Shown here one piece after another: positions 1 to 60,886 of a stretch of 60,886 nt of DNA. The DNA lies in IMG/VR virus record IMGVR_UViG_3300006046_000006, positions 1 through 60,886 of that record. One strand, given 5' to 3'. The translations under genes were made by a program, and so were the position numbers. Each line of letters begins with the position of its first letter. Positions within the stretch are counted from its first letter, which is position 1. Source of the stretch: a virus. Lineage: Duplodnaviria > Caudoviricetes. Below the pieces are notes generated by a model. That model was not told the origin of the DNA. It did not search any database and was given only the letters and a program-made list of their open reading frames with translations.

Positions 1-158
1 AACCAGGTAGTTCCGTCGTGCGGTCGGTGAGTGCTGTGGTAATCGAGGAATAGGGCAGCCAAGCCCGAATTCCCCCCATGCTCGATCATTGCCTCAATAT
101 CCATTTTGATTCCCTTCATGCCCTTGATCATCGGGGATTCGATTGATCGCATGCCCCC

Positions 159-187
159 ATTATATCAAACCCCATCGACCCTGTCAC
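159..187 (-). promoter_or_regulatory. SigA/sigma70-like promoter (GTGACA-N17-TATAAT)
   Basis: Minus strand reads GTGACA gggtcgatggggtttga TATAAT, upstream of an ORF that starts at 104 and runs off the window edge. Confidence 0.7.
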
Positions 188-447
188 CGTTCCCGATCAA
201 CTCTAGGGACCAAAGTTACCTCGGTGGACATCTCCCCGTTGTTCAAAGCCCGGATATACCAGACGGACCCATCACTGCCCTGATAAGACTTCAGCGTCGT
301 GTCCCCAGCAGCGACAGCGTCGAAGGCGTAGTCGGATAACTCAGCCATGATATTATCAGGGATTCCAGAGTTCGGACTATGATTCAGACCATCAGCGTGC
401 GAGATCTCCATCTCCACACTGAACGATACCATAAACTTTGACCTCAT
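184..447 (-). CDS. hypothetical protein
   Basis: Part of ORF 184..555; the ATG at 447 overlaps the stop of the upstream gene (TGATG coupling). Confidence 0.6.
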   Translation of the reverse strand: MRSKFMVSFSVEMEISHADGLNHSPNSGIPDNIMAELSDYAFDAVAAGDTTLKSYQGSDGSVWYIRALNNGEMSTEVTLVPRVDRER

Positions 448-794
448 CAAAACTCCATTCCACAATCTCCACACACCCTGATTACTTCTTGGACAGGCAA
501 GTCTCCCAGATACCCAGACCTCATGCGGAGGATCGGCTCTGAGAGGTGCAAGCATGCCCCCGCCAGCTCTCGCTCAACCTCTTCATTGAGAGCAGCGGTC
601 AAGCATTTCTCAGCGAGAAAGAGCAAGAACCCCTTCTTCTCAATCTGACTCATGTTCGTGTAAGGCGGCTCATTGAATACCCTCACAGCGATGATCGTAG
701 CCGCCAGGTCCATCTGCTGTGTCGCATCCAGACCCCCGACAATCTCAGCGATCCTTTCCCTAGCCATATCATCCCTTATATCACCCATGTCCAT
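447..794 (-). CDS. hypothetical protein
   Basis: 115-aa ORF, start/stop overlaps with both neighbours. Confidence 0.7.
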   Translation of the reverse strand: MDMGDIRDDMARERIAEIVGGLDATQQMDLAATIIAVRVFNEPPYTNMSQIEKKGFLLFLAEKCLTAALNEEVERELAGACLHLSEPILRMRSGYLGDLPVQEVIRVCGDCGMEF

Positions 795-1090
795 CAGTCA
801 ACCCTCCAGCCATTGTCGATCAAATCCTCGATGGTGTCGAACTTGACCACTGGAGCAGTAGACCAATCGACATCCTTCAACCTGAAGAGGTTCACCAGGT
901 AAATGTTGTAGGTGTCAGAGTCTTCTTCGACCATGACCCCGAGATCCTCGTTATCACGACCCGTGTAAACTTCCTTTTTCATGGGGAGAACAGGCCATCT
1001 CGGCCACTCATCGAAATTCCCCACCATTCGTCGTGTGGCCTCTACCCGAGCCTTAGCTGGATCGTAGGCCTTAGCCTTAGGTATTCCCAT
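794..1090 (-). CDS. hypothetical protein
   Basis: 98-aa ORF with GGGAG RBS, directly downstream of the promoter at 1125-1153. Confidence 0.75.
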   Translation of the reverse strand: MGIPKAKAYDPAKARVEATRRMVGNFDEWPRWPVLPMKKEVYTGRDNEDLGVMVEEDSDTYNIYLVNLFRLKDVDWSTAPVVKFDTIEDLIDNGWRVD

Positions 1091-1111
1091 CGGTCACTCC
1101 CTTTTCCCTTT

Positions 1112-1153
1112 ATTTGATAACCCCATCATATCAAATCCCCAACCACCTGTCAA
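1112..1153 (-). promoter_or_regulatory. SigA-like promoter with overlapping palindrome
   Basis: TTGACA-N17-TATGAT; inverted repeat ATTTGATA-N9-TATCAAAT (1112-1136) spans the -10 and start site. Confidence 0.8.
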
Positions 1154-1178
1154 TATCCTAGGTCCTCGAAAGTACCTT

Positions 1179-1724
1179 TCAATTCCTCGAAGTTGATTCC
1201 CCGCAACTAGGGCAATACCTCCATTCGTTCTTTAGGAAGCGTCCACACCCTGCCCCTTTGCAGCGACGTCCGGTCCCAGCTAGTCTACTGTCCGGCTTCA
1301 AGCCTTCGATAATATCCTCGGTGACATCCCTGAGCTTTCGGTCGATATCCCCCTTCAACTTCAGAGCCTTCTCATTCCGAATCACCCAAGCATTGCGGTA
1401 GCGTTTGGTGCCCTCTCCCTGAGCACCTCGAGCTACCGCCCCTTCCCCGGCACGCCTATCACTCACTCTTACCTTTACCTTCTCAGCACCACTTCGTGTT
1501 GTCTGCGTCATTTCCCCAGCCCGAGCCTCTAGGTCGGTGCCCTTCGCATCTTCACGCAAGGCCTCAAAGAAGAGAGTCGTGTATTGTTCGATGAAGTCCT
1601 GTGGCAATAGGTATAATACCTCCAAACTTATGCGGTTCTGGGGTAACATGCCCGAAGCTGACAACTCCTTGAGAATCTGAATTCTCATATCCTCTTTGGC
1701 TTTGTCCCTTTTGTCTTTGGGCAT
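1179..1724 (-). CDS. hypothetical protein with C-terminal zinc ribbon
   Basis: C-terminal CKGAGC...CPSC; GAGG RBS. Confidence 0.7.
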   Translation of the reverse strand: MPKDKRDKAKEDMRIQILKELSASGMLPQNRISLEVLYLLPQDFIEQYTTLFFEALREDAKGTDLEARAGEMTQTTRSGAEKVKVRVSDRRAGEGAVARGAQGEGTKRYRNAWVIRNEKALKLKGDIDRKLRDVTEDIIEGLKPDSRLAGTGRRCKGAGCGRFLKNEWRYCPSCGESTSRN

Positions 1725-1966
1725 GCTGGTTTTTCCTCGTGGTATTTAGAATGGATAGTTGCAATAGGTAAGTTATAGAATAAAGAGTCACATATGCGCC
1801 CTTATAAAGGCGCATTTATGTGCACTATTTTCTATATCTCACCTTATTTTACCATATTGCATAGGCCGGCAGTTTTGTCAAGGACAGTAGAATTTAGTAG
1901 GGGTCGGCGGGAAGGCCTCCTGACTATTAGGCAGCGTTAGGTGGTCGTTTCTGGCAGGTGGCCTGC

Positions 1967-2662
1967 CTATTTGACGATTTCTATTTCCTTGGTCATACAT
2001 GCCTCACCGTCAGCGGCAAGTAAGCGCCCCAGGTCATCGGCGTGTATGAGGGCGTGTCCCTTGATGCCCCAGGACCTTGACCATGAGTTTTTGATCCTGA
2101 AGAGATTGGTCCACACGTTGTAGCCATTGACCACGTAGGCGTGGCCCCCGGCGATTCCTGAGGAGGTATCAAGTGACAGCCTGCCCTTGCTGTCGGGCTC
2201 GAACATTGAATTATACCAGTCGGTGCCCATGATGACGGGGCCCTGCTCGAGGACCGTTTTTGCTATAGCTGCCATATCAGGAGCCCATAGGTATTCACCG
2301 ATGATGCCCATTTTTTGCAGCGCTTTGGCCCCGGCCCTTACTGAGGTCCCTTCGTAATCTGTGCCCGGCCATTCGTCGACCAGCTGCGCGGCGTGGTAGA
2401 GAAATTCAGGCTGTACCTGAGCGCCAGCCTTTGGGTGGGTGACTGGGCTGTCCTCGATGTAATGAGCCCACGCGTAACCGACGCACATTGGTGTGGCCCC
2501 CTGATCGCCCCACCAGCCGTTGTCGTACCAGCTGCGGTGGGTCCGCTCGGTGCGCTTGGGCGGGGCCAGCATATAAGCCTGATCCCGTTCGTCGGGGGCA
2601 TGACGCCGGCCGAGTCCATGTTCTTCGATGCTCAGCTTGATGGTCTTACCTACTGTTGACAT
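1967..2662 (-). CDS. papain-like (C1 family) cysteine peptidase
   Basis: DQGATPMCVGYA (oxyanion Gln and catalytic Cys), GGHAYVVNGY (His), KNSWSRSWG (Asn). Confidence 0.9.
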   Translation of the reverse strand: MSTVGKTIKLSIEEHGLGRRHAPDERDQAYMLAPPKRTERTHRSWYDNGWWGDQGATPMCVGYAWAHYIEDSPVTHPKAGAQVQPEFLYHAAQLVDEWPGTDYEGTSVRAGAKALQKMGIIGEYLWAPDMAAIAKTVLEQGPVIMGTDWYNSMFEPDSKGRLSLDTSSGIAGGHAYVVNGYNVWTNLFRIKNSWSRSWGIKGHALIHADDLGRLLAADGEACMTKEIEIVK

Positions 2663-2943
2663 ATACTTTCTCCTGTGTTGGATAGTGTTCGGCTGATTCT
2701 GTCTTCATACCGGCCCAGAATAGGGCCAGCACGATGGCGATAACTATGAGAGTCTTGATCCACCATGGCGGTGTCTCTAGCATTAGTCGATCTCCAGGAT
2801 GTCGAGCCTTACGAGCTCGTTGGGTAGGGGACAGTTGGGGTCGTGCATCATCTGGGTGTCAGTGTCGGGCTTGACCCAGCCGCAGAATGGGCAGGGCTGG
2901 AGTGCCCTGATTTGCCTCTGAGCCTCAGCTATTTCATCCAGGG

Positions 2944-3174
2944 TCATGAGGCCTCCTTAACTTCCCGCTCGTCGAACGAGATAGACCCGCAGATAGGGCA
3001 TCGCCTTGCCTCTATCCACGCCACCGTGAGAGCTCCTTTCCGAGCTGCGGTTTCCCCTCCCCGGCTCATCATGATGGCGTCTTTGGGCTTATCGTGGAAC
3101 TCCTGAGGAACATACCATACGGTGTTATCTCGGCGGCATGTTCTCTCATATTCTATAACTACCTTGGTCTTCAT
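2944..3174 (-). CDS. small hypothetical protein (CxxC)
   Basis: 76-aa ORF coupled to neighbours; CPICG motif. Confidence 0.55.
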   Translation of the reverse strand: MKTKVVIEYERTCRRDNTVWYVPQEFHDKPKDAIMMSRGGETAARKGALTVAWIEARRCPICGSISFDEREVKEAS

Positions 3175-3419
3175 TGATACCTCGCTCTTATTTTAACTAT
3201 GGGGTCTGCCTCACCCAGAAGACACCTTACTTCATAGGTGGGATTAGGTTGGTCGAGAAAACCCTCGGCTACGGGGGCAGCAATAATGCCACCCTCATAG
3301 TGAAACTTGTAGCTCGCAGCCTGCCAGAGTTTTCCGTCAGAAAAGAAGTATATGATGTGTCTATGCGGAACACTTGGCGAACATTTAGTTTCAGCCATTT
3401 GTTTGTAGTAGTCACTCAT
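3171..3419 (-). CDS. hypothetical protein
   Basis: 3' part of ORF 3171..3587 starting at MSDYYKQ; ATGA overlap with the upstream gene. Confidence 0.55.
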   Translation of the reverse strand: MSDYYKQMAETKCSPSVPHRHIIYFFSDGKLWQAASYKFHYEGGIIAAPVAEGFLDQPNPTYEVRCLLGEADPIVKIRARYQ

Positions 3420-3790
3420 TCTTCCATCTCCTTTCGGTATTCGTCGAGCGTCATGAATTCTGGATTGACTGTGATGTAGACCTGTTCGACCCCATCGCTC
3501 ATGAAGCTCACGAGCTGATCCCATGTGTAAGGCCCGGGGGATCGAGGACCGCAGGTGTACCATTGCCCTGCCGACTTCATGGCACAATATTTGTACTTCC
3601 TGGGGTTCCGCCTCGGCGTGAAAGTCTTCTCGAAGTAGAGGATCGTGCCGTCGTCGAAGTCATCCTCCCCGAAAGCCATCAGCTTCTCGAGCTCACGGCG
3701 ATGATACTCCATCTGCTTGAGATGGTAGCCCTGCATTGATCCTTCCATCACTGTGTCCTTTCTTTCTTCATCCATGCCCAGAATGAGCAT
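3416..3790 (-). CDS. hypothetical protein
   Basis: 124-aa ORF in a co-directional array. Confidence 0.65.
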   Translation of the reverse strand: MLILGMDEERKDTVMEGSMQGYHLKQMEYHRRELEKLMAFGEDDFDDGTILYFEKTFTPRRNPRKYKYCAMKSAGQWYTCGPRSPGPYTWDQLVSFMSDGVEQVYITVNPEFMTLDEYRKEMEE

Positions 3791-3908
3791 CGGGGTTTGT
3801 GGATGAGTTCTCGGTAGCTATGGCCTTCGACTGGCTTCCAGTCAGCACCGCAGGCATCGCAAGCCTGCCCTCGGTGGATGTTCTCGAGGATATCCCAGTT
3901 CTTTGAGC

Positions 3909-4145
3909 TCATAGCAGATCCATCCTTCCATCGAGAGGAGTATCGTCGTCATCCTCAGCCATCATCTCTTCCCAGCATTTCGGGTGGATTCCGGTGATCA
4001 GCATCTCCCGTTGTTCGGCGGGCCAGTGCTCGAGGGCGATTTGAATGAGTTGCCCTGCGTTCATCGCAGCAACTTCCTCATCGGTCATCTCGAGCTTGGA
4101 CTGCTCCCGGCAGTTCGGGCATCGAGGGCAAAGGATCAGCGGCAT
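3909..4145 (-). CDS. small Cys-containing hypothetical protein
   Basis: CPNC...GIHPKCW, typical of small phage zinc-binding proteins. Confidence 0.65.
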   Translation of the reverse strand: MPLILCPRCPNCREQSKLEMTDEEVAAMNAGQLIQIALEHWPAEQREMLITGIHPKCWEEMMAEDDDDTPLDGRMDLL

Positions 4146-4306
4146 TATCGGAAATCCCTTTCATCCATGATATGGTCATCACAACGAGCTTCGTCGCGGA
4201 CGTATTGTACAGCTCGAGTGCAGCAATGGGGGATTGTGCAGTAGATCGTGCACCCCCATTTCGCCTCATCATCCTGGATTTCAGGATCAGGGTGTCGATA
4301 TCCCAT
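4145..4306 (-). CDS. small Cys-rich hypothetical protein (53 aa)
   Basis: Hand-translated MGYRHPDPEIQDD...; follows the promoter at 4337-4365; TAATG coupling to the next gene. Confidence 0.5.
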   Translation of the reverse strand: MGYRHPDPEIQDDEAKWGCTIYCTIPHCCTRAVQYVRDEARCDDHIMDERDFR

Positions 4307-4336
4307 TTTTTCCCTTTCCCTTGATTTGATATTAGA

Positions 4337-4365
4337 ATCATATCATCCCCGTCAACCAGTGTCAA
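4337..4365 (-). promoter_or_regulatory. SigA-like promoter
   Basis: TTGACA ctggttgacggggatga TATGAT, followed by ATCAAATCAAGGG. Confidence 0.8.
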
Positions 4366-4523
4366 TCACTTAGCGGAACCAATCATGATTCGTGCACCTG
4401 ATCGTCATACCTACAAGACTTTGAGAGATATCCCAAAACTTCCCCAGGATGATGGTACCCCTCAAGTGCGATAATTCGATCACTCGATTGGTCCTTCATC
4501 CCAGGGAAGATTTAGGAGCTTGC

Positions 4524-6224
4524 CTAGCTTGTGAACCCCGAAGGCGGGCTGTTTGTCGGCGAGTTGTAGAAGTTCGCTGGCGTACCCTTGTTACCGGTAC
4601 CCTTCACACCAGAGCCGTCACCACCGTCGAAGGACTCGAATTGGTAAGCCGGCTTGCCGGCACCTTGGGAGGTGTTTACCTCGTTGTCCTTGACCGTGAC
4701 TGAGGAACACTGGCCTCCGCCGTAGCCTGCAATAGCCGACTTCGGATTGCCCTCGTTGGGGTCGTTGCCCAGGCCGTAGGCATAGCGCCCAGATACCCGG
4801 TTCTTCTGCACAAGAACCGGACTGTCAGGCTGCCCAGCTCTCAGGATTTGGATTCCACGGCCGGCAACATCGTTGATGAGGTTGTCCTCGATGAGGATTG
4901 GACCCTGCACACGATCCCCGTAGATACCGCCGCCATCAGCATGGAAGAGATCCAGAATGATGCCATTGCGGTCAGCGGAGTCGCCATCAGCGGTGATCTC
5001 AGCGTGGTGAAGCAAGTTGCCTCGCAGCAAGCAAGCGTATTGCCCTTGCACTCTGGTGTTTCGTCGAGCATGCCCGATAGAGATCAGAGAACCAGCAGAG
5101 CCGTAGCCGAATGCCGCATTGCCAGCAGCGTGGTGAACTTCCACACCAATGACAGTCACTTTGTCCATGCCCCAGATACCGATGCCATTGCGCTGAATGT
5201 TCCCGGTACCGGGTCGAGGCTGCACCACCACATTCTCGATGGTGATAGCCCCACCTGATGGGTCACCACGGGTCCCCGTCTTGTCATTGCGGGTCGAGTC
5301 GAAGAAGATGCCCTCTCCAACTACCTTATTACCCACTGGCTCGACGAAAGCCCTGCGTGGATTGCAGGACAACCTGAAGTTCTCTATTGAGCCGTAGCCC
5401 TCGATGCCAGAGTCGCCGGTGAGACGAGCCCCATCTTCGAGGAAGATATACAGCCCCTTGAAGAGCTTATTCAGCATGTACAGCCCCTGCCATGCACCTG
5501 AGGGTACCCCGATTTTCCAGGCGTGCTGCAGAGCCTCTGGCCGATCGACCAGTTGTTGCAGCGTGCCATCGCGTCCGACGACTACGTCATAGTCGCCCTG
5601 CACCGGTGGGGGTATTGGCCCAGGGTCTGGGATGGGTATGGGGGATGGCCCAGGGTCGACGTTTATGCCGACAACTGAAAAGGTGCCATCCGAAGATGTG
5701 AGCCCCACGGCGAAGAGATCCGCCCAGTTGCTCCATGCCGCGGTGGTGTCGTTGATGATGGAGACGACTGACTCGCCCTTGGGAACACTGAATGTGACTC
5801 TGGATGTCCACTCACGATTGCGCTCAGTCCAGAGATCCTGGGTGATCGCCAGGGTGAGCTGCTTGTTCTGAGTACCCACCCTCACGTTTCGTGTGGACCC
5901 CGTTGCCTGCGACTCCGCAGCCAGAGTGTAGTCCAGAGCTACCTGGAGTGTCAGCGCCCGATCAGCGACGATCTTGAGCGAGACAGTCTCATTGGGATGT
6001 CCCCAGGATGCGATGTGATCGCCCTCGAGAACCATGCTGACCCCATTCGACAAGGTCAACTTGTCAGCAGTGGCAACCATGGAGAATTCCCCACCCACTG
6101 GCGGTGGTATTGGGTCAGGTCCTGGCCCGGGCCCTGGGTCTGGCGGAGTCACCGCTATGGCCCTCCCGATTTCGACTATGCGGTTGCCCATCAAGATGAG
6201 CTCCGCAGAGTAATTGTCTGTCAT
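4524..6224 (-). CDS. multidomain glycan-active protein: shared leader, Pro linker, CBM6/35-like module, right-handed beta-helix (pectin-lyase fold)
   Basis: PbH1-like repeats (RNGIGIW, ILIEDNLIND, GRGIQI, VTVKDNEV); PGPGP linkers; C-terminal domain clearly paralogous to that of 51599..54253. Confidence 0.75.
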   Translation of the reverse strand: MTDNYSAELILMGNRIVEIGRAIAVTPPDPGPGPGPDPIPPPVGGEFSMVATADKLTLSNGVSMVLEGDHIASWGHPNETVSLKIVADRALTLQVALDYTLAAESQATGSTRNVRVGTQNKQLTLAITQDLWTERNREWTSRVTFSVPKGESVVSIINDTTAAWSNWADLFAVGLTSSDGTFSVVGINVDPGPSPIPIPDPGPIPPPVQGDYDVVVGRDGTLQQLVDRPEALQHAWKIGVPSGAWQGLYMLNKLFKGLYIFLEDGARLTGDSGIEGYGSIENFRLSCNPRRAFVEPVGNKVVGEGIFFDSTRNDKTGTRGDPSGGAITIENVVVQPRPGTGNIQRNGIGIWGMDKVTVIGVEVHHAAGNAAFGYGSAGSLISIGHARRNTRVQGQYACLLRGNLLHHAEITADGDSADRNGIILDLFHADGGGIYGDRVQGPILIEDNLINDVAGRGIQILRAGQPDSPVLVQKNRVSGRYAYGLGNDPNEGNPKSAIAGYGGGQCSSVTVKDNEVNTSQGAGKPAYQFESFDGGDGSGVKGTGNKGTPANFYNSPTNSPPSGFTS

Positions 6225-6235
6225 TGTTAGCCTTT

Positions 6236-7309
6236 CTATCTAGTTGCGAGGTTGTTGAGTGTGGCGATATCCGGCATGTCACGCTGGGCACCCCAGGCAT
6301 ACCATGTCGAGTCACCGCCGATTTTATCCGCTTCGTCGAGGAGGTAGGGCCATGCCCGGGCATGTTCCTTGACGACTGTCGTACCGACGAGCCCTGACAT
6401 ATAGGTCTCCACCCACACGAAGGGCTTGTCAGTCTTTGCTCGAACCCAGCGGTATACATCGAGCATCTTCTCGACATGTTGCTCTGGGGTCCCACCGGGC
6501 AGATTGTAACCAGGTCGCAGATCAATGCCTCCATCGACTGCTATGAAGTCATACTTGCACTGATCCATGAAGCCTGAGATCATTGCGAGGTCGCGATTGT
6601 CGAGCGTGCCCTTCGTGCCATTGGCGGTCACGCCCCAGCTGCTCATACCGACGTAGGGACCGCCCAGCAGTACTCCTGGTGATGCCGCCCGCAGTTTGGC
6701 TTCGCCTGTGTTCCAGAAGTTGCAGTAGTGATCGACAGCCCATCGGTTGCCTCCCTCTGTCTGAGGTCGGTTGTCCCAGAACCCCCAGGGTGCAGAGCCC
6801 CGGCACTCTGACCAGGGGATAACTCGCTTGGGCTTGAACTCCTTGACGTAGGTGGCCCAGAGGTCATAGAGCTGAGGCCATGCCGAAGGTGAGGGACCCC
6901 ACTCGTCGTATGGGTCCCCCTTAGACGGGTTGCCGTCGGGTATCTTGGCGAACTGAGGAGCTTTGGCGAGGAGCATGAGGTCAGGTTTGCGCCAGTCCCA
7001 GTAAGACCGTAGCGAAGCAAGCGACTCATCCGGTCCCCACCCGAGGACATGGCTAGCGTACGACCGAGCAGCGCCCTGCACCGCAGTAGCCTCGGCTGCT
7101 GTGAGTGGGTTACCCCAGCTCGTAGCCGTTCGGGGTGTGGCCCATGTCCACCCGAACTTCGCCCTACCCTTGGCGGGAGGGACGGGTATCGGGTCAGGAG
7201 GTACTGGTATGGGCTCAGGCGGAGGTCCTACCGCAATGCCATGGCCTATTTCCGTTATTCGGTTGCCATAGACGATGAGTTCTTTGGAGTATTGGGAAAT
7301 GTCGGTCAT
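6236..7309 (-). CDS. putative clan GH-A glycoside hydrolase (GH39/GH5-like) with shared N-terminal leader
   Basis: Motif order PWSE (cf. WNE), LLGGP, DFIAVD, KPFVWVE matches GH-A TIM barrels; Pro-rich linker. Confidence 0.6.
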   Translation of the reverse strand: MTDISQYSKELIVYGNRITEIGHGIAVGPPPEPIPVPPDPIPVPPAKGRAKFGWTWATPRTATSWGNPLTAAEATAVQGAARSYASHVLGWGPDESLASLRSYWDWRKPDLMLLAKAPQFAKIPDGNPSKGDPYDEWGPSPSAWPQLYDLWATYVKEFKPKRVIPWSECRGSAPWGFWDNRPQTEGGNRWAVDHYCNFWNTGEAKLRAASPGVLLGGPYVGMSSWGVTANGTKGTLDNRDLAMISGFMDQCKYDFIAVDGGIDLRPGYNLPGGTPEQHVEKMLDVYRWVRAKTDKPFVWVETYMSGLVGTTVVKEHARAWPYLLDEADKIGGDSTWYAWGAQRDMPDIATLNNLATR

Positions 7310-7318
7310 TTATCCTCC

Positions 7319-7843
7319 TCAGTTGAGTAAGTAGCGTCCGCAGACCGGCCAAGGGGATGCACCACGGGCTGCGTAAAGTAGCTGAGCACGGTAATCTTGC
7401 TCTTCTCTTGAAGCGTCGATAGGATCTCCTGAGCCTCCAACGCCTTCCCAGGTTCGTATGTCAAACTGATAGAGCCCTCGATACCATCCTTGTGGTGAAA
7501 CCGCGCGTAAGTTGTCAGTGGATTCGCAGATCCTAAGGCGATACCACTGAGATTCAGATGGATATCCATATACCTTCCTTGGTGGGACGTAGGGGGTGGG
7601 TTCCTCCTTTTCCGGAACCTCGACCAATTTCGCAGGTTCTGGCGATGGAGGTGGTATATATTGCGGTATCTCAGGTAATAGGTCAATCAACGCAAGGTCG
7701 ACGTATGTCCCCGAGACTCTATAGGCTGGCGAAAAAATTGCGTCGCCTATGGATGGTAAAGGTGTAGGATTTGCCTGAGTCTCAGGAAGTCCTGCCCCCA
7801 CTAGAATCGTTACGAAAGTTGTCGTGAGCACCAATTTTGCCAT
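7319..7843 (-). CDS. rpf: resuscitation-promoting factor (Rpf) transglycosylase, secreted
   Basis: W..L..CES, GLYQFD..TW, ASREEQ...A..LY..RG..PWP.CG; hydrophobic signal peptide from the ATG at 7843 with AGGAGG RBS. Confidence 0.92.
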   Translation of the reverse strand: MAKLVLTTTFVTILVGAGLPETQANPTPLPSIGDAIFSPAYRVSGTYVDLALIDLLPEIPQYIPPPSPEPAKLVEVPEKEEPTPYVPPRKVYGYPSESQWYRLRICESTDNLRAVSPQGWYRGLYQFDIRTWEGVGGSGDPIDASREEQDYRAQLLYAARGASPWPVCGRYLLN

Positions 7844-8111
7844 CGTAATTGCCCTCCTTGAGCGCCTTGCAGATCTCACACTCAGGATCTTCCCAAGTGA
7901 TCGGTTTGCCATGCAGAATGCATGTTGGTGTGGGGTGAGGTGGATATTCGAATGTCGGTTCTACAGATTCCCTTTCATACTTTACTAGAGATTCATTGAC
8001 GGCGTCGAGGGCCCTGAGAATCAGATTCCTGGACATTAAGGGTTCAAGTTGTTGTACGATTCCTTTCAGTTCGATCACGCGGTCTCGGATTTGTTGTACT
8101 TCAGCTGCCAT
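7782..8111 (-). CDS. hypothetical protein
   Basis: 109-aa ORF filling the gap between primase-helicase and rpf; overlaps both. Confidence 0.45.
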   Translation of the reverse strand: MAAEVQQIRDRVIELKGIVQQLEPLMSRNLILRALDAVNESLVKYERESVEPTFEYPPHPTPTCILHGKPITWEDPECEICKALKEGNYDGKIGAHDNFRNDSSGGRTS

Positions 8112-10090
8112 TGAGTACCTACTCTCTGAACTGTTCCGTTGATTTCTGCTCGTGCCAACTGGTTATAGACTCCGCCTTGAGTTATCCTAGCTGCATCAGC
8201 TAATTCCTTCAGTGTATGCAGACCAGGACCCAGTTCTCTCAGGGCAACAATGGCTTTGCCTTCTCGCTTAGGACCTTTCTCCTTGGCTTGGCGAATTCGT
8301 GGTTCTTTGGGTGGTTTCTCAGCTGGAGGTAGAACTACCTGCGGTTGCCACACCGCATTGTTGAGGTTCGTGATGCGGAATCCTCTCGAGGTGCTGCTCT
8401 TGGATTCCTGCTCGACATAGAGTTCCCCTCGCTTGCCTCGCTTGAGATATAAACTATCCTCAGCCCATGCATGATTCGCCATCGAGCCCAGCATCATCTG
8501 CCCGCCTCGTTGAGGGAACCGAGGGTCATTCTTTCTCAGGTGGTGAACTAGCATGAGAGCTGAGCGATGTTTGCGAGCGAGCTGTTTGAGAGGCTTGAAG
8601 ATCTTCTCGGTCATCTGTTGTGCCCGAGTCTCCTCGACATCTCCCGCCATCATCATCAGAGGATCGAGAATGCAGAGTTTATACTGACCCTCCTCGAGAA
8701 CTTCATCTAACCAATACTGCCAGGCCCCATCGCTGATGGTGAAGTGCTTCCCGATGAACGCATCCACCGCCAGATCTTTGGGCATTTCCTGAGCAGGCTC
8801 CCAAAATACCACACCCTCGTCAGAGACTACCTTGTCCAGCATCTTCGAGGGAAAGATCTTATCCAGGCGAACCTTTACCAGAGGTAGAGGATCTTCTTCC
8901 TGCATCCAGAGTACTCGGCCGGGGTCTATGACCTTGAAGTGATCGAGGAAGGGCACTCCAGTTGCGACTGAGATCGCAAGGTCTAGAGAACAGAAACTCT
9001 TATAAGACTTTGGCTCGCCAGCAATAAACCCCACAGCCCCTTGAGTCAGGATATCCTCGACCAACCACCTGGGGGGTTTGATATTTCTCATCAAGTCCAG
9101 CAATGGTGTGGGCTTCTGAAGGCGAGTCTCCTCATCCTCGTCATACTTATCTACCTGACGTAAGACATCTTCACTACGCTCAGCTAATGCCTTGGCAGTC
9201 TCAGTACTCAGTCGTTTGAACTCATCAGCCCTGCCGGCATATTTATTCCACACTGAATGTTTGACCAGCGCAATGATCTCAGCGAAGGAACACTTGGCAT
9301 CAGCCAGTTCACGTTCAACTTCCCAGAGAACCTCGCTGCGATCACCCGAAGTATCGGGGGCTTTGAGAAAGTCACGAGCTCGTTTGGAAACACCGAGCCT
9401 TACCTTCTTCTTCCACAACTCATGGCGATCTACTCGCTCGACCTCTTGTTCGATGATGTCTGAGACTACAGTGACTGCTGGCACGTCGGGCAACTCATTG
9501 AAGTCATCTGGCAGGTATGTTCTGCCTGCTGCCCAGAGCAGTTTGCCTTGCGGTGCCTCGCCATATTGCTGGACGTATTCGGGCTTGTGATTACGCCACC
9601 CAGGGATTCTCAGTAACTGTGTGGTATCCCACCCGCCGAGGTCAGCCTCGAGATAGTAGGTCATGCACTGGTTCTCACGACCTGGCCATGATGCGCCCTG
9701 GATATCCCCCGATACAATCCACAGCGCCTGGTATCTTCCCGGCGATGTTTCCCATGCGATAGTCGGTGGATAATCCTTGATGTCCTTGGGCTTTACCCCA
9801 TCTAGGTCAGCCCATAAAGCGTGCTCATCCATAGCATGCTCCAGGCGTCGTCGGGGTACTTCGAAGAGGGAAGGGCACCAGTAAAGATCGTCATCCACAT
9901 GTGCAGCCATATGTTTGAGTATCTCTGGTCTATCCTTCGGCCACTTGAATGCTTTGCCCTCCTTGTAACTCTGGATTCGTTCGGTCTTATCGACTGCAGT
10001 GCCTGAGATATACGGAAAGAAACAATACCCAATTTGCCTCCCCCACGCACGCGAGATTACATTGAGCATTTCGTCATGATTTCCCATCAT
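8075..10090 (-). CDS. primase-helicase (RepB-like primase domain + AAA_25/RecA-like ATPase)
   Basis: LWADLD, WETSPGRYQALW, LLRIPG..NHK; Walker A GEPKSYKS, Walker B CILDP, LVHHLRK. Confidence 0.9.
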   Translation of the reverse strand: MMGNHDEMLNVISRAWGRQIGYCFFPYISGTAVDKTERIQSYKEGKAFKWPKDRPEILKHMAAHVDDDLYWCPSLFEVPRRRLEHAMDEHALWADLDGVKPKDIKDYPPTIAWETSPGRYQALWIVSGDIQGASWPGRENQCMTYYLEADLGGWDTTQLLRIPGWRNHKPEYVQQYGEAPQGKLLWAAGRTYLPDDFNELPDVPAVTVVSDIIEQEVERVDRHELWKKKVRLGVSKRARDFLKAPDTSGDRSEVLWEVERELADAKCSFAEIIALVKHSVWNKYAGRADEFKRLSTETAKALAERSEDVLRQVDKYDEDEETRLQKPTPLLDLMRNIKPPRWLVEDILTQGAVGFIAGEPKSYKSFCSLDLAISVATGVPFLDHFKVIDPGRVLWMQEEDPLPLVKVRLDKIFPSKMLDKVVSDEGVVFWEPAQEMPKDLAVDAFIGKHFTISDGAWQYWLDEVLEEGQYKLCILDPLMMMAGDVEETRAQQMTEKIFKPLKQLARKHRSALMLVHHLRKNDPRFPQRGGQMMLGSMANHAWAEDSLYLKRGKRGELYVEQESKSSTSRGFRITNLNNAVWQPQVVLPPAEKPPKEPRIRQAKEKGPKREGKAIVALRELGPGLHTLKELADAARITQGGVYNQLARAEINGTVQRVGTQWQLKYNKSETA

Positions 10091-10115
10091 GCTCCCTTGT
10101 CGGTCTTCTCATGTC

Positions 10116-10144
10116 ATTTTATCAGGCTCATTACTGTCGGTCAA
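10116..10144 (-). promoter_or_regulatory. SigA-like promoter for primase-helicase
   Basis: TTGACC-N17-TAAAAT with TGA extended -10. Confidence 0.65.
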
Positions 10145-10296
10145 ATGACCGCTTCCCTCAAGTTCTTTTCGATACCTCCTCATTCTATCGGCAACCAAGT
10201 ATGACACACCAGCATTGCCGGGCGCGGCCTCCAGGTCTTCGATCATACCGTCGAGGATTTGCTTGAGCCTATTCATCTCCACTGATTCCTTTCATA

Positions 10297-10342
10297 ACAC
10301 GGAGGGAGGGCAGGGGAAATGGTGAAAACCCCTACCCTCCGT
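10297..10342 (-). terminator. GC-rich hairpin, possible terminator
   Basis: acggagggagggcagggg...cccctaccctccgt inverted repeat just downstream of 10374. Confidence 0.4.
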
Positions 10343-10373
10343 CCTTTCCTCAGGGACCTCCCCCTGAGAAACC

Positions 10374-10745
10374 TTACCCGATCTCGATCTCGTCGAGTTC
10401 GTCGACCTCGAGTGCCTCGTCGTCGAGCAGATCTTCGAAGTCATCGACCTCGGCATCTGCGGGTGCGAGGAGCACCTTCACCTCTGCGGGCTTCGGCTTG
10501 TTGAAAGCCTCGAATCCCTTGCGGAGTTCGTCGATCTCCGAAGCGTCGATCGCCCAGCGATTGCCCTGTCCCACCCGACCCTTGATCGAGCGGAGGAACT
10601 TGCGGAAGGTGCGCCCGTCAGTCCCGAACATCGTGGCCACCGCCTTGGCGGAGAGCGTCTCCATCACCTCGGCCTCGACTTCGACCTCGTCGAGGTCGTC
10701 GATCTCGTCGTCGGGAACTTCCTGTACCTTCTTGCCCTTTGCCAT
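10374..10745 (-). CDS. small acidic putative DNA-binding (HTH-like) protein
   Basis: LSAKAVATMFGTDGRTFRKFLRS...GQGNRW core flanked by acidic tails; has its own promoter. Confidence 0.7.
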   Translation of the reverse strand: MAKGKKVQEVPDDEIDDLDEVEVEAEVMETLSAKAVATMFGTDGRTFRKFLRSIKGRVGQGNRWAIDASEIDELRKGFEAFNKPKPAEVKVLLAPADAEVDDFEDLLDDEALEVDELDEIEIG

Positions 10746-10794
10746 GACCCTGATTCCTTTGTTCGTGGGGGGTTTCCCCTGATTTGATATGATC

Positions 10795-10823
10795 ATCATA
10801 TAAGATCTCGTCAACCCTGTCAA
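10795..10823 (-). promoter_or_regulatory. SigA-like promoter
   Basis: TTGACA gggttgacgagatctta TATGAT, followed by ATCAAATCAGGGG. Confidence 0.8.
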
Positions 10824-11188
10824 CCACTACTTGTCCCCGCGGACCATCGGGGCCATCGCTCGAGGCGTCGATCACGCGCAACTCGTAGGTCCAGAGTAGC
10901 GTTGTTATACTGGCGCTTCTTAACTATACCTAAGTAGGGCCAGATCTTGGGCATAAGATTTCTTAACTGAGCGGCAGAGATAGACCACATATACTTATTA
11001 CCCGAGATATACGGACCGTTGACATGACCGCACTCAGCAATACGGGCTATCTTGTCAAGGACTTCTCGATGTTTCTGACCAACAGTAAGACGAATTGAAC
11101 CTACTCCTCGTCCCCCCTTAGCCCACCGGAAACAACCTTCTCCATCTATGAATCCGGCAAGCCATGCGTAATCAGTTTCGGATGGCAT
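10820..11188 (-). CDS. LAGLIDADG homing endonuclease (single motif)
   Basis: YAWLAGFIDGEGCF motif; PYLGIVKKRQ C-terminal motif. Confidence 0.85.
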   Translation of the reverse strand: MPSETDYAWLAGFIDGEGCFRWAKGGRGVGSIRLTVGQKHREVLDKIARIAECGHVNGPYISGNKYMWSISAAQLRNLMPKIWPYLGIVKKRQYNNATLDLRVARDRRLERWPRWSAGTSSG

Positions 11189-11690
11189 CTGGTTCCCATC
11201 TTTCTAATGGACGATTTCGAGCAAGGTAAAGGGGGTGCAGGGGATTGCCTCCCTGTGTCATCCCAAAGATCCACAGACGATTCCCAGCTAGCGTGCGCAC
11301 CTTATCTATCTGCTTATCGGCCAGATTCCCTAGGCGCTCTGCGTTCGATCCCCATGCTGCCACGACTGAGTGATGGGTGGTCATGCACTCACGAAACACG
11401 AGGTCGTTGTCCGGTCCCACTGGGTCTACCACCCTCAGGAGATCCTTGGGATCTGGACTACGGTGAGCGAAGAGGTTGACCACGAGGAAACCACCGTAAC
11501 CCCAGTCCCTACTGTACTCAGTACACCGGCGGATAGTGGGATCGTCCTTGGTCCCATCTGCTCTGCTTGGGTTGAGCATGCACCACGTCAGATTGACTGG
11601 TTTGCTAAGGTCCCACAGTCTCCCGAGGGCATAGCGGTACCGCAGGCATGGACTGATCTTCGCAAACCGATGAACCTTAGCAGGAGTCAT
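11172..11690 (-). CDS. DUF1643 domain protein
   Basis: YRYAL.R.W, MLNPS.AD...DDPT.RRC, VNLFA, AAWG, P.HPLY. Confidence 0.9.
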   Translation of the reverse strand: MTPAKVHRFAKISPCLRYRYALGRLWDLSKPVNLTWCMLNPSRADGTKDDPTIRRCTEYSRDWGYGGFLVVNLFAHRSPDPKDLLRVVDPVGPDNDLVFRECMTTHHSVVAAWGSNAERLGNLADKQIDKVRTLAGNRLWIFGMTQGGNPLHPLYLARNRPLERWEPDAIRN

Positions 11691-11947
11691 ATCTCAAGTT
11701 TCCTCATCTCACAGCAGTTGGTACAGCACCAACCGATCTCGATTAGATCGTCCTCCCAAGCGTATCCGATGGAGTCACCAACGTCAATGGCTCCGCTGCA
11801 CTTACGACAGCGCCCTTCGTACTGAGCCCTCACCAGATATTTTACCAGGTACTTCCTATGAGGTTGCACCGGAGGAACATAACCATCCAGCATGCAGTCT
11901 CCGCAGGAGGCTGGGTTTCCTAGGCCATGTGGGCATTCTAAAGTCAC
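11687..11947 (-). CDS. Cys-rich hypothetical protein
   Basis: CPH..C..C and AQYEGRCRKC...IDVGD motifs. Confidence 0.6.
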   Translation of the reverse strand: MTLECPHGLGNPASCGDCMLDGYVPPVQPHRKYLVKYLVRAQYEGRCRKCSGAIDVGDSIGYAWEDDLIEIGWCCTNCCEMRKLEI

Positions 11948-11973
11948 TTCTAGTCACCTTTCCGTTTCCGAGG

Positions 11974-12477
11974 TCACTTGCTAGTACCTCCAGGGGTTCC
12001 CTTAGGCGCCAGCTCCCGATCGTAGTAACTGGCCGGGAGGTTCGACTCGAACTGCTTCTGGAACTTCTTACGTGCACCGCATATGGTGCAGCGAAATGCC
12101 ATGGGATCAGCGATGTGCGTCAGCGCATGGTGGTGAGAGAACATACTGAATGCGGTTGGCCGCCGGCAATAGCCACACCAATTGTACCCCGGTGGTGTGG
12201 GCCAGTAGTAGCGCTTCCCACGGTACTTGATGATGGGTGGCTTGAACTCATGGCCTTTGCTGTAGAGCACCAGGTCCTGGTAGTCGTTGATCCTCGGCAC
12301 GATCCAGTTGTATGCCTCACGGTATGTCTTGAAGTCATGCTTAGGTTTGGTCCAACCCTTCTTGGTCAGCACCCACACCCGCCAGGGGAAAGTACCCACC
12401 GAAGTTTCCTGGGGAATCTTGGCGAACCACTTCTTGTAGAGAGGGTCCTGTAGTAGTTTGCGTAGGGTGATGTTCAT
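11974..12477 (-). CDS. hypothetical protein with zinc-finger motifs
   Basis: WCGYCRRP...RCTICG. Confidence 0.7.
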   Translation of the reverse strand: MNITLRKLLQDPLYKKWFAKIPQETSVGTFPWRVWVLTKKGWTKPKHDFKTYREAYNWIVPRINDYQDLVLYSKGHEFKPPIIKYRGKRYYWPTPPGYNWCGYCRRPTAFSMFSHHHALTHIADPMAFRCTICGARKKFQKQFESNLPASYYDRELAPKGTPGGTSK

Positions 12478-12594
12478 TACTACCTCTTAGGCTTGAGCCT
12501 AAATCTAGCCCCACACTCAAGGCAGGTTATCTTTCGCCGGTCATAAAAAGGACCTATGAGTAACCGCCTCATGTCACACCATGGGCAGGGCATC

Positions 12595-12843
12595 TTAAGT
12601 ATCCCGCTCTTCATCTTTCATCTCCTGTTCAGCCTCTTCTTGCTTCACCTCGACCTTCACCGCTTGCCAGCTTGACCAATGGCCTGCGACGTTGGCGTAG
12701 ATTGATACGAACACCAGGAATGGTATGGAATACTTCCACCATAGCACCCCAGGTATCACGATCACTAGCCACACAATCGTCGCCCATCCATGTATCCTCC
12801 GTTGAGTAGTGGCCGCTTGGCACCATTCCCGAAAAGAATTCAC
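12595..12843 (-). CDS. small membrane protein
   Basis: Two hydrophobic segments. Confidence 0.65.
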   Translation of the reverse strand: MNSFREWCQAATTQRRIHGWATIVWLVIVIPGVLWWKYSIPFLVFVSIYANVAGHWSSWQAVKVEVKQEEAEQEMKDEERDT

Positions 12844-13184
12844 TTGGCTTTGACGTGCCCAGCTTCTAGCAAATCTTTGACCAGGGACTTTCCTGATTCT
12901 AAGTAGAAGTCACCCAGCCATCGACCGTACTTATCCCTCTTGTCATAACCTGTACACAGCAACTGGAAGGGCCAATCAGCCAGAGTAGCAGTCGCTTTCA
13001 GCACCCAGTTCACGACGAAGTCTCGAGCCAGCTTGCCCTCAGGCGTAGATAATTCTGGGCAATCTATACCCAGCAATCTTACCTTGGACTGTACATGGAC
13101 ACGAAACCCAGCGTCGATGGTGGCGAGCAAGGTATCTCCATCAGTTACCGCATCAACGCGGCAAGGGTATTTACGTTCGGTCAT
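12840..13184 (-). CDS. thermonuclease (SNase-like)
   Basis: VTDGDT, VRLLGIDCPE, DKYGRWL, LLEAGH motifs. Confidence 0.9.
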   Translation of the reverse strand: MTERKYPCRVDAVTDGDTLLATIDAGFRVHVQSKVRLLGIDCPELSTPEGKLARDFVVNWVLKATATLADWPFQLLCTGYDKRDKYGRWLGDFYLESGKSLVKDLLEAGHVKAK

Positions 13185-13351
13185 TTTTTCTTCTTCTTTG
13201 GGTAGATTCGAGCTCCGTATTTCTTAACCCATCTGCGGGCTATCTTTGGGTGGCGGGCAAACATAAACCGCCTTTGCTTCGCTGAGCGAAATGGCATAGC
13301 TCACCTAGCTTTTTTTTCTCGGGGTTCGGATGATGTCATCCGTGCTGAGGG

Positions 13352-13789
13352 TCACTCATCATCCCCCGTGTCGTCGTCATCATCGTCCTCGATGAAGTCG
13401 TCGTCGTCGAGATCCTTGAGCGAGCCGGTGTCCTCATCCAACTTCTCGATGTGAACGAGAGGGATGACATACTTTCGGCTTTGCTTGCCCTTGGAGGGGC
13501 GCCCTGCGTGCGCAGAGGGGAGCTCGTCGACCATGACGATGGCGGAATCGCCCTGCAACTTGACGATGTGTCCGGTGATCCCGTCGAGGTACTTCGGCTT
13601 GATGCCGTTCGTCAGGATGACCTTGTCCATCGCCTCGAGATTGACTGCCAGGCGGCGTGCCTTGCGTCGGATCACGACCTCGCGTCTCATGTTGATCGTC
13701 TTCACGATCTCGTTGAGCCCCTCATCGTAGGTTCCATCGTCGATCTCATCGCAGAGAATGATCCAGTCGCGTTCCTTTGTGGTTGTCAT
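13352..13789 (-). CDS. hypothetical protein, acidic tail
   Basis: 145-aa ORF with its own promoter (13820-13848). Confidence 0.75.
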   Translation of the reverse strand: MTTTKERDWIILCDEIDDGTYDEGLNEIVKTINMRREVVIRRKARRLAVNLEAMDKVILTNGIKPKYLDGITGHIVKLQGDSAIVMVDELPSAHAGRPSKGKQSRKYVIPLVHIEKLDEDTGSLKDLDDDDFIEDDDDDDTGDDE

Positions 13790-13819
13790 TTTCTTCCCTT
13801 CATTTGATTGATTAATTCT

Positions 13820-13848
13820 ATTGTATCAGAACTAATCAACCAAGTCAA
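13820..13848 (-). promoter_or_regulatory. SigA-like promoter
   Basis: TTGACT tggttgattagttctga TACAAT, followed by ATCAATCAAAT. Confidence 0.75.
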
Positions 13849-13852
13849 TTTG

Positions 13853-14119
13853 CTAGAGGTCCAAGTATTCTCTGCGCTCCTCTGAGTAATCGGTCAACTC
13901 AGTGCAAAGATGCACCAAGCCAGCCTTCATATATAGTTGCTCGAGAGGTACCACTTCGACATCATCCCCTTCATCCCAATCAATTCCCCACTGCTCAAGG
14001 TCACGCCGCATACTATCCTGCGGATACTTGACAATGGTGATCAGTACTGGAGCATCTGGGGGCAGACACTCGAGCTCCGCAATCAACCCTGCGACTGTAA
14101 ATACATCATCCATATTCAC
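13853..14119 (-). CDS. hypothetical protein
   Basis: TVAGLIAELECLPPDAPV, a common small phage protein pattern; GGAGG RBS; TTGCCA-N18-TATGAT upstream (14155-14184). Confidence 0.7.
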   Translation of the reverse strand: MNMDDVFTVAGLIAELECLPPDAPVLITIVKYPQDSMRRDLEQWGIDWDEGDDVEVVPLEQLYMKAGLVHLCTELTDYSEERREYLDL

Positions 14120-14315
14120 CTCCCCTCATCATCTCAGTCATCATCAATAGCATCATCATATCAGAACTTGATCATTTCTGGCAACGCTTTGGATACTTTG
14201 GTTCTTCTTGGTTTGATCTCCTCATATTGATCACTTCGATTGATCAACTTGAAGCGATTTGAGTCATTCCCTATGCTTCCCTGGGATGACGGAATACCCT
14301 CATTGATATGATCAC

Positions 14316-14615
14316 TCATGATCGTTTTTCCAGTGCCCTAAGGATATTTAACGCTTCCTCAGGCGATGAGACTACCTGTGCGATACCCCCAGCACGCCTG
14401 ATGAGATCTATTACATAGTCCTGCTTGACTGATGTGTTTTTACGTTTGTCGGGCATCTTGGTCTCGAAGGCAAAGAACCTGCCAGCGTAGCACCCTATCA
14501 GGTCCGGCAGCCCCACCATCATGTGCGCTGAGCCCCACACCTTGAACACGAAAGCACCCTCCAGGCGGAGGGCGTTCATGATTCTCCTACTCAGACGGGA
14601 TTCTGGCTGGGCCAT
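14316..14615 (-). CDS. VRR-NUC domain nuclease
   Basis: ES......GLPDLI...GRFFAFETK...Q. Confidence 0.88.
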   Translation of the reverse strand: MAQPESRLSRRIMNALRLEGAFVFKVWGSAHMMVGLPDLIGCYAGRFFAFETKMPDKRKNTSVKQDYVIDLIRRAGGIAQVVSSPEEALNILRALEKRS

Positions 14616-14941
14616 TCAACTTCTCCCATGCGTGTGATGGTAGTGGATATCCTGGCAGGATCGTAGGCAACTGTGCGCAGTTGTCGTCGTGTCGATCACT
14701 CCTCCAACATTGGATGCACCTTCTTATCTCCATTCCTTCTCACCCCATGTCTGTAGTGGGTTATGTAAACTCTCCATGCCTCACGGCATTTGTCGCAGTG
14801 GCAGGGGTCCTTGACAGTGCTGCCCGCATACGAAGAGATCGTGCCATGCTTTCTAGGTTTGGTTGGTGGCGCCATGTTGCCTCCGGGGTTGAGGGGTGGT
14901 CGGATACCCCTACCTCATCCGAACCACCCCTCGATCTTGGC

Positions 14942-15517
14942 CTAGAGCTCCTCGATCTCGATCTCTTCGAGGTCATCATCGTCGTCATCTTCCACGACGG
15001 GTGCTGCCTTGGCCTTGGCCTTTGGTGCTGCCTTTTTGGCAACGGGAGCTTCTTCTTCGACATCGTCCTCGGTGTCAGCCTCGTCGTCGACGTCGTCGTC
15101 ATCCCCATCGGTACCGATGTCGTCGAGTTCAGCGAGGGGCACAATGGCTTGGATGTTCGACTGAACCTTGCCGTCGTACTCATCGTCTTCGAGGATGACC
15201 CCAATCTTCTTACCCACTACCAGGTTGGGATCGACCTTCACCCTCTTCTTCGGGATGGTGATGCCTGCGGCAACGAAGATGTTGCGAACCTTCCAGAGTT
15301 GGTTCTCGACGTGCTTGCAGTAGTACGGATACTGTCCCGCCCCCACCTTGATGGTGAAGAGCCACTGCATCACATCGTCCTTCTTCGAAGGAGCGTCCTG
15401 CACCTTGACCACCACTGCGGGATAGCCACCCGCACGCTGATGTAGTTTGTTGAACTGACCGCCGCCCTCTTTGACGTTGGTGAAGTCCATTACTGCTTTG
15501 GTTACTGACTCAGCCAT
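14942..15517 (-). CDS. single-stranded DNA-binding protein (DUF669-like)
   Basis: Follows the Sak4-like ATPase; OB-like core with a long acidic C-terminal tail. Confidence 0.65.
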   Translation of the reverse strand: MAESVTKAVMDFTNVKEGGGQFNKLHQRAGGYPAVVVKVQDAPSKKDDVMQWLFTIKVGAGQYPYYCKHVENQLWKVRNIFVAAGITIPKKRVKVDPNLVVGKKIGVILEDDEYDGKVQSNIQAIVPLAELDDIGTDGDDDDVDDEADTEDDVEEEAPVAKKAAPKAKAKAAPVVEDDDDDDLEEIEIEEL

Positions 15518-16325
15518 TAGCTGTTTCTCCAGTCAACATTAGGTTAATCAACTTTGGTACTGTCGGTCGCCGGATCATGTCTGGCAGCTGGAAATCAGAT
15601 CGAAAGCCAGTGTCATACTTCTCATGGATACCGATCCATAGTCTTCGTTCGGTCTTCTCTACTCCTTTGATCGGGACCTTTACTGTGTACAATCTACCAA
15701 TCACTTCGACCAGTGAGTTGGTGGTTCCTCGTGCTGCTGCCTGCATATCAGGTACATAATATATGCCAGTTTGATCCGCGTCATCATCCGCATCATCCGA
15801 TGATCCAGAAGTTATAACTCGTTCCTGCGCAGTAAAGATGACGTGCATCTTCAGTGTGTGGAAGTTGTGTAGCATCTGCTTCATCAGTTCTGAGGATTTG
15901 CCGTAGTCCTTTAGCTGTACCATGCCCGGCTGAGCATCTAGATCTTTCTCCTCCCGAACCTTCATGGCAAATCGCAGGGCCATGTTGTTCATTCTCGTCA
16001 ACCCATCGACTGAGACATAGGTGAAGGGGTCATGAGATGTACCCCCTACGTCAGCAGGGCAGAGTCTACCCGTGCGCAGTGCGCCATAGGCATCTTGCAT
16101 ATCCTGCCACTTGTCGATGGGCCAGCGGTAAGGATTCCTAGCCTTCATCGTGTCAGTGCCATTCTCAGGATCGAGCAGCAAGGTATTCTCCACACCGCCA
16201 GACAGAGAGAAGGTGGTCTTGCCTTTCTTATTGCGGGCATAGACCAGGATCTTGCGGAATGAATCCACATCTCGAGGCCGCGTGACCCTCTTCTTGGCAA
16301 TCTCGATGTAGTTCTTTTCCGCCAC
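15510..16325 (-). CDS. AAA_24/Sak4-like ATPase (recombinase)
   Basis: ILVYARNKKGKTT, LLLDPENG, VSVDGLT, VIFTAQE. Confidence 0.82.
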   Translation of the reverse strand: MAEKNYIEIAKKRVTRPRDVDSFRKILVYARNKKGKTTFSLSGGVENTLLLDPENGTDTMKARNPYRWPIDKWQDMQDAYGALRTGRLCPADVGGTSHDPFTYVSVDGLTRMNNMALRFAMKVREEKDLDAQPGMVQLKDYGKSSELMKQMLHNFHTLKMHVIFTAQERVITSGSSDDADDDADQTGIYYVPDMQAAARGTTNSLVEVIGRLYTVKVPIKGVEKTERRLWIGIHEKYDTGFRSDFQLPDMIRRPTVPKLINLMLTGETANG

Positions 16326-16482
16326 TAGTACTCATCCTTATCTAGCTCAAGGACTACAGTGTGGCCATCAGTATCTATCTTGATCTCTTTGACCACGAAG
16401 TCATTGACCCAGTCCTCCAGAGCTATGACGTAGTCTTCATCGGGGTCGTAGTCTGAGAGCATGTCAATCAACCGACCTATCT

Positions 16483-17541
16483 TCATGTCGGAATCTTCCT
16501 TTCGTCACTGTCCTGGTCGTAATAATAATCGAGAGGATCGCCTTGGGTATACTTCTTTCTTCTCAAATGATCCGCTGACCCCGTGAATAGTTCGACAGTA
16601 CAGATGTCGTTGTATGAGCATCCGAAGCCGCAGCTACGATCAGGGACTCGTTCGATCTTCTGAGGGATATCCCAAGGATAGTTGTGCATTCGTTGATGGG
16701 TGTGGTATGCCTCTTGGACCACCTGCTTGATCATCCGAGTGTCCTTCTCGAGGACATCGCGTCGGAAGAAGGGCGAGGTCTGCAGTTCACCATGTCGATA
16801 CTGCATGTGCTTCAGTCTGAGTATCTGACGACGGTAGTCTTCGAGGTTGAGCTTGTACTTTTTGAGGGCGTTGACATAGGTGAGATAGTCCGTATCGACT
16901 GACTTCGTTGATATCCTTTGCCCAGACTTAAGAAGGTATGGGATCGTGGGTGCTTTCGTACGAATGTAATTCCAGATGTGACCTTGAACTGGAATCTTAT
17001 TCTTCCATGCCGCCCAAATATACAATGCAGATTGAGCGTCGAGGAGGCGGAACCCAATGTTGGGTAGGACTTTGTGTGACTTGTGGTCGACAATCCATAA
17101 CCCGTACTGGTCTTCCACCAGGAGGTCGATCTTTCCACGATATACGGACCCGTCAGGAAATTCCGTTTCCAGTATGAACTCAACCTCATGGACTTTCCAA
17201 TCGTGCTCTTTGTAGTGCCAGAGATATGCCTTCATGATTCTGTCGCACTCACGAGGCAAGTCACCTAGTGTTTCTTTCTCCTCGTCGAAGAGATCGTTGA
17301 ACTTGACTGTCAATGCTGCGTGCTTCTCTTCCCAGCTGGAGCCAGAGTACATCGCCTCAAGCAAGGCATGTATCCAAGTTCCACGCTCGAGGGGAAGAGA
17401 TCCTATCTTGGGCTTCAATCTCTGGACATACTTGTAGTCCGCTTGCTTCGGGCATCGACGGAAGGTCTTGATCATGCTGTGTGTGGTGATGACCTTGCCA
17501 TCGTCGACATATAGTGGAAGCGTATTCACAGTACTCATCAT
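16483..17541 (-). CDS. PD-(D/E)XK Cas4/RecB-like exonuclease
   Basis: THS.IKTF..CP, GT..H, GKIDLL, IVDHKS, Q..LY, C-terminal C...C.Y..IC. Confidence 0.88.
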   Translation of the reverse strand: MMSTVNTLPLYVDDGKVITTHSMIKTFRRCPKQADYKYVQRLKPKIGSLPLERGTWIHALLEAMYSGSSWEEKHAALTVKFNDLFDEEKETLGDLPRECDRIMKAYLWHYKEHDWKVHEVEFILETEFPDGSVYRGKIDLLVEDQYGLWIVDHKSHKVLPNIGFRLLDAQSALYIWAAWKNKIPVQGHIWNYIRTKAPTIPYLLKSGQRISTKSVDTDYLTYVNALKKYKLNLEDYRRQILRLKHMQYRHGELQTSPFFRRDVLEKDTRMIKQVVQEAYHTHQRMHNYPWDIPQKIERVPDRSCGFGCSYNDICTVELFTGSADHLRRKKYTQGDPLDYYYDQDSDERKIPT

Positions 17542-17750
17542 ATCACTTCCCGATTAGGGCGAGCAAATCCATGTTGATTCTTAGTTCCTCGAATCTCTCG
17601 ATGAATCCTCGCTGCTATCTCGTAAGGATGTTCGTGTGGACGGTCGATGAATCTCTCAGCCATTCTAGCGGTGTCCTTACCAAACTCTTTCCTCAACCAG
17701 TCGAGCATCTCCTCTCGAGATTCATCTTTGTGTTCAGAACGAGAAGTCAT
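17538..17750 (-). CDS. hypothetical protein
   Basis: 70-aa ORF with GAGG RBS between pol and exonuclease. Confidence 0.55.
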   Translation of the reverse strand: MTSRSEHKDESREEMLDWLRKEFGKDTARMAERFIDRPHEHPYEIAARIHREIRGTKNQHGFARPNREVI

Positions 17751-20214
17751 ATACTTCCTCCGGCTTTAGTTCTCGAGCGTCTCCCCAATGGGTTCCAATC
17801 TTGAGGTCTGAGATGATAGGGACATCAAGATCAACACCGAACCACTTCTTGAGCGGGAGGTTTTCCATGGTATCCTTGATGATTGGAAGAGCCAGTGGAA
17901 CATGGTCGTTGTGGATTTCGAAGTTGAGTGCATCATGTACTAGTCCTAAGCATGTCCCCTTAATCCCCTGCTCTTTAAACTGACGGTTGACCAGGATCAT
18001 TGAGATGAGATTCATATCCGAGGCGAAAGATTGCACAGGTGAGTTGATTGCTTGGCGTTCAGCTTCAGCCATGACCCCTTGATCACTGCTATAGATATCA
18101 GGGAGATGCCTCACACGTCCTATGGGCGACTGGACTCGACCGTATTGCTGTACTATTCGTCGCTGACGGTTGTGCCATCCGTAAAGCCCTCGGAATCTTT
18201 CAAAAAACGAACGTCGGATATCAGTCGCCTCTCCGATGGAGAAGACGAGCTCGTACTTCTCGAAGGCCGTAGTGACGAATTTCTTAGCTCCCATACCGTA
18301 GACGAATCCGAAGTTAACTGCCTTAGCTTTCTTACGGTCTTCCTTTGTAACTTTAGACATCGGTATGCCAAGTACCCATGATGCAGTAGCAGTATGTATA
18401 TCTTCATTCCTCTGGTAGATGCCCAGCATCGTTTTGTCTCGGCTGAGAAAAGCGACCACTCGTAGTTCAACCTGCGAGAAATCAGCCTCGACAAAGGTGA
18501 AACCAGGAGGGGCGCCAAAGAGTCCGCGGATGAAAGGGTCCCGTGGGACCTGCTGAAGATTGACTCCTCTAAGGTTCGTCTTTCCTCCAGTGATCTTCTC
18601 AGCATCCTCCTTACCAGAGGAGAGACGTCCCGTGACAGTCCCGAAGAGTTTAAAGGTGGTATGTATGCGGTCATTCTCATCCCTCAATGCGTCGTATCTG
18701 GTTACGTATGTAGAGCAATACTTCTGCCACTTCGCTCGTTCCATGAGCAGAGTGATTACTTCGTAGTTCTTGTGATTCTTCTGCGAGACCTTGAGATCCA
18801 TCATCACTGCTTCTCTTACACTCGGATCACCCAAGCTACCGTCAGACTTTTCTTTTCCTCTCTCAGTAATTGGAAAACCCAGATAGCCGAAAAGCCACCA
18901 TCGCAGGAAGTTAGAAGCATTGAAATTAACCTCCACTGGTTTTCCTTTTGAACTGGATGGCCAACCCATACTTCCGGCTTCTGGGACATGTTTCATCAAC
19001 TCCTGGTCTATCGCATCCCGCATGTCGAATGAGATCTTGATGGCATTGTCGAGGCGTTCCCGATCAATCCAGATCCCATACATCTCAGTCCCGATGAGAT
19101 CTTCGTTGGCTGGCATGATCATCAACTTGAACAACCGCAGCAACCTTGGTTGCTCGATCAGTTGTTGACGAAAGATCTTATAGAGATGGTAAGTATAGTA
19201 AGTGTCCAAAGCGTTATACCGCAGTACAATACGTAGCGGTGTATTGAGCAGGTTCTTAGTTTTGATCGCCCACCCTGGTACACCAAGAAGGATGCGAGCC
19301 AATGGCTTAAGTCCTTTAACGCGGTTTTCGTCCAGAAGGTGAGCCGCCAAGAGAGTGTCAAAAGTGACGCCAATATTAACACCGAAGCGCCTAAGCCACT
19401 TAGCATCGTACTTCCCATTGTGTGCGATCTGCTTCTTTATCTCGCAGAGATCTATGGATAGATACTTCAGAACTTTCTCCCAGGAATTTCGCCAGGGCGA
19501 TTCAGGGTGGTACAGGGGCAGGGCCCATACTTTCTCCACACCGTCATGGGTTATGCATGTGCCTGCCAGAGAGACGATAGCTGCTCCATCACTAAACTCG
19601 GTATCTCCGGTAGTCTCAATATCATAGGAGATGGTATGGCAACGACGAAGTAACTTTCGCAGCGACCTGAGTTGGGGTTTAGTGTAAACAACAGAGATCT
19701 TTGGGATGTGAACAGCGTCGGGTCGCCCAAGAACCTGAGATACGAAGAACTGGATATCAGCTTGCCATCCTGACTTCTGGCCTGGGTTACGGTTAACTGA
19801 ACCAGGGGCCACCGTAGCGACCACGTTATGTGTTTGTTGGGCCAGTACCTGACCTCGGTAATTCGTGATACCCGAATGACCTGTGAGCGCATAGAGCGCC
19901 TCGTTTCCAAAAGCCAGGATCCACTTCGGTTTGATCTTAGCTATCTCTTCCTCGAGATATGGGCGGCATGCCTTGACCTGAGGATTCTTGATATCCTGGT
20001 CGAACGTGCGGCACTTAGCGGCAGCGGTGAAGTACACCCTCCCTAAGTCCAACCCTGCGTTGACCAGCTCATCCTCGATCATCGACTGATAGTTCCCTGA
20101 GTTGGGCATCCTCGACACCACCATGATGTCCGCGCCCTTCGGCCCAAAGCCCCACTGACACACGACATCAGTGGTCTGATGCAGCTTGCACAATGTGCAG
20201 TCAGGGTTTCGCAT
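17734..20214 (-). CDS. polA: family A DNA polymerase with N-terminal UDG family-4-like domain and 3'-5' exonuclease
   Basis: ExoI YDIETTG, ExoII HNGKYD, ExoIII YNALD; TGRLSS, NLQQVP, motif A DFSQVELR, motif B RKKAKAVNFGFVYG, motif C VHDA; N-terminal CTLC...KC...C UDG-like cysteines. Confidence 0.95.
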   Translation of the reverse strand: MRNPDCTLCKLHQTTDVVCQWGFGPKGADIMVVSRMPNSGNYQSMIEDELVNAGLDLGRVYFTAAAKCRTFDQDIKNPQVKACRPYLEEEIAKIKPKWILAFGNEALYALTGHSGITNYRGQVLAQQTHNVVATVAPGSVNRNPGQKSGWQADIQFFVSQVLGRPDAVHIPKISVVYTKPQLRSLRKLLRRCHTISYDIETTGDTEFSDGAAIVSLAGTCITHDGVEKVWALPLYHPESPWRNSWEKVLKYLSIDLCEIKKQIAHNGKYDAKWLRRFGVNIGVTFDTLLAAHLLDENRVKGLKPLARILLGVPGWAIKTKNLLNTPLRIVLRYNALDTYYTYHLYKIFRQQLIEQPRLLRLFKLMIMPANEDLIGTEMYGIWIDRERLDNAIKISFDMRDAIDQELMKHVPEAGSMGWPSSSKGKPVEVNFNASNFLRWWLFGYLGFPITERGKEKSDGSLGDPSVREAVMMDLKVSQKNHKNYEVITLLMERAKWQKYCSTYVTRYDALRDENDRIHTTFKLFGTVTGRLSSGKEDAEKITGGKTNLRGVNLQQVPRDPFIRGLFGAPPGFTFVEADFSQVELRVVAFLSRDKTMLGIYQRNEDIHTATASWVLGIPMSKVTKEDRKKAKAVNFGFVYGMGAKKFVTTAFEKYELVFSIGEATDIRRSFFERFRGLYGWHNRQRRIVQQYGRVQSPIGRVRHLPDIYSSDQGVMAEAERQAINSPVQSFASDMNLISMILVNRQFKEQGIKGTCLGLVHDALNFEIHNDHVPLALPIIKDTMENLPLKKWFGVDLDVPIISDLKIGTHWGDARELKPEEVYDFSF

Positions 20215-20425
20215 TCCATGCCTCGTACAGTCGTCGTAGTTTGCAGACCCGCTCGAACTCAGAAGACCATCCGTAGGCAGTCCTGGGCAATTCACTGTAG
20301 ACCCCTTGAGCAGCTAATCCACAAGCCTCTAGCTGAGTCTTCAGCTTCTCCACGTCGCCCAGCGCATTGCTCAGGTCTTGGCGCATCTTCTCGTACTCTG
20401 CGTCATCCACTTCGATCATCGTCAC
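20201..20425 (-). CDS. hypothetical coiled-coil protein
   Basis: 74-aa ORF coupled to neighbours. Confidence 0.55.
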   Translation of the reverse strand: MTMIEVDDAEYEKMRQDLSNALGDVEKLKTQLEACGLAAQGVYSELPRTAYGWSSEFERVCKLRRLYEAWNAKP

Positions 20426-20847
20426 ACCCTGATTATATCAATACTAGCTGCTTCGAGTAAATCTTCCCCATCCCGGGTTCGATATTCATTCCTGATATAC
20501 ACCGTGCAGATTCCGGCGTTGATGATCAACTGAGCACAAGGAAGACAAGGGCTAAATGTAGTATATAACTCAGCGTCAGATAGACGTATGCCATGTTTCG
20601 CAGCGAAAGCAATAGCGTTTGCCTCCGCATGAACCGCAGTTCTGCATCCCGGGTAATCTGGCGGATCATCACTATGGTTACAATGAGGCATCCCAGCTGG
20701 GCTACCATTATAGCCAGTACTAAGTATTCTTCCCTCATGAGCAATTACCACCCCGACGTGTGCTCGAGAACAGGTGGACCTCTTAGCATATAGTTCTGCT
20801 ACCTCCATGAGAGTGAGTGGTCTAGAAGGCCGTTGGTTCATAGTCAT
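20422..20847 (-). CDS. dCMP deaminase
   Basis: RSTC.R..VG, TGYNG, HAEANAI, PCLPC. Confidence 0.93.
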   Translation of the reverse strand: MTMNQRPSRPLTLMEVAELYAKRSTCSRAHVGVVIAHEGRILSTGYNGSPAGMPHCNHSDDPPDYPGCRTAVHAEANAIAFAAKHGIRLSDAELYTTFSPCLPCAQLIINAGICTVYIRNEYRTRDGEDLLEAASIDIIRV

Positions 20848-21661
20848 CGTCTATCTCCGCCAGTAGGTTGGACATTGTGAAGGCATCTCCTTCGAAGATG
20901 TGTAGAGAACTTATGTGGCATATCATTGATCCCACACCAACATCGGCGTGCCCTGCTACGAACTGCATGAGCCGCCCCGTCATATACATGTCGTCAGCCC
21001 AGTGCCTCAGGAAGTCACAGCTTCTCATCGTGTAGGTGCAGTACAGTTTGCCTTGTCGGATCATGAAATGGTATCCTAGTGAGCAAGGGATCCTCTCACC
21101 ATGCACTGCGCCAGTATCCTCGGGAAAGAACACTGGCATATACGCCTGCCTAGTCAATGGATCCCTCACCAACAAAGAGATAACATCATTGAGATCTCCA
21201 TAGTTGAATCGAATTCCTCGGTGCGGAAACCCATACATCTCAATCTCTTTGTAGTACCACTTGCCCGCATGCTTTGGCCAGTACCTCTCAGGGTATGTGT
21301 GGGAGTATACCTCTTCCGTCTTGTGTGCGGAGTTGTTCTGCACTGCGTATGGCCACCATGCCTCTGATGGTGCGGGATTGTGTGGGATACCAGAGATTCG
21401 TTCCTGGAAATGATCTTCAGCCCAGGGTATATTTGCCTGAGTCGCTACTGCCAATTCCCTTGAACTCGGTGGAATATGCACCTCGTAGTTTACGAAGGGC
21501 AGTTCAATGGAGGGCATATCCGTGGGCTTGGCATGCCAGGTCGTGACTGGAACCTGCTGCGGTAGTGATGTCGTGGGGTGAGTCCAATAACTATTGAAGA
21601 TCTTCACCAGATGTTCGTAGATACCTGGGAAGGTATGTTCAAGTAGACTCGTCATCATCAT
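20822..21661 (-). CDS. thymidylate synthase-family enzyme (possible dCMP hydroxymethylase/methylase)
   Basis: DPLTRQA, PCSLGYHF (catalytic Cys), MRSCDF, SSLHIF; Asp at the position of E. coli ThyA Asn177. Confidence 0.85.
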   Translation of the reverse strand: MMMTSLLEHTFPGIYEHLVKIFNSYWTHPTTSLPQQVPVTTWHAKPTDMPSIELPFVNYEVHIPPSSRELAVATQANIPWAEDHFQERISGIPHNPAPSEAWWPYAVQNNSAHKTEEVYSHTYPERYWPKHAGKWYYKEIEMYGFPHRGIRFNYGDLNDVISLLVRDPLTRQAYMPVFFPEDTGAVHGERIPCSLGYHFMIRQGKLYCTYTMRSCDFLRHWADDMYMTGRLMQFVAGHADVGVGSMICHISSLHIFEGDAFTMSNLLAEIDDDYEPTAF

Positions 21662-22701
21662 TCATCGTCTCCATCATCGAGCCAGGAATCTTCCGAGGGC
21701 TTTATGAGAGTCGCCCCATAAGTTCCGCCCTCAACGAATGGGATACTGATCACTGAGAAATCCAGCGTATCGACGGTGACACTAGGAAGGGGTTGATATG
21801 CCTTGAAGAATTCTTTGTTCTGTCCCTTGTTCGGGCCTGTCTTGTAGACACTCCACCCCTCAAATTCTTGCGCCCTCTCGTACCCCAACACTTCGGTGTG
21901 GTATCTACGTCGGATCCGCCGGTAGGTATTGTAACTCATGTCTCCGAGAGACTCACCCTTCTGATCTGCCAGGATGATTTTCTTCAACCACTTACGAGTG
22001 AGCAGTAGTGCCGGGCGGTCAGCCACATAGTCCAGCAGCTCTAGTTCTTTCAGTTTGCGGTCGGACTTCATCATGTATGTGCGGAAGGTCTTTTGAACTT
22101 CAGGGTCAGGGTTGTTGAGCAGAAATGCCATAGACTTGAAGTTGTGATACTGCAGCGCTTCGATCATCCACACGAACTTGATGCGCTCGACTGGTATACC
22201 TAGCTCGTTGGCGACGTATCTTCCACACCACCAAGCGACTGACAGATCGAGTCCAGATAGATATCCAAGGTAACTTGTCCGCGAGTAGAGAGTGATCTGA
22301 GGAGCTGGCAAAGCCTTATATGAGATTGCCAGCATGCAGCTACCCCAGCGTCTCGTCTCTTGATTTCCTTTCTTGACTCCACCCCGAGCCGCAACGCTTC
22401 TTGTACGAAGCATAGCAATTCCTCGGCCCTTGGTTCCGATGTGCTTGGTGATCTTCTCGATCCACTCAATGAACTCTCCTGGCGGTATGTATTGACGCAC
22501 CATCATCGACCAACGAGACTGTGTCAACCACAACCACTTCAGATCAAACTCCCAAGCCATTGACTTAGCCTCGGCTATGACGTTGTGAATCTGAACATCA
22601 GCTGACGTGATGACATCCAGCTCAGGCTTGGTGCTCAACACCAAAGTCTTACAGAGCTTGTCGTGCATCTCAGTCATGGTACGGAATTGGTATGCGTGCA
22701 T
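21658..22701 (-). CDS. divergent thymidylate-synthase-fold protein
   Basis: GSCMLAISY...ITLYSRTSYLGYLSGLD parallels the TS PC...RSxDxxxGxxxN spacing; adjacent to the TS gene. Confidence 0.55.
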   Translation of the reverse strand: MHAYQFRTMTEMHDKLCKTLVLSTKPELDVITSADVQIHNVIAEAKSMAWEFDLKWLWLTQSRWSMMVRQYIPPGEFIEWIEKITKHIGTKGRGIAMLRTRSVAARGGVKKGNQETRRWGSCMLAISYKALPAPQITLYSRTSYLGYLSGLDLSVAWWCGRYVANELGIPVERIKFVWMIEALQYHNFKSMAFLLNNPDPEVQKTFRTYMMKSDRKLKELELLDYVADRPALLLTRKWLKKIILADQKGESLGDMSYNTYRRIRRRYHTEVLGYERAQEFEGWSVYKTGPNKGQNKEFFKAYQPLPSVTVDTLDFSVISIPFVEGGTYGATLIKPSEDSWLDDGDDE

Positions 22702-23009
22702 TAGTCGGGTAGCTTCCTTTGCATGTCGTAGGCGTCTTCCGCTTGAAGACGGAAGTAATCAGAAATCTTCAGCAATCTAGGCACCAAGCCCGGTTCACTG
22801 CCTGTCACTTTCAAAGCCTCAACCACCACCAGAATAGCGTTGGCATAAGCATCTAGAGCTGGAGGTGCGAACACATCTTGCTTACGAATGACTACCGCAT
22901 CTCTAACTGGTTCACATATGTCAATGTCTGATAGATACTTTAGATGCCAGAAATCAAACTCTTCTCGATTGAAGACGATGTACTTCTCATCAACTATCCT
23001 GCGCACCAT
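22701..23009 (-). CDS. hypothetical protein
   Basis: VVIRKQDVFAPPALDAYA; lies within the nucleotide cluster. Confidence 0.7.
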   Translation of the reverse strand: MVRRIVDEKYIVFNREEFDFWHLKYLSDIDICEPVRDAVVIRKQDVFAPPALDAYANAILVVVEALKVTGSEPGLVPRLLKISDYFRLQAEDAYDMQRKLPD

Positions 23010-23511
23010 ATTCTCTCACCTTTCGTCCGTACTCGCCTACGCAAGTTCTGTCGCAGAATGACCCCGCATATAGGGGGCTGTATAAACTGACGCCCGCCTG
23101 ATCTAGGTCCTTATGACAGTTGCGGCATCTGTTAGCCACACCATCATAGCCCGTGCGTTGTCTGTCTTGGTTAACTTGATTCTTCGCGTAATACTTCTCA
23201 GCAAACTCAGCAGCCAATGCTTCGGGAGACATGCCTGGAGAGATGCCCAGCATGATGTTCATGAAGAAGTGCCAGGCATCAACCATCTCTTTCATGAACG
23301 CTTCCCGATTGAGATGTTTGCTGGTTGCCCAAGGCTTCCACCCACACTCTCGTAGGGCCTCGTGCAGTTCGTCCTCTAGGGCGAGCACATTCGTACGAAT
23401 GTACTCCATGAGCTCAGCCCCTTCTAAGTCTCGGGGGTCGCCGATTATTCTCAATTGGAGCTGGAGCTGCTTTTCTAACATCTGGGAAATATCGGTTGGC
23501 GACGTTGACAT
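22990..23511 (-). CDS. all-alpha dimeric dUTPase/dCTPase (dUTPase_2/MazG-like) with C-terminal Cys cluster
   Basis: EDELHEA...WKPW, KEMVDAWHFF, KNQVNQDRQRTGY. Confidence 0.88.
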   Translation of the reverse strand: MSTSPTDISQMLEKQLQLQLRIIGDPRDLEGAELMEYIRTNVLALEDELHEALRECGWKPWATSKHLNREAFMKEMVDAWHFFMNIMLGISPGMSPEALAAEFAEKYYAKNQVNQDRQRTGYDGVANRCRNCHKDLDQAGVSLYSPLYAGSFCDRTCVGEYGRKVREYGAQDS

Positions 23512-24049
23512 AGCGGCTGAACTCTTCTTTCAACATGAAGGTTAGGTAGTGGATGAAATCTTCGTAGACATCTTGCGTGTAATCCCACACTATCACATTG
23601 GCTCGTGCGGCATTCTGGCAGTAGTTCGTATGGTACATCCAATAGATGCTGGAGATTGCCTTGCATACTGCCTCGTTGTCGGTATCCGACCGAAGGACAT
23701 TGCGAACTACCTCCTCGACTGGAGGCATGCAATAGATGACCAGGGGTCGAGCCTTCCAGAAATGACCCAACTGACGGATGAACCAGATCGAATCTTCGAA
23801 CCCATCTGCGAGTCTTCCCCGCATTATTGGCGCGTATATGGGTTCAGAGATCATGCGATGCCGGTCATAGATCGCAGCCCGAGGCCAAGCGAGTAGATCC
23901 TCATCGACCCATCGCTTGAGCGAGACACCTCCGATAGGGTTCGTGCTTGAATCGACCACCCTTGGTTCCACCGACATCTGGAATTGCTGACACAGCCTCA
24001 TGACTAACTGAGTCTTACCAGCACCGTCTGGTCCTTCAACAACTATCAT
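23414..24049 (-). CDS. dNMP (thymidylate-like) kinase
   Basis: IVVEGPDGAGKT P-loop; IYDRH..ISE.IY. Confidence 0.85.
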   Translation of the reverse strand: MIVVEGPDGAGKTQLVMRLCQQFQMSVEPRVVDSSTNPIGGVSLKRWVDEDLLAWPRAAIYDRHRMISEPIYAPIMRGRLADGFEDSIWFIRQLGHFWKARPLVIYCMPPVEEVVRNVLRSDTDNEAVCKAISSIYWMYHTNYCQNAARANVIVWDYTQDVYEDFIHYLTFMLKEEFSRYVNVANRYFPDVRKAAPAPIENNRRPPRLRRG

Positions 24050-24079
24050 CTTTGTCCCTTCTGCCCCTTTGACATAGTT

Positions 24080-24108
24080 ATATTATCAATAACTCGTTCT
24101 CGCGTCAA
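24080..24108 (-). promoter_or_regulatory. SigA-like promoter heading the nucleotide/polymerase operon
   Basis: TTGACG-N17-TAATAT with TGA extension; direct repeat ctcgttctcgc x2 nearby. Confidence 0.65.
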
Positions 24109-24129
24109 ATTGCTCGTTCTCGCACTAGG

Positions 24130-25626
24130 CTATTTGAACCCTCGAAGCAAGATCTCAGGTGATGCCATGATCTCCTTGACTGCCATGTCGTCACCCTGGA
24201 GGACTTCATACTGCGTCTCATCGTAGGTGCCTGTGCAGTGCAGATAGACGAAGCGGTTGGCCTTGCCTGAGAGGGCGATGCGATCCTTGGCCTGAGTGTA
24301 GTCGACGTAGGAACTTGTCAATGAATACCAGATCATAGTCGAGGCAGTCCGCAAGTCAATACCCAACGCACCGGCTTGTGGATTCATAATCATGACGGCA
24401 GGTCCGGATCTATTGCGGAAGGTCTCGATGTTTTTGGTGCGATCTCGTCGCTTTTGACCACCGTAGATAAGCTGAGGCACGACCTTATGCTCTCTCGCAA
24501 GTTTGCTAATGCTTGCAAGGTCTGCGCGGAATCGGGCACAGACAACGAGCTTTTCTTCTTGTTCGAACCAGTCTTCGAAGAGGTCATCGAGTATCCTTAG
24601 TTTCTCTTGTCCGATGCGAACTAACCGACCCTTGGGATATTTCTCGCTCGGGGCAGTTCGTGCAATGCCGGAGGTGATCTGGCAGAGGCGCAAGTTCAGC
24701 ACGAGTTTAATACTTGCCTCGGTGATCTCGCCCGTCTTGATCTTGGCGATCATCTCCTCAGCCATGTCGATGTAAACTTTGCGAGATTCCTCGAGAGGAA
24801 CGTGGATAATTTGCGGTGGGAAGTTTGCAGGAAGGTCGAAGCATTCGTCCCTCGTCACGGCAAACGAATCTGCGTGCACGAGGCGGTGAAGTGTCTTCTG
24901 ATTTCTCTCACCTAACCACTGCGGATATCCATTCTTATCAATCCACACCCCATACTTCTTCTTGAAGCTGAGCGAGGTGTGCTCTGCTATCAGGGGTGAG
25001 TCTGGCTTCATGAACTTCCACTGAGAGTACAGATCGAATACCCTCTTCTTCTTCGTGACTGCCGTGCCCGTTGATAGGATTTTGTACTCAGCCACCTTGC
25101 CCAGTCGTTGCACGGCCATTGTCTTCTTAGCGCTGGGACTTTTGATACGATGCGACTCATCCAGAATGATCAGGTTAGGTTGCCAGGCCTTCAGCTTCCT
25201 GACCACGTCAAACCGACCACCGTTTTTCTTGGATCGTTTGGGGCTTCCGTCGGGAAGTTTCCCGATAATCTCACCAGGAGTGGAGAAGGCGTCATAGTTG
25301 ATGATAACAAAGTCCAGATACTCTGTTCCATATCGAGGTAAGGCAACGGCCTTCCTTCCTTCTTTGTCCCAAATAGTTATACGGTACTTGGCTGGGCAGT
25401 GCATCTTGATCTCATCTATCCAGACGTCGATCACCGACACTGGACATACAACGAGTACCCTCGAGAGTTTGTCAGCTTGGTATAGAATCGAGGCGAAGTC
25501 GATGCAGACCTTGGTCTTACCCGTTCTCGGATCCATCAGGAGAGCGCCACCAAACTGTAATTTCAGCAACCTCCTGAGTGCAGCAACTTGATGCTTGTAC
25601 GGCTTGGTCTTAAATTTGTAGATCAT
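24130..25626 (-). CDS. SNF2-family helicase
   Basis: PYKHQ, MDPRTGKT, LVVCP, ILDESH, TGT, GIDL, Q..DRI. Confidence 0.92.
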   Translation of the reverse strand: MIYKFKTKPYKHQVAALRRLLKLQFGGALLMDPRTGKTKVCIDFASILYQADKLSRVLVVCPVSVIDVWIDEIKMHCPAKYRITIWDKEGRKAVALPRYGTEYLDFVIINYDAFSTPGEIIGKLPDGSPKRSKKNGGRFDVVRKLKAWQPNLIILDESHRIKSPSAKKTMAVQRLGKVAEYKILSTGTAVTKKKRVFDLYSQWKFMKPDSPLIAEHTSLSFKKKYGVWIDKNGYPQWLGERNQKTLHRLVHADSFAVTRDECFDLPANFPPQIIHVPLEESRKVYIDMAEEMIAKIKTGEITEASIKLVLNLRLCQITSGIARTAPSEKYPKGRLVRIGQEKLRILDDLFEDWFEQEEKLVVCARFRADLASISKLAREHKVVPQLIYGGQKRRDRTKNIETFRNRSGPAVMIMNPQAGALGIDLRTASTMIWYSLTSSYVDYTQAKDRIALSGKANRFVYLHCTGTYDETQYEVLQGDDMAVKEIMASPEILLRGFK

Positions 25627-25763
25627 CGGCGGTGTCTTGCGGCCTTCCAGAATCCTACTACCACCCCTATGATGGCAGCAATCATAACACCCAGGACAAA
25701 TATAACTACCCCTATCATAAGGAGCACGAATAACGCAAGCCACACCCAGAGTAAGAGGCTCAT
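25623..25763 (-). CDS. small membrane protein
   Basis: MSLLLWVWLALF... hydrophobic; ATGA overlaps on both sides. Confidence 0.55.
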   Translation of the reverse strand: MSLLLWVWLALFVLLMIGVVIFVLGVMIAAIIGVVVGFWKAARHRR

Positions 25764-26185
25764 ATTCCCACCCTGTCCTCCTGGATAGCCATCAACTTCC
25801 TGGCCCCACACCCGATACACTTGCATTCCTCTTGGGGGTCAGTGAATGGGTGGCTGTGTGTCTTGAAGCAGAAGTTCATCTCAGCAAGTTTCTCCACGAT
25901 CACTCGGCTCATCACCGTCTTGTACTGTGTGGGATTCGTGACTGTGCCTGAGACTACTGATGTCGGATTGCACCATGGGCAGATGATCATCTGAGTCTTA
26001 CGCCACTTGGGGGTGCGGGATTTGCCATCCTCGTAGTTATTGACCATGATCATCCGACCGCAGAAGTCGCAGTGTTTGTACTTCGGCTGGACGTTCTCAG
26101 TCATCCCATATTTCAGGGCGTGTGCCTCGAGTTTCTTGTCTTGCTTCTTTTGAGCGACTTCTTCTCGAGTTCCTCTCCGTGGCAT
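25760..26185 (-). CDS. Cys-rich hypothetical protein
   Basis: CDFC, CPWC, CKC..C; start MPRRGT with AAGGAG RBS, downstream of the promoter at 26213-26241. Confidence 0.65.
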   Translation of the reverse strand: MPRRGTREEVAQKKQDKKLEAHALKYGMTENVQPKYKHCDFCGRMIMVNNYEDGKSRTPKWRKTQMIICPWCNPTSVVSGTVTNPTQYKTVMSRVIVEKLAEMNFCFKTHSHPFTDPQEECKCIGCGARKLMAIQEDRVGI

Positions 26186-26212
26186 TTGAGTGCTCCTTGA
26201 TTGATGATGCCC

Positions 26213-26316
26213 ATTATATATGACCGGATCGACCGGATCAATCACCTTGTTCTTCTTATTCGACGAGAACAAAAAAGATCACTCAGATTGACAACTGATC
26301 GACGACGATATATGAT
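26213..26316. promoter_or_regulatory. divergent promoter pair
   Basis: Minus: TTGATC-N17-TATAAT (26213-26241); plus: TTGACA-N17-TATGAT (26288-26316). Confidence 0.75.
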
Positions 26317-26364
26317 GACATCGTAAATCACGGGGGCACCCCGCAAACTCAAAGGGAAGTATTG

Positions 26365-26901
26365 ATGGCACCAAAGACGAAGTCAAGGCCCAAGGCTGCA
26401 CCGGTAGTCGACGAAGTGGACGAACTCGACGACGATGTGGAACTCGAGGAACTTGGGGAAGAGATCGACGACACCCCCAAGAAGAAGGCAAAGCGAGCTG
26501 ACTCCCCGGATTTCGGGATTCAGGAACTCTGCGCCTTCCTCGAGCGCCAGACCGGCAAGGGCTACAAGCCGCGTGAAGTTCGCACCCTCATCCGCAAGAT
26601 GGCACGAGACGGATCGGGTCGCGTCGAACGCGAGATCGTCCCAGGCAATCGGGCACGCTACTCATGGACGGGCACCAAGGATCCTCAGGTTCAGGCGATC
26701 CTGGCTGCCGTCAAGGAGGGCGAGATCGAGTCCAGCCGCAAGGAGGCACTCGACAAGCTGAAGGTCCAAAGCAATGCCAAGAAGGATGCGAAGAAGGCTC
26801 AGGCTGACGCCAAGAACACCGCCAAGGGCAAGACCAAGGTCGCTGAGCCAGATGACGACGATGACGACGCCGATGATCTGGAAGAACTCGACGACGAATA
26901 G
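26365..26901 (+). CDS. putative DNA-binding protein with acidic/lysine-rich tails
   Basis: Only plus-strand gene in the centre of the window; own promoter and terminator; core resembles 10374..10745. Confidence 0.8.
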   Translation: MAPKTKSRPKAAPVVDEVDELDDDVELEELGEEIDDTPKKKAKRADSPDFGIQELCAFLERQTGKGYKPREVRTLIRKMARDGSGRVEREIVPGNRARYSWTGTKDPQVQAILAAVKEGEIESSRKEALDKLKVQSNAKKDAKKAQADAKNTAKGKTKVAEPDDDDDDADDLEELDDE

Positions 26902-26948
26902 ATCGAGCTAGACGAGGGGTAGTCGGTCACCCCTCACCTCGAACACCA

Positions 26949-26993
26949 AAGAAGGGCCCCTGGGTTGTGATTCCTTTCCCAGGGGCCTTTCTT
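26949..26993. terminator. bidirectional intrinsic terminator
   Basis: aagaagggcccctggg...cccaggggcctttctt hairpin between convergent genes. Confidence 0.8.
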
Positions 26994-27002
26994 CGTGTGT
27001 TA

Positions 27003-27218
27003 TCAACCGGTCGGAGGTTGTTCCTCGACATCGTCATCCGGTCCCGGCTCGCGGCCGTGCTTGCTGACGAAGCGCTCCCGATTGACTCGTTTGCGCTCCT
27101 CTTCCCACTGCTCCTCAGTCATGTCGTCAGGGCGTTGACTGCCCCGCACATGACCAGCTGGATTCGGTTGGCTTTGGTCGGGTCGACCTTGACTTCCCGG
27201 GTCTGTTGGCTTGGGCAT
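27003..27218 (-). CDS. small hydrophilic hypothetical protein
   Basis: 71-aa ORF with AAGGAG RBS. Confidence 0.6.
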   Translation of the reverse strand: MPKPTDPGSQGRPDQSQPNPAGHVRGSQRPDDMTEEQWEEERKRVNRERFVSKHGREPGPDDDVEEQPPTG

Positions 27219-27341
27219 TCTTCTTCTCCTTTTATTCCTATTAATTCCTCAGGCTGAGGATCATTTGCAGTATGTGATGACGCATCATCACGGGTGCGGA
27301 TTCGTCAGGGACCTTTAGGGAATGACTGACAGAACTCCTGA

Positions 27342-27725
27342 TCATTCAATTCGAGTCGTATCGGGTGCGGAGGGGCCGATGCCGACATCTTTTGTAGCCA
27401 GGTTGACCTTCGTCGATATCTGTGTGGGTACCAGGAAGCCGAAGTAAGCCGCCACACCGGTGATCCAAGTCATGAAGGCGAGAACCAAAGACTCTCGACT
27501 GAAGACTGCAACACCATCTAGCGCAGTAGCCGTGATGATCAACCCTGCAACCGCAGACAAGAAGGCATGGAGAATCGCCTTCAGCGCCGACGACGCATGT
27601 AACTTTGTTACTAGCCCCACCAAGATGGGGATGATCACACCACTGATGAACATGGCTACCGTGGCATCCAGTTCAAAGAATGGTTCTTGCATCTGACCCT
27701 CTTGAGCCAGCAGTTGTGATAGCAT
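27342..27725 (-). CDS. holin-like membrane protein
   Basis: Three hydrophobic segments, directly downstream of the endolysin. Confidence 0.75.
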   Translation of the reverse strand: MLSQLLAQEGQMQEPFFELDATVAMFISGVIIPILVGLVTKLHASSALKAILHAFLSAVAGLIITATALDGVAVFSRESLVLAFMTWITGVAAYFGFLVPTQISTKVNLATKDVGIGPSAPDTTRIE

Positions 27726-27734
27726 TATTCTCCT

Positions 27735-28550
27735 TTACTTAGTCGGTCGCCAGGTCGTGCCAGACTCGACGACGAGTCGTTTGTATTCCTCCCGGTTGTC
27801 CTCGATATAGGTCGGGAGAGCTGAGTATGTTGGTGAGGCATTTTCGATGGGGCTCAAGTGGCTAAGCTTGCCATTGTCCCAGCGAACGAGCCAGGCCTCG
27901 TATGGATCATCTGACCTTATTTTGTAGAGCGGTGCGCCCATGTCTTCATCCTCTTCTGGTGGTGTGGGTGTGGGTACTTGCGGTGAAGGTGTGGACCCAG
28001 ACAGATCCCACCATCGTTGTTTTGCTGCGTAGGCATTATCACCGGGGCAGTTTGTGTTGTTCACATCGCGGTCGCCTTTGATGACCAAGTCGTTCCCAAA
28101 GTACCTCCTGATCTCCTTCAGAGCAAAGACCGCAGTCTCCTCCAAGTCCGGAGTGATCTGCTCGATCGTCGTGTTGCCCAGGACGCATATGGAGATTGAC
28201 CATTGATCCCATGGCCATCCGGTTCCTCCGCCTTGCGGACCGAGACCGCGTCCATCCATAACGCAGCGGTAGCCGAGCCCGATGTTGTAAGCGATATCTG
28301 CCCATTTTCTCACAGTCCCATCTGCCCAGTATGTGGGCTTGCCATCCTTGTCAAGGATCAATCGACTTAAGTGGTCGCGTTGGATACTGCGCCACTGTTG
28401 CTTCGAAGCCTCCACACTCTTGGGCATGCTCGGGTCAGCGGTACCTGAGTGGTGGAAGTATATCTCAGTCGTTGATGGGCGGATGTTTGACCACCGGTTC
28501 GGTAGGATCAATCCCACATCTTCTCGAGTTAACCATTGAATATCGCTCAT
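27735..28550 (-). CDS. endolysin, N-acetylmuramoyl-L-alanine amidase (Amidase_2/PGRP-like)
   Basis: YFHHSG, WADIAYN, ICVLGN, GDRDV...CPG; Pro/Thr linker and C-terminal domain. Confidence 0.82.
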   Translation of the reverse strand: MSDIQWLTREDVGLILPNRWSNIRPSTTEIYFHHSGTADPSMPKSVEASKQQWRSIQRDHLSRLILDKDGKPTYWADGTVRKWADIAYNIGLGYRCVMDGRGLGPQGGGTGWPWDQWSISICVLGNTTIEQITPDLEETAVFALKEIRRYFGNDLVIKGDRDVNNTNCPGDNAYAAKQRWWDLSGSTPSPQVPTPTPPEEDEDMGAPLYKIRSDDPYEAWLVRWDNGKLSHLSPIENASPTYSALPTYIEDNREEYKRLVVESGTTWRPTK

Positions 28551-29797
28551 GGATCAGCCCTCAGACTGTATTTGAATCTCTGTTGTGCTCTATTAAACTC
28601 CGCGTAAACTCGCTTGTTGAAAGTTTGTATCGGAGTCTCAAGGAGAACTTCTTGTGTTTCAGTTTGATCCTGGACCGTAACTGCGATGCCCATAACCTGA
28701 AACAAACCTCGAATACCTAACTCACTGTTGTCGTAGACAATCTGATCGAACACGTCGTAGTCAATGAAAGCCTTGAAGTCTACGTTGGGAGCTATGTGTA
28801 ATGCGGTTGTTTGAGCAGCTGCCCTCTTGCTATTGGCAAGCTTAGTTGCAATAGATAGGGCATCGGGATAGTTATAATCTCCAGCATCAGTCCAGTAGAA
28901 CTCTCGTTTGCCATATCTAAACTGAGCATCTCCATTGAATACACTGACGCGAGAATCAGGGCCCACACTGAAACTGCTCCAGAGATCACTCATAGTCGAT
29001 TCTCGACTGATGACCTTGTCAGCCTGAAGAACATGGCGCCCGAGATGCAACCCTACTTTGCCACTAACATCCTTACGGAAAGTTTGATAGGCAAACATGT
29101 TGGTACTAACTGGGTTACGGCCAGTGAAATCAACCATGAAGTTGAAGCCACCGAAGGATTGTGCCCACTTCAGAAGTTCGAAGAGTCCAGTACCCGCCCT
29201 GACCTGGAACTGAACACCCATAAAGGTGGCCGGGTCCCAAGATACGTTGGCACTGTCCACGTTTATGATGGTCCCCCCAGAAGTAAACCAGGCGGGAACC
29301 AGGATGGCTGAGGCATTCCTTAACGTAGCCTCTAGACGTAGAGTCTCATAGACAGCGATAGGTGTGCCTGAGAAGATGGGTCGATCCTCTGGCCCACCCG
29401 ATAGAGGACCGAAGCTCGAGGGCAGAATGATGGAGCGATTGAGAATCTCACCCAAGCCAGGACCAGAGACTGTGATCTGATGGCTATTCGGTCCTTGGAT
29501 GATATGTTGAATACTCTCAGGTACGAACCCAAAGCAGATGTCCGTACCCTGGGCCGTGTTGACATCCACACCATACTTGCCAGGCTTGCAGAACGCGAAG
29601 AAGACATCTCTATCCAACAGAGCGAGGTTAGCTGGGGTGAGAGACTTCGCGTCGAAGGTTATCGAGCCAGACCCTGAGTCATTGACCACCTTGGTGAAAC
29701 TGAAACTCTTATACTCGGGCAGGATGTCCTGCTGGTCCCATGTAGTATTAGCCCAAGTGTTCATATAAAGACGAATTTCCCACCCAAGGTCTTCCAT
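28547..29797 (-). CDS. minor tail protein (Tal/hub-like)
   Basis: Position after Dit; VNDSGSGSITF, YGKRE, DYDVFD patterns. Confidence 0.75.
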   Translation of the reverse strand: MEDLGWEIRLYMNTWANTTWDQQDILPEYKSFSFTKVVNDSGSGSITFDAKSLTPANLALLDRDVFFAFCKPGKYGVDVNTAQGTDICFGFVPESIQHIIQGPNSHQITVSGPGLGEILNRSIILPSSFGPLSGGPEDRPIFSGTPIAVYETLRLEATLRNASAILVPAWFTSGGTIINVDSANVSWDPATFMGVQFQVRAGTGLFELLKWAQSFGGFNFMVDFTGRNPVSTNMFAYQTFRKDVSGKVGLHLGRHVLQADKVISRESTMSDLWSSFSVGPDSRVSVFNGDAQFRYGKREFYWTDAGDYNYPDALSIATKLANSKRAAAQTTALHIAPNVDFKAFIDYDVFDQIVYDNSELGIRGLFQVMGIAVTVQDQTETQEVLLETPIQTFNKRVYAEFNRAQQRFKYSLRADP

Positions 29798-29804
29798 GGT
29801 AATC

Positions 29805-30668
29805 CTAAATATAGAGAGGATAGAAAGTGAAGGCAGTTTGAAGGTTATTAAAGCTTCCCTGCCCGAAACGGCTGTCTACCGTGATCAGGTTATCACCCTT
29901 CTTAAACTCGAACCAGAATGCTGAGGGTCCAGCCCTAGAGATACTGTTCTGCCAGTTCGTAGTCAAATCGCCAGCACGACTGAGAAAGAAATTCTCAACA
30001 TCAATAGTCCAGGGAGCACCCACTGCCGGTGTGGTAACATTTAATGCGAGCGGTGGATTAAAAGACATATTCTTTATGGTAGTAGTTCCGCCTCCACCGC
30101 TAATGAGGGTCATCTGGATAGTCATACGGTGTGTGGAATCATCTCCAGGGTTATTTATCGTAACACCAGTTAGAGTAGGCAGCATCGAAGTAGTTATAGA
30201 TCCAGTGGTCCAGTAAGGATCAACCATCTTCAGGTCGACAACCATCTTACCAAAGTTGGGGCCAGTCATCTGAGGCTCTAGCGTCGATATGCACTCGGCC
30301 TGTGTGGTAAATGCCTGGACGCCATTGAAGAATCGTACGTTCTTCGTAACTGTTAGCAGTCGGTCACGGTTGTAGAAGATGTTCTTCAGGAAACGAAAGT
30401 TCTCATTGAACTGAGCGCGTCGTCCAGTAGCAGTCTTCGAAGTCAAACCGTTGACATCAGTGGATCGTATCCACATGCCCAGGCTCAGGGTTCGAGCGGC
30501 CGGCATCTTAGATCGCCACACCTCACCTGCTCGGTAGGGGACTTGGTAATTATCACCGGCCATTTCTGGGATTCCCTGACGGCCCCCGATGGACTCTACA
30601 CTATACGCCCAGGTTGAAAGAGGTGCCCCATCAACGAACCACATCTCCTCATTGACTAAGAGGGCCAT
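29805..30668 (-). CDS. distal tail protein (Dit-like)
   Basis: Immediately after the tape measure; DPYW, NPGD, GDNLI motifs. Confidence 0.78.
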   Translation of the reverse strand: MALLVNEEMWFVDGAPLSTWAYSVESIGGRQGIPEMAGDNYQVPYRAGEVWRSKMPAARTLSLGMWIRSTDVNGLTSKTATGRRAQFNENFRFLKNIFYNRDRLLTVTKNVRFFNGVQAFTTQAECISTLEPQMTGPNFGKMVVDLKMVDPYWTTGSITTSMLPTLTGVTINNPGDDSTHRMTIQMTLISGGGGTTTIKNMSFNPPLALNVTTPAVGAPWTIDVENFFLSRAGDLTTNWQNSISRAGPSAFWFEFKKGDNLITVDSRFGQGSFNNLQTAFTFYPLYI

Positions 30669-33481
30669 TAGAGTACTCCTAGATATTGAAGCTTCTGAGC
30701 AGTGAGGAACATCGAATCTTCCGCAGTTTGCTGAGACGGATTGTGGACAGTGATGTCAATCTTGTTGCCGCTCTGGACATTGACAGGCTGAGTCCCAGAG
30801 TTTTGCACCGGCAGAAGGCTACCGACATCCAGTGTGGAGTTCAAGTTGCGTTGGACTGACGTAATACCATTGATGTCTTTCTCCATGGTATCTATGAGCT
30901 TGATCATGTTGTCTCGCTCACCTTGCATACCTCTCACCAGGCCTTGCCCGATCATCTTACCGTAGTCGGTGGTAACCTTGGACGGAGAGAACAACCCAAA
31001 GCCAGACTTGAATCCGTCCTTGATACCTTTGACGACATCGCCAACCGCATCCTTGACATGTCCAGCCATATTCTTGATACCGTTGATCAAGCCTCGGATG
31101 ATATCCTCGCCCGTCTGAACCAAGAAACTGGCGATGTCAGCAGTAGACTTGATGGCGTTGATGATCTGCGAGGGTAGTTCCTTGAAGTTATCCCAGATAA
31201 CCTGCAGGAACTTGAGCCCGAGTTCAGCTGCCTTAGCAATCATATCCACAACAAACTGACCGGTGTTGCTCAGAATGGTGAGGAAGACCCCCGACAACTG
31301 ACCGGGCAACTTTGGAATCTCTTGTAGAATTGCCCCAACAAAGTCAGTGCTGAAGTGGAAGGCCCGGGTGACCATGTCCCCGATCCAGCCAATCAGGAAG
31401 GTAACCAGAGCAGTCATTCCGTCGATGAACAGATGTCCGATGAGGTCGAGGAAGCTCAGCAGTGCACCAGGGAAGGCCTGGGCGAAGTCAATGGCATGGC
31501 TGATCAGCCAACCAACAGCCTGTAGGAAGTAGTCCCAGAGAAGCTGCAGCCCTTGCCAGAACAAACCGGCCGCTTTGATGCCGAGATTGACGATCGTGGT
31601 GTAATACCAGATCTCGAATCTGAGCCACGCACCGATGATGAACCCGATGATGAATCCGACGATGTAGGGCAGTTTCTGCAGACCCTCCAGGAAAGCCTGG
31701 CCCAGAGCAGCCAACCCCTGTACAGCCAGCCCAGGTAGGCTAGCAAAGAATCCGACGACAGCTCGATAGGCAATACCAAGATCTCTTGCGACATTCCCGG
31801 GCAGGTCGCGGAAGAAGTTGATGATGCTCACGACGGCTTGACCGATACGGACAGCAACATCTGCAGTGATCTGACCAGCCCTGACTAGGGCACCTGCGAC
31901 AGCTTTGAGGAACTCCCAAGTTGCCTGGATGATTATCCAGATAATCTCAGCTGTCCTCTTCAGTGTGGGGTAACTTGCATCCCAGGCATCTTTAGCTGCC
32001 TTACCGGCCCAGATAAATGCCTGACCGATGGAGTACAAGACTGGCAGGACCTTGTCCCAAATAGCCTGCGTCTTTTGCCATGCTGCATCGACAAACTTAT
32101 GAAACGCCTCGTTCTTCTTGTAAAGAATGTACAGAGCTACACCCAAGGCTATGAGAGCCAAGATGACAACTAGAATCCCACCGATCAAAGTTGTCGTAAG
32201 GAAGGTAGCCAGACTTCCAAGACCTGAACCCAGGAGACTTGCCAGGGATAGGACTGCTCGTACTGAGGTTATGAACCTGAGGATGGTGCCGACGAACAAG
32301 GCAAAGGCACCCATGAGAATAAACAGGACACCAACTAGAGCAGTCCCTAGTAAGATCCACCTAGTCCAAGCATGATCTCCCGCAGCCAAGGCATTAACTA
32401 GGCTCGTGATATGCTCCACAAGAGTCTGAAGTTGCTTCTGGAAAGGGCTACCCGCGTCGATTAGGTATGCCTCTACAGCTGCCTTCAACCGACGCATGGA
32501 TCCACTGAGGTTGTCCAAGCGTGTGGCAGCTACTGTTGCCGCGTCAGTCTTAGCAATAGCTGCGTCCATGTCGACGAAGCCTTGACCAGCCTGCTCCATC
32601 AGGATCAATGCCGAGGCAGATGCTCGAGCGCCGAAGACTGTAGTAACCGCATTGATCTTCTGTTCGTCCGTCAAACCCTTTGTGGCATCACGCAGGATTG
32701 TGAAGATTGAACTCAGATCTTTTGCCTTGCCTTGAGCGTCGAAGAACCTGTTAGCACCATCCGAAGTGATGATGCCGAGCTTCTCAAGTTCCCCTCGAGC
32801 CACCTTCGAAGTTGGAGAAAGGTCGATGAGGATTTTCCGTAGAGAAGTACCACCGGTCGATCCCTTAATACCAGCATTGCCCAATAGAGCCAGTGCTGTA
32901 GCAACATCATCGAGAGGGATATTCAACCCCGCAGCAATACCGCCAGTGTATCTCAGAGATGTCGCCAAGTCATCCACATCGAGTGTGGACTGGTTAGCTG
33001 CTCCAGCTAGGGTATCAACAATCCCATTGACATCCTTGGCCTCGATGCCGAAGGTTCGCATAGCGTTGGCAGCAATCTCTGCTGCTCTAGCAATGGGCAG
33101 ATCGCCTGCCTTGGCAAGGTTAATCGTCGCAGTGCCAGCACCGTCGATGACCTCCTGCGCAGTCAAGCCAGCCTTGGCCAACTCCACGAAGGCCTGGGCT
33201 ACTTCGGTAGGACCGAATGGTCCCTTAGATCCCAGGTCCAATGCCGCTTGTCGCAGAGTATCAATCTCGTCTGCACCAGCCGCAGTGACTGCAGCGATGG
33301 TCGAGATCTCTTTCTCGAAGTTAGCAGCAGCACCAACAGATGCTACGAACCCGCCCGTGAGAACTGTTCCGAACCCGATCATCTGCTTTCCAGCAGAAGT
33401 CAGTTTACGACCAGCAGCATCTATACCGGAAGTATCTATGTCGATCAAACCACTAGCAGTACCCAGATTATAATCGGGCAT
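30668..33481 (-). CDS. tape measure protein (TP901 family)
   Basis: 937-aa Ala/Gly-rich helical protein; ELAKAG, AGIKGSTGGT.LR, RLDNLSG, SPSKV. Confidence 0.95.
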   Translation of the reverse strand: MPDYNLGTASGLIDIDTSGIDAAGRKLTSAGKQMIGFGTVLTGGFVASVGAAANFEKEISTIAAVTAAGADEIDTLRQAALDLGSKGPFGPTEVAQAFVELAKAGLTAQEVIDGAGTATINLAKAGDLPIARAAEIAANAMRTFGIEAKDVNGIVDTLAGAANQSTLDVDDLATSLRYTGGIAAGLNIPLDDVATALALLGNAGIKGSTGGTSLRKILIDLSPTSKVARGELEKLGIITSDGANRFFDAQGKAKDLSSIFTILRDATKGLTDEQKINAVTTVFGARASASALILMEQAGQGFVDMDAAIAKTDAATVAATRLDNLSGSMRRLKAAVEAYLIDAGSPFQKQLQTLVEHITSLVNALAAGDHAWTRWILLGTALVGVLFILMGAFALFVGTILRFITSVRAVLSLASLLGSGLGSLATFLTTTLIGGILVVILALIALGVALYILYKKNEAFHKFVDAAWQKTQAIWDKVLPVLYSIGQAFIWAGKAAKDAWDASYPTLKRTAEIIWIIIQATWEFLKAVAGALVRAGQITADVAVRIGQAVVSIINFFRDLPGNVARDLGIAYRAVVGFFASLPGLAVQGLAALGQAFLEGLQKLPYIVGFIIGFIIGAWLRFEIWYYTTIVNLGIKAAGLFWQGLQLLWDYFLQAVGWLISHAIDFAQAFPGALLSFLDLIGHLFIDGMTALVTFLIGWIGDMVTRAFHFSTDFVGAILQEIPKLPGQLSGVFLTILSNTGQFVVDMIAKAAELGLKFLQVIWDNFKELPSQIINAIKSTADIASFLVQTGEDIIRGLINGIKNMAGHVKDAVGDVVKGIKDGFKSGFGLFSPSKVTTDYGKMIGQGLVRGMQGERDNMIKLIDTMEKDINGITSVQRNLNSTLDVGSLLPVQNSGTQPVNVQSGNKIDITVHNPSQQTAEDSMFLTAQKLQYLGVL

Positions 33482-33487
33482 TAGGAA

Positions 33488-33760
33488 TCACCTCCCCGGA
33501 GGTTTCATAGGACGGAAGCGTTGCTTATCAGGCAACTGCAGTAGTCGAGCTAGAACTTGATATCTCTTGCGGTTTCTCTCAGTATCATTCTTGCCTTGCA
33601 CAGCATCCATTTCAGCTTCCACACTCATACCGAAGTGACCGCAAGCCTGGTCAAAGCAGTATGCTGTGTACTCATCCTTGATCGCCAGCAGAGCACTAGG
33701 TCGCACTGACCAGAGCTTAGCTTCACGATACGTTGTCCATAGCAGTGGCAGATTCTTCAC
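33488..33760 (-). CDS. tail assembly chaperone, downstream (GT-like) frame
   Basis: Lies between chaperone and TMP; overlaps the upstream ORF in the +1 frame. Confidence 0.7.
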   Translation of the reverse strand: MKNLPLLWTTYREAKLWSVRPSALLAIKDEYTAYCFDQACGHFGMSVEAEMDAVQGKNDTERNRKRYQVLARLLQLPDKQRFRPMKPPGR

Positions 33761-34262
33761 GAAAAGAATCTACGTCTGCCGTACCTCCCACTGAGTAGTT
33801 GAAGATGAACATCTTGTCCTCGATGTCTACTTCATCTACATACAGTATGCTCTGCTCTCGATACTCGGGCGTCAGTTGCTGACCCTTGGCGTCAGTGGGG
33901 ACCGGAGCTACCCTGGGTTCCACACAAGCCTGGCAAACAACGGCATCTACCAAGGTCATCATATCCCGCATCATCTCAGGGCTGAGATCCAGATCTTCTG
34001 TCTTCGGCTTGGTGCCACTCTTGAGTGCGGCAGTGACATAACCCATTAGGCTATTGGGCACCATGCCCTGAGCAAGAAACGCCTGTAGACCAGGGCGCTT
34101 GAGCAATGCTACGTTGCCGCTAGGAACACGGATAGGGGTGCCACCACTGGACGCTCTCCTCCACTGTGAAGCAGAGGTAGGTCCAGCGGCAACACCCGGA
34201 TCCGGTTCCTTCCTCGGTGTTACGCGAGGGTTTCTTTTTACTGATGGCTTCTTGTCAACCAT
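33723..34262 (-). CDS. tail assembly chaperone (G-like)
   Basis: Position between major tail protein and TMP. Confidence 0.78.
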   Translation of the reverse strand: MVDKKPSVKRNPRVTPRKEPDPGVAAGPTSASQWRRASSGGTPIRVPSGNVALLKRPGLQAFLAQGMVPNSLMGYVTAALKSGTKPKTEDLDLSPEMMRDMMTLVDAVVCQACVEPRVAPVPTDAKGQQLTPEYREQSILYVDEVDIEDKMFIFNYSVGGTADVDSFREESATAMDNVS

Positions 34263-34285
34263 GGGCTCCTAGGCCTCCTATGTAG

Positions 34286-34347
34286 TGAGCATGTGCGGTG
34301 GGCGAGCGCCAAAGGACGAAAAACGCCCGCCCACCAAACCATGCTCA
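34286..34347 (-). other. long stem-loop after the major tail gene (attenuator or mRNA stabiliser)
   Basis: tgagcatg/catgctca outer stem enclosing ggtgggcgagcg/cgcccgcccacc. Confidence 0.6.
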
Positions 34348-34358
34348 GGGATTTATTA

Positions 34359-35195
34359 CTACGACCCGCCCTGGTGATTGGTGCGGATCGTCAAGCTGCC
34401 ACCTGTGAGCGAACCCACACCGGCAGTCATCTGGGCCACGTTCACACCGGCATAGACACCCTTGAATTCGACGATCCAGTCACCGGGACCACCGGTAACG
34501 AGGACATCGCCTGGGGCGATATTCGACAAACCCTCGAGCGCTGTCGTGAGTGCTGCCGTGCTGATGTTGTAAGCCAGTGCGCCGGTCGTTTGAGCGGCAA
34601 ACGTGAGCGTGAATGTACCGCCAGTGGCGTCCGAGATGATCTCTTGGATTTCATTGGAGGTAAGGGCAATCGCAGTCTGCGTCTCATTCCAAGTGATGCG
34701 ATAGAGGTTATCATTCACATCGCCCAGTCCTCGACCAGAACAGTGCGTCACGAAGAATACACCGTCACCGAACTCGCCCTCGAGAGTGTCATCACACTTG
34801 CACTTGTAGATGATGACGTGGACGTCACCACCATCGTCGGCAATGGATTGACCCTCGATGCGGAAGTATCGCCGTGTGTCGGTGATCTTCTTCAGGAAGT
34901 CCTTGACTTCCGTGGTGCCTGTACCCGAGGTCGTAATAGTACCACCGCTGAAGACATTCCAGGCTTCAATGGAGATACCACCTGCCTCAAGTTCCCACTC
35001 AACTGTCGGACCTTTACCGTGGACAGCCACGAGTCGATCATCACCACGCAACTCTTCATAGTCCTCAGCTTCGCTGAATGACAATGTCTGAGACACTGGG
35101 AGATCAACCGTGGTAGCCAAGGTACCGTCCGTGTTGATAGGCGTTATTTTCACATCCCTCAAGCCAAACGGCAATACGGGATCAGTTAGAGCCAT
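34359..35195 (-). CDS. major tail (tube) protein with C-terminal accessory domain
   Basis: LPFGLRDVKITP...ELRGDD...VEWELEAGGIS...YFRIEGQ; C-terminal ATGGTFTLTF...LEGLSNI domain; synteny. Confidence 0.88.
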   Translation of the reverse strand: MALTDPVLPFGLRDVKITPINTDGTLATTVDLPVSQTLSFSEAEDYEELRGDDRLVAVHGKGPTVEWELEAGGISIEAWNVFSGGTITTSGTGTTEVKDFLKKITDTRRYFRIEGQSIADDGGDVHVIIYKCKCDDTLEGEFGDGVFFVTHCSGRGLGDVNDNLYRITWNETQTAIALTSNEIQEIISDATGGTFTLTFAAQTTGALAYNISTAALTTALEGLSNIAPGDVLVTGGPGDWIVEFKGVYAGVNVAQMTAGVGSLTGGSLTIRTNHQGGS

Positions 35196-35394
35196 TTCGT
35201 TTCCTTCCCTGAGATGGGTGTGGAGGAGTTTTGAACCTTAGCGTTTCTAGCAGTTCTCCCTTGACCGAGAAGCGATGGATGACTACAATGCCAGGGCGCT
35301 TGCCACACCAACGACTATCGCAACGAACCTCGATGACATCATCCTCCATAGTTCCATGGAGTTTGTTGGGGCATCGCAATTCAATCATTCCCAT
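35182..35394 (-). CDS. small Com-like zinc-finger protein
   Basis: ELRCPNKLHG...IEVRC.S.WCG resembles the Mu Com pattern. Confidence 0.5.
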   Translation of the reverse strand: MGMIELRCPNKLHGTMEDDVIEVRCDSRWCGKRPGIVVIHRFSVKGELLETLRFKTPPHPSQGRKRNGSN

Positions 35395-35431
35395 TACTTC
35401 CCTACGTCACGGGATCAAGTGACCGATATGA

Positions 35432-35791
35432 TTACGCCCTCGGCGTAGTCCGTGTCGCCCGAGAAGTCCGTGCCGTCTCTGGCGGTGCTTCGGTTGACAT
35501 ATCGTCACCCTCATCGGTGTCGAGCTTCTCCACCCATTCACGACCTTGACCAGCGCGTTCTTCCTGCATTGATCGCGGCCCACGGGTATCCGGCTCATCC
35601 GGTGCTGCTTCTTCAAGCTCCCCTGGAAACTCATCGAGCAACTTCCTCGCCTGGGCGTCTGGCACCTCGACGATGAAGTTGTTATCAGATTCCCACACCA
35701 ACTCCTCAGGATCCTCATCGGTCCGGTTGGGGTCAGGGTTTGGAATGATTCTCCTGTGATTTGGAGAAGCAGCATTATATTTGAGTCTCAT
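35432..35791 (-). CDS. hypothetical virion-module protein
   Basis: Coupled ORF with AGGAGG RBS in the neck/tail region. Confidence 0.65.
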   Translation of the reverse strand: MRLKYNAASPNHRRIIPNPDPNRTDEDPEELVWESDNNFIVEVPDAQARKLLDEFPGELEEAAPDEPDTRGPRSMQEERAGQGREWVEKLDTDEGDDMSTEAPPETARTSRATRTTPRA

Positions 35792-36186
35792 TAGACCTCC
35801 TTGTAGAGAACGCGGAATCGTATGAACCTCGTGTTGGTCCCCATGTCGGGGTCCTTGAAATCTTCACTAGAGTCGATCCACCGAGTGATCTCCACACCCT
35901 CAGCCTTGTCAGAGGCATTGAGAAAGAGATTCTTGAGCACCCCTATGATCTCATCAATACGCAGGAAGTCACCCACTACATCATGCACAAACACCTGGAA
36001 ACTCTGGGTGTAGACCTTTGGAACGTCATCACCCATCATCTCAGGTTGAATTACGAACATCTTATACATGATGTAAGGCTTAGTAGGAACCTCTTGCAAC
36101 CGGCTTGACTCGTAGATACGACTACCAACATATGCCGTCAGAGGAGCATGGCCCGTCATCTTACCATATATCCATGATCTAATCAT
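35791..36186 (-). CDS. tail terminator (DUF3168-like)
   Basis: Size, position, KPYI...QVFVHD pattern. Confidence 0.7.
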   Translation of the reverse strand: MIRSWIYGKMTGHAPLTAYVGSRIYESSRLQEVPTKPYIMYKMFVIQPEMMGDDVPKVYTQSFQVFVHDVVGDFLRIDEIIGVLKNLFLNASDKAEGVEITRWIDSSEDFKDPDMGTNTRFIRFRVLYKEV

Positions 36187-36547
36187 AGTATATAATCCCT
36201 GATAGGATGTCGGAGATGTCTTTCATCAACTCAGGACCGAGAGTCTCTATGGTGGGCAGGATAATTGCGTAGGTACCACCCCAACGGATCTCTAGCCAGA
36301 TGCCGTAATCCATGGTGTGGTATAAAGAAACTCCGAAGGAATCGTTCGTGATCAACGCCTGAGACTGTAGTCCCGAGCGAGCGTCACCGGTGCGGTCTTC
36401 CCAAGGTGCGTTAGCCTGGGCGTACTCCGCTAGCTTCGGTGCGAATTCTTGAACTTTTTCTTCTAGCTTCTGCCGCGTCCTCTCGCTGAAATTATCCAGC
36501 CCTTGCCATAGGGTATCGACTCCCCAATCCCAGTTAATTTGTGGCAT
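36179..36547 (-). CDS. neck protein (HK97 gp10-like)
   Basis: NAPWEDRTGDARSGL, YGIWLE. Confidence 0.78.
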   Translation of the reverse strand: MPQINWDWGVDTLWQGLDNFSERTRQKLEEKVQEFAPKLAEYAQANAPWEDRTGDARSGLQSQALITNDSFGVSLYHTMDYGIWLEIRWGGTYAIILPTIETLGPELMKDISDILSGIIYYD

Positions 36548-36947
36548 CCGGACCTCTGTAGATTATACCGGCTTGCTTATGGTCGTGCCTCCTGACTTGA
36601 ACGAAATTGACCTCGAAGCGTCCTGGGTTGAACACCGTTTCGTCAGTCCAGATGAAGTAATCATTCTTCTCTATATCTGACTCTGGCGTCCCTATCAGGA
36701 CATACTCAATGAGGCTCGTTTCATCCTCGCCAGTTTTGAGGGTTGCCTTGGCAAGTTCAATGGTGAGACGACGCTTGAAAGGCATGAAGGAGAACTTCTG
36801 TGCCTCGAGAACCGTCTCTCCAGTGATGACCCTACCGCCTGCTGCCGTGGTTGACCAGATAGGCCGGTGCAGAACGATGGTTATGTAATCAAGGTCAATG
36901 TATTTGTGCATCAACCTATCGCGTACCTGTCGTTCTGACCAGCTCAT
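36534..36947 (-). CDS. head-tail stopper (putative)
   Basis: Position and size; DIEKND.F. Confidence 0.6.
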   Translation of the reverse strand: MSWSERQVRDRLMHKYIDLDYITIVLHRPIWSTTAAGGRVITGETVLEAQKFSFMPFKRRLTIELAKATLKTGEDETSLIEYVLIGTPESDIEKNDYFIWTDETVFNPGRFEVNFVQVRRHDHKQAGIIYRGPDATN

Positions 36948-37279
36948 CTCGATGACCTCTGTCTGCGGATATCCCCGATGACAGCTCTACCCCGTCCAGA
37001 GGTTGGGGCAAAGCCGGCATACAGGTCAACCATCCGCTTCGCTGCTTTGTGAAGTTCCGTCAACTCCCGCATGGCATTGCCCTCGTTCACTGTGACCAGG
37101 TTCGCGTAGTTGGCCATCTTCGCCATCCACCCATGCCATGCCGCGGCCTCTACAGTACTGCCAGTCTCGAGGAAATCGTCGACCTCCTCGTTACTGAACA
37201 TCGTATCTGCATCAGTCTTACCAGCAGGAATGCTTTCACCTAGAAGCAAACGAAGGCGCTCATGTGGGGTTTGATTCAC
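36944..37279 (-). CDS. head-tail adaptor (putative)
   Basis: RLRLLLGE...FSNEEVDDFL helical adaptor pattern. Confidence 0.7.
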   Translation of the reverse strand: MNQTPHERLRLLLGESIPAGKTDADTMFSNEEVDDFLETGSTVEAAAWHGWMAKMANYANLVTVNEGNAMRELTELHKAAKRMVDLYAGFAPTSGRGRAVIGDIRRQRSSR

Positions 37280-37743
37280 GAGGGTCGATCCTCCGCTGTG
37301 AGTTGGTCACTGTCGAACCGACGCATCCGTTCGATGAGCTCCTGCTTCTTCCCACCCACTACGAGCTCATTCTCTCGCAGTGAATCACGGAGTTCTTCGG
37401 TGGTCCAAGTGTCGTAGTCGTCATCCGTGGCTTCTTCACCGTCGACCATGCCTTCGGTTCCGTATCCACGAACTTCGACCACACCACCTTGATCACCGAT
37501 GCGAGGAGGGCCTTCCTCTTCCTCTTTCTTCTTGCGACGGTAAAACTCTTTGAGCTGTTCCGCCGAGAAACCCTTGACGACATCCCAGCCATCACCTTCG
37601 TCCACGTAAGCACGACCCGTAAACGGATCCCGCTTTAGAGGCGTGATGTGTGGAGGGAGGAGGCCTCTGTCCTGAAGATAGAGAATGTCATTCTCATCAA
37701 GATCACCCGAGGCAATCTTTTCTGGGTCGATTTCTTTACTCAT
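37276..37743 (-). CDS. SAP-domain-containing protein
   Basis: C-terminal WTTEELRDSLRENELVVGGKKQELIERM fits the SAP motif; directly after the capsid gene. Confidence 0.7.
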   Translation of the reverse strand: MSKEIDPEKIASGDLDENDILYLQDRGLLPPHITPLKRDPFTGRAYVDEGDGWDVVKGFSAEQLKEFYRRKKKEEEEGPPRIGDQGGVVEVRGYGTEGMVDGEEATDDDYDTWTTEELRDSLRENELVVGGKKQELIERMRRFDSDQLTAEDRPS

Positions 37744-37754
37744 GTCAGGCCTCC

Positions 37755-38930
37755 TTACGCGTACTGCGATGGAATGGTGTATGAAGCACTGGCAACGACC
37801 TGCTGAACCACACCAGCTCCACGTTGCCTGACTCCAGTTCCGAAGCCATGCAGGTAGAACGAGTCGATCAGCGGGTAGTCAGGGGTACGACCCTTGACCA
37901 AGCGCAGACCGCGAAGTGACGCATTGTCGTGCTGCCGGATGCCAACCGGGTTGCGAATGTCGAGTTCGCCACCAGAAGCTAGCATCACCATGTAGCCTGC
38001 CGGAATGTACTCTTCCTCGACCACGACTACCGGACCATAGGTACCGATGGTCTGAAGACCGGGGTAGTTTACAATGTTCGGTCGGCCCACAATGCCGCTG
38101 TTCGCAGGAAGGAATACCCCGCCACCAACGCCTTCACCAGGGATGAAGGTGTAGAGAGAACCGGCAACACCAGCCTGAAGGGTACGAATGACCGCACCTT
38201 CCTGTTGGTTGACCAGCAGAATCAGACGATAGCCATTGGCCAAGCTGTACCCATGGTGGGTAAGTTGGTTGATCATCGCCTGAATATCACCCGCATCCAC
38301 AGTGGCACCGTTACTACCGAAGTAGTGATTGTGACCTGTGGTGTGGACAATGTTCTTCCAGCTGGGCGGAACCATGGTGTCACCATTGTAGAACGGGTAC
38401 ACATTGAACGAGTTGCCCTCAATGGTTGCCGTGTTGGTGGTGTTGTTGAAGATTCGCTTGAAGATCTTCGTGAAGAGGAGCCGGTTGTCCGCTTCCATTG
38501 CCTGGTTATTGAGCGCAGCGAGTTGCTCCGAAGAGGTCTCTGCGAGAAACATCCAGGTGTAGCGGATAGCCAAGTCCCACCACTTGAAGTCAAAGCCCAT
38601 TTGGAACGCAGGGCCCAAGCGAATGCCGGTCGGCTCACCGTACTCCGAGGCTTCTTGGAAGTCTTCCTGCACTGGGTATCGAACATTCTCGATTGGGTTC
38701 GATACGTCAAACGTAAGAAGATTTACCAAGGTGGAACGTTGACGGTTCCACATAGCAATGGTACGAGAGAACTCGGCCCACATATCAGCCAACGGTACAT
38801 GATCAATTGTCTCGGTGATCAGGTCGGCCATCTCGTTGTAACCACGAGCTCCACCGCCTGCCTGACCGAGCTTCTTGATGATGTCATCGGTGCTGTAGTG
38901 ATTGGGGATGAGTAGCTTGTCACTAAACAT
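37755..38930 (-). CDS. major capsid protein
   Basis: About 390 aa; follows scaffold and decoration genes; FQEASEYGEP and C-terminal GFGTGVRQRGAG; start uncertain. Confidence 0.85.
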   Translation of the reverse strand: MFSDKLLIPNHYSTDDIIKKLGQAGGGARGYNEMADLITETIDHVPLADMWAEFSRTIAMWNRQRSTLVNLLTFDVSNPIENVRYPVQEDFQEASEYGEPTGIRLGPAFQMGFDFKWWDLAIRYTWMFLAETSSEQLAALNNQAMEADNRLLFTKIFKRIFNNTTNTATIEGNSFNVYPFYNGDTMVPPSWKNIVHTTGHNHYFGSNGATVDAGDIQAMINQLTHHGYSLANGYRLILLVNQQEGAVIRTLQAGVAGSLYTFIPGEGVGGGVFLPANSGIVGRPNIVNYPGLQTIGTYGPVVVVEEEYIPAGYMVMLASGGELDIRNPVGIRQHDNASLRGLRLVKGRTPDYPLIDSFYLHGFGTGVRQRGAGVVQQVVASASYTIPSQYA

Positions 38931-39276
38931 TGACCACCAACCGATCTGCCTCAACTGTATGGCCGACGTAGATCTGCGTGGCTGATGCCGCGGCAGATGA
39001 AATAACACCAGTGGTGGTGTTTGCGGTGTAGGCAGTACCGGCTACGAGAGCCGCTTCTACGAGTTCACCGTGTTTCATCACGTCCACAATATCTCCAGCA
39101 TTCTTGTTCGACGGGATACAGATGACGCCTGCAATTCCGGACTGTCCGGCACCGACCACCACTCTACCACTGCTATTGAGACCAACTGCAATGGGTGCAG
39201 CTGCTCCTGTGTAGCTAGCGGCGAGAGGCGCCCGGAAACCGCTACCGACCGGATTGTACTTGTCAATCCTAGCCAT
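38923..39276 (-). CDS. capsid decoration/cement protein
   Basis: Small Ala/Gly/Val-rich beta protein between scaffold and MCP. Confidence 0.7.
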   Translation of the reverse strand: MARIDKYNPVGSGFRAPLAASYTGAAAPIAVGLNSSGRVVVGAGQSGIAGVICIPSNKNAGDIVDVMKHGELVEAALVAGTAYTANTTTGVISSAAASATQIYVGHTVEADRLVVNV

Positions 39277-39293
39277 TAGGCTTCCCTTCTTGG

Positions 39294-39986
39294 TTAACGT
39301 CCCATCCGAAGCGCTGGGTATTTATCCTTCAGAGCTTCGTCAGGATCTGGTTCTTGCTTACCATGCTTTCCGCCACCGAACTTCGAACCGCTGGGAAGAG
39401 GCTTTGTCTCACCGATGAGGTGTGGCTTCTTGCTCACCAAAGACTTCAGCGCATCATCCACCGACTTCTCGTCGATGGTGATCTCGTCAGGCTCATCCTC
39501 ATCCTGCTCCACGTCGATCAACTCTCGGTCGATCAGACGTAGCGCATCATCCAAGTCAACGAACTTCATGTTCATTGCCTTCTTCTGAATGAGGTTGTCC
39601 AATGCTGATTGCTTCAGCTTCGCAGCAAGCTTCTCTGCCTTGGTCTTGTTTTCCGTGGCTTCATTCTTTGCTCTGTCCAGGTCCGAAGCATCTTTGTCTT
39701 CGAGAGACTTCTTACCTCTGGCCAGTTTCTTATTTTCCTTCTCGAGTTTCCTCCGAGCATCTCGCTCCTTCTTGAGGGCACCTTTGAGGGCAGCAGTATC
39801 TTCTTTGTCCCCATCATCACCTGAGTCATCGTCAGTGTCGTCATCGTCAGTATCGTCAGTATCGTCGTCGTCAGTTGAATCGTCCGTCTCATCCTTCGGG
39901 TCACCCTTAGGAGGATCCTTCTTATCCTTGTCGTCTTCGAAACCTCGTATGACTATGTCTTCTAGGAACAAGTTTTTCTTACCCAT
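39294..39986 (-). CDS. scaffolding protein
   Basis: Acidic N-terminus, coiled coil, KPHL motif; between portal and capsid. Confidence 0.8.
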   Translation of the reverse strand: MGKKNLFLEDIVIRGFEDDKDKKDPPKGDPKDETDDSTDDDDTDDTDDDDTDDDSGDDGDKEDTAALKGALKKERDARRKLEKENKKLARGKKSLEDKDASDLDRAKNEATENKTKAEKLAAKLKQSALDNLIQKKAMNMKFVDLDDALRLIDRELIDVEQDEDEPDEITIDEKSVDDALKSLVSKKPHLIGETKPLPSGSKFGGGKHGKQEPDPDEALKDKYPALRMGR

Positions 39987-40015
39987 CACGGGTATCCTTT
40001 CATGGCCTCTCGCCG

Positions 40016-41590
40016 TTAACGTTTGGTAACTACTTCATTACCATCCGACTCATTGACTCGACTCTTGTTGTTCGAGTTCGACTTTTGGTTTGCTGGAAGA
40101 GTAGCTCCAGGCCCTGTCTTACGTCCACCAGGTCCAGGCAATTGGTCTTGCTGACCGAACTGTTGTTGCTGGGACTGCAGTGTCATGTCGAGGAAAGCCT
40201 GCTCCTCCTCCAGAATCTGTTGCTCCATATCGTCTGGGAATATGTAGCCAAGCTTCTCCATCTCGAGGCGGAAATACGCTCTAGAGATGACCTTGCGATC
40301 TATCATATTGGTAAGTTCTTCAACATGCTTTGCCCTGTTGATGGGCAGTTTGTCACCCAGCTTCGCAATGATCTTCAGATCCCCGAAGTCCACACCCTCG
40401 TAGACTCTGAACCAAACCTTCAGATCGAAGAACATCTGCGTGAGCTTCTCTATCGCAAATGTATCCCTGAGTTCGATCTTTGCCATGAGCGGCTCGAACT
40501 TGACCGCCAGCGTCATAGGGGATTCAGCCGTAGCAACATCCACACGACCGAGGGTGACATCAGGCGTTCCTGAGGCTTCGTAGAGAGAGCGCTCGAGGTA
40601 TTCAATGTGTTTCTCAATCGACGACGTGTTCGTGATTCCGTCGAGCTTCTTGAACAAGGTCTGACCTGGGACAGTCAGAACCTTGCCCGGAGCGATAGTC
40701 CAGGCGATCTCGCGTCCCGCTTTGTCTACGGGAGGAGAAGCGTCAGTGACGTAAGCACCAAGACCAGCAAGAGAAATACCAGTATCGGTATCAGTAATTG
40801 CTTGGTTAACTGCCTGGAAAACTCTCTCAAATCCCTTGAGTTCCGAGGATCCGAAGGGGTCGCCATCCCACATCCCATTCTTGAAGTGGTACACTGGAAT
40901 CTGCAGAATGTCTGGCGCCAAGGTCTCGAGCGGGTGAATCACTGAGATTCGTGTGGCTTTCTCAGGGTCATTCCAACCCTCGAGTTCCCAGAGATCCTCA
41001 ACCCTCCACACAGTTCCGTTGTCGTTATATCCGTACTGGAGGATCTTGACTATGGATTTGTTGGGATCATCAGGGTGTACCTGCAGCTCAACCAACCGTA
41101 CTCCGGTGCGCTTGTTGAGGTCATCGGTATCAAACTCAGGGAAGTAACTTCCGGGGTGCACTGAGTTGATCGAAAGACGACTGCCCTCAGGTTGTTCAGG
41201 ATCTCCTGTGATGTGTAGAAGCCAGTCACCCTTGACCACCCCTGATAGCTTGGCGATTTGGAACCTCGAGAAGAACTCCTCCCGAGCAAAAAAATCCTCC
41301 AAGAACAACTGCTGATCTTTGTGCTTGTCCTTATCCTCGACCTCGATGGTCAGACCTTTGAGGAAGTAGTGGGCGGTGATGTCCACAATCTTACGAGGGT
41401 TCGGGATGAAGATTGGCCCGCCCTCATTCTCCTCATCAACCAGCACAATATCGAAGGTATCCGGGACACTCCAGTACATATCGTCGTACTGATCATACGA
41501 GGCGATACGTGCTTGTTCTAGGTCAGGAACCCACTCCGGAAATCCAGAGATATATGGAGTTACTGTACTGTAAGGAGTAACTATGTCCAT
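40016..41590 (-). CDS. portal protein
   Basis: 524 aa directly after TerL; IPVYHF.N, FGSSEL, SGTPDV.LG, AES..L. Confidence 0.88.
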   Translation of the reverse strand: MDIVTPYSTVTPYISGFPEWVPDLEQARIASYDQYDDMYWSVPDTFDIVLVDEENEGGPIFIPNPRKIVDITAHYFLKGLTIEVEDKDKHKDQQLFLEDFFAREEFFSRFQIAKLSGVVKGDWLLHITGDPEQPEGSRLSINSVHPGSYFPEFDTDDLNKRTGVRLVELQVHPDDPNKSIVKILQYGYNDNGTVWRVEDLWELEGWNDPEKATRISVIHPLETLAPDILQIPVYHFKNGMWDGDPFGSSELKGFERVFQAVNQAITDTDTGISLAGLGAYVTDASPPVDKAGREIAWTIAPGKVLTVPGQTLFKKLDGITNTSSIEKHIEYLERSLYEASGTPDVTLGRVDVATAESPMTLAVKFEPLMAKIELRDTFAIEKLTQMFFDLKVWFRVYEGVDFGDLKIIAKLGDKLPINRAKHVEELTNMIDRKVISRAYFRLEMEKLGYIFPDDMEQQILEEEQAFLDMTLQSQQQQFGQQDQLPGPGGRKTGPGATLPANQKSNSNNKSRVNESDGNEVVTKR

Positions 41591-42993
41591 TACCTCATCC
41601 TGCCTCTGCGTCTTCCGACTACCGCACGTCGAGTAGTGGGCAACTGAATCTTCTCGTCCACTATGCTGAAGTAGCCGTAGATGAACCGACTAAGAGCCTC
41701 TGGACCATGGTTGTCTTTGTCCATGGGCAGCTCAGTTGAATTCTTCTGTTCTGTCTTGTGTCGAGGCCAGCGATATCCCTCCCGCATCTCCCATGCGAGT
41801 TGCTTACAACTGAAGTCGACGACGATGTCAGCCTTCTGATTCTCCGGAGGTTCGTCAGGAGGCATGGGCTTGAGATGCTTGCGAACTAGGGCGGTTCGGG
41901 TTTGAACCTCTCCTCCGGTGTTGAGTCGGGCTGGCTTCTTGATGACCCGTTCGAGAATCCGTACGTCGTCGGGGTTATGAGGGTCTGGGTAAAATGCAAC
42001 CAAGGACGACATCCAAGGGTGGTTAGCAAGAAAACGAGCAATCTCATCCGTATCCTGCTCCAGAAAGTAGTGCTCTCCGATGACGTAGACTCGATTGAAA
42101 TTGTCCACCTGTATCCAGAGCCATACCCAGTAGTTCGTGAAACCGAAGTCGACTGCAGCGTAGACGGGCCAGTCAGGGTTGAAAACGATTTTCCGTAGGT
42201 GAACTGCGTCATCCCACTCCTTCATTACTCGGCCGACTTTGTCGATGAACTCTCCACCGTACTGACGGCGGAATTCCTCGGCAGTTAGATCTTCCTCTGC
42301 CTCAAGTATCTCCGGGTCATTTCTTCCACCTGGGAATACGATGTCGTTAGTCCACGAGGGCATGCGCCAGGACTTCCACGGCTTCTTATCGCTTGTATCA
42401 AGTCCTCTTCTGTATCCCCAATAAAGAAGCGAGATATCAGCAGATATCTCTGGCACCCCAGACATGAGAGACCAACCGCGCTTGTCGGAGAGGGCGGGTC
42501 TGACATACTCAGTGAAGGTTGATCGGTGTAGTCGTCCAGCTTCAGCAAGCAGTACAAAGTCAAGTCCCTCCCCGACCAAACTTTCGGGGGTAGCGGCAGA
42601 TCGACAATCGAGATCCCATCCCCATCCAGTGGCGATGTGCATGTTCCCATTCTCGACATTCTTGAGGAACTTGGGCGAGACAGTATCCACACCCAACTTC
42701 TTCAGGGAATCATAGATAACTCGAAACTCTTTTTCGCAGTCGATGTAGTTGGGACCAATGATCCATCCTCGCTGCGGTTCTCCAAGTCTGTTTCGGAGGA
42801 AGGCAGTAGGTTCACACTCTTTACCACCGAGTAGTGTTTTACCCCACCGTCTACCGTTCGATAGTACACGGTGCCTGTGATGATCATAGTGTACCTCCTT
42901 CTGTGCATCGTGTGGAAAATACCCAGTCGCCTCGAAGTACGCATCCTTACGCAGGATTCCGCCTTCAGTTACTGGAGGTGGTGTAAAAGTCAT
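41590..42993 (-). CDS. terL: terminase large subunit
   Basis: PHDAQ, Walker A GRRWGKT, SLVGEGLD, FRRQYGGEF, RNase H AVDFG, DKDNHGPEAL. Confidence 0.93.
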   Translation of the reverse strand: MTFTPPPVTEGGILRKDAYFEATGYFPHDAQKEVHYDHHRHRVLSNGRRWGKTLLGGKECEPTAFLRNRLGEPQRGWIIGPNYIDCEKEFRVIYDSLKKLGVDTVSPKFLKNVENGNMHIATGWGWDLDCRSAATPESLVGEGLDFVLLAEAGRLHRSTFTEYVRPALSDKRGWSLMSGVPEISADISLLYWGYRRGLDTSDKKPWKSWRMPSWTNDIVFPGGRNDPEILEAEEDLTAEEFRRQYGGEFIDKVGRVMKEWDDAVHLRKIVFNPDWPVYAAVDFGFTNYWVWLWIQVDNFNRVYVIGEHYFLEQDTDEIARFLANHPWMSSLVAFYPDPHNPDDVRILERVIKKPARLNTGGEVQTRTALVRKHLKPMPPDEPPENQKADIVVDFSCKQLAWEMREGYRWPRHKTEQKNSTELPMDKDNHGPEALSRFIYGYFSIVDEKIQLPTTRRAVVGRRRGRMR

Positions 42994-43178
42994 ACTTGGC
43001 CAGTCCAACTTCTGCCGCCATCGGCATCAGCATTTGGTTCGTCCGTACCTGCAGTGTAGATCGACTTCTTCGCATCGCCTGGATTCAACCTATGCCCCTT
43101 GGGCTTTCGGAAGATGGTCGTGGTGTGAGTGTCAACCTCATACTCAGTCTCAGGCATGTTAGCATTTGCGTCAGGCAT
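42990..43178 (-). CDS. hypothetical protein
   Basis: 62-aa coupled ORF with GGAGG RBS. Confidence 0.55.
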   Translation of the reverse strand: MPDANANMPETEYEVDTHTTTIFRKPKGHRLNPGDAKKSIYTAGTDEPNADADGGRSWTGQV

Positions 43179-43452
43179 GTGCCTCCCTTACGTCGAACCA
43201 GAACTCCTCTTGACCTTGCTGAGTTCCCGTGGCGATGAAGCGGTAGAAATGACGGCCACTCATGTAGGGAACGTAGAGACCTTCGTATACTCCCTGAGGA
43301 GTTTCTACCGCTGCCACATCGTCGAGGGAGTCACTCCCAGGACGCTTGACTTTGAACTCCGCAGTAACACTGACTGGAGCGTCGTCGATCAGGGTCTCAG
43401 CATGGAGAATTACCTGATCTCCAATGTCGTATTTGTTTGGGATCGCCATCAT
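43171..43452 (-). CDS. small Ig-like virion accessory protein (putative)
   Basis: YDIGD...VKRPG...GVY...GRH.YRF beta-sandwich pattern. Confidence 0.6.
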   Translation of the reverse strand: MMAIPNKYDIGDQVILHAETLIDDAPVSVTAEFKVKRPGSDSLDDVAAVETPQGVYEGLYVPYMSGRHFYRFIATGTQQGQEEFWFDVREAHA

Positions 43453-46400
43453 CGAGTCCTTGATAGGATATCCAAATCACCCAAATGGTGATCCAACAAA
43501 ATCCGTAGTGCGCTGCGATCATTGACTGTGATGATCAGATCACTCGAATCATCCGGTTCGATAGAGAAGTCCTCAAAGTCCGTGAGGCGAATCAGCAACA
43601 GGCCATGATCTGAGAGACGTATCTCAAGCGCATGAACCTCTTGTCCAAAGAGCTTCCACTTGAGACTTAGGTCATCGAAGAGGTGTGCATGGAGATTCCA
43701 TTGGATGTTCGCAGCATCGCCTGCCCTCGAGCGTAGTGCCCAAAGGTAATTAGTGCTATCTCCAACGAAGGTCCGTGTACCCCACTGCAGATCCCTCGCA
43801 CGACCAATGGCTGCCCTTGTATCCCACAAAGGCCATACCTGATCGCCCACCATCTTCCTGACAACCCACTGCAGATCACGTTGTTTGATAACGAGACCAG
43901 CAGTACGCCACCTCAGATCGTAGCTAGGACCAACTGCCTTTCGGACATTCCACACCAAACTGCTGTTGATTCCGAAGGGACCACCAATACCCCACAGAGT
44001 GATGAGCTGGTCGTTGACCCTAGCCCTGGTGTTCCACCTGATCGAGGAATCGTCAGCCAGTAGAGCACGGACTGCCCACCTGGTATCGAGGTTCTTGTTA
44101 GCATAACCCCATACCTTCCAGCGGAAGTCTGCATAATTGCCCTGCGTGGTACGAGTACCCCACTTGAGATTCAGATCATCAGCAATGGCGGCAATGCTAA
44201 CTACCTGCCAACGCAGATCAATCCGATCCTCCAGAAGAGCTCGTGTGGTCCACACCAGACTGTTGGAGTCGCCAGCGAGGGATCGTATGAACCACCGAAG
44301 ATCCTCTTGGTCATTGACGGTTGTTCGAACGCCCCACCTAAGGTCAACCGAATCCTGAACAACTGCGATAGAAAGAACCTGCCACTGCAAGTCACTGCTG
44401 TCGTTGACGACGGCTTTAACCTGCCATCTCAGTTCAGCAGAGTCACTGACTGTAGCAGCGACCCTCCATCGTAGGTCACAAGTATCGGATGCCTTAGTTC
44501 TAACACCCCATTGTGTGTTATTGGAATCTCCAATGGAAATGCGGGTTGCCCACCGAAGATCATTATTATCACCAAGAGCGGACTTAACTGCCCACCTGAG
44601 GTCGTTATTATCTCCAAGGCGACTCCTAACCGACCACCGGAAATCTTCTTGATCTCCTACGAAGGTTCGGATAGCCCAGCGTAGATCTTCCTGATCTCCG
44701 ACGAATGTTCGAACAGCCCACCTTTGATCACTAGAATCGTTGACCCTAACCCTGACAGACCAACGGATATCGTTGAAGTCAGGCATGATTGCCCTGACAT
44801 TCCAACGGATATCGTTGGTATCACCGACTGGCGCTTTGACCTGCCAACGAAAATCTTCCTGATCTCCCAGCTTAGTGCGAACCGACCAACGGTAATCTTC
44901 TTGATCGCCTAGAGTTGTACGAATGCCCCATCGGACATCCATACTATCGTTGAACGCGGTGCGAACACCCCAGCGGATCTCGTTGAGGTCGAAGGTGATC
45001 TGCTTCGTCTGCCAGCGCAGGTCTTCCTGGTCACCCAGGATTGCCCTGATCGACCAACGATAGTCAACCTGCTTACCGATAACAGTAGTACCGACGAAGT
45101 ACGAGGGCAACTGCATGGTCTCCCACATACGATCGCCCTTGGAATTGATGGGCAGATTCGGTGCTATGGGTAGAGAATGTGTTTGCCAGGTCACCAACGA
45201 CCAGCGACGTACTGCAGAAGTATCGAGCCAAGCCGACCAACGTAGATCGGTCTGGTCACCGAGAATTGATCTAACAGACCATCGGAAGTCTTCCTGGTCA
45301 CCAACCTTAGTTCTTGTGGCCCAACGGAAGTCTTCCTGATCTCCCAGTGTGGTACGTACGGCCCAGCGGTAATCCTCCTGATCACCAATGGTTGTACGAA
45401 TACCCCATCGAACATCGAGATCTTTTGCTACGGGCCCAACGACTGACCAGCGTGTGTCTAGCTGATCGCCTTGAGCCTTCTTGACCTGCCAGCGGAAGTC
45501 TTCTTGGTCACCAACGAATATGCGTGTGGACCAACGATAGTCTTCCTGATCACCGAGGACAGTTCTAACCGACCAACGGAAATCATCCTGATCACCAGCA
45601 AGTGCCCGTACTGACCACCGGTAGTCGAGTTGTTTGCCAACCGCAGTGAGAATGGTTATGGGTGGGGCAGGCAGCATGCCTGTTTCCCACATCCGCTCAG
45701 CCTGAGTATCGAACCCAGTACCTGGCGATATGGGCAGGTTTTGTGTCTGCCAAGTAACTAAACTCCATCGCCTCAGGGCTGCTGTCGGGTCAGCAATATC
45801 AGTAGAACCTAAGGTTGCCGCACCCATGTGCGACAGAGGCGATCCCATGACAAAGCCAAACTCAGGCGGGTTCGCCCAGCTTTGTCCACCCATATAGCTG
45901 CTGCCGATGTGGGTGTTATAATCCCCCATCACGAAACCCTGCTCGGGTGTGGCTGCAGGGATTACATCATCTGAGGCACCTATCGGTGCGGCACCGATGT
46001 GAGATCTTGGCGACCCCATCATGAGGCCGAGTTCTCGCTCAGGGTTCGCTGGCGGAGGTGCTCCACTTGCTGGCTTGAACGAGGCAATCGTAGATTCAGT
46101 GAGAACTGTATTGGTGGTTGACCAGTTTGCCGAGATTGCCGCAGCAGTGGTCTGAGAAACTAGGTGACCATAAGAACCATTGTCAGAGCCGAAGGTCGTG
46201 CTGGTCTCATCGAGGACCATCGTGCAGCCACCCGTGAGGGTGCGTGTGTTGACGCCATCGGCGTGATGGAAGCCGGTGGCAATCAAGCAACCATCGACGG
46301 TCGGCGTGATCGGCCCCGCAGTAACTGATGGTGCGACTTGCCCATTGCGAGCCTGTTGATCCAAAGGATCGGAGGCTGATTGTACCCCAGAGTACCACGT

Positions 46401-46694
46401 GATGGCCAGCGAGGGGTACGTGGCGGTGCCGGTAATGGTGAAGGTGTGACCGGTGCCGACTGTGGCATTGAAGGCGTAATAGAAGCGATGCTGCCGACCA
46501 GATGCGGTAGAGGCCGTCATCGCTGTCCAAGTGTTGCCCTTGGAATCTGTCAGTGTCTCCAAACTTGTGGCGCCCGATGAGTACGACACGAGAATGAAGT
46601 TGGCGCCAGTCGTGTCGAACGCCGACGAGGTAAATCCGTTGGAGTCGCCCCCACCATTGCGAGCTAGGGTACCTCCGACATAGGCAATGGTCAT
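43449..46694 (-). CDS. large virion fibre-like protein with 14-aa tandem repeats
   Basis: 1081 aa; dozens of RWx(V/T)Rxx(V/L)GDxxD(L/F/Y) repeats; Thr/Ser-rich N-terminal domain. Confidence 0.8.
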   Translation of the reverse strand: MTIAYVGGTLARNGGGDSNGFTSSAFDTTGANFILVSYSSGATSLETLTDSKGNTWTAMTASTASGRQHRFYYAFNATVGTGHTFTITGTATYPSLAITWYSGVQSASDPLDQQARNGQVAPSVTAGPITPTVDGCLIATGFHHADGVNTRTLTGGCTMVLDETSTTFGSDNGSYGHLVSQTTAAAISANWSTTNTVLTESTIASFKPASGAPPPANPERELGLMMGSPRSHIGAAPIGASDDVIPAATPEQGFVMGDYNTHIGSSYMGGQSWANPPEFGFVMGSPLSHMGAATLGSTDIADPTAALRRWSLVTWQTQNLPISPGTGFDTQAERMWETGMLPAPPITILTAVGKQLDYRWSVRALAGDQDDFRWSVRTVLGDQEDYRWSTRIFVGDQEDFRWQVKKAQGDQLDTRWSVVGPVAKDLDVRWGIRTTIGDQEDYRWAVRTTLGDQEDFRWATRTKVGDQEDFRWSVRSILGDQTDLRWSAWLDTSAVRRWSLVTWQTHSLPIAPNLPINSKGDRMWETMQLPSYFVGTTVIGKQVDYRWSIRAILGDQEDLRWQTKQITFDLNEIRWGVRTAFNDSMDVRWGIRTTLGDQEDYRWSVRTKLGDQEDFRWQVKAPVGDTNDIRWNVRAIMPDFNDIRWSVRVRVNDSSDQRWAVRTFVGDQEDLRWAIRTFVGDQEDFRWSVRSRLGDNNDLRWAVKSALGDNNDLRWATRISIGDSNNTQWGVRTKASDTCDLRWRVAATVSDSAELRWQVKAVVNDSSDLQWQVLSIAVVQDSVDLRWGVRTTVNDQEDLRWFIRSLAGDSNSLVWTTRALLEDRIDLRWQVVSIAAIADDLNLKWGTRTTQGNYADFRWKVWGYANKNLDTRWAVRALLADDSSIRWNTRARVNDQLITLWGIGGPFGINSSLVWNVRKAVGPSYDLRWRTAGLVIKQRDLQWVVRKMVGDQVWPLWDTRAAIGRARDLQWGTRTFVGDSTNYLWALRSRAGDAANIQWNLHAHLFDDLSLKWKLFGQEVHALEIRLSDHGLLLIRLTDFEDFSIEPDDSSDLIITVNDRSALRILLDHHLGDLDILSRTR
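43640..45640 (-). repeat. coding tandem repeat, about 42-bp period
   Basis: Recurring tcttcctgatc/tcttcctggtc units encoding GDQED; boundaries approximate. Confidence 0.8.
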
Positions 46695-46706
46695 GATTCG
46701 CTCCTA

Positions 46707-47693
46707 CTAGAGCAATTCTGCGATGCCGAAGTCCATTGTCATTTCTGAGTTGGCGTTAGCTACGCTCATGGTCCATTGCACAGTCAGGGTACGGTCAGCA
46801 GCATCACTATCCACAGCAGCCGATCCACGGAAAGCGGTAACCACTGGAGCATTGGCTACAGCAGCAGCAGGAATCGCTTCCAACATACCAGCGGTGCCCG
46901 TCGTAGGAGCCACACGACCCGCAGTGACAGCAGCTTGTGTGGTGAAAATCCCCGCAGTCTGCTGAGCAGTATTGCTCTGTGCATTCAAGATGAAATCCAA
47001 GTACCAACCACCACGAACCGCAGAAGCAGTTGGTGTTGTTGTGGCATCAGCGAACAGTGTAGTACCACCATAGGCAATCGTCAGAGTGAGAACCGAAAGA
47101 CCAGAAGTATTCGTCAACCAGGACCCACCACAAGTACACCGCAATTGCTGACCCGCTAAGAATAATCCGCTAGGCAAAGTAACTGTGAAGTATGTCTGAA
47201 TGGTGGAGTTATTATTGAAGGTAACCGGCGTAGTAGTTGCCTTCAGCGTCACCCGACCACGCATGATGCGTAGGTCAGTACTATGAGTAGTAAGAATCGT
47301 GGTAGCATTGGCAGGCACATAGATGGCCGCAATGACCACATCATCAGTAGTGCGAGCAGGAGGCTTCGGATTTGCTGCTGCGGTACCAGCACGTACTGCC
47401 TTAGCACCCGCAGAGGTAATCACAATGAGATCTATGCGTGGATATGTAGCATCTGCGGTAGCGATGGTGACTGTAGCACTGGCGATAGCAAACAAGACAC
47501 CAGCAGACAGCACGGCGCCTTTAGCAACCGTGGGCGTCATGCCAGCGCCACCCGTAACTGTGCACCCACTGAGTACGCAGTTGCGACCACTCATGCCCTC
47601 GATGAGTACATCCATGTACTCCTGAAAGACGACGCTCTGTGCATCATTGACACCCTCGCCCTTGTCAGGTATTGACCATCCCATTATGCCCAT
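46707..47693 (-). CDS. minor tail/fibre protein
   Basis: ADATYPRIDLIV...GTAAANP.PP anchor motif typical of actinophage minor tail proteins; Thr/Ala-rich C-terminus. Confidence 0.7.
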   Translation of the reverse strand: MGIMGWSIPDKGEGVNDAQSVVFQEYMDVLIEGMSGRNCVLSGCTVTGGAGMTPTVAKGAVLSAGVLFAIASATVTIATADATYPRIDLIVITSAGAKAVRAGTAAANPKPPARTTDDVVIAAIYVPANATTILTTHSTDLRIMRGRVTLKATTTPVTFNNNSTIQTYFTVTLPSGLFLAGQQLRCTCGGSWLTNTSGLSVLTLTIAYGGTTLFADATTTPTASAVRGGWYLDFILNAQSNTAQQTAGIFTTQAAVTAGRVAPTTGTAGMLEAIPAAAVANAPVVTAFRGSAAVDSDAADRTLTVQWTMSVANANSEMTMDFGIAELL

Positions 47694-48190
47694 TCCCCTC
47701 TGGTAAGGGTTGTACCGTCGTCAGCAATTGTTGATGTAGCGATCGTGCCGCTGTCAGCATCGTTCCTCAGTGTAGAGGTTGTCGAGGTCTGAGTAAGCTT
47801 GTTTCGCTGCAGTGCCATGATCCAAGCTAGTATCTCCTCGAGACCCGCACCACCAGCACCATACGCAGGTACCCCGGTCGGTTCCTTGAGATCTATTGGA
47901 TAGATCGTCATGACCGTCGTTTTCATGCCGGCAGTAGCCGACTTGGCAATGATGACCACACAATCCGCATTCATCTCTGTGGCGGTCAGGTCGAGGTAGT
48001 AGACACCCGATGTCGTAGCGATCTCAGTCATCTCATTAGTGCAATCAACGAATGTTCCCTGGTCCTTGCTGATCTCCGAATCTGGTGTAGTGGCACCTGT
48101 CACGAGGTCGCCATCAGCATCCAGCAGGGGAAAGACCACACGAAACGCTTTGTTCTTTATGGGGAATGGTTGTGCATCAGTAGCAGCCAT
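47684..48190 (-). CDS. putative virion accessory protein
   Basis: ISKD.G....TN...EI...GVY...LTA.EM pattern; coupled ORF. Confidence 0.65.
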   Translation of the reverse strand: MAATDAQPFPIKNKAFRVVFPLLDADGDLVTGATTPDSEISKDQGTFVDCTNEMTEIATTSGVYYLDLTATEMNADCVVIIAKSATAGMKTTVMTIYPIDLKEPTGVPAYGAGGAGLEEILAWIMALQRNKLTQTSTTSTLRNDADSGTIATSTIADDGTTLTRGEWA

Positions 48191-48191
48191 G

Positions 48192-48881
48192 TTACCATCT
48201 CCTTATCAGATTGCCCTGAGCACGATACCCTGAGAACTGCACTCCACCAAACCTCTTCGTTGTAGGTTGCCCAGCAGCTGAGGCAGCATGAGTGACCACG
48301 AGCTTCTCATCGTTTGTCGTACCCGTGTTATCTGCCGACTGCAGCTGGTAATACTCCTCACCAGGAGGTGAAGTATTGCTAGCAAAGCGATTCGATCCTA
48401 GCACCATGCGAGTGAAGCCGGTTACATTGATCGCATTCTCCATATTCGGAGACGAGGAGGTCATCACATTGTATGCAGCGGCATCGAGAGTCAACGGAGC
48501 CATGGTAGCCAGCAAGGTCAAGGCAGCATATTGAGCACCCGTGCGCCAGTCGGCATTGTCCTGTGTGCCACCCCAATCGTAGGCTCGTGCCTCCAGGGTC
48601 ATCAAGTCGCCAGTATCGTTGTCGTTCACGCCCCACACTGATAGTACCGCAGCAGAGACTACGTCAGTATCAGGAATCGACGAAGTATCAAACTCCAGCA
48701 TTATCTCCATCATCTCGAACGTCGGACCACCGAACTGATTCTGACCAACGTAGAGAGTTGTCTCAGATCCAGAGTCAGCCGAGAATGAACCACCAGTGCC
48801 ATTACGAGAGTTTGCGTAAGTGCTAGCCGAGTACAGAATCCAGAAGTCACTAGCGCCAGCAAATACGGTGGTTGTCGTCAT
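48192..48881 (-). CDS. putative virion protein (DNRLRE/CBM96-like beta sandwich)
   Basis: LYVGQ...FDTSSIP....VSAAVLSV...KLVVT pattern. Confidence 0.6.
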   Translation of the reverse strand: MTTTTVFAGASDFWILYSASTYANSRNGTGGSFSADSGSETTLYVGQNQFGGPTFEMMEIMLEFDTSSIPDTDVVSAAVLSVWGVNDNDTGDLMTLEARAYDWGGTQDNADWRTGAQYAALTLLATMAPLTLDAAAYNVMTSSSPNMENAINVTGFTRMVLGSNRFASNTSPPGEEYYQLQSADNTGTTNDEKLVVTHAASAAGQPTTKRFGGVQFSGYRAQGNLIRRW

Positions 48882-49297
48882 GAGTTCCTCACCGAATCTA
48901 TGACTATCGCTCTCAGAGCCAGCAAGGGGGCCTCTCTGTAACGCTTCGTCGCTATCAGATTGCCCTGGCGATCTCTCATCTCCTGCACCAAGTCAGTCCC
49001 CGCAGGGTCCTCGATATGTGTGGGAGGGTTGACATAGACGAATGGATTGTCCAACGGTAGCGGTTGTCCTGCCCTGATCGCTGAGAGATTCAACGTCAGA
49101 ACATTCCTGACTGGGTCCCAATCTGCTGTCTCGATCGTGATGGAGTTGTTACCCACCAAGTTTATCGTGAAGGGAAGGTTGGGTATGTTGTCACGAAGAG
49201 CTTCGCCTCGAATACGACGTATCTCGACCTTCTTCTCAGCATCAGTGAGATTGTTGTTAGCCAAGATCGCCTCGATGGCGTTCTTGATCGCCCCCAT
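48878..49297 (-). CDS. hypothetical protein
   Basis: 139-aa coupled ORF. Confidence 0.65.
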   Translation of the reverse strand: MGAIKNAIEAILANNNLTDAEKKVEIRRIRGEALRDNIPNLPFTINLVGNNSITIETADWDPVRNVLTLNLSAIRAGQPLPLDNPFVYVNPPTHIEDPAGTDLVQEMRDRQGNLIATKRYREAPLLALRAIVIDSVRNS

Positions 49298-49743
49298 TAC
49301 GTCAACCGAACAAAGTCCGCAATATTGACGGTATAGGGAGAACCGTTGGTGGCAGTAACTCCAAAGTTCGTATCGTGGTATGATACAAGCTTGGAGTTTG
49401 CGTCAGTGCCATCCACGTCATGATAGATGACAGCAGCCACGGGAGTGTTGTTAGTAGCACCACCCGCCGGGTCCCAAGTGACGTTCGCTGAGTCGACGTT
49501 TGCTCGGTCATTGGTGTCATCCTGTGTAACAGTCACCGAGGTGAGTGTCTTGCGGACATAACCTGTGAAGTCGGCCTCGACCACACCAGACACAGCCTTG
49601 AGAGCAGTGACCGAGACCAAATCAGGGTTAAATGCGCCGGCAGCAGTGGTCTTGAGCAGCAACATCTTCAGAGTGCTGGTATCAAGATCAGTAGCGCCGG
49701 AGGCAACCCTAGCTTTCGCTACGTTATAGACGGTATCAGCCAT
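49297..49743 (-). CDS. putative minor structural protein
   Basis: DLDTSTLKMLLL...GYVRKTL...D.ANVTW pattern common in phage tail-associated genes. Confidence 0.65.
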   Translation of the reverse strand: MADTVYNVAKARVASGATDLDTSTLKMLLLKTTAAGAFNPDLVSVTALKAVSGVVEADFTGYVRKTLTSVTVTQDDTNDRANVDSANVTWDPAGGATNNTPVAAVIYHDVDGTDANSKLVSYHDTNFGVTATNGSPYTVNIADFVRLT

Positions 49744-50282
49744 TATGCAGCCGTATCCCCTTCTGCACGGATGATCACGCCGTCAGTATCTACTGCGGCG
49801 GTGTTCGCTGCCGTGCGACGAACCCAGATAGCCACTGCTTGACCAGCACCGATGTTGCCCACACTGAGCCCGCCTGCCTTCGTCGTGGGAGAGCTAAATG
49901 TCTCTCCTGACGGGGCAGTACTCTCGTTGGCGACTCGTTCCGCTTGCGCAGAGGCGGAAGTTGCTGACACGACACCCGTGCCGTCGATGGCGATGGCCGC
50001 GGATGCACCACCAGCCGTTTCGGAAAAGAGCCATACCTTCACACTCTCCCAGGTCAGCGTGCCATGATTGTTGTGGATGAAGAAGCAGCGATACTCCACA
50101 TCGGAAGCAGCGTTCTCGTCACCCGTCACCACATCAAACAGATTGTGGAGGGTTGCGTCAGTGATCTGCGTGGATGACATGAACCCACCGATACTGTCGT
50201 TCGGATCCGCCTGCGCTGAGCTGTTACCGGGGCCGGTATTTTTGCTCAGCTTAAACAGAATGTCTGTTGCCGTAATGGCCAT
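49743..50282 (-). CDS. putative minor structural protein
   Basis: DPNDSIGG, NLFD.V, EYRC.FI.N, IWVRR; AAGGAG RBS. Confidence 0.65.
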   Translation of the reverse strand: MAITATDILFKLSKNTGPGNSSAQADPNDSIGGFMSSTQITDATLHNLFDVVTGDENAASDVEYRCFFIHNNHGTLTWESVKVWLFSETAGGASAAIAIDGTGVVSATSASAQAERVANESTAPSGETFSSPTTKAGGLSVGNIGAGQAVAIWVRRTAANTAAVDTDGVIIRAEGDTAA

Positions 50283-50292
50283 GTAAACTCCT

Positions 50293-50640
50293 TTAGAATA
50301 CTACGGCTTCCCCAGAGGGAATGGTTACTACGAGGTAGTTCAATCCTTCTATCTTGGTATTAAAATCTTCCCTACTGGGTCCGATCAACCCCGACGGATG
50401 TGTATGCCACACCCCCACTTTACTTCCGATGTCCTCAATCTGCAGGTCAGGTCGTGTCTCAAATAGATCAACCACCTGCTCCTTGTCGAGCACGTAGCTA
50501 TCGTGAGGACTTTCGCTCACGTTACGAACCTGAATGACCTCGCCAGCGTCAGTGTAGAGACCACAATGTTCGACATCAGCATCAGATGTCAACTCGAGTA
50601 TCTTCTCGACTACTTCTGGCAACGGGACCAACACCGGCAA
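50293..50640 (-). CDS. JAB/MPN-domain metalloprotease
   Basis: EHCG...VRNVS...WHTHPSG..GPSRED (JAMM motif). Confidence 0.85.
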   Translation of the reverse strand: MPVLVPLPEVVEKILELTSDADVEHCGLYTDAGEVIQVRNVSESPHDSYVLDKEQVVDLFETRPDLQIEDIGSKVGVWHTHPSGLIGPSREDFNTKIEGLNYLVVTIPSGEAVVF

Positions 50641-50878
50641 CTCCTAGCGCTCTCAGCTCCTTCTCAGCAGCATCTATATCATCTGCCGAGATAATACCCT
50701 TTCGGATGAGGAGTAACCTCAGTATGGGATCCCCACTGGGTACCCCACGACTACTGGTTGGAGGAGGGGAAGTGACCTTGGCCATGAGCTTGCCGCCCAC
50801 GTCGAACTGATGGCGGACTGTGTCTTTCTCATGGTACTCCCGAGGCTGATGGCATATCCCACACAGCTCAAGTGCCAT
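50582..50878 (-). CDS. hypothetical protein (CxxC..H)
   Basis: Start MALELCGIC; coupled ORF. Confidence 0.55.
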   Translation of the reverse strand: MALELCGICHQPREYHEKDTVRHQFDVGGKLMAKVTSPPPTSSRGVPSGDPILRLLLIRKGIISADDIDAAEKELRALGVAGVGPVARSSREDTRVDI

Positions 50879-51602
50879 TGTTGTGTCTCCCCATGGTGTC
50901 ATCCACCACGTCGGCGTCAATGTACCCCTGCGTGAGTGCGTACTCGTCGAAGTTCGTCTGGCTGGGGTTCACCATGGCGTGAGCCAGGATGCCCTGCAGC
51001 GTTACTGAGACCTCGGACTCAATGTGCTTGACCGGCTTGCCTATGACATGCTCGATCAGGAACTTAGCAGCATCCAGCTTCACCGCGGCAGGCACCATAG
51101 GCTTGCCCTTCTTATCGACCTTGTCATTCTTGAGGATGTTTGACATCACCCCGAGAGCCTCGATGGTGTGGACATTCATCTCAGTCTTGACTAGCTTCTC
51201 ATACCGTCGGATTATCTCCTCGTGGTACGCCTTGCTGATCCAGGTCGGTTGTTTGCCCCGGAAGCCTCCGCCGGCATCGCGTGGGCGCCCTCGAGCCAGC
51301 TCCTCGTCGTCCCACTCCTCGACGGGCTTGTACAGCATCCTCAGGTCAGCCTCAAGCAACTCCCCTCGACGACGAGCCCTTTTGCGGATCTGCTTGTCGT
51401 TCGTAGCTCGCCTAGGGTCGAGCGGGGCAACCGTATAGCCGTCTGGATCATCTTCCGCCTTCAGCTGGTAAGGTCTGCCCTTACGACCGACCATCGGCTT
51501 CCCTCGAGCGTTTAGGAATGAGTACCTCATATCCAGTTCGCATGGAGTAGCACCAGGGCCATTTTTATAGGCAAATCGAGCCCGTCGTTCTGCGTTTCTC
51601 AT
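50868..51602 (-). CDS. probable terminase small subunit
   Basis: WDDEELARGRPRD..G.FRG, VKLDAAKFLIEHVIGKP helical pattern; upstream of TerL. Confidence 0.6.
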   Translation of the reverse strand: MRNAERRARFAYKNGPGATPCELDMRYSFLNARGKPMVGRKGRPYQLKAEDDPDGYTVAPLDPRRATNDKQIRKRARRRGELLEADLRMLYKPVEEWDDEELARGRPRDAGGGFRGKQPTWISKAYHEEIIRRYEKLVKTEMNVHTIEALGVMSNILKNDKVDKKGKPMVPAAVKLDAAKFLIEHVIGKPVKHIESEVSVTLQGILAHAMVNPSQTNFDEYALTQGYIDADVVDDTMGRHNNGT

Positions 51603-54253
51603 GTGATGAACCCCGCTGGAGGAGAAGTTCCTGGCGAATTGTGCCAATCGACGAATCCACCACCGACTAGATGGTTATTCGACCCAGTAACCCCTGGGCT
51701 AGTGTTGAAGTCGAAGAAGAAGAAGCTAGGATGAACCTGAGCAGGATCATCGACGACTGTGTTGTTCGTAACAACCACATTCGAGTGGACACCGCGACCA
51801 TTGCCCCCGATGCCCGTCTGCGGGTCTGAGAAGTTGCCTGACCCAGGCTCTGGACCCAGATAACGAGCCCATTGTCCAGAGATCGTGTTGTTGTCAACGT
51901 AGATCGGGGAGTCAGGTAGCCCAGCGAACAATATCTGAATGCCTCGACCAGAGACATCGTGAATATTATTGTTGCGGATCATCACCGAACCAATGATGTG
52001 GTTCCCATAAATAGTGCTGAAGTCACCGAAGTTACCCACACTGTGGTACAGGTCCAGAATAATCCCATTGCGGTCAGCCGAGGGGTTACCATCACTAGCC
52101 AGCTGGTTGTAGACGTGGTTATTCTCGATGAGAACTCTCTCACCACCATTACTATCCCACCGCCACCCCTGACCAATGGAGATCCCTGATCCAGCACCAC
52201 CAAAGCCATAAGCAGCGTTGCCCGAGGCATCATGGATCGTGCAGTTGCGGATGATGATCTTGTCACAGGACCAGAAGGCGACCCCGTTGCGACCAATAAC
52301 ACCGCTGCCAGGAATCGGCTCTACTGTGAGCCCATCAACCGTGATATTACCGCCAGGCAGTCCATTTGTGGGGGAGCCATTATTGGTACGGCTGGCATCC
52401 TGGTAGATGCCCTCTGCGTTCGTCGAGTTACCCAAGGCTTGTATCTTGCCTGGACCAACGAGAGTGAGATTGCGGCACCCTCCATAAAACTCCACACCAG
52501 AGCCACCAGGACCCCGCAGGATGCCTCCACTCTGGAATTCCACGATGACATTGCCGAAATCCTTGTTGTAGAACAGAATACCAGCGCCGGTAGGCCCATT
52601 CCAAGTGCCAGACGGCACCAAGACTCGCTTACCAGCAATCGAGGAGTACGGAAGCTCCAATATCTGCTGGAGTGACCCGTTCACGCCTACGACATAATCC
52701 GGAGTCCCTCCGGTACCGCCTCCAGCACCAATGACAATGCTGTGAGTCTTAGCATTCGACCCCGTCGCATTCGTGGCAGTCAACTGCACGTTGTATGTGG
52801 AGGCACCGGCAAAGCTATGCGTCGGATTTTGCTGTGTGGAGGTAGCCCCATCGCCAAACAGCCACGCCCATGACGTCGGAAAGTTTGTGCTAGAGTCGTT
52901 AAACTGTATCGTCTGTCCCACGACTCCGCTCGAGGGGTTCATCGTGAACTCAGCTACCGGAGCAACACCCCCTGTACCACCACCGCCAGCGCCGGTGAAC
53001 GTGTAGCTGTCGAGGTCTGAGTATGTGTACTCCAACCCCGAGTGCTCTATGCGGATGACGTTGTTGCCAAGCGTCAGCGGAATCGTGATGGCACTAGACT
53101 GCGCAAATCTAGCAGGGCTCGTCCAGTCGCTCGAGGTGTTGGGCAATGATACTGTACCAGCAATAGCCCCATTCACTCGGATATTGACCGTGACAGTACC
53201 CTCTGCTGGGTTGCCCTGAGCATACCTTATCGAGAATGTGTAACTACCACCGACCGCAGCCGAGAAGTTAATCTGGTTGACGTCTCCCGTCAGACCAAAT
53301 GTGCCGATGTAGCCCGTGCCTGTGTAGCCCGCATACTGCGTGGATATAACCGCCCCACCCTCGACCGTGCCGGACTCAGCCTCCACGATCGTGGATGTCG
53401 AGCCCACCAGCAACGGCCTAGCCGTCATAGCAGCCGTGGCAGGCGCCAAGTTTATGCCTCGTGAGGGCAGCAAGGGCACCGCGGTCATGGCAAAGCTCTT
53501 CGGCGCCAGCGTCAGCGCTCCCACACCACCAGTAATGGTGAGGGGCTGAGCCCTCATATTCACAACCTTCGGCTGCAGAGCAATAACCTGCTCAACCCCC
53601 ACACTCACCAGGAGTTTGTTCGCCACTAGCTGAGTAAGAGCTGGTGTCAGGGAAGCACCCACCACGTTGCCCACCGAAATCGTGAGCGGCCGTGCCTGGA
53701 ACTGAATAGTGTTGGGCAAAGCACGAATGCCTCCGAAAACATCCGTCGTGTTGGTGTTCCACCGCATCCGCCAGAGTTCGCCCGTCGAATCTCCGATGCC
53801 CAGCCCCTCACACTTCGTGAGAAGGAATGTGCCCTCCGAGAATGAGCCCTCGATCGACCCATTGACCTTACACCGTCGTATGACGATGTGTAGATCCGAG
53901 CCATCGTCGTTTATACTCTGTCCCTCAATCACAAAGTACGGTCTAACGTCGGTATCGAGCTTAATTAGCTCACGGAAGCCGGCCCCAGACACCAGGGAAG
54001 CTCCGGTGAGGACCTGCCAAGCCTCGAATGAGATGCCACCGGCCTCAATCTCCCACTCGACCATCGCCCCGGTGCCCTCCATGGCAACGTTGCGATCATC
54101 GCTCTTCAGAAGCTCGATACTTTCCGTCTCACGGAACGTCACGACTCGCCCTACTGGCAGATCTACTGGTGTCCCTACCCCGAGTTCCCCGATAAACGGC
54201 GTGATCTTCACGTCGCGTATCCCGAACGGGAGATATGTCTCAACCAGCGTCAT
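51599..54253 (-). CDS. tail-tube paralog fused to repeat stalk, CBM6/35-like, PKD and beta-helix domains
   Basis: N-terminal ~170 aa aligns with 34359..35195; EAESG...YTGTGY...IRYA (CBM35); PVAEF...WLFGDG...QNPTH (PKD); beta-helix paralogous to 4524..6224. Confidence 0.85.
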   Translation of the reverse strand: MTLVETYLPFGIRDVKITPFIGELGVGTPVDLPVGRVVTFRETESIELLKSDDRNVAMEGTGAMVEWEIEAGGISFEAWQVLTGASLVSGAGFRELIKLDTDVRPYFVIEGQSINDDGSDLHIVIRRCKVNGSIEGSFSEGTFLLTKCEGLGIGDSTGELWRMRWNTNTTDVFGGIRALPNTIQFQARPLTISVGNVVGASLTPALTQLVANKLLVSVGVEQVIALQPKVVNMRAQPLTITGGVGALTLAPKSFAMTAVPLLPSRGINLAPATAAMTARPLLVGSTSTIVEAESGTVEGGAVISTQYAGYTGTGYIGTFGLTGDVNQINFSAAVGGSYTFSIRYAQGNPAEGTVTVNIRVNGAIAGTVSLPNTSSDWTSPARFAQSSAITIPLTLGNNVIRIEHSGLEYTYSDLDSYTFTGAGGGGTGGVAPVAEFTMNPSSGVVGQTIQFNDSSTNFPTSWAWLFGDGATSTQQNPTHSFAGASTYNVQLTATNATGSNAKTHSIVIGAGGGTGGTPDYVVGVNGSLQQILELPYSSIAGKRVLVPSGTWNGPTGAGILFYNKDFGNVIVEFQSGGILRGPGGSGVEFYGGCRNLTLVGPGKIQALGNSTNAEGIYQDASRTNNGSPTNGLPGGNITVDGLTVEPIPGSGVIGRNGVAFWSCDKIIIRNCTIHDASGNAAYGFGGAGSGISIGQGWRWDSNGGERVLIENNHVYNQLASDGNPSADRNGIILDLYHSVGNFGDFSTIYGNHIIGSVMIRNNNIHDVSGRGIQILFAGLPDSPIYVDNNTISGQWARYLGPEPGSGNFSDPQTGIGGNGRGVHSNVVVTNNTVVDDPAQVHPSFFFFDFNTSPGVTGSNNHLVGGGFVDWHNSPGTSPPAGFIT

Positions 54254-54494
54254 TAATCCACCTATACCGAGCTAGCCTCTGTATGGCTAACACAGCAGCT
54301 TCTTCTAGGGCAGCCTGATCCCAAGGAATGGGGCGTCCTGTAGACTCTCTCTCAAGGATCGGGGAACGGGGTAACCCCATGGCCCTCGCCAACATCTCGT
54401 GGCAGCAGTCATGGAGGGCGTCTATGGCATCCTGTTCGACCGGAATTTCAGCCACCAGTTTGCTACCGTCCGGCCACTCCATGACCATGAACAT
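54240..54494 (-). CDS. hypothetical protein
   Basis: 84-aa coupled ORF, HD..HE motif. Confidence 0.55.
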   Translation of the reverse strand: MFMVMEWPDGSKLVAEIPVEQDAIDALHDCCHEMLARAMGLPRSPILERESTGRPIPWDQAALEEAAVLAIQRLARYRWINDAG

Positions 54495-54568
54495 TAGTAC
54501 CTGCGCAGCAGCAGAATCACCAGAATGACCAGCAAAATGAGCACTACGGCTCCAACACCAATATACAT
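54494..54568 (-). CDS. 24-aa single-pass membrane peptide
   Basis: Hand-translated MYIGVGAVVLILLVILVILLLRRY; AAGGAG RBS; TAATG coupling. Confidence 0.6.
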   Translation of the reverse strand: MYIGVGAVVLILLVILVILLLRRY

Positions 54569-54596
54569 GTTCACTCCTTTGCCTAACGTAGTTGGG

Positions 54597-55124
54597 CTAT
54601 TCTTTGCAGATTGCTAGTACGTTTCTCTGACTATCAATGGCGATCCGAGCATGTTCTGCTGCAGCGAGGTCCGCAGCCGTGATTCTAGCCGTGTCGGCCT
54701 GAAAGTCCGCATCGTTGACCGGCTCCCTGACGACCACATCGTGCAGCACGTTGAGAAGCAGGAGAATAGCCTCATTGCCAGCAAGTATTCCCTCTGCCTT
54801 AGCGATGTTCAAATCGCCTGTAATCGCGTCGCGGCACTCAGAAGTCTCGCTAGCGTCAGCCAACTGAGCCTTCAGACTGCTCCGTTCAGATATAGCCTCT
54901 ATCTGCGCCAGCAGTATCACTGCCAGAAATAGGCATAGCGCTATGGCGAACCACAGCCGGGGTTCACTGGGCCTCAGCCCCATCCTCCGGTTCGTCTTAC
55001 GGAGTGTTTTGACCAGCGAGTCCACCTCTTCCTTGGGTGGCACTGTAGCAACCAACTCATCAACTTCCCTAGAGGAAGTCGGCACCATCGGATTCTCCCC
55101 AGAGGTTGGGGGTTGAGTTGTCAT
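54597..55124 (-). CDS. membrane-anchored protein
   Basis: One TM segment (LWFAIALCLFLAVILLA) then a helical domain. Confidence 0.65.
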   Translation of the reverse strand: MTTQPPTSGENPMVPTSSREVDELVATVPPKEEVDSLVKTLRKTNRRMGLRPSEPRLWFAIALCLFLAVILLAQIEAISERSSLKAQLADASETSECRDAITGDLNIAKAEGILAGNEAILLLLNVLHDVVVREPVNDADFQADTARITAADLAAAEHARIAIDSQRNVLAICKE

Positions 55125-55483
55125 CGTGCCTCCAGGACAGCGATCCGTCGTCTCAAAGTGTCAATCTCCACAGCCTTCGCGTAGTCTTTCTGCTGCAGAT
55201 CGCTTATGTCGATGGCCTTCTGGTTATCTCGGACTATGCAGTCCTTTAGTCCCTGAGACAGACCATCAATAACACCCGATTGACTCGTCACGGTCTTCTG
55301 CAGAGCCTCTATAGCTCCTGCACGCTCACGTAAGTTGGCCGTTTCTCTCCTCGCCTCGGAGGCAGCATCTTTAGCTCTTTGCTGAGCGACGTAGTTCCTA
55401 GAGGCGACGAAGATACCAACGGCTGTGGCAATACACCCCAGGATACCGCCTATCAAGGCAATAGCGGCTTGAGGTGATCCCAC
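55121..55483 (-). CDS. membrane protein with coiled coil (holin-like accessory)
   Basis: N-terminal TM then heptad repeats; GGAGG RBS; first gene of the late operon. Confidence 0.7.
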   Translation of the reverse strand: MGSPQAAIALIGGILGCIATAVGIFVASRNYVAQQRAKDAASEARRETANLRERAGAIEALQKTVTSQSGVIDGLSQGLKDCIVRDNQKAIDISDLQQKDYAKAVEIDTLRRRIAVLEAR

Positions 55484-55514
55484 ACCCCCTCCATTCTTGC
55501 TGTGTCGGTCTAAG

Positions 55515-55705
55515 AGGGTCCTCCGTCAAGTCCACACCAGCAAATCGTCGGACGGTTAGGCTTACCCCGCCGACGTCTTCCCCAGAGACTTTCTGCGGAA
55601 GTTCCGAAACGCACCATGCGTGGGCTTTGAATAAAACTCCCCAGAGTTAAAGGGTGGACCCTGAGGAAAAAGTTTCGTCCGGAGTAGCGCTCGACGGAGA
55701 ACCCT
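55515..55705 (-). ncRNA. putative structured non-coding RNA or late-operon leader (about 190 nt)
   Basis: 16-bp terminal stem whose two mismatches become G-U only on the minus strand; at least four internal helices; starts a few nt after a canonical promoter. Confidence 0.7.
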
Positions 55706-55710
55706 ATAAA

Positions 55711-55739
55711 AGTCTATCAAAGCCTAAAGCTCGTGTCAA
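55711..55739 (-). promoter_or_regulatory. SigA-like promoter for the structured RNA and late operon
   Basis: TTGACA cgagctttaggctttga TAGACT (17-bp spacer). Confidence 0.8.
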
Positions 55740-55785
55740 ATACCCCGAGCCGGAAAATATATGACTTTCGTCACAGCTTCTGACG

Positions 55786-55995
55786 TTAGCTGTGCTTCTC
55801 TATAGCCCCAGGGTGTTTTGTCTTCCACTTGCCGCCGAAGGCGTAGGTGTAGTTGGGGTCTTGTTTGCGGTAGAAGGGCTTGGGATTGTTAGCCCGTTCC
55901 TTTGCTTTCTGGTCCCTCTTCCGTGCCGGCTCGTTTCGTGCAACTTCAAAAGCGTTGGCGGGAGGGTTGTCAGGATTCCTTTTTCCAAGTGGCAT
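55786..55995 (-). CDS. small basic hypothetical protein
   Basis: 69-aa ORF with RBS. Confidence 0.55.
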   Translation of the reverse strand: MPLGKRNPDNPPANAFEVARNEPARKRDQKAKERANNPKPFYRKQDPNYTYAFGGKWKTKHPGAIEKHS

Positions 55996-55997
55996 GG

Positions 55998-56219
55998 TTA
56001 TCCCCTATCGAGGTGTTGGAGCATCATGTCGATGTCGTCGAGGCTGGCGTAGATCATGTCGTAGAGGTGGTGATCTTCTGGGTCTGGGTCGATCATCTCA
56101 ACTAAACCCTTGATCTGCTTCAGCGCTCGCTCCATGGAGATGGATGATTGTCCACCCCATCCCTGGAGAATTGAGGGAAGTTTGTCCTGTAGTTGCATGT
56201 TGATTCCTTTGTGTCGCAT
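55998..56219 (-). CDS. hypothetical protein
   Basis: Downstream of TTGACA-N17-TATAAT (56230-56258); start may be the MQLQD codon. Confidence 0.6.
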   Translation of the reverse strand: MRHKGINMQLQDKLPSILQGWGGQSSISMERALKQIKGLVEMIDPDPEDHHLYDMIYASLDDIDMMLQHLDRG

Positions 56220-56229
56220 TCATATTCCC

Positions 56230-56258
56230 ATTATAATTTACCCCGTTGCCGTTGTCAA
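56230..56258 (-). promoter_or_regulatory. consensus sigma70/SigA promoter
   Basis: TTGACA acggcaacggggtaaat TATAAT. Confidence 0.8.
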
Positions 56259-56544
56259 TAACTTCGAGGACTAAAGGGACCATGGGGGTTCGTTTTGGGT
56301 GGAGGGAGAACAGGGGGCGTGCGGAATGGGTTGTGTTCTGGAACACATCCTGATGGCAGGGACATTGGGCGTGTGCGGAATGGTCCGCGGAGCGGATTGG
56401 CAGGGCGGGGTGGGATCGGAAGGGGACGCGGGGGGTTCGCCATCAATAAATTTTTTATTTATTTTTTGTGACATATATCACAAATATTTTTTTTGGTTCG
56501 GCCGACCGATTTTTATTCGGCCGACCGAACCAATATTCGCGCCG

Positions 56545-56769
56545 TTACTTCAATTCGGCGACAACCGTTTTACGCGCCTTTTTTGCGGCAAAATCGGCGA
56601 TCCATTCTTCGGTGGTGCGAGCTTCCAAATTCCATCGCCCGCCCGATCCGGGTTGTTCGACCGTGATTTTGCGGAGGATATTGCGGACGCTTTTTTCATC
56701 CATATTTAGGACCTTTGCGAGATCCTTCGGAGTCCGAACCTGAGCCATTTTTTCAGCCATTTTTTTCAT
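56545..56769 (-). CDS. small HTH-like DNA-binding protein
   Basis: TPKDLAKVLNMDEKSVRNILRK...PGSGGRW; resembles 10374..10745; promoter TTGACC-N17-TTTAAT at 56806-56834. Confidence 0.7.
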   Translation of the reverse strand: MKKMAEKMAQVRTPKDLAKVLNMDEKSVRNILRKITVEQPGSGGRWNLEARTTEEWIADFAAKKARKTVVAELK

Positions 56770-56819
56770 CCTTTTTTCGGGGCCGACCGTTTCGGCCACA
56801 ACTCAATTAAAGCACACTT

Positions 56820-56963
56820 TTAGACTTTGGTCAAGCGATTTTGCGAAATTATTTGTCGGATCATTTTGTCCGAAAAATCGTACTCATTTAAAACGTCCAT
56901 TGCATTTTGGATCACCTCAAAAGCAGTCTGGACAATTTTTCGCTCGCCGTTGGTTAAGTTCAT
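56820..56963 (-). CDS. 47-aa hypothetical protein
   Basis: Hand-translated MNLTNGERKIVQTAF...; AAGGA RBS and TTGACT-N18-TAAAAT upstream. Confidence 0.5.
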   Translation of the reverse strand: MNLTNGERKIVQTAFEVIQNAMDVLNEYDFSDKMIRQIISQNRLTKV

Positions 56964-57024
56964 TTTTTCGTCCTTTCTTCGTTTCGTCGATTTTACCTTA
57001 ATTCGAGCCTAGAAGTCAAGCCGA

Positions 57025-57110
57025 AATAAATATTTTTTCGTTAGGCTACCTTAATTAATTATATTGGCGCGCCGAATTAATTATATTTGGGCGCCCGAAT
57101 ATGCCGCGTT
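57025..57110. repeat. AT-rich palindromic tandem repeat in the divergent non-coding region
   Basis: aattaattatattggcgcgccg / aattaattatatttgggcgcccg. Confidence 0.65.
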
Positions 57111-57336
57111 AACTACCCCTAAGCCGCGCACTTCCGCGCACCTTCAGAGCGCCACTTAGTCCGCCCTAAGATCGCGTCTTGGGGTTTGCGTAGCGGACCC
57201 GTTGGGACACACAAGTCTCCTGGCGGTCCCACCTGGACAAAGAATCTCGGCCGACGGGGCTCTTGATGGTTCCAAATCTCGGGCGACGGGGCTCTCATCG
57301 GCGTTTTTTTTCGGACCGCTAAGTTTTCGCCGGACG

Positions 57337-57378
57337 GTGACATGGTTACGCGGATTTGATAAAATGGGGGTATCAAAT
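57337..57378 (+). promoter_or_regulatory. SigA-like promoter with overlapping palindrome
   Basis: GTGACA-N17-TAAAAT; ATTTGATA-N9-TATCAAAT (57354-57378), same arms as at 1112-1136. Confidence 0.75.
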
Positions 57379-57399
57379 CAAAGGCAAGGGGAAAAAACC

Positions 57400-57654
57400 A
57401 TGAATCTCAAAATCGCCGCAATCGGGTTATCGCTGGGATTATCGGTTCTGACCGATCAATGCCAACCGCCCGAAACACCGCATGTTTTGGTGAGCGAAGC
57501 AGCATATGAGGATTTCGAGGTGCCCGACGTCTCTCCACCCACTGAACTCTGGGTGCAAATGGACGCGACCAACTGGAATCCCGACATGCACTTCCGCTGC
57601 TTCAACATGGGTGGCCATCTCATCGACGATATCTGCCACGAGGTAGATTACTAA
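57400..57654 (+). CDS. small secreted or lipoprotein-like protein
   Basis: MNLKIAAIGLSLGLSVLTDQC signal-like N-terminus; directly after the promoter. Confidence 0.65.
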   Translation: MNLKIAAIGLSLGLSVLTDQCQPPETPHVLVSEAAYEDFEVPDVSPPTELWVQMDATNWNPDMHFRCFNMGGHLIDDICHEVDY

Positions 57655-57664
57655 GGAGGAAATC

Positions 57665-57928
57665 ATGGAATGCGGACATGCTCCGGAACTCGATTGCGGC
57701 TGCTGGGTCGATGAGGAGGGATCGATCCACCGCCACAGCTTTAGATTTCTCCCTGGAGACCGGGTGTACTGGAGCCTTAGTCGGTTCGGAGCCTTAAAAG
57801 GAGTCACGGGAACAGTTCAACGCTGGTCCGGAGGAAAAGGCTATGTGCTCTGGGATGACCACTGCAAAAACTGGGCCCCAAGCTCATTCCCCTCTAACTT
57901 CGAGATCCGCCGCATAGCCGAAGACTGA
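57665..57928 (+). CDS. hypothetical protein (SH3/KOW-like pattern)
   Basis: AAGGAGG RBS; FLPGDRVYW...GTV...VLWD. Confidence 0.65.
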   Translation: MECGHAPELDCGCWVDEEGSIHRHSFRFLPGDRVYWSLSRFGALKGVTGTVQRWSGGKGYVLWDDHCKNWAPSSFPSNFEIRRIAED

Positions 57929-58232
57929 CGATCCAGAACGGGAACGCTCCGCTTGCCGGAGCTTCCCTTCATGTCGTGGACGCGGTCCCACCTAGACCCA
58001 GATGCGGATCCTGTGACGGACCCACCTAGACCAAGCCTACGGCCCAAAAAGTGGTTGGAGGTTACCCGTGGCTGGAGGCCAGCTCTCATAGGACGGGGCT
58101 CTCATAAGCCCACGTGAGGTTGGACGGGATTGTTGTAACCCTGAGAAACTCCTGAGGCTTTGGTCAACCCTGTCGAACGACTTGGACACCATTCTCACGA
58201 TACCTTCCGCGTACCAGGCCCTATCCACCCAA

Positions 58233-58535
58233 TCACCTCCCCACTGCCTTTTTGAAGACCAACCACCAAAATCCCACGCAGCCCGCAACCATCAATACCC
58301 AACAAATCACCACTACCCAATCCCACCTTCGTGGATCCCAAGCCTCTAGAAAGCCATCCCACACCGCAGACCTCATAGCCTTCCGCTCAGCCCTCTTCAT
58401 CTGCCTCCTCCGTTTACTATCCATCACTCCCCACCACTCCTGCAGCTGATTAGCCTTATCCTGCTGTTCTTTCTCCTTCCTCCATTCCTTGATCGCATCG
58501 TTCCACTCGTCATGATAATCCTCATTCAGTCCCAT
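58233..58535 (-). CDS. hypothetical membrane protein
   Basis: Charged N-terminus, C-terminal TM segment. Confidence 0.6.
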   Translation of the reverse strand: MGLNEDYHDEWNDAIKEWRKEKEQQDKANQLQEWWGVMDSKRRRQMKRAERKAMRSAVWDGFLEAWDPRRWDWVVVICWVLMVAGCVGFWWLVFKKAVGR

Positions 58536-58651
58536 TTCTTCCCTCAGTTCTGGATTCGTGAAGCCTTAAAATCACCCATCAATCGCGTTGGGGAGCCTTA
58601 CGGAAGCCCTCAATCGACCTCAAACAACTCCGAGCGTCATCGAGCGAGTCG

Positions 58652-58879
58652 TTAAAATTCGTCAAGCCCCTCGGCCAGCATGTTGGTGAAGTCAGTCCAG
58701 ATCCTCTCCCGCCCTCCAAGCTGTGCAATCCTCTCCTCGGTCAACTTCCGCATCATCTTATTAGCCTCGGTCTTCTCCCACTGCTTGACCCGCTTCACGG
58801 CGGCCCTCAGTGTCGCATACTCCAACAGAGTATACTCTTCCTTCCCCAGCTTTGATCCACTCACGGTCTGCTCATCCAT
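58652..58879 (-). CDS. hypothetical protein
   Basis: Start MDEQTV coupled to the upstream stop (TAATG), GGAGG RBS. Confidence 0.6.
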   Translation of the reverse strand: MDEQTVSGSKLGKEEYTLLEYATLRAAVKRVKQWEKTEANKMMRKLTEERIAQLGGRERIWTDFTNMLAEGLDEF

Positions 58880-59235
58880 TAAAAATCCTCCAGATAGTAA
58901 TAGGCTTGTTGTCGTGCAGCCTCGTCGCATGGCTCAGAGTATGCATGTGAGTTCGTTCGGAAGGTGTGCAACATCCCCGCCAAAACAATCCCCACACCCT
59001 GAGCAGTCCTGATATCCCTCAGTCCGAAATCTCGTTCGTAAGCTTCAGCAACATCCTCAGCCGCTTTGATCGCAGCCTCCATGCACTTCGTGACCAATTC
59101 CGCAACTTCCCCCGCCTGCCCATAGTCATATGGAGGCGGAGTGTCAGGAAACCCCGTACTCGGATCTCGATATACCTCATCACCAAAGATATCCATGATA
59201 ATCCCATTCTTCCCCTCGGTTTCATCAGCCATCAT
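58879..59235 (-). CDS. hypothetical protein
   Basis: Co-directional coupled ORF. Confidence 0.6.
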   Translation of the reverse strand: MMADETEGKNGIIMDIFGDEVYRDPSTGFPDTPPPYDYGQAGEVAELVTKCMEAAIKAAEDVAEAYERDFGLRDIRTAQGVGIVLAGMLHTFRTNSHAYSEPCDEAARQQAYYYLEDF

Positions 59236-59525
59236 CCACACTCCCAAATCAACGCAGTGTGCAAGCAGGCCAGCATCAGCAAATCCTGATTCTGAGCCAT
59301 CCTCACAACCTGATATCCCCCACTGCCATCGGCAGCCTGATCTACCATTCTCCTGAAGAGCTTCATAGCCATCGTAAGCACTCTGGCCTGAGAGCCGGGC
59401 AAGCCCTCGAGCTCAACCAGGTGATCAAGCAGCCTCCTGGGCCTTAGCCCTCGTTCATTGAAGAGGTCAATGGAAAGATTCTCCAAGACCAATTCTTCCT
59501 CAGTCATTCCATATGCCAAGTTCAT
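59232..59525 (-). CDS. hypothetical protein
   Basis: 97-aa ORF with AAGGAG RBS. Confidence 0.6.
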   Translation of the reverse strand: MNLAYGMTEEELVLENLSIDLFNERGLRPRRLLDHLVELEGLPGSQARVLTMAMKLFRRMVDQAADGSGGYQVVRMAQNQDLLMLACLHTALIWECG

Positions 59526-59546
59526 CCTTCGGTCTCCTTTGTCGGT

Positions 59547-60062
59547 TTATGTGTCATGTCCGTATGGATAGATGGCGCGGATAGCCTCGCATTCCGGGTC
59601 AGCGTCGTCAAAGCAGGCGGCCCAGTCGCAGAAGTGCAGCGGGCAAAGAGAGTGATTGATCGTCAGTTTGGTGATATCGTCGCGTGAGAATCGGTAAGCG
59701 ATGATGACCTCCATCAACTCAGAAATCCTCGCAAACGCAGCGGCCTCTTCAGCCTCATCAGCATCGGGGTAGACTTCCCCAGGATTCATGAAGTCAGGAT
59801 GGAAAGTCAATTCACTCCCCCCAGCCTCAGGAGAATGTTGCAAGCAGCAAAGCACGTTTCGTAGAGCGCTGTCAGCATGGTCATGTTGATCGAAGTCAGC
59901 CCAGCATCCCCAGCGAGGATCGTGGACGCGGTCGTGTTCGTCATTCCCAGTCGTGTGGTTGCGGTTGCATTCGTCAGTGTGGGTGGTCAATCGAGTCAAT
60001 TCGGCCATTGCGCCTCTCGATGCCTTCCCCTCCCTGACATCCTGTTCATACCTTGATTCCAT
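59547..60062 (-). CDS. His/Cys-rich hypothetical protein
   Basis: SLCPLHFCDWAACFDD...C; downstream of GTGACA-N17-TATGAT (60111-60139). Confidence 0.7.
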   Translation of the reverse strand: MESRYEQDVREGKASRGAMAELTRLTTHTDECNRNHTTGNDEHDRVHDPRWGCWADFDQHDHADSALRNVLCCLQHSPEAGGSELTFHPDFMNPGEVYPDADEAEEAAAFARISELMEVIIAYRFSRDDITKLTINHSLCPLHFCDWAACFDDADPECEAIRAIYPYGHDT

Positions 60063-60110
60063 TTTTGCCCCTTTATGCCTGTCAATCGCGGTTTGATTGA
60101 TCATGAATTC

Positions 60111-60139
60111 ATCATATCAAACCCGTCATCCCTTGTCAC
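60111..60139 (-). promoter_or_regulatory. SigA-like promoter
   Basis: GTGACA agggatgacgggtttga TATGAT, followed by ATCAATCAAA. Confidence 0.7.
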
Positions 60140-60166
60140 CCCTCCCATTCCGCGGATTTTCCTCCC

Positions 60167-60421
60167 TCACCCTCTCACCAGAGACTGGATGTAGCCGATG
60201 TAGAAGTCGTCGTTCATGTCATCATCCGGCAGATGTGCGAGATAGAAAGCGTTGAATCCCGCATTACCCAGCGTCTCGATCCACTCGTAGGACTCCCTCT
60301 CCATCGCATCGTAGCAAGGCTCGCAGAGCGGTTGGATCTCGCAGCCGCAGAAGTAGTCGCAGCCGCAACTTGTGGTTTCAGGCATAGCCTTGTTCGGGCA
60401 TTCCTTGGTTGAGCAGTTCAT
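60167..60421 (-). CDS. Cys-rich hypothetical protein
   Basis: 84-aa coupled ORF. Confidence 0.6.
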   Translation of the reverse strand: MNCSTKECPNKAMPETTSCGCDYFCGCEIQPLCEPCYDAMERESYEWIETLGNAGFNAFYLAHLPDDDMNDDFYIGYIQSLVRG

Positions 60422-60747
60422 TCCCCCATCACCCCAGAGTCTAGTCGAGCATCAATGTCCTGCATTGTCATTGGCGTCCAGGTGGAATCGTCGTTGGTGT
60501 ATTCGTGCACCCAGATAGCCTCGAAGTCGTCGCGGCATGTGAAGCAAATGACCCGGTTGTCATCGTTGTTCTCAGCCCTGTTTGCCCAGTTCGTGCAATA
60601 AGCCCTGACTACCCATACCCTCTCGAGTCCCTCGAGTTCAAGCAGTTCATCGAAAGATTGTTGCACGTTGGCAAAGTTGTAGTCGTCGAGATGTTCAGAC
60701 TCAGCGCGTCGCAGAGTCCTGATCAGCTTTTCGGTCAATTCAGTCAT
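60418..60747 (-). CDS. hypothetical protein
   Basis: Start MTELTEK; ATGA overlap with a truncated upstream ORF that runs off the window end. Confidence 0.6.
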   Translation of the reverse strand: MTELTEKLIRTLRRAESEHLDDYNFANVQQSFDELLELEGLERVWVVRAYCTNWANRAENNDDNRVICFTCRDDFEAIWVHEYTNDDSTWTPMTMQDIDARLDSGVMGE

Positions 60748-60886
60748 CGGGCCACCCAACCCTTCAGTTCATTGGCGATGGCGTCGCGGAGATCGTCAGA
60801 TTCGTTAACCGCGTCGCGTTCAGATCCCGCGTCGAGGATAGAGGAGATCACATTGGCGATGAAATCCTGGATCGAGTCGGTGAGTT

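Follow-up and report, generated by a model that had tools for sequence, protein, structure and literature searches.

We slightly favor the view that the minus-strand gene set at positions 20422-24049 of the window (the whole stretch of DNA analyzed in this work, 60,886 nucleotides) constitutes a pre-replicative module re-routing deoxypyrimidines, the core of which would be formed by two enzymes of the thymidylate synthase (TS) fold. A cytosine nucleotide is quite likely the substrate of one of them, the PF00303 TS homolog; the product of the module is probably a non-standard DNA pyrimidine, and the odds are modestly in favor of a non-canonical pyrimidine in the virion DNA. The module matches the published marker of cytosine-modified phage DNA, i.e., an Asp-177 TS (ThyA numbering) accompanied by a deaminase, a pyrophosphatase, and PolA. 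At the same time, this TS clade departs from every published signature, be it methyl, hydroxymethyl, or hydroxy, because of the invariant Arg located three residues before the catalytic Cys and the missing C-terminal tail. Pathways of this general kind have been described before (in T4, Xp12/PaMx74, and MetaGPA contigs), and the second TS-fold enzyme may sharpen the possibility of new chemistry.

Gene content and organization of the module

The 60.9-kb genome was rated 100% complete by CheckV. The phage carrying the module is a soil siphovirus known from metagenome assemblies only. The genes of the module and its flanks are as follows:

24130..25743, minus strand: SNF2-family helicase, upstream neighbor given for context (PF00176, 1.4e-17; PF00271, 3e-11)
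24080..24108, minus strand: weak sigma-70-like promoter match (TTGACG, 17-nt spacer, TAATAT, with TG; 9 of 12 positions)
23414..24049, minus strand: P-loop nucleoside/nucleotide kinase of the dNK/TMPK fold (phrog_761 'thymidylate kinase', 3.8e-14)
22990..23511, minus strand: all-alpha NTP pyrophosphatase of the dimeric dUTPase_2 family (PF08761, 3.7e-13; phrog_18650, 8.1e-26)
22701..23009, minus strand: 102-aa ORF, no family
21658..22701, minus strand: 347-aa divergent TS-fold paralog (phrog_13667 'unknown'; no Pfam or NCBIfam family; AF2 fold)
20822..21661, minus strand: TS-family enzyme, active site of the cytosine type (PF00303, 38.3 bits; cut-off 24.3)
20422..20847, minus strand: zinc-dependent dCMP deaminase (PF00383, 3.5e-23; phrog_174, 4.1e-52)
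20201..20425, minus strand: 74-aa ORF between the deaminase and PolA, no family
17734..20295, minus strand: PolA with 3'-5' exonuclease and N-terminal UDG-like domain (PF00476, 6.5e-76; PF01612, 1.8e-14; PF03167, 2.7e-12)
16483..17541, minus strand: PD-(D/E)XK exonuclease, downstream neighbor given for context (PF12705, 3e-20; phrog_1218, 7.8e-79)

These family matches on the minus strand agree with the order proposed in the initial annotation (dNMP kinase, all-alpha dUTPase, unknown protein, TS-fold protein, TS, dCMP deaminase, and PolA). The translated deaminase shows the HAE and PCxxC motifs, and the top Foldseek matches of the AF2 kinase model (pLDDT 90.4) were deoxyadenosine kinase (2jat), YorR (3kb2), dCK, and thymidylate kinases. 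The 102-aa and 74-aa ORFs are not conserved parts of the module: neither had a Pfam, PHROG, or NCBIfam match, and phmmer searches gave no matches in the 52 related loci described below, either for the former (at E<=1, in the ORFs of these loci) or for the latter. Searches of the genome found no glycosyltransferase, as had been stated previously, and no DNA methyltransferase; a second TS (i.e., a second PF00303 match), ThyX, and DHFR were not found in the genome either.

The genes of the module, all on the minus strand, are tightly packed (overlapping or abutting, by 1 to 98 nt), a spacing compatible with co-transcription in the single operon suggested initially. The promoter at 24080, from which this operon was thought to start, fared less well: it matches at 9 of 12 positions, and sigma-70-like sites in the region did not exceed those in shuffled sequences (13 versus 8.6 +/- 2.9). 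As this match is weak and the same-strand SNF2 helicase gene ends only 80 nt upstream of the module, 24080 is no more than a tentative start of the operon.

Conservation of the module

The cassette is not peculiar to the source phage, being carried by 85 phage records and 52 IMG/VR loci. The conserved order in the latter is helicase, kinase, NTP pyrophosphatase, TS-fold protein, TS, deaminase, and PolA. In 49 of the 52 loci the TS gene adjoins that of the TS-fold protein, and the remaining three stop at a contig edge. The kinase gene is present in 51/52 loci, and in 51/52 the SNF2 helicase gene lies directly upstream of it; the dCMP deaminase gene directly follows that of the TS homolog in 46/52, and PolA is encoded downstream of the deaminase, also in 46/52. 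In the relatives, the proteins at the pyrophosphatase slot are of the dUTPase_2 type (31 recognized by blastp and 5 more by Pfam) or of the PRA-PH type (6). The PD-(D/E)XK exonuclease, also a conserved neighbor, was recognized in 26/52 loci, many of which are truncated at 6 kb. The TS-fold/TS pair was also identified in Mycobacterium phage FF47, Microbacterium phage Huwbert, Pseudomonas phage Lebethron, and Clostridium phage C2. Its carriers thus include phages of Actinobacteria, Pseudomonas, and Clostridium, and Gordonia phage GTE2 is a further cultured phage with the pair.

The PF00303 TS homolog

The TS homolog contains RSCDFLRHWADD, the final Asp of which aligned in MAFFT with N177 of E. 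coli ThyA and with the Asp of the 'RND' motif of T4 gp42, so the initial reading of Asp at the ThyA Asn177 position was correct. Within the predicted active site, C193 is the nucleophile, whereas D224, R190, and D216 correspond to ThyA positions 177, 143, and 169, respectively. In the set of 50 TS homologs (the window sequence and those of 49 loci), D177, R143, C146, D169, and H207 (ThyA numbering) are invariant, the Arg three residues before the Cys thus being present in 50/50, and ThyA position 147 is occupied by Ser/Thr, not by His. As the alignment indicated, the protein shares a short C-terminus with T4 gp42, in contrast to ThyA and the PaMx74 TS.

The protein is only 18% identical to ThyA and 16% to gp42 (for the PaMx74 TS and ThyA the value is 31%), and its scores are far below the cut-offs of the NCBIfam TS equivalogs (49.6 versus 174.55 and 29.1 versus 327). 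Its best solved sequence relative is the CMP hydroxymethylase MilA (5.5e-10), in which Asp is aligned to Asp. In a tree of 26 rows, including 16 of the 49 IMG/VR TS sequences, a 95/90 split groups the PaMx74 TS with ThyA and T4 gp42, apart from the clade of the window's TS. In Microbacterium phage Huwbert, the Asp-type gp67 adjoins gp68, a canonical ThyA of the Asn type that shares 65% identity with the E. coli enzyme, and therefore the Asp-type enzyme is not simply the TS of that phage.

Asp-177 was reported to be enriched on modified contigs (eLife PMC8670742). Moreover, according to bioRxiv 10.1101/2024.12.05.627091, this arrangement is strongly enriched on cytosine-modified metavirome contigs, a deaminase being located within 3 kb of the TS on 104/149 modified and 17/277 unmodified ones, and PRA-PH and DNA_pol_A with its exonuclease are among the domains co-located with the deaminase-TS pair. 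The same source gives this linkage for 6.1% of unmodified contigs as well, which counts against the modification reading.

The 347-aa TS-fold paralog

The product of the neighboring gene, labeled a divergent TS-fold protein in the initial annotation, indeed has a TS fold, as judged from its AF2 model (pLDDT 89.8). Among the 50 Foldseek matches listed (9iqu, E 6.4e-6), all were TS-family structures except the designed hydrolase 4f2v_B, and the 50 VIA-align matches listed were all TS-family chains. The VIA-align superposition on the dCMP hydroxylase AfhB (9iqu), which is the closest solved structure among the matches listed, gave Z 15.7 with rmsd 3.2 over 184 residues, compared with Z 14.5 for MilA and about 12 for ThyA.

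The invariant residues of this family are C122, R141, Y144, D152, and H186, which map to ThyA C146, R166, D169, N177, and H207, respectively, on the basis of a weak hhalign match (E 0.064) and the order of secondary structures. The folate-binding position ThyA-169 is occupied by Tyr in 52/52 paralogs. A helical, Arg-rich insertion is present at about residues 190-280.

Proposed pathway

In the pathway that we propose, the all-alpha pyrophosphatase would return dCTP and/or dUTP to the monophosphate. The Asp-177 TS homolog, for which the substrate class is suggested by the signature, would then attack C6 of dCMP with Cys193 and transfer the one-carbon unit of methylene-tetrahydrofolate to C5. 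A non-reduced product, such as a hydroxymethyl group, is favored, because the enzyme has no C-terminal lid, needed for hydride transfer in TS, and the phage has no DHFR. The T4 hydroxymethylase was reported to need Asp/Glu three residues before the Cys, the D145N variant being inactive (PMC6400193); since this position is held by Arg in 50/50 homologs, the favored hydroxymethyl product lacks the support of the signature.

The 347-aa paralog, in which the nucleophilic Cys, the phosphate-binding Arg, the Asp that would read cytosine, and the His are kept and the folate-binding Asp is replaced by Tyr, may take as its substrate either the same nucleotide or the compound made by the TS homolog, with a different co-substrate. 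The dNK/TMPK-like kinase presumably phosphorylates the (modified) dNMP, the host NDP kinase would yield the triphosphate, and the phage PolA would incorporate it. The dCMP deaminase could supply dUMP or turn part of the 5-substituted dCMP into the matching thymine-type nucleotide, for which the deaminases linked to Xp12-type TS homologs provide a precedent.

Comparison with known systems and alternative explanations

The parallel with T4 gp42/gp56/gp1/cd drawn in the initial annotation holds in part: the same four roles are represented, and the TS homolog shares with gp42 the Asp at ThyA-177 and the short C-terminus, but it lacks the hydroxymethylase signature (Arg, not the essential Asp/Glu, lies three residues before the Cys). 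Furthermore, T4 encodes glucosyltransferases, whereas in the window none was found and a second TS-fold enzyme is present. MilA (the mildiomycin CMP 5-hydroxymethylase, PDB 5b6d/5jnh) aligns with the window's TS at the Cys, Arg-x-x-Asp, and the specificity Asp, but the residue three positions ahead of its Cys is Asp, not Arg; it is described as a cellular enzyme of an antibiotic pathway, preferring the ribonucleotide. The 5-hydroxy-dCMP synthases RB69 gp48, DLP3 gp80, and HY126 AfhB are flavin-dependent TS homologs, i.e., TS-fold enzymes acting on dCMP through chemistry other than folate one-carbon transfer (NAR PMC13326640). Like the 347-aa paralog, they depart from Asp at ThyA-169; however, their diagnostic D169N is absent from the window's enzymes (Asp in 50/50 PF00303 homologs, Tyr in 52/52 paralogs), and the paralog is only ~10% identical to AfhB and contains a helical insertion about 90 residues long.

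In the modules of Xp12, PaMx74, and metaviromes (5-methylcytosine genomes), as in the window, the gene immediately after that of an Asp-177 TS is reported to encode a dCMP deaminase; an all-alpha NTP pyrophosphatase is encoded upstream, and a family-A polymerase and its exonuclease in the vicinity (bioRxiv 10.1101/2024.12.05.627091; eLife PMC8670742). It is conceivable, though rather improbable, that the TS homolog is likewise a dCMP methyltransferase, with 5-methyl-dCTP replacing dCTP, a 5mC-selective deaminase yielding dTMP, and the 347-aa protein in an accessory role. The bioRxiv report describes 5mdCMP production by 5 of 7 tested deaminase-linked Asp-177 TS homologs and a preference for 5mC in many of the linked deaminases, and PaMx74 shares the local order of pyrophosphatase, TS, and deaminase. 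On the other hand, the window's TS lacks the long TS-type C-terminal part kept by ThyA and the PaMx74 TS, which is described as sealing the TS site for methylation (PMC6400193), and its genome lacks DHFR, whereas PaMx74 has frd beside the cassette. The tree split and the lower identity to ThyA also set the two enzymes apart, as does Arg at ThyA-143, where PaMx74 has Asn; the strictly linked TS-fold paralog has no counterpart annotated beside the PaMx74 TS.

Similarly doubtful is a mere supply of dTTP for canonical DNA in a phage with G+C lower than that of its host, in which the TS homolog would make dTMP directly or the dCMP would be converted to 5-methyl-dCMP and fully deaminated to dTMP. 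The ordinary, classical dTTP-supply set has the same members (dCMP deaminase, dUTPase, a TS-family enzyme, and a TMPK-like kinase), which counts against modification, as does the name 'thymidylate synthase' given to homologs by their depositors; moreover, neither another TS nor ThyX was found in the window. Nevertheless, the invariant Asp-177, the absence of His-147, the equivalog scores, the missing C-terminal tail, and the canonical ThyA kept beside the Asp-type gene in Huwbert all argue against a mere dTTP supply, and the strictly linked second TS-fold enzyme would be left unexplained. Finally, there is a very slight chance that the pair makes a nucleotide not destined for DNA, i.e., an inhibitor or decoy against nucleotide-based host defense, or drains the host dCTP pool. 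MilA, the closest solved relative, reportedly makes a precursor of a nucleoside antibiotic and not of DNA, and the deaminase resembles the NCBIfam 'anti-phage dCTP deaminase' model, with a score below the cut-off; however, the fixed place between the replicative helicase and PolA, together with a kinase of its own, in 46-51 of the 52 loci fits a supply line for replication.

Organization of the virus record and of the module

The window (60,886 bases, G+C content of approximately 52%) corresponds to a whole virus record with a CheckV completeness of 100%, in which structural genes of the siphovirus type (major head and tail proteins, tape measure, portal, and terminase) are accompanied by a replication block. 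Its sequence recurs in soil metagenome assemblies only; the stretch is present in 15 soil-metagenome runs, in each case as contigs, and no RNA run is listed among them. The module analyzed here runs on the minus strand from 24049 to 20422 and comprises six ORFs overlapping or abutting by 1 to 98 nt, which are followed by a small ORF and the gene of a family-A polymerase (PolA):

23414-24049, minus strand, P-loop kinase, 211 aa (phrog_761 'thymidylate kinase', 3.8e-14)
22990-23511, minus strand, all-alpha pyrophosphatase, 173 aa (PF08761 dUTPase_2, 3.7e-13)
22701-23009, minus strand, 102-aa ORF matching no family
21658-22701, minus strand, 347-aa protein (phrog_13667 'unknown function', 3.2e-107; no Pfam or NCBIfam family)
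20822-21661, minus strand, TS homologue, 279 aa (PF00303, 38.3 bits, cut-off 24.3)
20422-20847, minus strand, dCMP deaminase, 141 aa (PF00383, 3.5e-23)
20201-20425, minus strand, 74-aa ORF between the deaminase and polymerase genes
17734-20295, minus strand, polymerase, 853 aa (UDG-like, 3'-5' exonuclease, and family-A polymerase domains)

This gene set and its order had been proposed in the initial annotation, and ORF calling together with Pfam and PHROG matches led to the same layout. The deaminase and TS genes overlap by 26 nt, the pyrophosphatase gene lies 1.3 kb upstream, and PolA starts approximately 130 nt past the deaminase stop. The promoter named at the same time did not hold up, as it is a 9-of-12 consensus match whose frequency is not above chance. 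A gene encoding an SNF2 helicase ends on the same strand 80 nt upstream of the module, and the operon may therefore start earlier. The kinase and pyrophosphatase ORFs overlap by 98 nt in different frames (23414-23511, minus strand), and the last approximately 30 residues of the kinase are modeled with low confidence (pLDDT about 58-62); one of these two gene ends may be mis-set.

Active-site signature and phylogeny of the TS homologue

The product of 20822-21661 belongs to the TS superfamily, exceeding the PF00303 gathering score and carrying the catalytic Cys, the R-S-x-D motif, and the His; in the alignment, its C193, R213, S214, D216, and H254 correspond to C146, R166, S167, D169, and H207 of E. 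coli ThyA. Its identity to ThyA and to the T4 dCMP hydroxymethylase gp42 is as low as 17% and 16%, respectively, and all NCBIfam TS equivalog cut-offs are missed by far (best 49.6 bits vs. a cut-off of 174.55). The best sequence relative of solved structure is the CMP hydroxymethylase MilA (5.5e-10), with which the Cys, the Arg-x-x-Asp, and the specificity Asp are aligned.

The RSCDFLRHWADD motif was found in this protein, and its last Asp aligns with Asn177 of ThyA and with the specificity Asp of T4 (the ThyA and gp42 reference sequences were taken from annotated records), as had been read from the sequence at the outset. A residue survey, in ThyA numbering, of the window protein and 49 homologues from related viral loci (n = 50) revealed that Asp177 is invariant, along with Cys146, Arg166, Asp169, His207, and Tyr123 (the last in window numbering). 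The position of S214 is occupied by Ser in 43 and by Ala in seven sequences, position 147 is Ser or Thr and never His, and position 143, three residues before the catalytic Cys, is Arg in all 50.

The protein lacks the marks of a bona fide ThyA, i.e., Asn177, the C-terminal tail sealing the folate site, the hydrophobic Leu143, and the NCBIfam score. Its C-terminus extends approximately 20 residues past the last core strand (LHIF), as in gp42, while ThyA and the TS of phage PaMx74 run for approximately 50-60 residues; the missing tail and the Asp at position 177 (T4 Asp179) are features of T4-type dCMP hydroxymethylases. In the accessible part of an IUCrJ article (PMC6400193), such enzymes are distinguished by Asp/Glu three residues before the Cys and by the lack of a C-terminal tail, with T4 D145N being inactive. 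The acid is absent from all 50 TS homologues surveyed, having given way to Arg. An invariant SHTYPER motif lies in the region of the hydroxymethylase Ser/Thr-x-Tyr pair that positions water, with two alignments placing it differently. Asn in place of Asp169 is described in the available text of an NAR article (PMC13326640) as the mark of flavin-dependent 5-hydroxy-dCMP synthases, and it is absent as well, Asp216 being kept in 50 of 50 sequences. According to the accessible text of an eLife article (PMC8670742), Asp177 combined with a non-His residue 147 is associated with cytosine-modified contigs. Judged by these residues, the TS homologue follows the cytosine rule and departs from both the hydroxymethylase acid rule and the D169N rule.

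A maximum-likelihood tree was built for 26 rows (10 named sequences and 16 of the 49 IMG/VR sequences, i.e., every third). ThyA, Huwbert gp68, PaMx74 TS, and T4 gp42 were separated from the clade of the window protein with a support of 95/90; RB69 gp48 was placed on the side of this clade, but on a long, unresolved branch. In the Microbacterium phage Huwbert (locus L001, 4998-6643), the Asp-type gp67 of the window clade adjoins the canonical Asn-type ThyA gp68 (65% identity to E. coli ThyA), and both are annotated as 'thymidylate synthase'. The presence of gp67 beside a canonical ThyA speaks for a function of the clade that differs from dTMP synthesis.

The 347-aa protein as a second TS-fold enzyme

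The product of 21658-22701 had been labeled a divergent TS-fold protein, and structural comparisons proved this label right. The AF2 model, based on an alignment of 32 homologues, reached a pLDDT of 89.8 and a pTM of 0.86. Among the 50 Foldseek matches listed, all are TS-family structures except the designed hydrolase 4f2v_B, with AfhB, the dCMP hydroxylase of phage HY126 (9iqu, E 6.4e-6), and MilA leading (probability 1.00). VIA-align returned Z of at least 8 for 396 of 849 chains, and the highest similarity was again to AfhB (Z 15.7, rmsd 3.2, 184 residues aligned), followed by MilA (Z 14.5) and the ThyA chains (Z about 12), with 180-190 residues aligned to the three of them. An ESM Atlas feature search reached a cluster in which 67% of the members carry PF00303 (score 0.93). 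PF00303 itself is matched neither by the window protein (E<=0.01) nor by any of 35 relatives (E<=0.1), and in a six-frame PF00303 search of the genome the TS homologue gene was the sole match.

The family is viral and modest in size: clustering at 90% identity yields 900 clusters, and at 50% identity there are 220 representatives (E<=1e-3). In a 57-sequence alignment reaching down to 23% identity, Y71, G120, C122, R141, D152, and W178 are invariant and S140, Y144, H186, and R262 almost so; all of the 52 related loci have C122, R141, Y144, D152, and H186. Profile-profile comparison with the TS alignment gave no match for a shallow alignment of the family and a statistically weak one (hhalign E 0.064) for a deeper alignment. 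In the weak match, C122 corresponds to the catalytic Cys, R141 to Arg166, Y144 to Asp169, D152 to residue 177, and H186 to His207. The same pairing follows from the succession of strands and helices along the model, so that the residue equivalence is one of weak profile similarity and secondary-structure order, not of residue-level superposition. The retained residues and the modeled fold make the protein look like an active enzyme that attacks the pyrimidine C6 and reads a cytosine. It has probably lost the pterin-holding Asp of TS and gained an Arg-rich helical insertion of approximately 90 residues.

Complex prediction for the 347-aa protein and the TS homologue as a heterodimer gave a score of 0.00, which speaks neither for nor against binding. 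No fused forms of the 347-aa protein were found among proteins of 609-2000 residues, which is weak evidence.

Conservation and distribution of the module

Homologues of the 347-aa protein were found in 85 deposited phage records, which are those of phages of Gordonia (68), Mycobacterium (9), Streptomyces (4), Microbacterium (2), Curtobacterium (1), and Mycobacteroides (1). In phages FF47 and Huwbert, the gene order is that of the window: helicase, kinase, dUTPase, 347-aa homologue, TS homologue, deaminase, and PolA. With the alignment of the 347-aa family, 52 viral loci were retrieved from IMG/VR, and the genes of the module were counted in them by blastp. The 347-aa homologue, the helicase, and the kinase are each present in 51 of the 52 loci, the TS homologue in 49, and the deaminase and PolA in 46 each; the three loci without a TS homologue all run into a contig edge. 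Between the kinase and the paralogue, 31 loci by blastp and five more by Pfam encode a dUTPase_2-type protein, and six encode a PRA-PH-type protein; therefore, the all-alpha pyrophosphatase role is conserved but is filled by different families. Neither the 102-aa nor the 74-aa ORF has a counterpart in the 52 loci.

Insertions between the two TS-fold genes are occasional in related loci, one of them being an endonuclease VII gene. On one related contig (L045:7736-8533, plus strand), an inserted gene for an MT-A70-type adenine methyltransferase (PF05063, 4e-32) separates the TS homologue from the deaminase.

The whole cassette is also present in the Pseudomonas phage Lebethron, whose divergent paralogue preserves how Cys, Arg, and Asp are spaced (hhalign E 0.0039). 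In the Clostridium perfringens phage C2, the gene of a 249-aa homologue of the 347-aa protein (hhalign probability 95%, E 2.4e-8) immediately precedes that of a TS homologue which has Arg143 and Asp177 and whose C-terminus is short; PolA adjoins, and the annotation of C2 contains no deaminase. The pair of paralogue and TS homologue extends past the actinophages, and the paralogue is widespread among phages from three bacterial phyla.

Relation to known cytosine-modifying systems and possible products

The accessible text of a preprint by the MetaGPA authors (bioRxiv 10.1101/2024.12.05.627091) states that a deaminase lies at most 3 kb from the TS homologue on 104 of 149 contigs with modified cytosine vs. 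17 of 277 canonical ones (both being predicted classes), and that the co-located domains are PRA-PH and DNA_pol_A with its exonuclease. The same text reports the cytosine-type residue in most deaminase-linked TS homologues, synthesis of 5-methyl-dCMP by five of seven TS homologues assayed, and a preference of many linked deaminases for 5mC, and it suggests that dTMP is formed from 5-methyl-dCMP, as in phages Xp12 and PaMx74. The window presents the same arrangement, as its deaminase is encoded within 3 kb of the Asp-177 TS homologue with an all-alpha pyrophosphatase and PolA nearby; its pyrophosphatase is of the dUTPase_2 and not the PRA-PH type, and its relatives have either. A cytosine replacement pathway, as initially suggested for this operon, is favored by the Asp-177 TS beside a deaminase, a pyrophosphatase, and PolA; Arg143 in place of the hydroxymethylase acid departs from the T4 signature. 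The view of the module as a pre-replicative cytosine-modifying pathway of phages, i.e., a known kind of system, is partly supported. What sets the module apart is an uncharacterised TS clade and an uncharacterised TS-fold paralogue strictly linked to it. Full-text literature searches returned no description of the second TS-fold gene (supplementary alignments, which we have not seen, may include the clade of the TS homologue), and the literature searched yielded no report of DNA modification for the actinophage carriers.

In view of the missing lid and the missing DHFR, the product that we favor for the TS homologue would be a one-carbon adduct on dCMP that is not reduced; the lack of an acidic residue three positions before the Cys argues against a plain T4-like hydroxymethylase. 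A methylase like that of Xp12 would agree with the composition of the module, which is alike in the Xp12/PaMx74 class (in PaMx74, the pyrophosphatase, TS, and deaminase genes are consecutive and a DHFR gene is nearby). In contrast to that class, the window has no DHFR, its TS homologue differs in clade and signature, and, as the main difference, a second TS-fold gene is obligatory; we regard such a methylase as rather unlikely. An ordinary role in dTTP supply, to which the clade's coexistence with a canonical ThyA in Huwbert is opposed, is similarly doubtful. We also advance, as an equally tentative proposal of low probability, that the TS-fold pair makes a C5-substituted deoxycytidylate other than the 5-methyl, 5-hydroxymethyl, and 5-hydroxy forms, and that this base or its deaminated, thymine-type counterpart is present in phage DNA. 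Two routes to such a C5-substituted product can be imagined. The Arg-143 TS homologue might use some nucleophile instead of water to trap its exocyclic-methylene intermediate, or the paralogue, with Tyr at the D169 position and with Cys, Arg, Asp, and His kept, might re-activate the first product by C6 attack, so that the C5 group would be swapped or extended. If true, the latter route would be a second, nucleotide-level TS-fold step, which has not been described for any phage. By either route, the base would occur widely in phages that infect Actinobacteria, Pseudomonas, and Clostridium, among them relatives infecting Mycobacteroides abscessus.

Should the DNA be modified, an unrecognised base would be present in a large phage group, comprising the 85 deposited records (mostly SEA-PHAGES actinophages annotated with a 'thymidylate synthase' plus a 'hypothetical protein') and hundreds of metagenomic relatives. 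Such a base would bear on the evasion of restriction and defence, sequencing bias, and cloning, as well as on the choice of phages against Mycobacteroides, Gordonia, and Clostridium. The 347-aa family would represent a new functional branch of the TS fold beside ThyA, dCMP/dUMP hydroxymethylases, dCMP methylases, and flavin-dependent dCMP hydroxylases, and the Arg-143 clade would show that the residue rules for products of TS homologues are incomplete. Phages with the gene pair are available in culture, among them the Microbacterium phages Huwbert and Triscuit, the Gordonia phages GTE2 and Cozz, the Mycobacterium phage FF47, Lebethron, and C2, and an in vivo plasmid assay has been published.

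Sugar-transfer genes, palindromes, and the UDG-like domain

The earlier statement that the operon comes with no recognisable glycosyltransferase was corroborated at the genome level: no glycosyltransferase or sugar-nucleotide gene was detected in 64 ORFs with Pfam or in 61 with PHROGs, in a scan that covered approximately 21 ORFs by PHROGs only and that remote folds could escape.

Palindromes are avoided in the window (4-mer mean z -2.54), e.g., ATCGAT occurs once vs. 23.2 expected (z -5.9), and TGCA, GGCC, and CGCG are strongly depleted (z -7.6, -7.1, and -5.3, respectively). Palindrome avoidance was considered as a proxy for unprotected DNA and dropped, since the control phage PaMx74, in which 5mC takes the place of C according to the accessible text of the preprint 10.1101/2024.12.05.627091, shows an equally strong avoidance of 6-mer palindromes (mean z -0.98). 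The depletion of ATCGAT, TGCA, GGCC, and CGCG suggests that particular restriction systems of the host exert selective pressure.

The N-terminal approximately 180 residues of the polymerase (17734-20295, minus strand) form a UDG-like domain (PF03167, 2.7e-12) fused to PolA. In the available part of PMC13697223, active UDG-PolA fusions are reported with LLVGE and LNHP motifs, active and degenerate fusions are told apart, and the UDG-PolA fusion is treated as a marker of T-modified genomes. From the reading of the translation, the window domain has 'MVVSRMP' and 'VATVAPGS' where these motifs would stand; it thus seems to be without catalytic motifs and may belong to the degenerate class. As the domain looks degenerate, we drew nothing about T modification in the window from this marker.

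Other genes of the window

A transglycosylase-like domain (PF06737, 6.2e-17), the Rpf-type domain common in Actinobacteria, is encoded at 7319-7912 (minus strand); in combination with the relatives among actinophages, this domain may indicate that the host is actinobacterial. The 884-aa product of 51599-54253 (minus strand) starts with a major-tail-protein domain (phrog_4971, 6.8e-42), continued by CBM_35/CBM_6, PKD, and beta-helix domains, and phrog_4971 is also the family of the 278-aa major tail protein at 34359-35195; from these matches, the larger protein is a fusion of a tail-tube-like domain with carbohydrate-binding modules. Immediately past the primase/helicase gene (8075-10090) in the downstream direction, a LAGLIDADG homing-endonuclease-like ORF (PF00961, 4.4e-6) adjoins that of a DUF1643 protein (PF07799, 2.9e-37) at 10820-11690 (minus strand).

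Follow-up and report, generated by a model that had tools for sequence, protein, structure and literature searches.

A second tail-tube gene fused to carbohydrate-binding and beta-helix domains in a soil phage

Background

Phage tail tubes display small adhesion domains, and receptor-binding enzymes swap between N-terminal anchors. One gene in the phage genome described here unites both: it uses a tube subunit as anchor, and this subunit stems from gene duplication instead of frameshifting. The question is what such a protein does, and where it sits.

The genome is IMG/VR record IMGVR_UViG_3300006046_000006 (Duplodnaviria; Caudoviricetes), a complete virus genome by CheckV estimate. All 60,886 nucleotides were analysed, and this whole stretch is called the window. 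The phage comes from soil and is uncultivated.

The preferred reading, which we hold to be fairly probable, is that the gene product (the fusion) is a virion protein. It would be built into tube rings via its tube domain, showing arms that bind glycans and probably cleave them. Tube incorporation, copy number, position and catalysis are all things that we infer.

Layout of the gene

The fusion gene, its parts and the gene of the major tail protein (MTP) are as follows.

51599..54253, minus strand: whole fusion gene, 884 aa, ATG start (open reading frame list, orthologs)
53729..54253, minus strand: tail-tube (major tail protein) domain, residues 1-175 (BLASTP, PHROG, family alignment, model, dN/dS)
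53390..53728, minus strand: 'stalk' of five repeats of ~20-24 aa, residues 176-288 (self-comparison, orthologs, dN/dS)
52994..53389, minus strand: CBM35/CBM6-type carbohydrate-binding module, residues 289-420 (Pfam, model alignment)
52733..52966, minus strand: PKD domain between Gly-rich linkers, residues 430-507 (Pfam, model alignment)
51602..52699, minus strand: right-handed parallel beta-helix of a rare family, residues 519-884, by its model a putative polysaccharide lyase/hydrolase or adhesin (AlphaFold2, VIA-align, family search)
51599..51602, minus strand: ATGA overlap of the fusion's TGA stop with an in-frame ATG of the downstream ORF (translations)
34359..35195, minus strand: the phage's own MTP, 278 aa (phrog_4971, E 4.3e-64; canonical tail module)

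A preliminary description of the locus had proposed this architecture of tube paralog, stalk, CBM, PKD domain and beta-helix, and sequence, Pfam and models bear it out in full. The ORF downstream of the fusion has 259 aa, with the ATG of the overlap as its residue 16. Its ortholog in the relative L008 has 247 aa, and residue 16 may well be the true start.

Two other explanations were ruled out. The fusion is not a frameshift-extended MTP, as its ORF is distinct and has both an ATG and an SD-like AGGTGG. Nor is it a pseudogene or chance ORF, given the orthologs P0002, P0003, P0004 and L008 and purifying selection on all four parts. Computed between the window and L008, dN/dS is lowest in the tube domain (0.056), followed by the beta-helix (0.10), CBM plus PKD (0.15) and the stalk (0.26). 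An anchor that is conserved and a tip that varies match the pattern of receptor-binding proteins.

The tube domain

The fusion aligns with the MTP at 39% identity (BLASTP, E 1e-51), and across comparisons its tube domain is 39-48% identical to that of the MTP. Genuine similarity stops near residue 170. This agrees with the earlier claim that residues 1 to ~170 are an MTP paralog, and the motif pairs then quoted (LPFGIRDVKITP/LPFGLRDVKITP, VDLPV, VEWEIEAGGIS/VEWELEAGGIS, YFVIEGQS/YFRIEGQS) are all seen in the alignment. The profile phrog_4971, 'major tail protein', matches residues 3-209 (E 6.8e-42). By tblastn, actinophage genes annotated as major tail protein match with 37-46% identity (30 listed of 162 records).

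The MTP itself consists of a tube domain and a C-terminal decoration domain of ~100 aa. Its gene has a tail completion protein gene (PF11367) on one side, and chaperone and tape-measure genes on the other. This position, typical of the main tube subunit gene, is held by 34359..35195 and not by the fusion gene. Other phages of this MTP family also have two tube genes (L039, L032, G002:C3).

In a tree of 33 tube domains, five fusion-type rows group with four MTPs of the same lineage in a single clade (support 96/95). The fusion tube domain is therefore a duplicate of the MTP within this phage lineage. Acquisition from a distant phage was ruled out by the same grouping. The stem of the fusion measures 0.9 changes per site, versus 0.18 for the MTP. 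Judged from sequence, the domain is one that diverged fast after duplication and was then frozen.

In a 25-sequence family alignment the fusion keeps 8/8 invariant residues and 12/14 near-invariant columns; I12 and S51 are the two deviating positions, and a loop is shortened by four residues. The D52-D53 pair is kept and lies at the tip of a long hairpin, between model strands 38-49 and 57-69. The model (pLDDT 65-83 over residues 12-170) has the beta-sandwich, long hairpin and flanking helix of a tube fold. Over residues 4-168 it aligns with three solved tube proteins: Z is 13.1 for JBD30 chain 8rk3_q (rmsd 4.2, 157 aligned), 11.5 for the YSD1 major tail protein 6xgr (rmsd 4.5, 160 aligned) and 11.0 for the HFTV1 tail 9fkb (rmsd 5.0, 145 aligned). 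A sequence profile of the tube family found no solved relative among PDB chains, with two chance-level Csm4 matches (E 0.22).

Two MTP tube domains were also folded together with one fusion tube domain. The ipSAE was 0.64 (runs 0.69, 0.63, 0.64), with a best of 3 of 0.00 for the controls; the mark used in calibration is reached by 58/80 solved complexes and 2/110 mismatched pairs. The runs share at least 92% of contacts, with partner pLDDT of at least 80. The fusion sits between both MTP copies, each of its lateral faces contacting one. Any 45%-identical paralog of a ring-former is expected to pass, so the test speaks for likeness and not for co-assembly; it favours binding short of demonstrating it.

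The preliminary description had the fusion co-polymerise into the tail along the shaft. Entry into rings is backed indirectly by the intact fold, the invariant residues, the tube-domain dN/dS and the fold test; 'along the shaft' goes beyond the evidence. The two changed positions, the loop deletion and the permissiveness of the fold test weigh against ring entry.

It is conceivable, if improbable, that the tube domain does no more than dock or oligomerise outside the DNA conduit: in a ring of its own, on the tail exterior, at the Dit or baseplate periphery, or at the neck. The strong divergence after duplication would suit this, as would the loop deletion and the two changed positions. The neighbouring genes, possible tail accessory genes, would suit it too: they encode a JAB/MPN protein (E 3.5e-14 to phrog_5556, 'tail protein') and a protein of 328 aa with a weak 'baseplate protein' match. 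However, the invariant residues and the hairpin D-D pair are needless for external docking, and in the fold test the domain makes contact through its two lateral faces, as a ring subunit does. We know of no tube fold bound outside a tube, which also counts against docking. The neck variant would be like a neck-passage structure.

The arm

The stalk repeats start at residues 179, 203, 226, 249 and 269, with the pattern L-x-P-x4-5-hydrophobic-x-A-x-P-L, which is conserved in orthologs. In self-comparison the best pairs of 13-residue repeat windows score 39, 39 and 36; 200 shuffles gave a mean best score of 21.9 and a maximum of 35. The five ~20-aa repeats reported earlier thus exceed every shuffle. 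Across six frames of the window, the pattern is absent elsewhere except for one chance-like site. The monomer model of the stalk (pLDDT about 30) is uninformative.

The three domains that had been named beyond the stalk are all there. CBM_35 scores 37.5 bits at 289-404 (cut-off 28) and CBM_6 scores 31.4 (cut-off 28.9); the model is a beta-sandwich matching the CBM35 2wz8 (Z 14.1, rmsd 2.5, 127 aligned). PKD_4 scores 58.5 bits at 430-507 (cut-off 27), and its model matches 1l0q (Z 14.3, rmsd 2.1, 86 aligned). For the beta-helix, Pfam Beta_helix at 635-815 reaches 22 bits, under its cut-off of 25.9; AlphaFold2 nevertheless models residues 510-884 as a confident right-handed beta-helix (pLDDT 92.3, pTM 0.93).

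Structural matches to the beta-helix (VIA-align) form a flat list, with Z from 27.4 to 22.9 among the 50 rows listed: lyases, hydrolases, epimerases, tailspikes and an adhesin. At the top are 5mqp (Z 27.4, rmsd 3.0, 292 aligned) and 8jaz (Z 27.4, rmsd 2.5, 275 aligned). The non-enzymatic adhesin PfbA is close by (Z 26.5, rmsd 3.2, 299 aligned). Foldseek against PDB and BFVD gave generic beta-helix matches (E 1e-4 to 1e-5). No specific curated lyase or hydrolase family stands out in Pfam or among the 50 VIA-align rows. Since enzymes, tailspikes and an adhesin are matched about equally, catalysis is something that we infer.

In four rungs in a row, a conserved residue or pair (R655, S689/S692, D727/N729, R770) immediately precedes the first strand; D734 is also among the conserved charged or polar residues of this ladder. 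In the model, the ladder may resemble the active-site grooves of beta-helix enzymes. The fold and the polar ladder suggest that the arm probably cleaves host polysaccharide.

Alternatively, the beta-helix may be a non-catalytic adhesin, and the arm would then bind glycans only, as extensions with CBMs or Ig domains do on other siphophage tails. This concerns the cargo alone and is compatible with any placement; we regard it as quite possible, though not as the expected outcome. It would explain PfbA among the top matches, the sub-threshold Beta_helix score without a curated enzyme family, and the weak Foldseek E-values of about 1e-4. Yet the same residues recur on the same turn of four successive rungs, the top structural matches are mostly enzymes, and a family relative, P0016, also bears a Pectate_lyase_4 domain. 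Of the 'glycan-binding and glycan-degrading arms' of the preliminary description, the degrading part is beyond the evidence, and the adhesin match weighs against the preferred reading.

Relatives and rarity

Two word-indexed searches of a collection of 5.8 billion proteins found tube-cargo fusions in only four clusters. The first had 4 matches among 972 candidates of 486-1547 aa. The second, with the family profile, scored 7,997 candidates of 332-2000 aa and returned the same 4; absence from it is weak evidence. A scan of viral contigs with the whole fusion protein gave 8 pattern matches, of which 0 were confirmed.

The orthologs have 877, 903 and 1333 aa, with L008 in addition; the relatives L009 and L010 are truncated by contig ends. 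The preliminary description had suggested looking for tube paralogs with swapped cargos. One case turned up: P0003, which carries an extra insert of ~450 aa in the same frame.

The beta-helix family is also rare, with 23 matches among 1.84 billion representatives. N-termini before the beta-helix vary in these relatives, and include collagen-like repeats and coiled coils with Pro-rich linkers. The window holds a second member.

4524..6224, minus strand: second protein with the same rare beta-helix, 566 aa, different N-terminus (sequence identity, Pfam)

Residues 213-566 of this protein are 40% identical to residues 519-884 of the fusion (E 4e-59), and Pfam Beta_helix gives it 26.6 bits.

Genome context

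The fusion gene is not part of the tail module; it is found upstream of the terminase gene and is followed by a weakly TerS-like gene. Its distance to the MTP gene (51599-35195) is 16.4 kb, in line with the ~16 kb first noted. This distance and the TerS-like neighbour also weigh against the preferred reading. In L008 the position is conserved, and the gene heads the same gene string.

The location would suit a different role: a soluble enzyme outside the virion, possibly hexamerised by its tube domain. Produced inside the infected cell and set free when it lyses, the enzyme would break down host exopolysaccharide or biofilm to the benefit of the progeny. The second beta-helix protein, which has no recognisable virion anchor, points the same way. 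But such low tube-domain dN/dS and the retention of all assembly-related invariants are hard to explain for a free enzyme, and free tube domains could poison tail assembly. In addition, the N-termini of the other beta-helix carriers look by eye like phage fibre anchors, which is our own reading of their sequences. We consider a free enzyme very improbable.

The tail module has its own distal tail protein.

29805..30668, minus strand: 287-aa distal tail protein (Dit), its gene immediately following that of the tape measure (Atlas, structure)

Its Atlas feature score is 0.97, with TM 0.69-0.82 to SPP1_Dit and Sipho_tail clusters. As it already fills the Dit role, the fusion was ruled out as the Dit. 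An Atlas look-up of the genome's 1081-aa repeat protein gave unnamed viral clusters only.

As for the host, the nearest cultured relatives of the MTP are actinophages (162 records, of which 72 Mycobacterium, 46 Gordonia and 38 Microbacterium), and the phage encodes an Rpf-type transglycosylase. But the same genome was found in a MAG labelled Acidobacteria gp4.

Proposed function

In the preferred reading, of a virion protein built into tube rings, the N-terminal 175 residues would be a working tube domain that takes one subunit place in hexameric rings, together with the MTP or stacked on it. The remaining ~700 residues would point outwards as an arm, with the repeats as stalk, then the CBM35/6, the PKD domain as spacer and the beta-helix as tip. 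The tip would bind, and probably cleave, a polysaccharide of the host surface (capsule, EPS or wall glycan) that is possibly acidic. Ahead of tail-tip engagement, such an arm could keep the phage attached to the cell envelope or open a way through it.

As for position, the fusion may occupy a single defined ring or a small number of them, perhaps beside the Dit in the manner of a side-fibre collar, or it may be sparsely and randomly co-polymerised along the shaft. We lean slightly to defined rings, though each of the two options by itself is somewhat unlikely. The strong divergence after duplication fits one defined ring at least as well as random co-polymerisation. The most specific version is somewhat unlikely: the duplicate subunit as a side-fibre anchor, with six copies in a single in-line ring, likely on the Dit, bearing polysaccharide-cleaving beta-helix arms.

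Significance

A tube paralog with a glycan-targeting arm is an unusual mount for a host-recognition device. Among the papers listed by full-text searches of the open literature, judged by title and abstract start, no tube paralog fused to a depolymerase was found, and within the same scope no tube-borne depolymerase collar was found described for any tail.

If the preferred reading is true, the tube ring joins the known mounting sites of depolymerases. There would also be a natural instance of a tube subunit coping with 700 residues of cargo, a point relevant to engineered polytubes and display. The tube domain, with its quick divergence and later freezing, would then exemplify neofunctionalisation in a subunit of a helical polymer. 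The rare beta-helix family, of which the genome holds two members, is put forward as a candidate new carbohydrate-active family of soil phages.

Comparison with known systems

The closest likeness is to SPP1 gp17.1* and the TpeX extensions of lactococcal 936 phages, in which, as would hold for the fusion, a minority of tube subunits carries an outward adhesion domain (PMC8718954 and PMC6669499). In SPP1 the ratio of gp17.1 to gp17.1* is 3:1 (PMC8718954), and the CBM-bearing TpeX gives MTPs of 470-530 aa (PMC6669499). The extension domains, FN3 in SPP1 and CBMs in TpeX, are thought in these sources to touch host cell-wall sugars. Their long form is a programmed-frameshift product of the MTP gene and so has exactly the tube domain of the short form, whereas the fusion is a separate ORF and its tube domain is just 39-48% identical. 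Its cargo, about 700 aa with an enzyme-type beta-helix end, also differs from these extensions.

In lambda gpV and T5 pb6, a tube domain is followed by an external decoration domain in one chain, as in the fusion (PMC8718954). The MTP of this phage shares that trait through its C-terminal domain. However, gpV and pb6 carry a small Ig-like domain on every subunit, without a second paralog and without enzyme-size cargo.

By domain arrangement, the tube initiators of myophages are a model for the option of one defined ring. Mu gp43 is tube-like with an extra domain, and a hexamer of it makes up one ring, a 24-stranded barrel, where baseplate and tube meet (PMC11915804). Such initiators belong to contractile tails, and their small extra domain (helix-rich, LysM) has a structural role; for the fusion, an arm of receptor-binding or enzymatic type is proposed.

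An evolved Dit (evoDit) likewise has a ring-forming, tube-like core and, through CBMs inserted into it, displays carbohydrate-binding modules near the tail tip (PMC7533335 and PMC9128512). It differs in that this phage has a separate, ordinary Dit, and the core of the fusion is a recent duplicate of the MTP.

The tailspikes and fibres HK620, Sf6, CBA120 TSP2 and phi29 gp12 share the beta-helix (Z 24.5-25.6, rmsd 2.6-3.4, 267-291 aligned). In tailspike depolymerases, as in the beta-helix family of the fusion, a distal domain is swapped modularly on conserved N-terminal anchors. Tailspikes are trimers and use dedicated head-binding or adaptor domains at their N-termini to attach to the tail tip or neck; the anchor of the fusion, in contrast, is a tube subunit.

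The fusion protein

The 884-residue protein studied here, the fusion, combines a tail-tube domain, a stalk of repeats and three further domains.
51599..54253, minus strand: fusion gene, an open reading frame for 884 aa
fusion residues 179, 203, 226, 249 and 269: starts of five repeats of 20-24 aa each, after the tube domain
fusion residues 289-420: CBM35/CBM6, a Pfam domain match
fusion residues 430-507: PKD, a Pfam domain match

Residues 1-175 align with the phage's own 278-aa major tail protein (MTP) at 39% identity (E 1e-51). Both proteins match phrog_4971, the PHROG 'major tail protein' family, with E values of 6.8e-42 for the fusion and 4.3e-64 for the MTP. The preliminary description had called the N-terminus an MTP paralog, and all the motif pairs it quoted are present in the alignment. 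Its five repeats of around 20 residues were found as well: their top-scoring windows reach 39, 39 and 36, where 200 shuffles had a mean best of 21.9 and a maximum of 35. The CBM35-like, PKD and beta-helix domains it placed after the repeats are backed by profile matches, the one to Beta_helix (C-terminal to the PKD) being weak, and by a confident beta-helix model. The whole of this observation stands.

A structural model of residues 1-520 has a mean pLDDT of 60, with 65-83 in the tube domain and acceptable values in the CBM and PKD. The stalk (residues 177-287) is at about 30 in this model, which leaves no usable stalk structure. In a comparison with 48,161 representative chains, residues 4-168 aligned with solved tube proteins, namely JBD30 8rk3_q (Z 13.1, rmsd 4.2, 157 aligned), the YSD1 major tail protein (Z 11.5, rmsd 4.5, 160 aligned) and the HFTV1 tail (Z 11.0, rmsd 5.0, 145 aligned). 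The CBM matched CBM35 2wz8 (Z 14.1), and the PKD matched 1l0q (Z 14.3).

In the tube family alignment the fusion retains all 8 invariant columns and 12 of the 14 near-invariant ones. Its D52-D53 pair is modelled in the loop of a long hairpin (strands 38-49 and 57-69). Ring-on-ring growth of lambda gpV is reported to require two conserved aspartates of the corresponding long loop (PMC8718954). By analogy, D52-D53 would be the equivalent pair.

Genome and tail module

The record has an estimated completeness of 100% (CheckV) at 60,886 bp. Most open reading frames of at least 100 aa are on the minus strand, as is every gene named here.
34359..35195, minus strand: MTP gene, between a tail completion protein gene (PF11367) on one side and chaperone and tape-measure genes on the other
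after the tape-measure gene, minus strand: gene of the distal tail protein, Dit (Atlas 0.97, TM 0.69-0.82)
after the tape-measure gene and Dit, minus strand: gene of a 416-aa minor tail protein, weak matches only; endolysin and holin genes come immediately after it

The 278-aa product is the canonical MTP. Since it holds the canonical position in the tail module, the fusion was rejected as the major tube subunit; it was likewise rejected as Dit, which is separately encoded. The last 100 or so residues of the MTP (179-278; 34359..34661, minus strand) form a separate decoration-type domain. This domain matches phrog_5042, the 'tail sheath' PHROG phrog_2839 and another MTP PHROG, phrog_10909, and is absent from most MTP family members (170-189 aa).

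A 60,900-nt contig (G001:C196), binned in the MAG Acidobacteria bacterium gp4, holds this same genome opened at window 7694/7644, with a 100% identical fusion tube domain. The ends of the window are contiguous there. This means that in assembly the genome is circular or circularly permuted, and that the position of the fusion gene relative to the record ends is meaningless. Host hints conflict: actinophage-like MTP relatives and an Rpf-type transglycosylase point one way, the MAG label another, and binning is itself a weak hint.

The fusion gene lies away from the MTP gene. Its surroundings are as follows.
43449..46694, minus strand: 1081-aa repeat protein, immediately upstream of the large terminase gene
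46707..47693, minus strand: 328-aa protein between the fusion and terminase genes; weak 'baseplate protein' and 'head protein' PHROG matches, faint DUF4815
50293..50640, minus strand: 115-aa JAB/MPN-like protein, also between the fusion and terminase genes; 'tail protein' phrog_5556 (E 3.5e-14)
55711..55739, minus strand: sigma-70-like site, 10/12, with TG
56230..56258, minus strand: perfect sigma-70 consensus, TTGACA, 17 nt, TATAAT (12/12)

The 115-aa and 328-aa genes may belong to a second, tail-accessory module upstream of the packaging genes. The 1081-aa protein contains some 45 tandem repeats of 14 residues on the pattern xGDQEDxRWxVRTx, with exact 14-residue spacing in 38 of 47 Trp-to-Trp intervals. 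It matches no Pfam family, only faintly a PHROG, and in the Atlas only unnamed viral clusters; its ortholog in L008, a metagenome locus, exceeds 1403 aa. A beta-solenoid-like fibre is one possibility for this protein. Both promoter-like sites lie upstream of the small genes preceding the fusion gene; the region holds 3 such sites against a shuffle mean of 4.4, which is no excess.

The beta-helix cargo

With 23 aligned sequences, AlphaFold2 models residues 510-884 as a right-handed parallel beta-helix (pLDDT 92.3, pTM 0.93). The fold predicted by this model is settled; the chemistry is not. Foldseek returned only generic matches at E of about 1e-4 (GH28, AlgE4, RbmB lyase, HK620 tailspike), and phage models labelled 'pectate lyase superfamily' or tailspike. 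VIA-align gave a flat list, Z 27.4 to 22.9 among the best 50 matches, which includes glycoside hydrolase BT_1002, an alginate epimerase/lyase, AlgE4/AlgE6, adhesin PfbA, phi29 gp12, pectate lyase Pel9A, and the CBA120 TSP2 and Sf6 tailspikes.

Invariant or near-invariant in the 23-sequence alignment are R146, S180/S183, D218/N220/D225 and R261 (numbered within the domain; full-length positions are 509 higher). In the model each of these sites just precedes the first strand of a successive rung, four rungs in all (strands starting at 149, 182, 222 and 263). Such residues could line a groove like those that hold the active sites of beta-helix enzymes. That the cargo is an adhesin only, wherever the fusion is placed, is a serious possibility if not the expected one; enzymes and an adhesin stand in the same flat list.

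An exhaustive HMMER search of 1.84 billion cluster representatives found 23 beta-helix relatives at E <= 1e-3, the query's own cluster included. They are 57-1522 aa long, and the domain is mostly C-terminal, preceded by PKD, other Beta_helix or pectate-lyase domains. On reading, their N-termini appear to resemble phage fibre anchors, with collagen-like Gly-X-Y runs or coiled coils with Pro-rich linkers. One relative is encoded by the window itself.
4524..6224, minus strand: 566-aa protein; residues 213-566 match fusion residues 519-884 (40% identity, E 4e-59)
6236..7309, minus strand: 357-aa protein, no Pfam or PHROG match
7319..7912, minus strand: 197-aa protein; N-terminal hydrophobic segment, Pro-rich linker, PF06737 transglycosylase-like (Rpf-type) domain (E 6.2e-17)

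This phage therefore carries a rare beta-helix twice: one copy is attached to a tube subunit, the other follows a short N-terminal peptide. The 566-aa and 357-aa proteins share that peptide of about 25 aa (MTD..ELI..GNRI.EIG..IAV), followed by a Pro-rich linker; it could be a docking or targeting peptide common to two different enzyme cargos. The three genes form a small envelope-active cluster, far from the lysis cassette (27342..28550).

Relatives and selection

In a collection of 5.8 billion proteins, long proteins with the fusion tube domain form four clusters only: the window's own and those of 877, 903 and 1333 aa. The first search gave 4 matches from 972 candidates, and a second, with a family profile, 4 from 7,997; a blank in the second is weak evidence. 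In the 1333-aa member, an insert of about 450 aa without a Pfam match separates the CBM from the PKD. The preliminary description had proposed looking for tube paralogs with swapped C-terminal cargos, and this is one such case: the cargo varies while the anchor is constant.

A metagenome scan produced 39 loci: 3 fusion-type orthologs (complete in L008, truncated at contig ends in L009 and L010), 35 ordinary MTP-like genes (27-51% identity) and 1 PKD-only match. The complete ordinary MTPs are 170-283 aa. L008 has the same downstream gene string as the window. Tandem tube-gene pairs occur in other phages of the family: near-identical in L039 (173 and 171 aa; 5191-5712, 5735-6250), clearly diverged in L032 (188 and 173 aa; 1268-1831, 1854-2372), and a further pair in G002:C3, a genome contig (9119-9604, 9729-10217). 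A tail with two kinds of tube subunit may be a recurring trait of this MTP family.

In a maximum-likelihood tree of 33 tube domains, which left out one further row, five fusion-type rows and four same-lineage MTPs form one clade (support 96/95). The stem leading to the fusions has 0.9 changes per site, that of the MTPs 0.18; within the fusion clade, branch lengths are small, 0.01-0.07. This makes the fusion tube domain a duplicate of its own lineage's MTP which diverged rapidly and then stayed nearly fixed.

Virion anchors with a host-recognition module usually have a conserved N-terminal part and a faster evolving distal part. Between the window and L008, dN/dS is 0.056 in the tube domain, 0.26 in the stalk, 0.15 in CBM and PKD and 0.10 in the beta-helix, rough ratios as dS is saturated at 1.6-3.6. 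That the fusion is a soluble enzyme outside the virion is improbable.

Probable placement in the tail

The fold test combined two MTP tube domains with a single fusion tube domain and gave every chain a separate alignment. The score was 0.64 (runs 0.69, 0.63, 0.64), and the best of three controls scored 0.00; in calibration, 58 of 80 solved complexes reached this mark, as did 2 of 110 mismatched pairs. Contact agreement across runs was at least 92%, and partner pLDDT at least 80. In these models the fusion domain uses two different surfaces, with one MTP copy on each, as expected of a neighbour in a ring. The test is also passed by close relatives of a true partner, so that for a 45%-identical paralog from a homo-oligomer the result would indicate compatibility, not proof. 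Docking of the fusion outside the DNA conduit, which agrees less well with the two surfaces, is improbable.

The fusion is probably built into the tail tube via its tube domain, with the arm displayed outwards. The CBM and beta-helix would then bind, and probably cut, host surface polysaccharide.

As a rule of thumb, tails measure some 1.5 A per tape-measure residue; for the 937-aa tape measure this comes to a length near 140 nm, or about 35 rings. A single defined ring, on Dit for example, predicts about 6 fusion copies per virion, versus tens for co-polymerisation along the shaft. The strong divergence and later freezing, and a gene away from the MTP and beside possible tail-accessory genes, lean slightly to the defined ring, which is a tentative reading. 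Its model is the myophage tube initiator, such as Mu gp43, described in PMC11915804 as a tube-like domain plus a second domain that forms a single hexamer. Sparse random co-polymerisation along the shaft, as the preliminary description had it, follows SPP1 gp17.1* and the 936 TpeX extension, and is only slightly less likely than the defined ring.

Comparison with known systems

Sequence, invariant residues and fold all place the fusion in the phrog_4971 tube family. Judged by title and opening of the abstract, no paper among those listed by searches of open-access full texts reports a tube paralog joined to a beta-helix enzyme. To date the combination has turned up only in a small clade of uncultivated soil phages. 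Among the closest known systems are the frameshift-extended MTPs, SPP1 gp17.1* and 936 TpeX (PMC8718954, PMC6669499), whose defining feature, an extension made by frameshift, the fusion lacks. The fusion would work similarly, but it is a separate, diverged gene.

Follow-up and report, generated by a model that had tools for sequence, protein, structure and literature searches.

A candidate structured 5′ leader at the head of the virion module of an uncultured soil siphovirus-like phage

To our knowledge, how non-model phages, and above all the uncultured phages of soil, time and sustain very long late operons is largely unknown. The DNA analyzed here, a 60,886-nucleotide stretch of phage sequence (the window), poses this question in concrete form. 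Its virion module of ~28 kb runs in one direction on the minus strand and holds the structural and packaging genes, including a large terminase (phrog_2, 4.4e-30), a portal (phrog_64, 3.5e-29) and a siphovirus-type tail module. At the head of this module, the first-pass annotation had described a multi-helix RNA directly behind a host-type promoter, an arrangement that our analysis supports. What is this RNA for, and does it work as part of the message or as a molecule of its own?

Promoter, fold and search for known families

The promoter TTGACA-N17-TAGACT was verified on the minus strand at 55739..55711: a 17-nt spacer lies between TTGACA (55739-55734) and TAGACT (55716-55711), a TG stands just 5′ of the -10 hexamer, and 10 of the 12 consensus positions were matched in the promoter scan. 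Five nucleotides (TTTAT) separate TAGACT from the element, which comprises 191 nt (55705..55515). Promoter-like sites as a class were at chance level in the whole window (8 versus 7.0 +/- 2.8 in shuffles), and the leader promoter was the sole minus-strand promoter-like site with at least 10 of 12 matches between 55.7 and 27.3 kb. Three other promoter-like sites in the window have in common a short A-rich leader.

Table 1 Features of the leader region and the first gene behind it
Feature	Coordinates	Strand	Remarks
-35 hexamer TTGACA	55734..55739	-	Same hexamer and spacing in G001, G002 and L031
Extended -10 TGATAGACT	55711..55719	-	Identical nonamer in G001, G002 and L031
Predicted transcription start	55704..55705	-	From promoter geometry; first or second P1 base pair
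P1 closing helix, 5′ arm AGGGUUCUCCGUCGAG (DNA AGGGTTCTCCGTCGAG)	55690..55705	-	Contains the conserved CGUYGAG
Hairpin A, 10-bp stem UCCUCAGGGU/ACUCUGGGGA, C-rich loop CCACCCUUUA	55638..55667	-	P 0.96
Small hairpin CGCA-UGG-UGCG	55610..55620	-	Mean P 0.43, moderate support
Hairpin B, CUUCC-G-CAGA / UCUG-G-GGAAG	55577..55601	-	P 0.97-0.98
Hairpin P5, CGUCGG-CGG / CCG-U-CCGACG	55546..55575	-	P 0.90-0.99
P1 closing helix, 3′ arm CUUGACGGAGGACCCU (DNA CTTGACGGAGGACCCT)	55515..55530	-	Pairs with the 5′ arm
Unstructured spacer with UUAGACC box and Shine-Dalgarno GGAGGGGG (55492-55485)	55484..55514	-	Sequence read
P0001, first gene behind the leader, 120 aa	55121..55483	-	N-terminal hydrophobic segment and coiled-coil-like region

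Folded as RNA, the element reached an MFE of -90.1 kcal/mol, compared with -65.1 +/- 4.7 for 200 dinucleotide shuffles (z -5.33; 0 of 200 shuffles as good), while its opposite strand gave -73.1 kcal/mol (z -3.23). The MFE fold contains 68 pairs, 8 of them G-U. An end-to-end pairing of 16 bp with two G-U pairs, proposed earlier, was seen at 55705-55690 / 55530-55515; this helix, P1, joins the two ends of the element across the 159 nt between its arms, with a mean pair probability of 0.98, and together with three further short helices it makes up an irregular stem of ~28 bp in the MFE fold. Six helices had been proposed in all, and four proved robust; the CGCA/UGCG hairpin received moderate support (0.43), and the helix UCCG..GAAAC/GUUUCGGA was not favored, with a pair probability of 0.00-0.14 and a cost of ~9 kcal/mol when forced. 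The hairpin UUCCUCAGGG/CUCUGGGGAG has a pair probability of 0.96. The arms of hairpin B resemble those of hairpin A (UUCCnCAG ... CUCUGGGGA), and the motif CTCTGGGGA occurs at both 55579 and 55638. Directly 3′ of hairpin A stands GUUUUAUU (55637-55630), which looks terminator-like and was not flagged by the terminator scanner, a program that accepts only 3-8-nt loops. Comparable fold strength was seen elsewhere: a sliding whole-genome scan (200-nt/50-nt) found other segments about as stable for their G+C content, for example 26851-27050 at -93.9, so fold energy alone does not make the element unique.

The first-pass annotation had recognized no known family and had proposed an Rfam scan. Rfam 15 at gathering score gave no match in the whole window, and at E<=10 the region 55400-55850 gave three, of which the best, snoU61, is noise at 14.5 bits (E 3.6; gathering score 55). 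Rfam likewise gave no match in L030, L031 or L032. ARAGORN found no tRNA or tmRNA gene in the window, in agreement with the earlier statement that the element is not a tRNA. Thus, the leader is an RNA motif new relative to Rfam.

Relatives sharing the promoter and the closing helix

Sequence similarity did not lead to relatives of the element. Searching 55400-55850 by blastn against 50,697 phage records gave no match, and searching the element against five related virus records gave only chance matches of 14-20 nt. With an 884-aa protein, P0002 and P0001 as queries, no relative was found in viral_contigs, nor was one found for P0001 in metagenome_contigs. A strict promoter-plus-arm pattern returned three loci from viral_contigs, namely G001, G002 and an identical copy of the G002 leader, and a second pattern returned the same three. 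The strict pattern found nine loci in metagenome_contigs (two copies of G001/G002, L031 and six in unrelated contexts, several of them tRNA promoters) and seven in genome_contigs (one identical to the window and six unrelated). Among distant phages, the motif was absent from G003 and from two actinophages, Gordonia phage Suzy and Microbacterium phage Krampus.

In three related phages, also uncultured (G001, G002 and L031), TTGACA-N17-TGATAGACT stands at the head of the virion module; L031 was retrieved by a pattern that required the promoter and the CGUYGAG motif. In each, the predicted +1 is where the 5′ arm YCGUYGAG begins, a 3′ arm pairs with it, and promoter and closing helix run straight into the first virion-module gene. 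The purine at the seventh nucleotide after TAGACT is G, G, A and G across the four leaders. The paired domain measures 48-67 nt in these relatives versus 191 nt in the window, and ~110-140 of the 191 nt are specific to the window phage and not conserved. The phages that share this cassette have a capsid identity of only ~60%, and the gene just 5′ of the promoter differs from phage to phage, with no shared regulator gene there.

The -10 element also sets this promoter apart. Promoters of the relatives were scanned with TTGAC[AT]-N16-18-TANNNT, a pattern independent of the leader element, which yielded three promoter-like sites in G001 and seven in G002. Among the matches listed, TGATAGACT occurred at exactly one site per genome, just 5′ of the terS-like/virion module in both; in the window, the TGATAGACT promoter is the one at the virion module head and has the only such -10 among the sites listed. 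The remaining promoter-like sites among the matches listed for the window, G001 and G002 have different -10s, commonly TGATATGAT. The first 90 transcribed nucleotides fold with -25.3 to -40.3 kcal/mol at the TGATAGACT sites versus -8.0 to -23.4 at the other listed sites. Judged by these sequence features, the virion module is headed by a host-type (sigma-70-type) promoter with a distinctive, conserved -10.

A closing helix was present in four of four leaders, starting at positions 6, 5, 5 and 7 after the -10. The helix runs were 15-16 bp in the window and 11, 11 and 11 bp in the relatives, lengths that 1, 9, 6 and 45 of 2000 shuffles reached. Covariance models did not connect the long and the short forms: the model of the window element found nothing in G001-G003 (best E 0.75) or in the fragments, and that of the three short leaders missed the window element (best window match elsewhere, E 1.4). 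Homology of the two forms is therefore not shown by covariance model. In MAFFT alignments, the short leaders fell against the 3′ half of the window element, and the 5′ arms of the long and short forms could not be aligned, so a motif-anchored pair table was used.

In this table of four distinct sequences, anchored by hand on CGUYGAG, both sides of the helix had changed at 4 of the 11 shared positions (-6 G-C/A-U; -4 U-G/G-C/A-U; -3 C-G/A-U/G-U; +3 C-G/U-G/U-A), one side had changed at four and three were invariant; the four leaders are not independent, since the 5′ arm is largely the same in G001 and L031. Of what the first-pass annotation had proposed, the collection of homologs produced three relatives, and a hand-anchored alignment of only four sequences showed four positions changed on both sides. 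All nine non-Watson-Crick pairs in the four closing helices are G-U on the transcribed strand, with zero A-C, which upholds and strengthens the strand argument that had been drawn from the two G-U pairs of the window. The sense strand was the more stable one in three of four leaders, with a tie in the fourth: L031 gave -22.4 (sense) and -17.5 (antisense) kcal/mol, G002 -38.0 and -27.8, and G001 -25.3 on both strands (z -2.67 versus -0.77). The helix core CGU/ACG is invariant in the four leaders, an AGGG..UCC.CCC hairpin loop is conserved, and a C-rich hairpin loop recurs among them. P5 may be the counterpart of the GUCGC/GCGAC inner helix of G001, to which a likeness was seen in the alignment. 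Taken together, these comparisons suggest that the closing helix with its CGU/ACG core is probably the part under selection, with the interior free to vary.

A cis-acting leader and its possible role in 5′-end protection

The sequence behind the 3′ arm bears on whether the RNA is part of the message. The terminator scan found no terminator-like site at or after 55515 on the minus strand. The GGAGG of the ribosome binding site (RBS) lies 22 nt after the 3′ arm, close to the ~20 nt given by the earlier reading, and the GTG start of P0001 follows at 55483, 32 nt after the 3′ arm. Of the 15 P0001 differences listed for soil relatives in the interval from 55160 to 55279, 11 are at third codon positions by hand count, a pattern indicating that P0001 is a real coding gene under purifying selection; it lies within a ~4-kb block missing from G001 and G002. 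Since no terminator follows the 3′ arm and an RBS and a real gene stand 22 and 32 nt downstream, the element is better read as a cis-acting 5′ leader than as a discrete ncRNA. The first-pass annotation had left the choice between these two; its cis leader fits, and its discrete ~190-nt ncRNA does not.

Our leading reading, which we hold tentatively, is that of a structured cis-acting 5′ leader of the virion-module mRNA of an uncultured soil siphovirus-like phage, which may shield the 5′ end of that message. Host RNA polymerase would start at the conserved TTGACA-N17-TGATAGACT, so placed that the first transcribed nucleotides would form the 5′ arm, and the 3′ arm would end 22 nt ahead of the first RBS. 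Because the first transcribed nucleotides sit in the closing helix, the 5′ end of the message would be base-paired and have no single-stranded overhang, if the predicted start is right. The closing helix would then shield the triphosphate 5′ end from 5′-end-dependent decay through pyrophosphohydrolase, RNase E and RNase J, and the shielded end would keep the very long late message alive. In the window phage, the interior would have grown to 191 nt by extra hairpins, two of which resemble duplicates of each other.

Leaders with 5′-terminal stem-loop stabilizers are exemplified by ompA and papA of E. coli and by ermC and aprE of Bacillus. Like them, the phage helix would, given the start predicted here, take in the first transcribed nucleotides and leave no single-stranded 5′ end, in a 5′ UTR position upstream of an accessible spacer and RBS, and would act in cis on the downstream message; unlike them, it closes a whole domain of 48-191 nt, has a conserved core and heads a late operon. 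PMC3997798, a review whose reference list cites the classic papers on 5′-terminal stem-loop stabilizers, states that bacterial RNA pyrophosphohydrolase requires at least two unpaired 5′ nucleotides. In a mycobacterium, according to PMC11532794, mRNA half-life is predicted by those 5′ UTR structures that do not lie in the ribosome-binding region. Counting against protection, a plain hairpin would suffice for 5′ shielding. Sequence-specific recognition by another partner is hinted at by the invariance of the CGU/ACG core and the conservation of the AGGG..UCC.CCC loop, and a bound protein might add a further layer of control. On this balance, we regard mRNA 5′-end protection as the most likely role, with a protein- or polymerase-binding control element as the main rival.

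Competing explanations and known systems

Action on transcription is a real, if lesser, possibility. Here the nascent RNA, with or without an early phage protein, would modify RNA polymerase in the manner of HK022 put, B. subtilis EAR, pLS20 conAn2 and Tn916 canT, or relieve an internal attenuator, and the module would be expressed at the right time from a host-type promoter. The phage leader fills the stretch from the promoter (55739-55711) to the start of the ~28-kb minus-strand module with its first gene, a position like that of the known RNA antiterminators, which according to PMC11658703 and PMC8191782 are found where the nascent RNA of a long mobile-element operon begins; the former describes the four named elements as several stem-loops acting in cis just 3′ of a long-operon promoter. 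The conservation of the CGU/ACG core in both sequence and pairing and the recurrence of the C-rich loop would suit such a function, and TAGACT, unlike the -10s of the other promoter-like sites listed, would suit separate timing. However, terminator-like sites inside the module were no commoner than in shuffles (17 versus 13.1 +/- 3.8 and 9 versus 9.4 +/- 3.3, Rho-dependent sites being beyond what such a scan can score), leaving nothing obvious to override. A polymerase-binding fold would have to lie in the interior, which differs between the leaders in size and sequence, and the phage leader has no sequence or Rfam similarity to the four elements. No protein emerged as an antiterminator candidate, and the gene next to the promoter on its 5′ side is unconserved. 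As for attenuation, the 10-bp hairpin A followed by GUUUUAUU might terminate transcription internally, ~75 nt from the start, but the relatives do not share this combination of hairpin and U-run: it is missing from G002, and all that G001 and L031 show is a weak U-rich tail behind the complete domain.

The PR'-tR' region of phage lambda offers another comparison. There, a constitutive promoter heads the late operon with a 194-nt '6S' leader that ends in a strong intrinsic terminator, and read-through needs Q at the promoter. The two systems share a host-type promoter heading a late operon of ~26-28 kb and a leader of ~190 nt, but the leader in the window is followed by no terminator-like site, and its sole hairpin-plus-U-run is internal and not conserved.

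More specific, and doubtful, is the idea of an undescribed class of cis-acting RNA switch, in which the end-closing domain with its CGU/ACG core and C-rich hairpin would be a binding site for RNA polymerase or an early phage protein and so bring about processive, timed transcription of the module in a clade of soil phages; the 191-nt form would be an elaborated one, with hairpin A and the U-run as an attenuator. What selection appears to have kept is a small, defined cassette: a host-type promoter with a distinctive -10, a predicted start lying within a helix, and an interior that varies. A leader that stabilizes would be a compact natural part for transcripts with a long life; one that works as a polymerase- or protein-binding switch would join the very few RNA elements with control over entire mobile-element operons. 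Either way, the motif is not in Rfam.

Processing by RNase III or another double-strand-specific enzyme, which would remove the leader and set the stability or translation of the message, seems unlikely. Processing sites of the RNase III type affect the downstream message in phages T7 and lambda, and the irregular ~28-bp stem of the window and a 28-bp irregular hairpin in the G002 leader could serve as substrates. The uninterrupted helix of G001 and L031 is, however, only 11 bp, short for RNase III, and what the leaders conserve is where the helix sits, at the 5′ end, and not how long it is.

About equally improbable, in our view, is a role at the level of DNA, for instance as the two half-sites of an operator at which the late promoter is repressed, or a chance fold without function. 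The arms are a DNA inverted repeat just 3′ of the promoter, the symmetric half-sites bound by a dimeric protein can co-vary too, an inverted repeat of 29 nt, unrelated to this one, also occurs in a regulatory region of G001, and other segments of the genome fold as strongly. Against this stand the arm spacing, which at 159 nt in the window and far less in the relatives is hard to fit to a fixed protein geometry, the exclusive use of G-U at the non-Watson-Crick positions, the sense-strand advantage in three of four leaders and the G-U pairs that the interior hairpins also hold. The G001 repeat (28260-28473) was tried as an analog of the element and rejected, as it sits in a divergent regulatory region and is unrelated.

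The least probable reading, a very doubtful one, is a free phage ncRNA of ~190 nt (a decoy, a packaging RNA or a regulator) set free at a terminator or by processing: the pairing of the two ends, typical of stable ncRNAs, an own promoter and a strong multi-helix fold speak for it, whereas the missing terminator-like site after the 3′ arm, the RBS 22 nt further on, the relatives' 48-67-nt versions leading straight into the first gene and the lack of an Rfam match (which covers the phi29 pRNA family only if it is in the library) speak against it. The pRNA of phi29, ~120-174 nt long, belongs to podoviruses without a classical terminase; its own promoter, paired ends and interior hairpins are shared by the phage element, which differs in its lack of an Rfam match, in the far smaller versions of its relatives and in coming from a phage with a siphovirus-type tail. 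Since this phage has an ordinary large terminase and a portal, a pRNA-type motor is not expected, and the packaging RNA suggested by the first-pass annotation is unlikely.

Returning to the cis-acting leader, pairing of its C-rich loop with the RBS (an anti-Shine-Dalgarno interaction) was considered and rejected, because shuffled domains equaled the 12-nt duplex in 179, 105, 188 and 71 of 200 cases. Soil relatives with 92-97% identity were seen in runs X9, X11 and X12, and none of the 17 soil-metagenome runs listed was an RNA data set. Soil-relative contigs, which are single contigs covering the element from 55515 to ~55609 only, show, among the differences listed, indels at 55502 and 55514/55515, outside the helix. 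One soil relative has the P1 3′-arm variant GAUGGGGGACCC, at the loose end of run X12, and both changes would keep the pairing as G-U. The UUAGACC box of the spacer is similar to UAAGACC in G001 and UAAGCC in L031.

Fold and promoter of the leader

The 191-nt RNA folded with a minimum free energy of −90.1 kcal/mol, 5.3 SD below its dinucleotide shuffles (0/200 as good), against only −73.1 kcal/mol for the complementary strand; in a sliding 200-nt scan of the genome, other stretches were comparably stable for their G+C. The 5′ arm of the closing helix starts five nucleotides after TAGACT, and two of its 16 pairs with the 3′ arm are G-U, as the first-pass annotation had described (pair probability 0.98). 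The minimum free energy fold holds 8 G-U among 68 pairs. Hairpins A (0.96), B (0.97–0.98) and P5 (0.90–0.99) were well formed, the last two being the CUUCC-CAGA and CGUCGG-CGG hairpins proposed in that annotation; its small CGCA/UGCG hairpin had moderate support (0.43), and its UCCG..GAAAC/GUUUCGGA helix had to be given up, with pair probabilities of 0.00–0.14 and a cost of ~9 kcal/mol when forced.

Features of the window and closing helices of the four leaders
Feature	Position	Strand	Remarks
−35 TTGACA	55739–55734	−	sequence read
−10 TAGACT	55716–55711	−	after 17-nt spacer with TGA at its end
Leader	55705–55515	−	191 nt
Hairpin A	55638–55667	−	
Hairpin B	55577–55601	−	
Hairpin P5	55546–55575	−	
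Closing helix, window	3′ arm 55530–55515	−	AGGGUUCUCCGUCGAG / CUUGACGGAGGACCCU; run 16 bp
Closing helix, G001			AUGAUCCGUUG / UGACGGGUCAU; run 11 bp
Closing helix, L031			AUAAUCCGUUG / CAACGGGUUGU; run 11 bp
Closing helix, G002			GUUCGUUGAGG / CCUCAACGGAU; run 11 bp
~4-kb block	55483–51599	−	P0001, P0002, 84-aa ORF, 884-aa protein with major-tail-like N-terminus
884-aa ORF	51599–54253	−	upstream of terS-like gene
Small genes	60.9–55.8 kb	−	first block in minus-strand reading order
Virion module	55.5–27.3 kb	−	second; terS-like, large terminase, portal, major capsid, major tail, tape-measure-sized genes
Replication module		−	next after virion module; SNF2 helicase, PolA, PD-(D/E)XK nuclease, primase
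Second-class promoters	10823–10795, 4365–4337, 1153–1125	−	TTGACA-N17-(TGA/TTA)TATGAT

The promoter sequence, TTGACA-N17-TAGACT, is as first reported. A generic promoter scan of the window gave sites not enriched relative to shuffles; the stricter pattern TTGACA-N16-18-TANNNT was enriched, with six sites versus 0.88 expected (six were reached in 1 of 100 shuffles). Scanning two related uncultured phages gave three sites in G001 and seven in G002, of which just one per genome reads TTGACA-N17-TGATAGACT, with an extended −10 identical to that of the window and a position directly upstream of the terS-like/virion module. At the other listed promoter-like sites of the three genomes the −10 differs and is commonly TGATATGAT. 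The first 90 nt fold at −25.3 to −40.3 kcal/mol behind TGATAGACT, versus a weaker −8.0 to −23.4 kcal/mol at the other listed sites, three of which, in the window, are followed by a short A-rich leader. Between 55.7 and 27.3 kb the minus strand has no further promoter-like site scoring at least 10/12, and this lone site fits one long transcription unit.

The window also carries a second promoter class on its minus strand, each of the three members being followed by the short conserved A-rich leader AUCAAAU(C/A)A(A/G)GGGAAA and by a gene start within ~35–80 nt. These look like early/middle promoters of the phage with a common leader motif.

Relatives and conservation of the closing helix

Searches with neighbouring proteins found no close relatives, and the capsid protein retrieved three complete related phages, G001 (64% identity), G002 (60%) and G003 (47%), the first two syntenic with the window for most genes. 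In these two, no counterpart was detected by blastn or with a covariance model built on the window element; the promoter scan revealed the leader loci that both had missed. A pattern combining the promoter with the first-arm motif gave three loci in a viral contig collection (G001, G002 and a copy of the G002 leader), nine in a metagenome collection (six unrelated, the rest copies plus L031, a new relative sharing its downstream genes with G002) and seven in a genome collection (six unrelated, the seventh the window itself). Since the loci beyond L031 were copies or unrelated, and the motif was not found in G003 or in two named actinophages, the family has at present four distinct members.

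In all four phages YCGUYGAG opens the leader a few nucleotides after the −10 and pairs with a downstream arm. Shuffled downstream sequence matched the run lengths in 1, 9, 6 and 45 of 2000 trials. The 11 shared helix positions comprise four two-sided changes that preserve pairing, four one-sided changes and three invariant pairs (C-G, G-C, U-A). All nine non-Watson-Crick pairs inside the four helices are G-U, and A-C oppositions are confined to helix ends, a pattern that bears out the earlier argument from G-U rather than A-C for selection on the RNA. The domains of the relatives fold equally well or better on the sense strand than on the antisense strand; a DNA-level site is a less likely reading. 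Fragmentary population data agree with the closing helix on the 3′ side, the 5′ arm lying outside coverage: one soil relative has the 3′ arm GAUGGGGGACCC, whose two internal changes would turn U-A into U-G and G-C into G-U, and two others have insertions at 55514/55515, just beyond the helix.

The paired domain spans 48 nt in L031, 67 nt in G001, ~67 nt in G002 and 191 nt in the window, so that interior size is not conserved, and a hairpin with an AGGG..UCC.CCC loop recurs among the leaders. Hairpins A and B are alike (UUCCnCAG ... CUCUGGGGA), and P5 resembles the inner GUCGC/GCGAC helix of G001. The extra ~110–140 nt of the window leader probably represent a lineage-specific expansion, in part by duplication.

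Rfam gave no match at gathering score over the whole window (noise only at E ≤ 10), ARAGORN predicted no gene in it, and blastn against 50,697 phage records found no match to the element, in keeping with the initial view that it is neither a tRNA nor a member of a known family. Our non-exhaustive search of the literature on phage late-operon leaders, antitermination, 5′ stabilisers and mycobacteriophage late promoters did not find the motif. On the modest covariation of four sequences, we regard the element as an RNA motif that is new but of a familiar type, namely a structured leader acting in cis on a phage operon.

Two other loci were noted. An unrelated metagenome contig (L027, 203–260) has the same promoter, TTGACA-N17-TGATAGACT, and nine nucleotides past it a perfect 10-bp hairpin, ACGUUGAGGG-AAUUA-CCCUCAACGU, whose arms CGUUGAGG/CCUCAACG are those of the G002 leader; it could be a remote relative with a simple hairpin, or the likeness could be coincidental. 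In G001, 29-nt inverted-repeat arms 156 nt apart (28260–28473; L015, 8260–8473) lie between two genes encoded on opposite strands. This repeat was rejected as a leader counterpart, given its divergent intergenic location, and looks like an operator or switch region.

A probable cis leader and its possible role

The first-pass annotation had left the choice between an ncRNA and a cis leader. The 3′ arm is followed by a 22-nt spacer, GGAGG and a GTG at 55483, the start of P0001 (120 aa); the spacer has a UUAGACC box partly common to G001 and L031. A scan found no terminator-like site past the 3′ arm. P0001 is a real gene, with 11 of its 15 listed differences among soil relatives (55160–55279) falling at third codon positions (hand count). 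With no terminator, a nearby Shine-Dalgarno sequence and a real gene behind it, the element is very probably a cis leader, and a discrete, free ncRNA is less likely. In G001 the leader leads straight into the terS-like gene; in the window the ~4-kb block, not found in the syntenic G001 and G002, intervenes.

The P0001 Shine-Dalgarno sequence GGAGGGGG has a predicted pairing partner, GGAUCACCUC, in codons 2–5 (55451–55492, minus strand), a stretch that resembles the 3′ end of 16S rRNA; in the ensemble the Shine-Dalgarno bases are mostly paired (unpaired probability 0.01–0.16 for six of eight). Over its first ~200 residues, the 884-aa protein of the ~4-kb block is paralogous to the major tail protein of the same phage (34359–35195), and the remainder had no family match.

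In the four leaders the closing helix begins at position 6, 5, 5 and 7, and the seventh nucleotide past the −10, where transcription usually starts, is a purine in each. Transcription thus probably starts there, and the predicted first nucleotide would already be base-paired. The conserved helix would hide the 5′ terminus of this very long mRNA and leave the interior free to change, the same arrangement as in 5′-terminal stabilisers. Decay that depends on the 5′ end is described as requiring unpaired 5′ nucleotides, at least two for one bacterial pyrophosphohydrolase (PMC3997798), and in a mycobacterium 5′ UTR structure outside the ribosome-binding region is reported to predict half-life (PMC11532794). 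Because of the buried 5′ end and these two links, we rank first, as a tentative reading, that the leader protects the 5′ end of the virion-module mRNA.

A regulatory leader comparable to put, EAR, conAn2 and canT, described as RNA antiterminators at the head of long operons (PMC11658703), is the main, though less likely, alternative. It shares their position, and several features would suit it: a helix core that does not vary, a C-rich loop that recurs, a −10 of its own and an internal hairpin-plus-U-run; however, downstream terminator-like sites are at chance level, the hairpin with the U-run lacks conservation, and the genes near the promoter include no conserved partner. The C-rich loop pairs with the ribosome-binding site no better than expected by chance. 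An RNase III processing site is less likely still.

Genome and host

The window is a complete virus record of 60,886 nt with nearly all long ORFs on the minus strand. A contig from a genome collection (L043, 1–8000) is 100% identical across 7,944 aligned bases, covering 55686–60886 and 1–2743, with 56 nt bridging the window's end and start; the genome is thus circular or circularly permuted. The metagenome bin holding this contig is labelled Acidobacteria by record title, weak evidence on the host that conflicts with a capsid protein sharing ~46% identity with its counterparts in Gordonia, Microbacterium and Mycobacterium phages, so the host is uncertain. G+C is only 52.6%, and all 17 public runs containing parts of the window are soil metagenomes.

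The family-A DNA polymerase ORF (17734–20295, minus strand) encodes an N-terminal uracil-DNA-glycosylase-superfamily domain (residues 72–177) before its 3′–5′ exonuclease and polymerase domains. The stop codon of an HTH-like 84-aa ORF (56799–56545) is directly followed by a 17-nt near-perfect palindrome, TTGGTTCGGCCGACCGA / TCGGCCGACCGAACCAA (56486–56536), flanked by an A-run on the minus strand and hence no classical terminator on that strand. The most stable 200-nt stretch of the minus strand (26851–27050; −93.9 kcal/mol), which ranks near the top on the plus strand as well, sits at the virion/replication module boundary beside the only plus-strand gene block and adjoins a plus-strand TTGACA-N17-TATGAT promoter at 26288.
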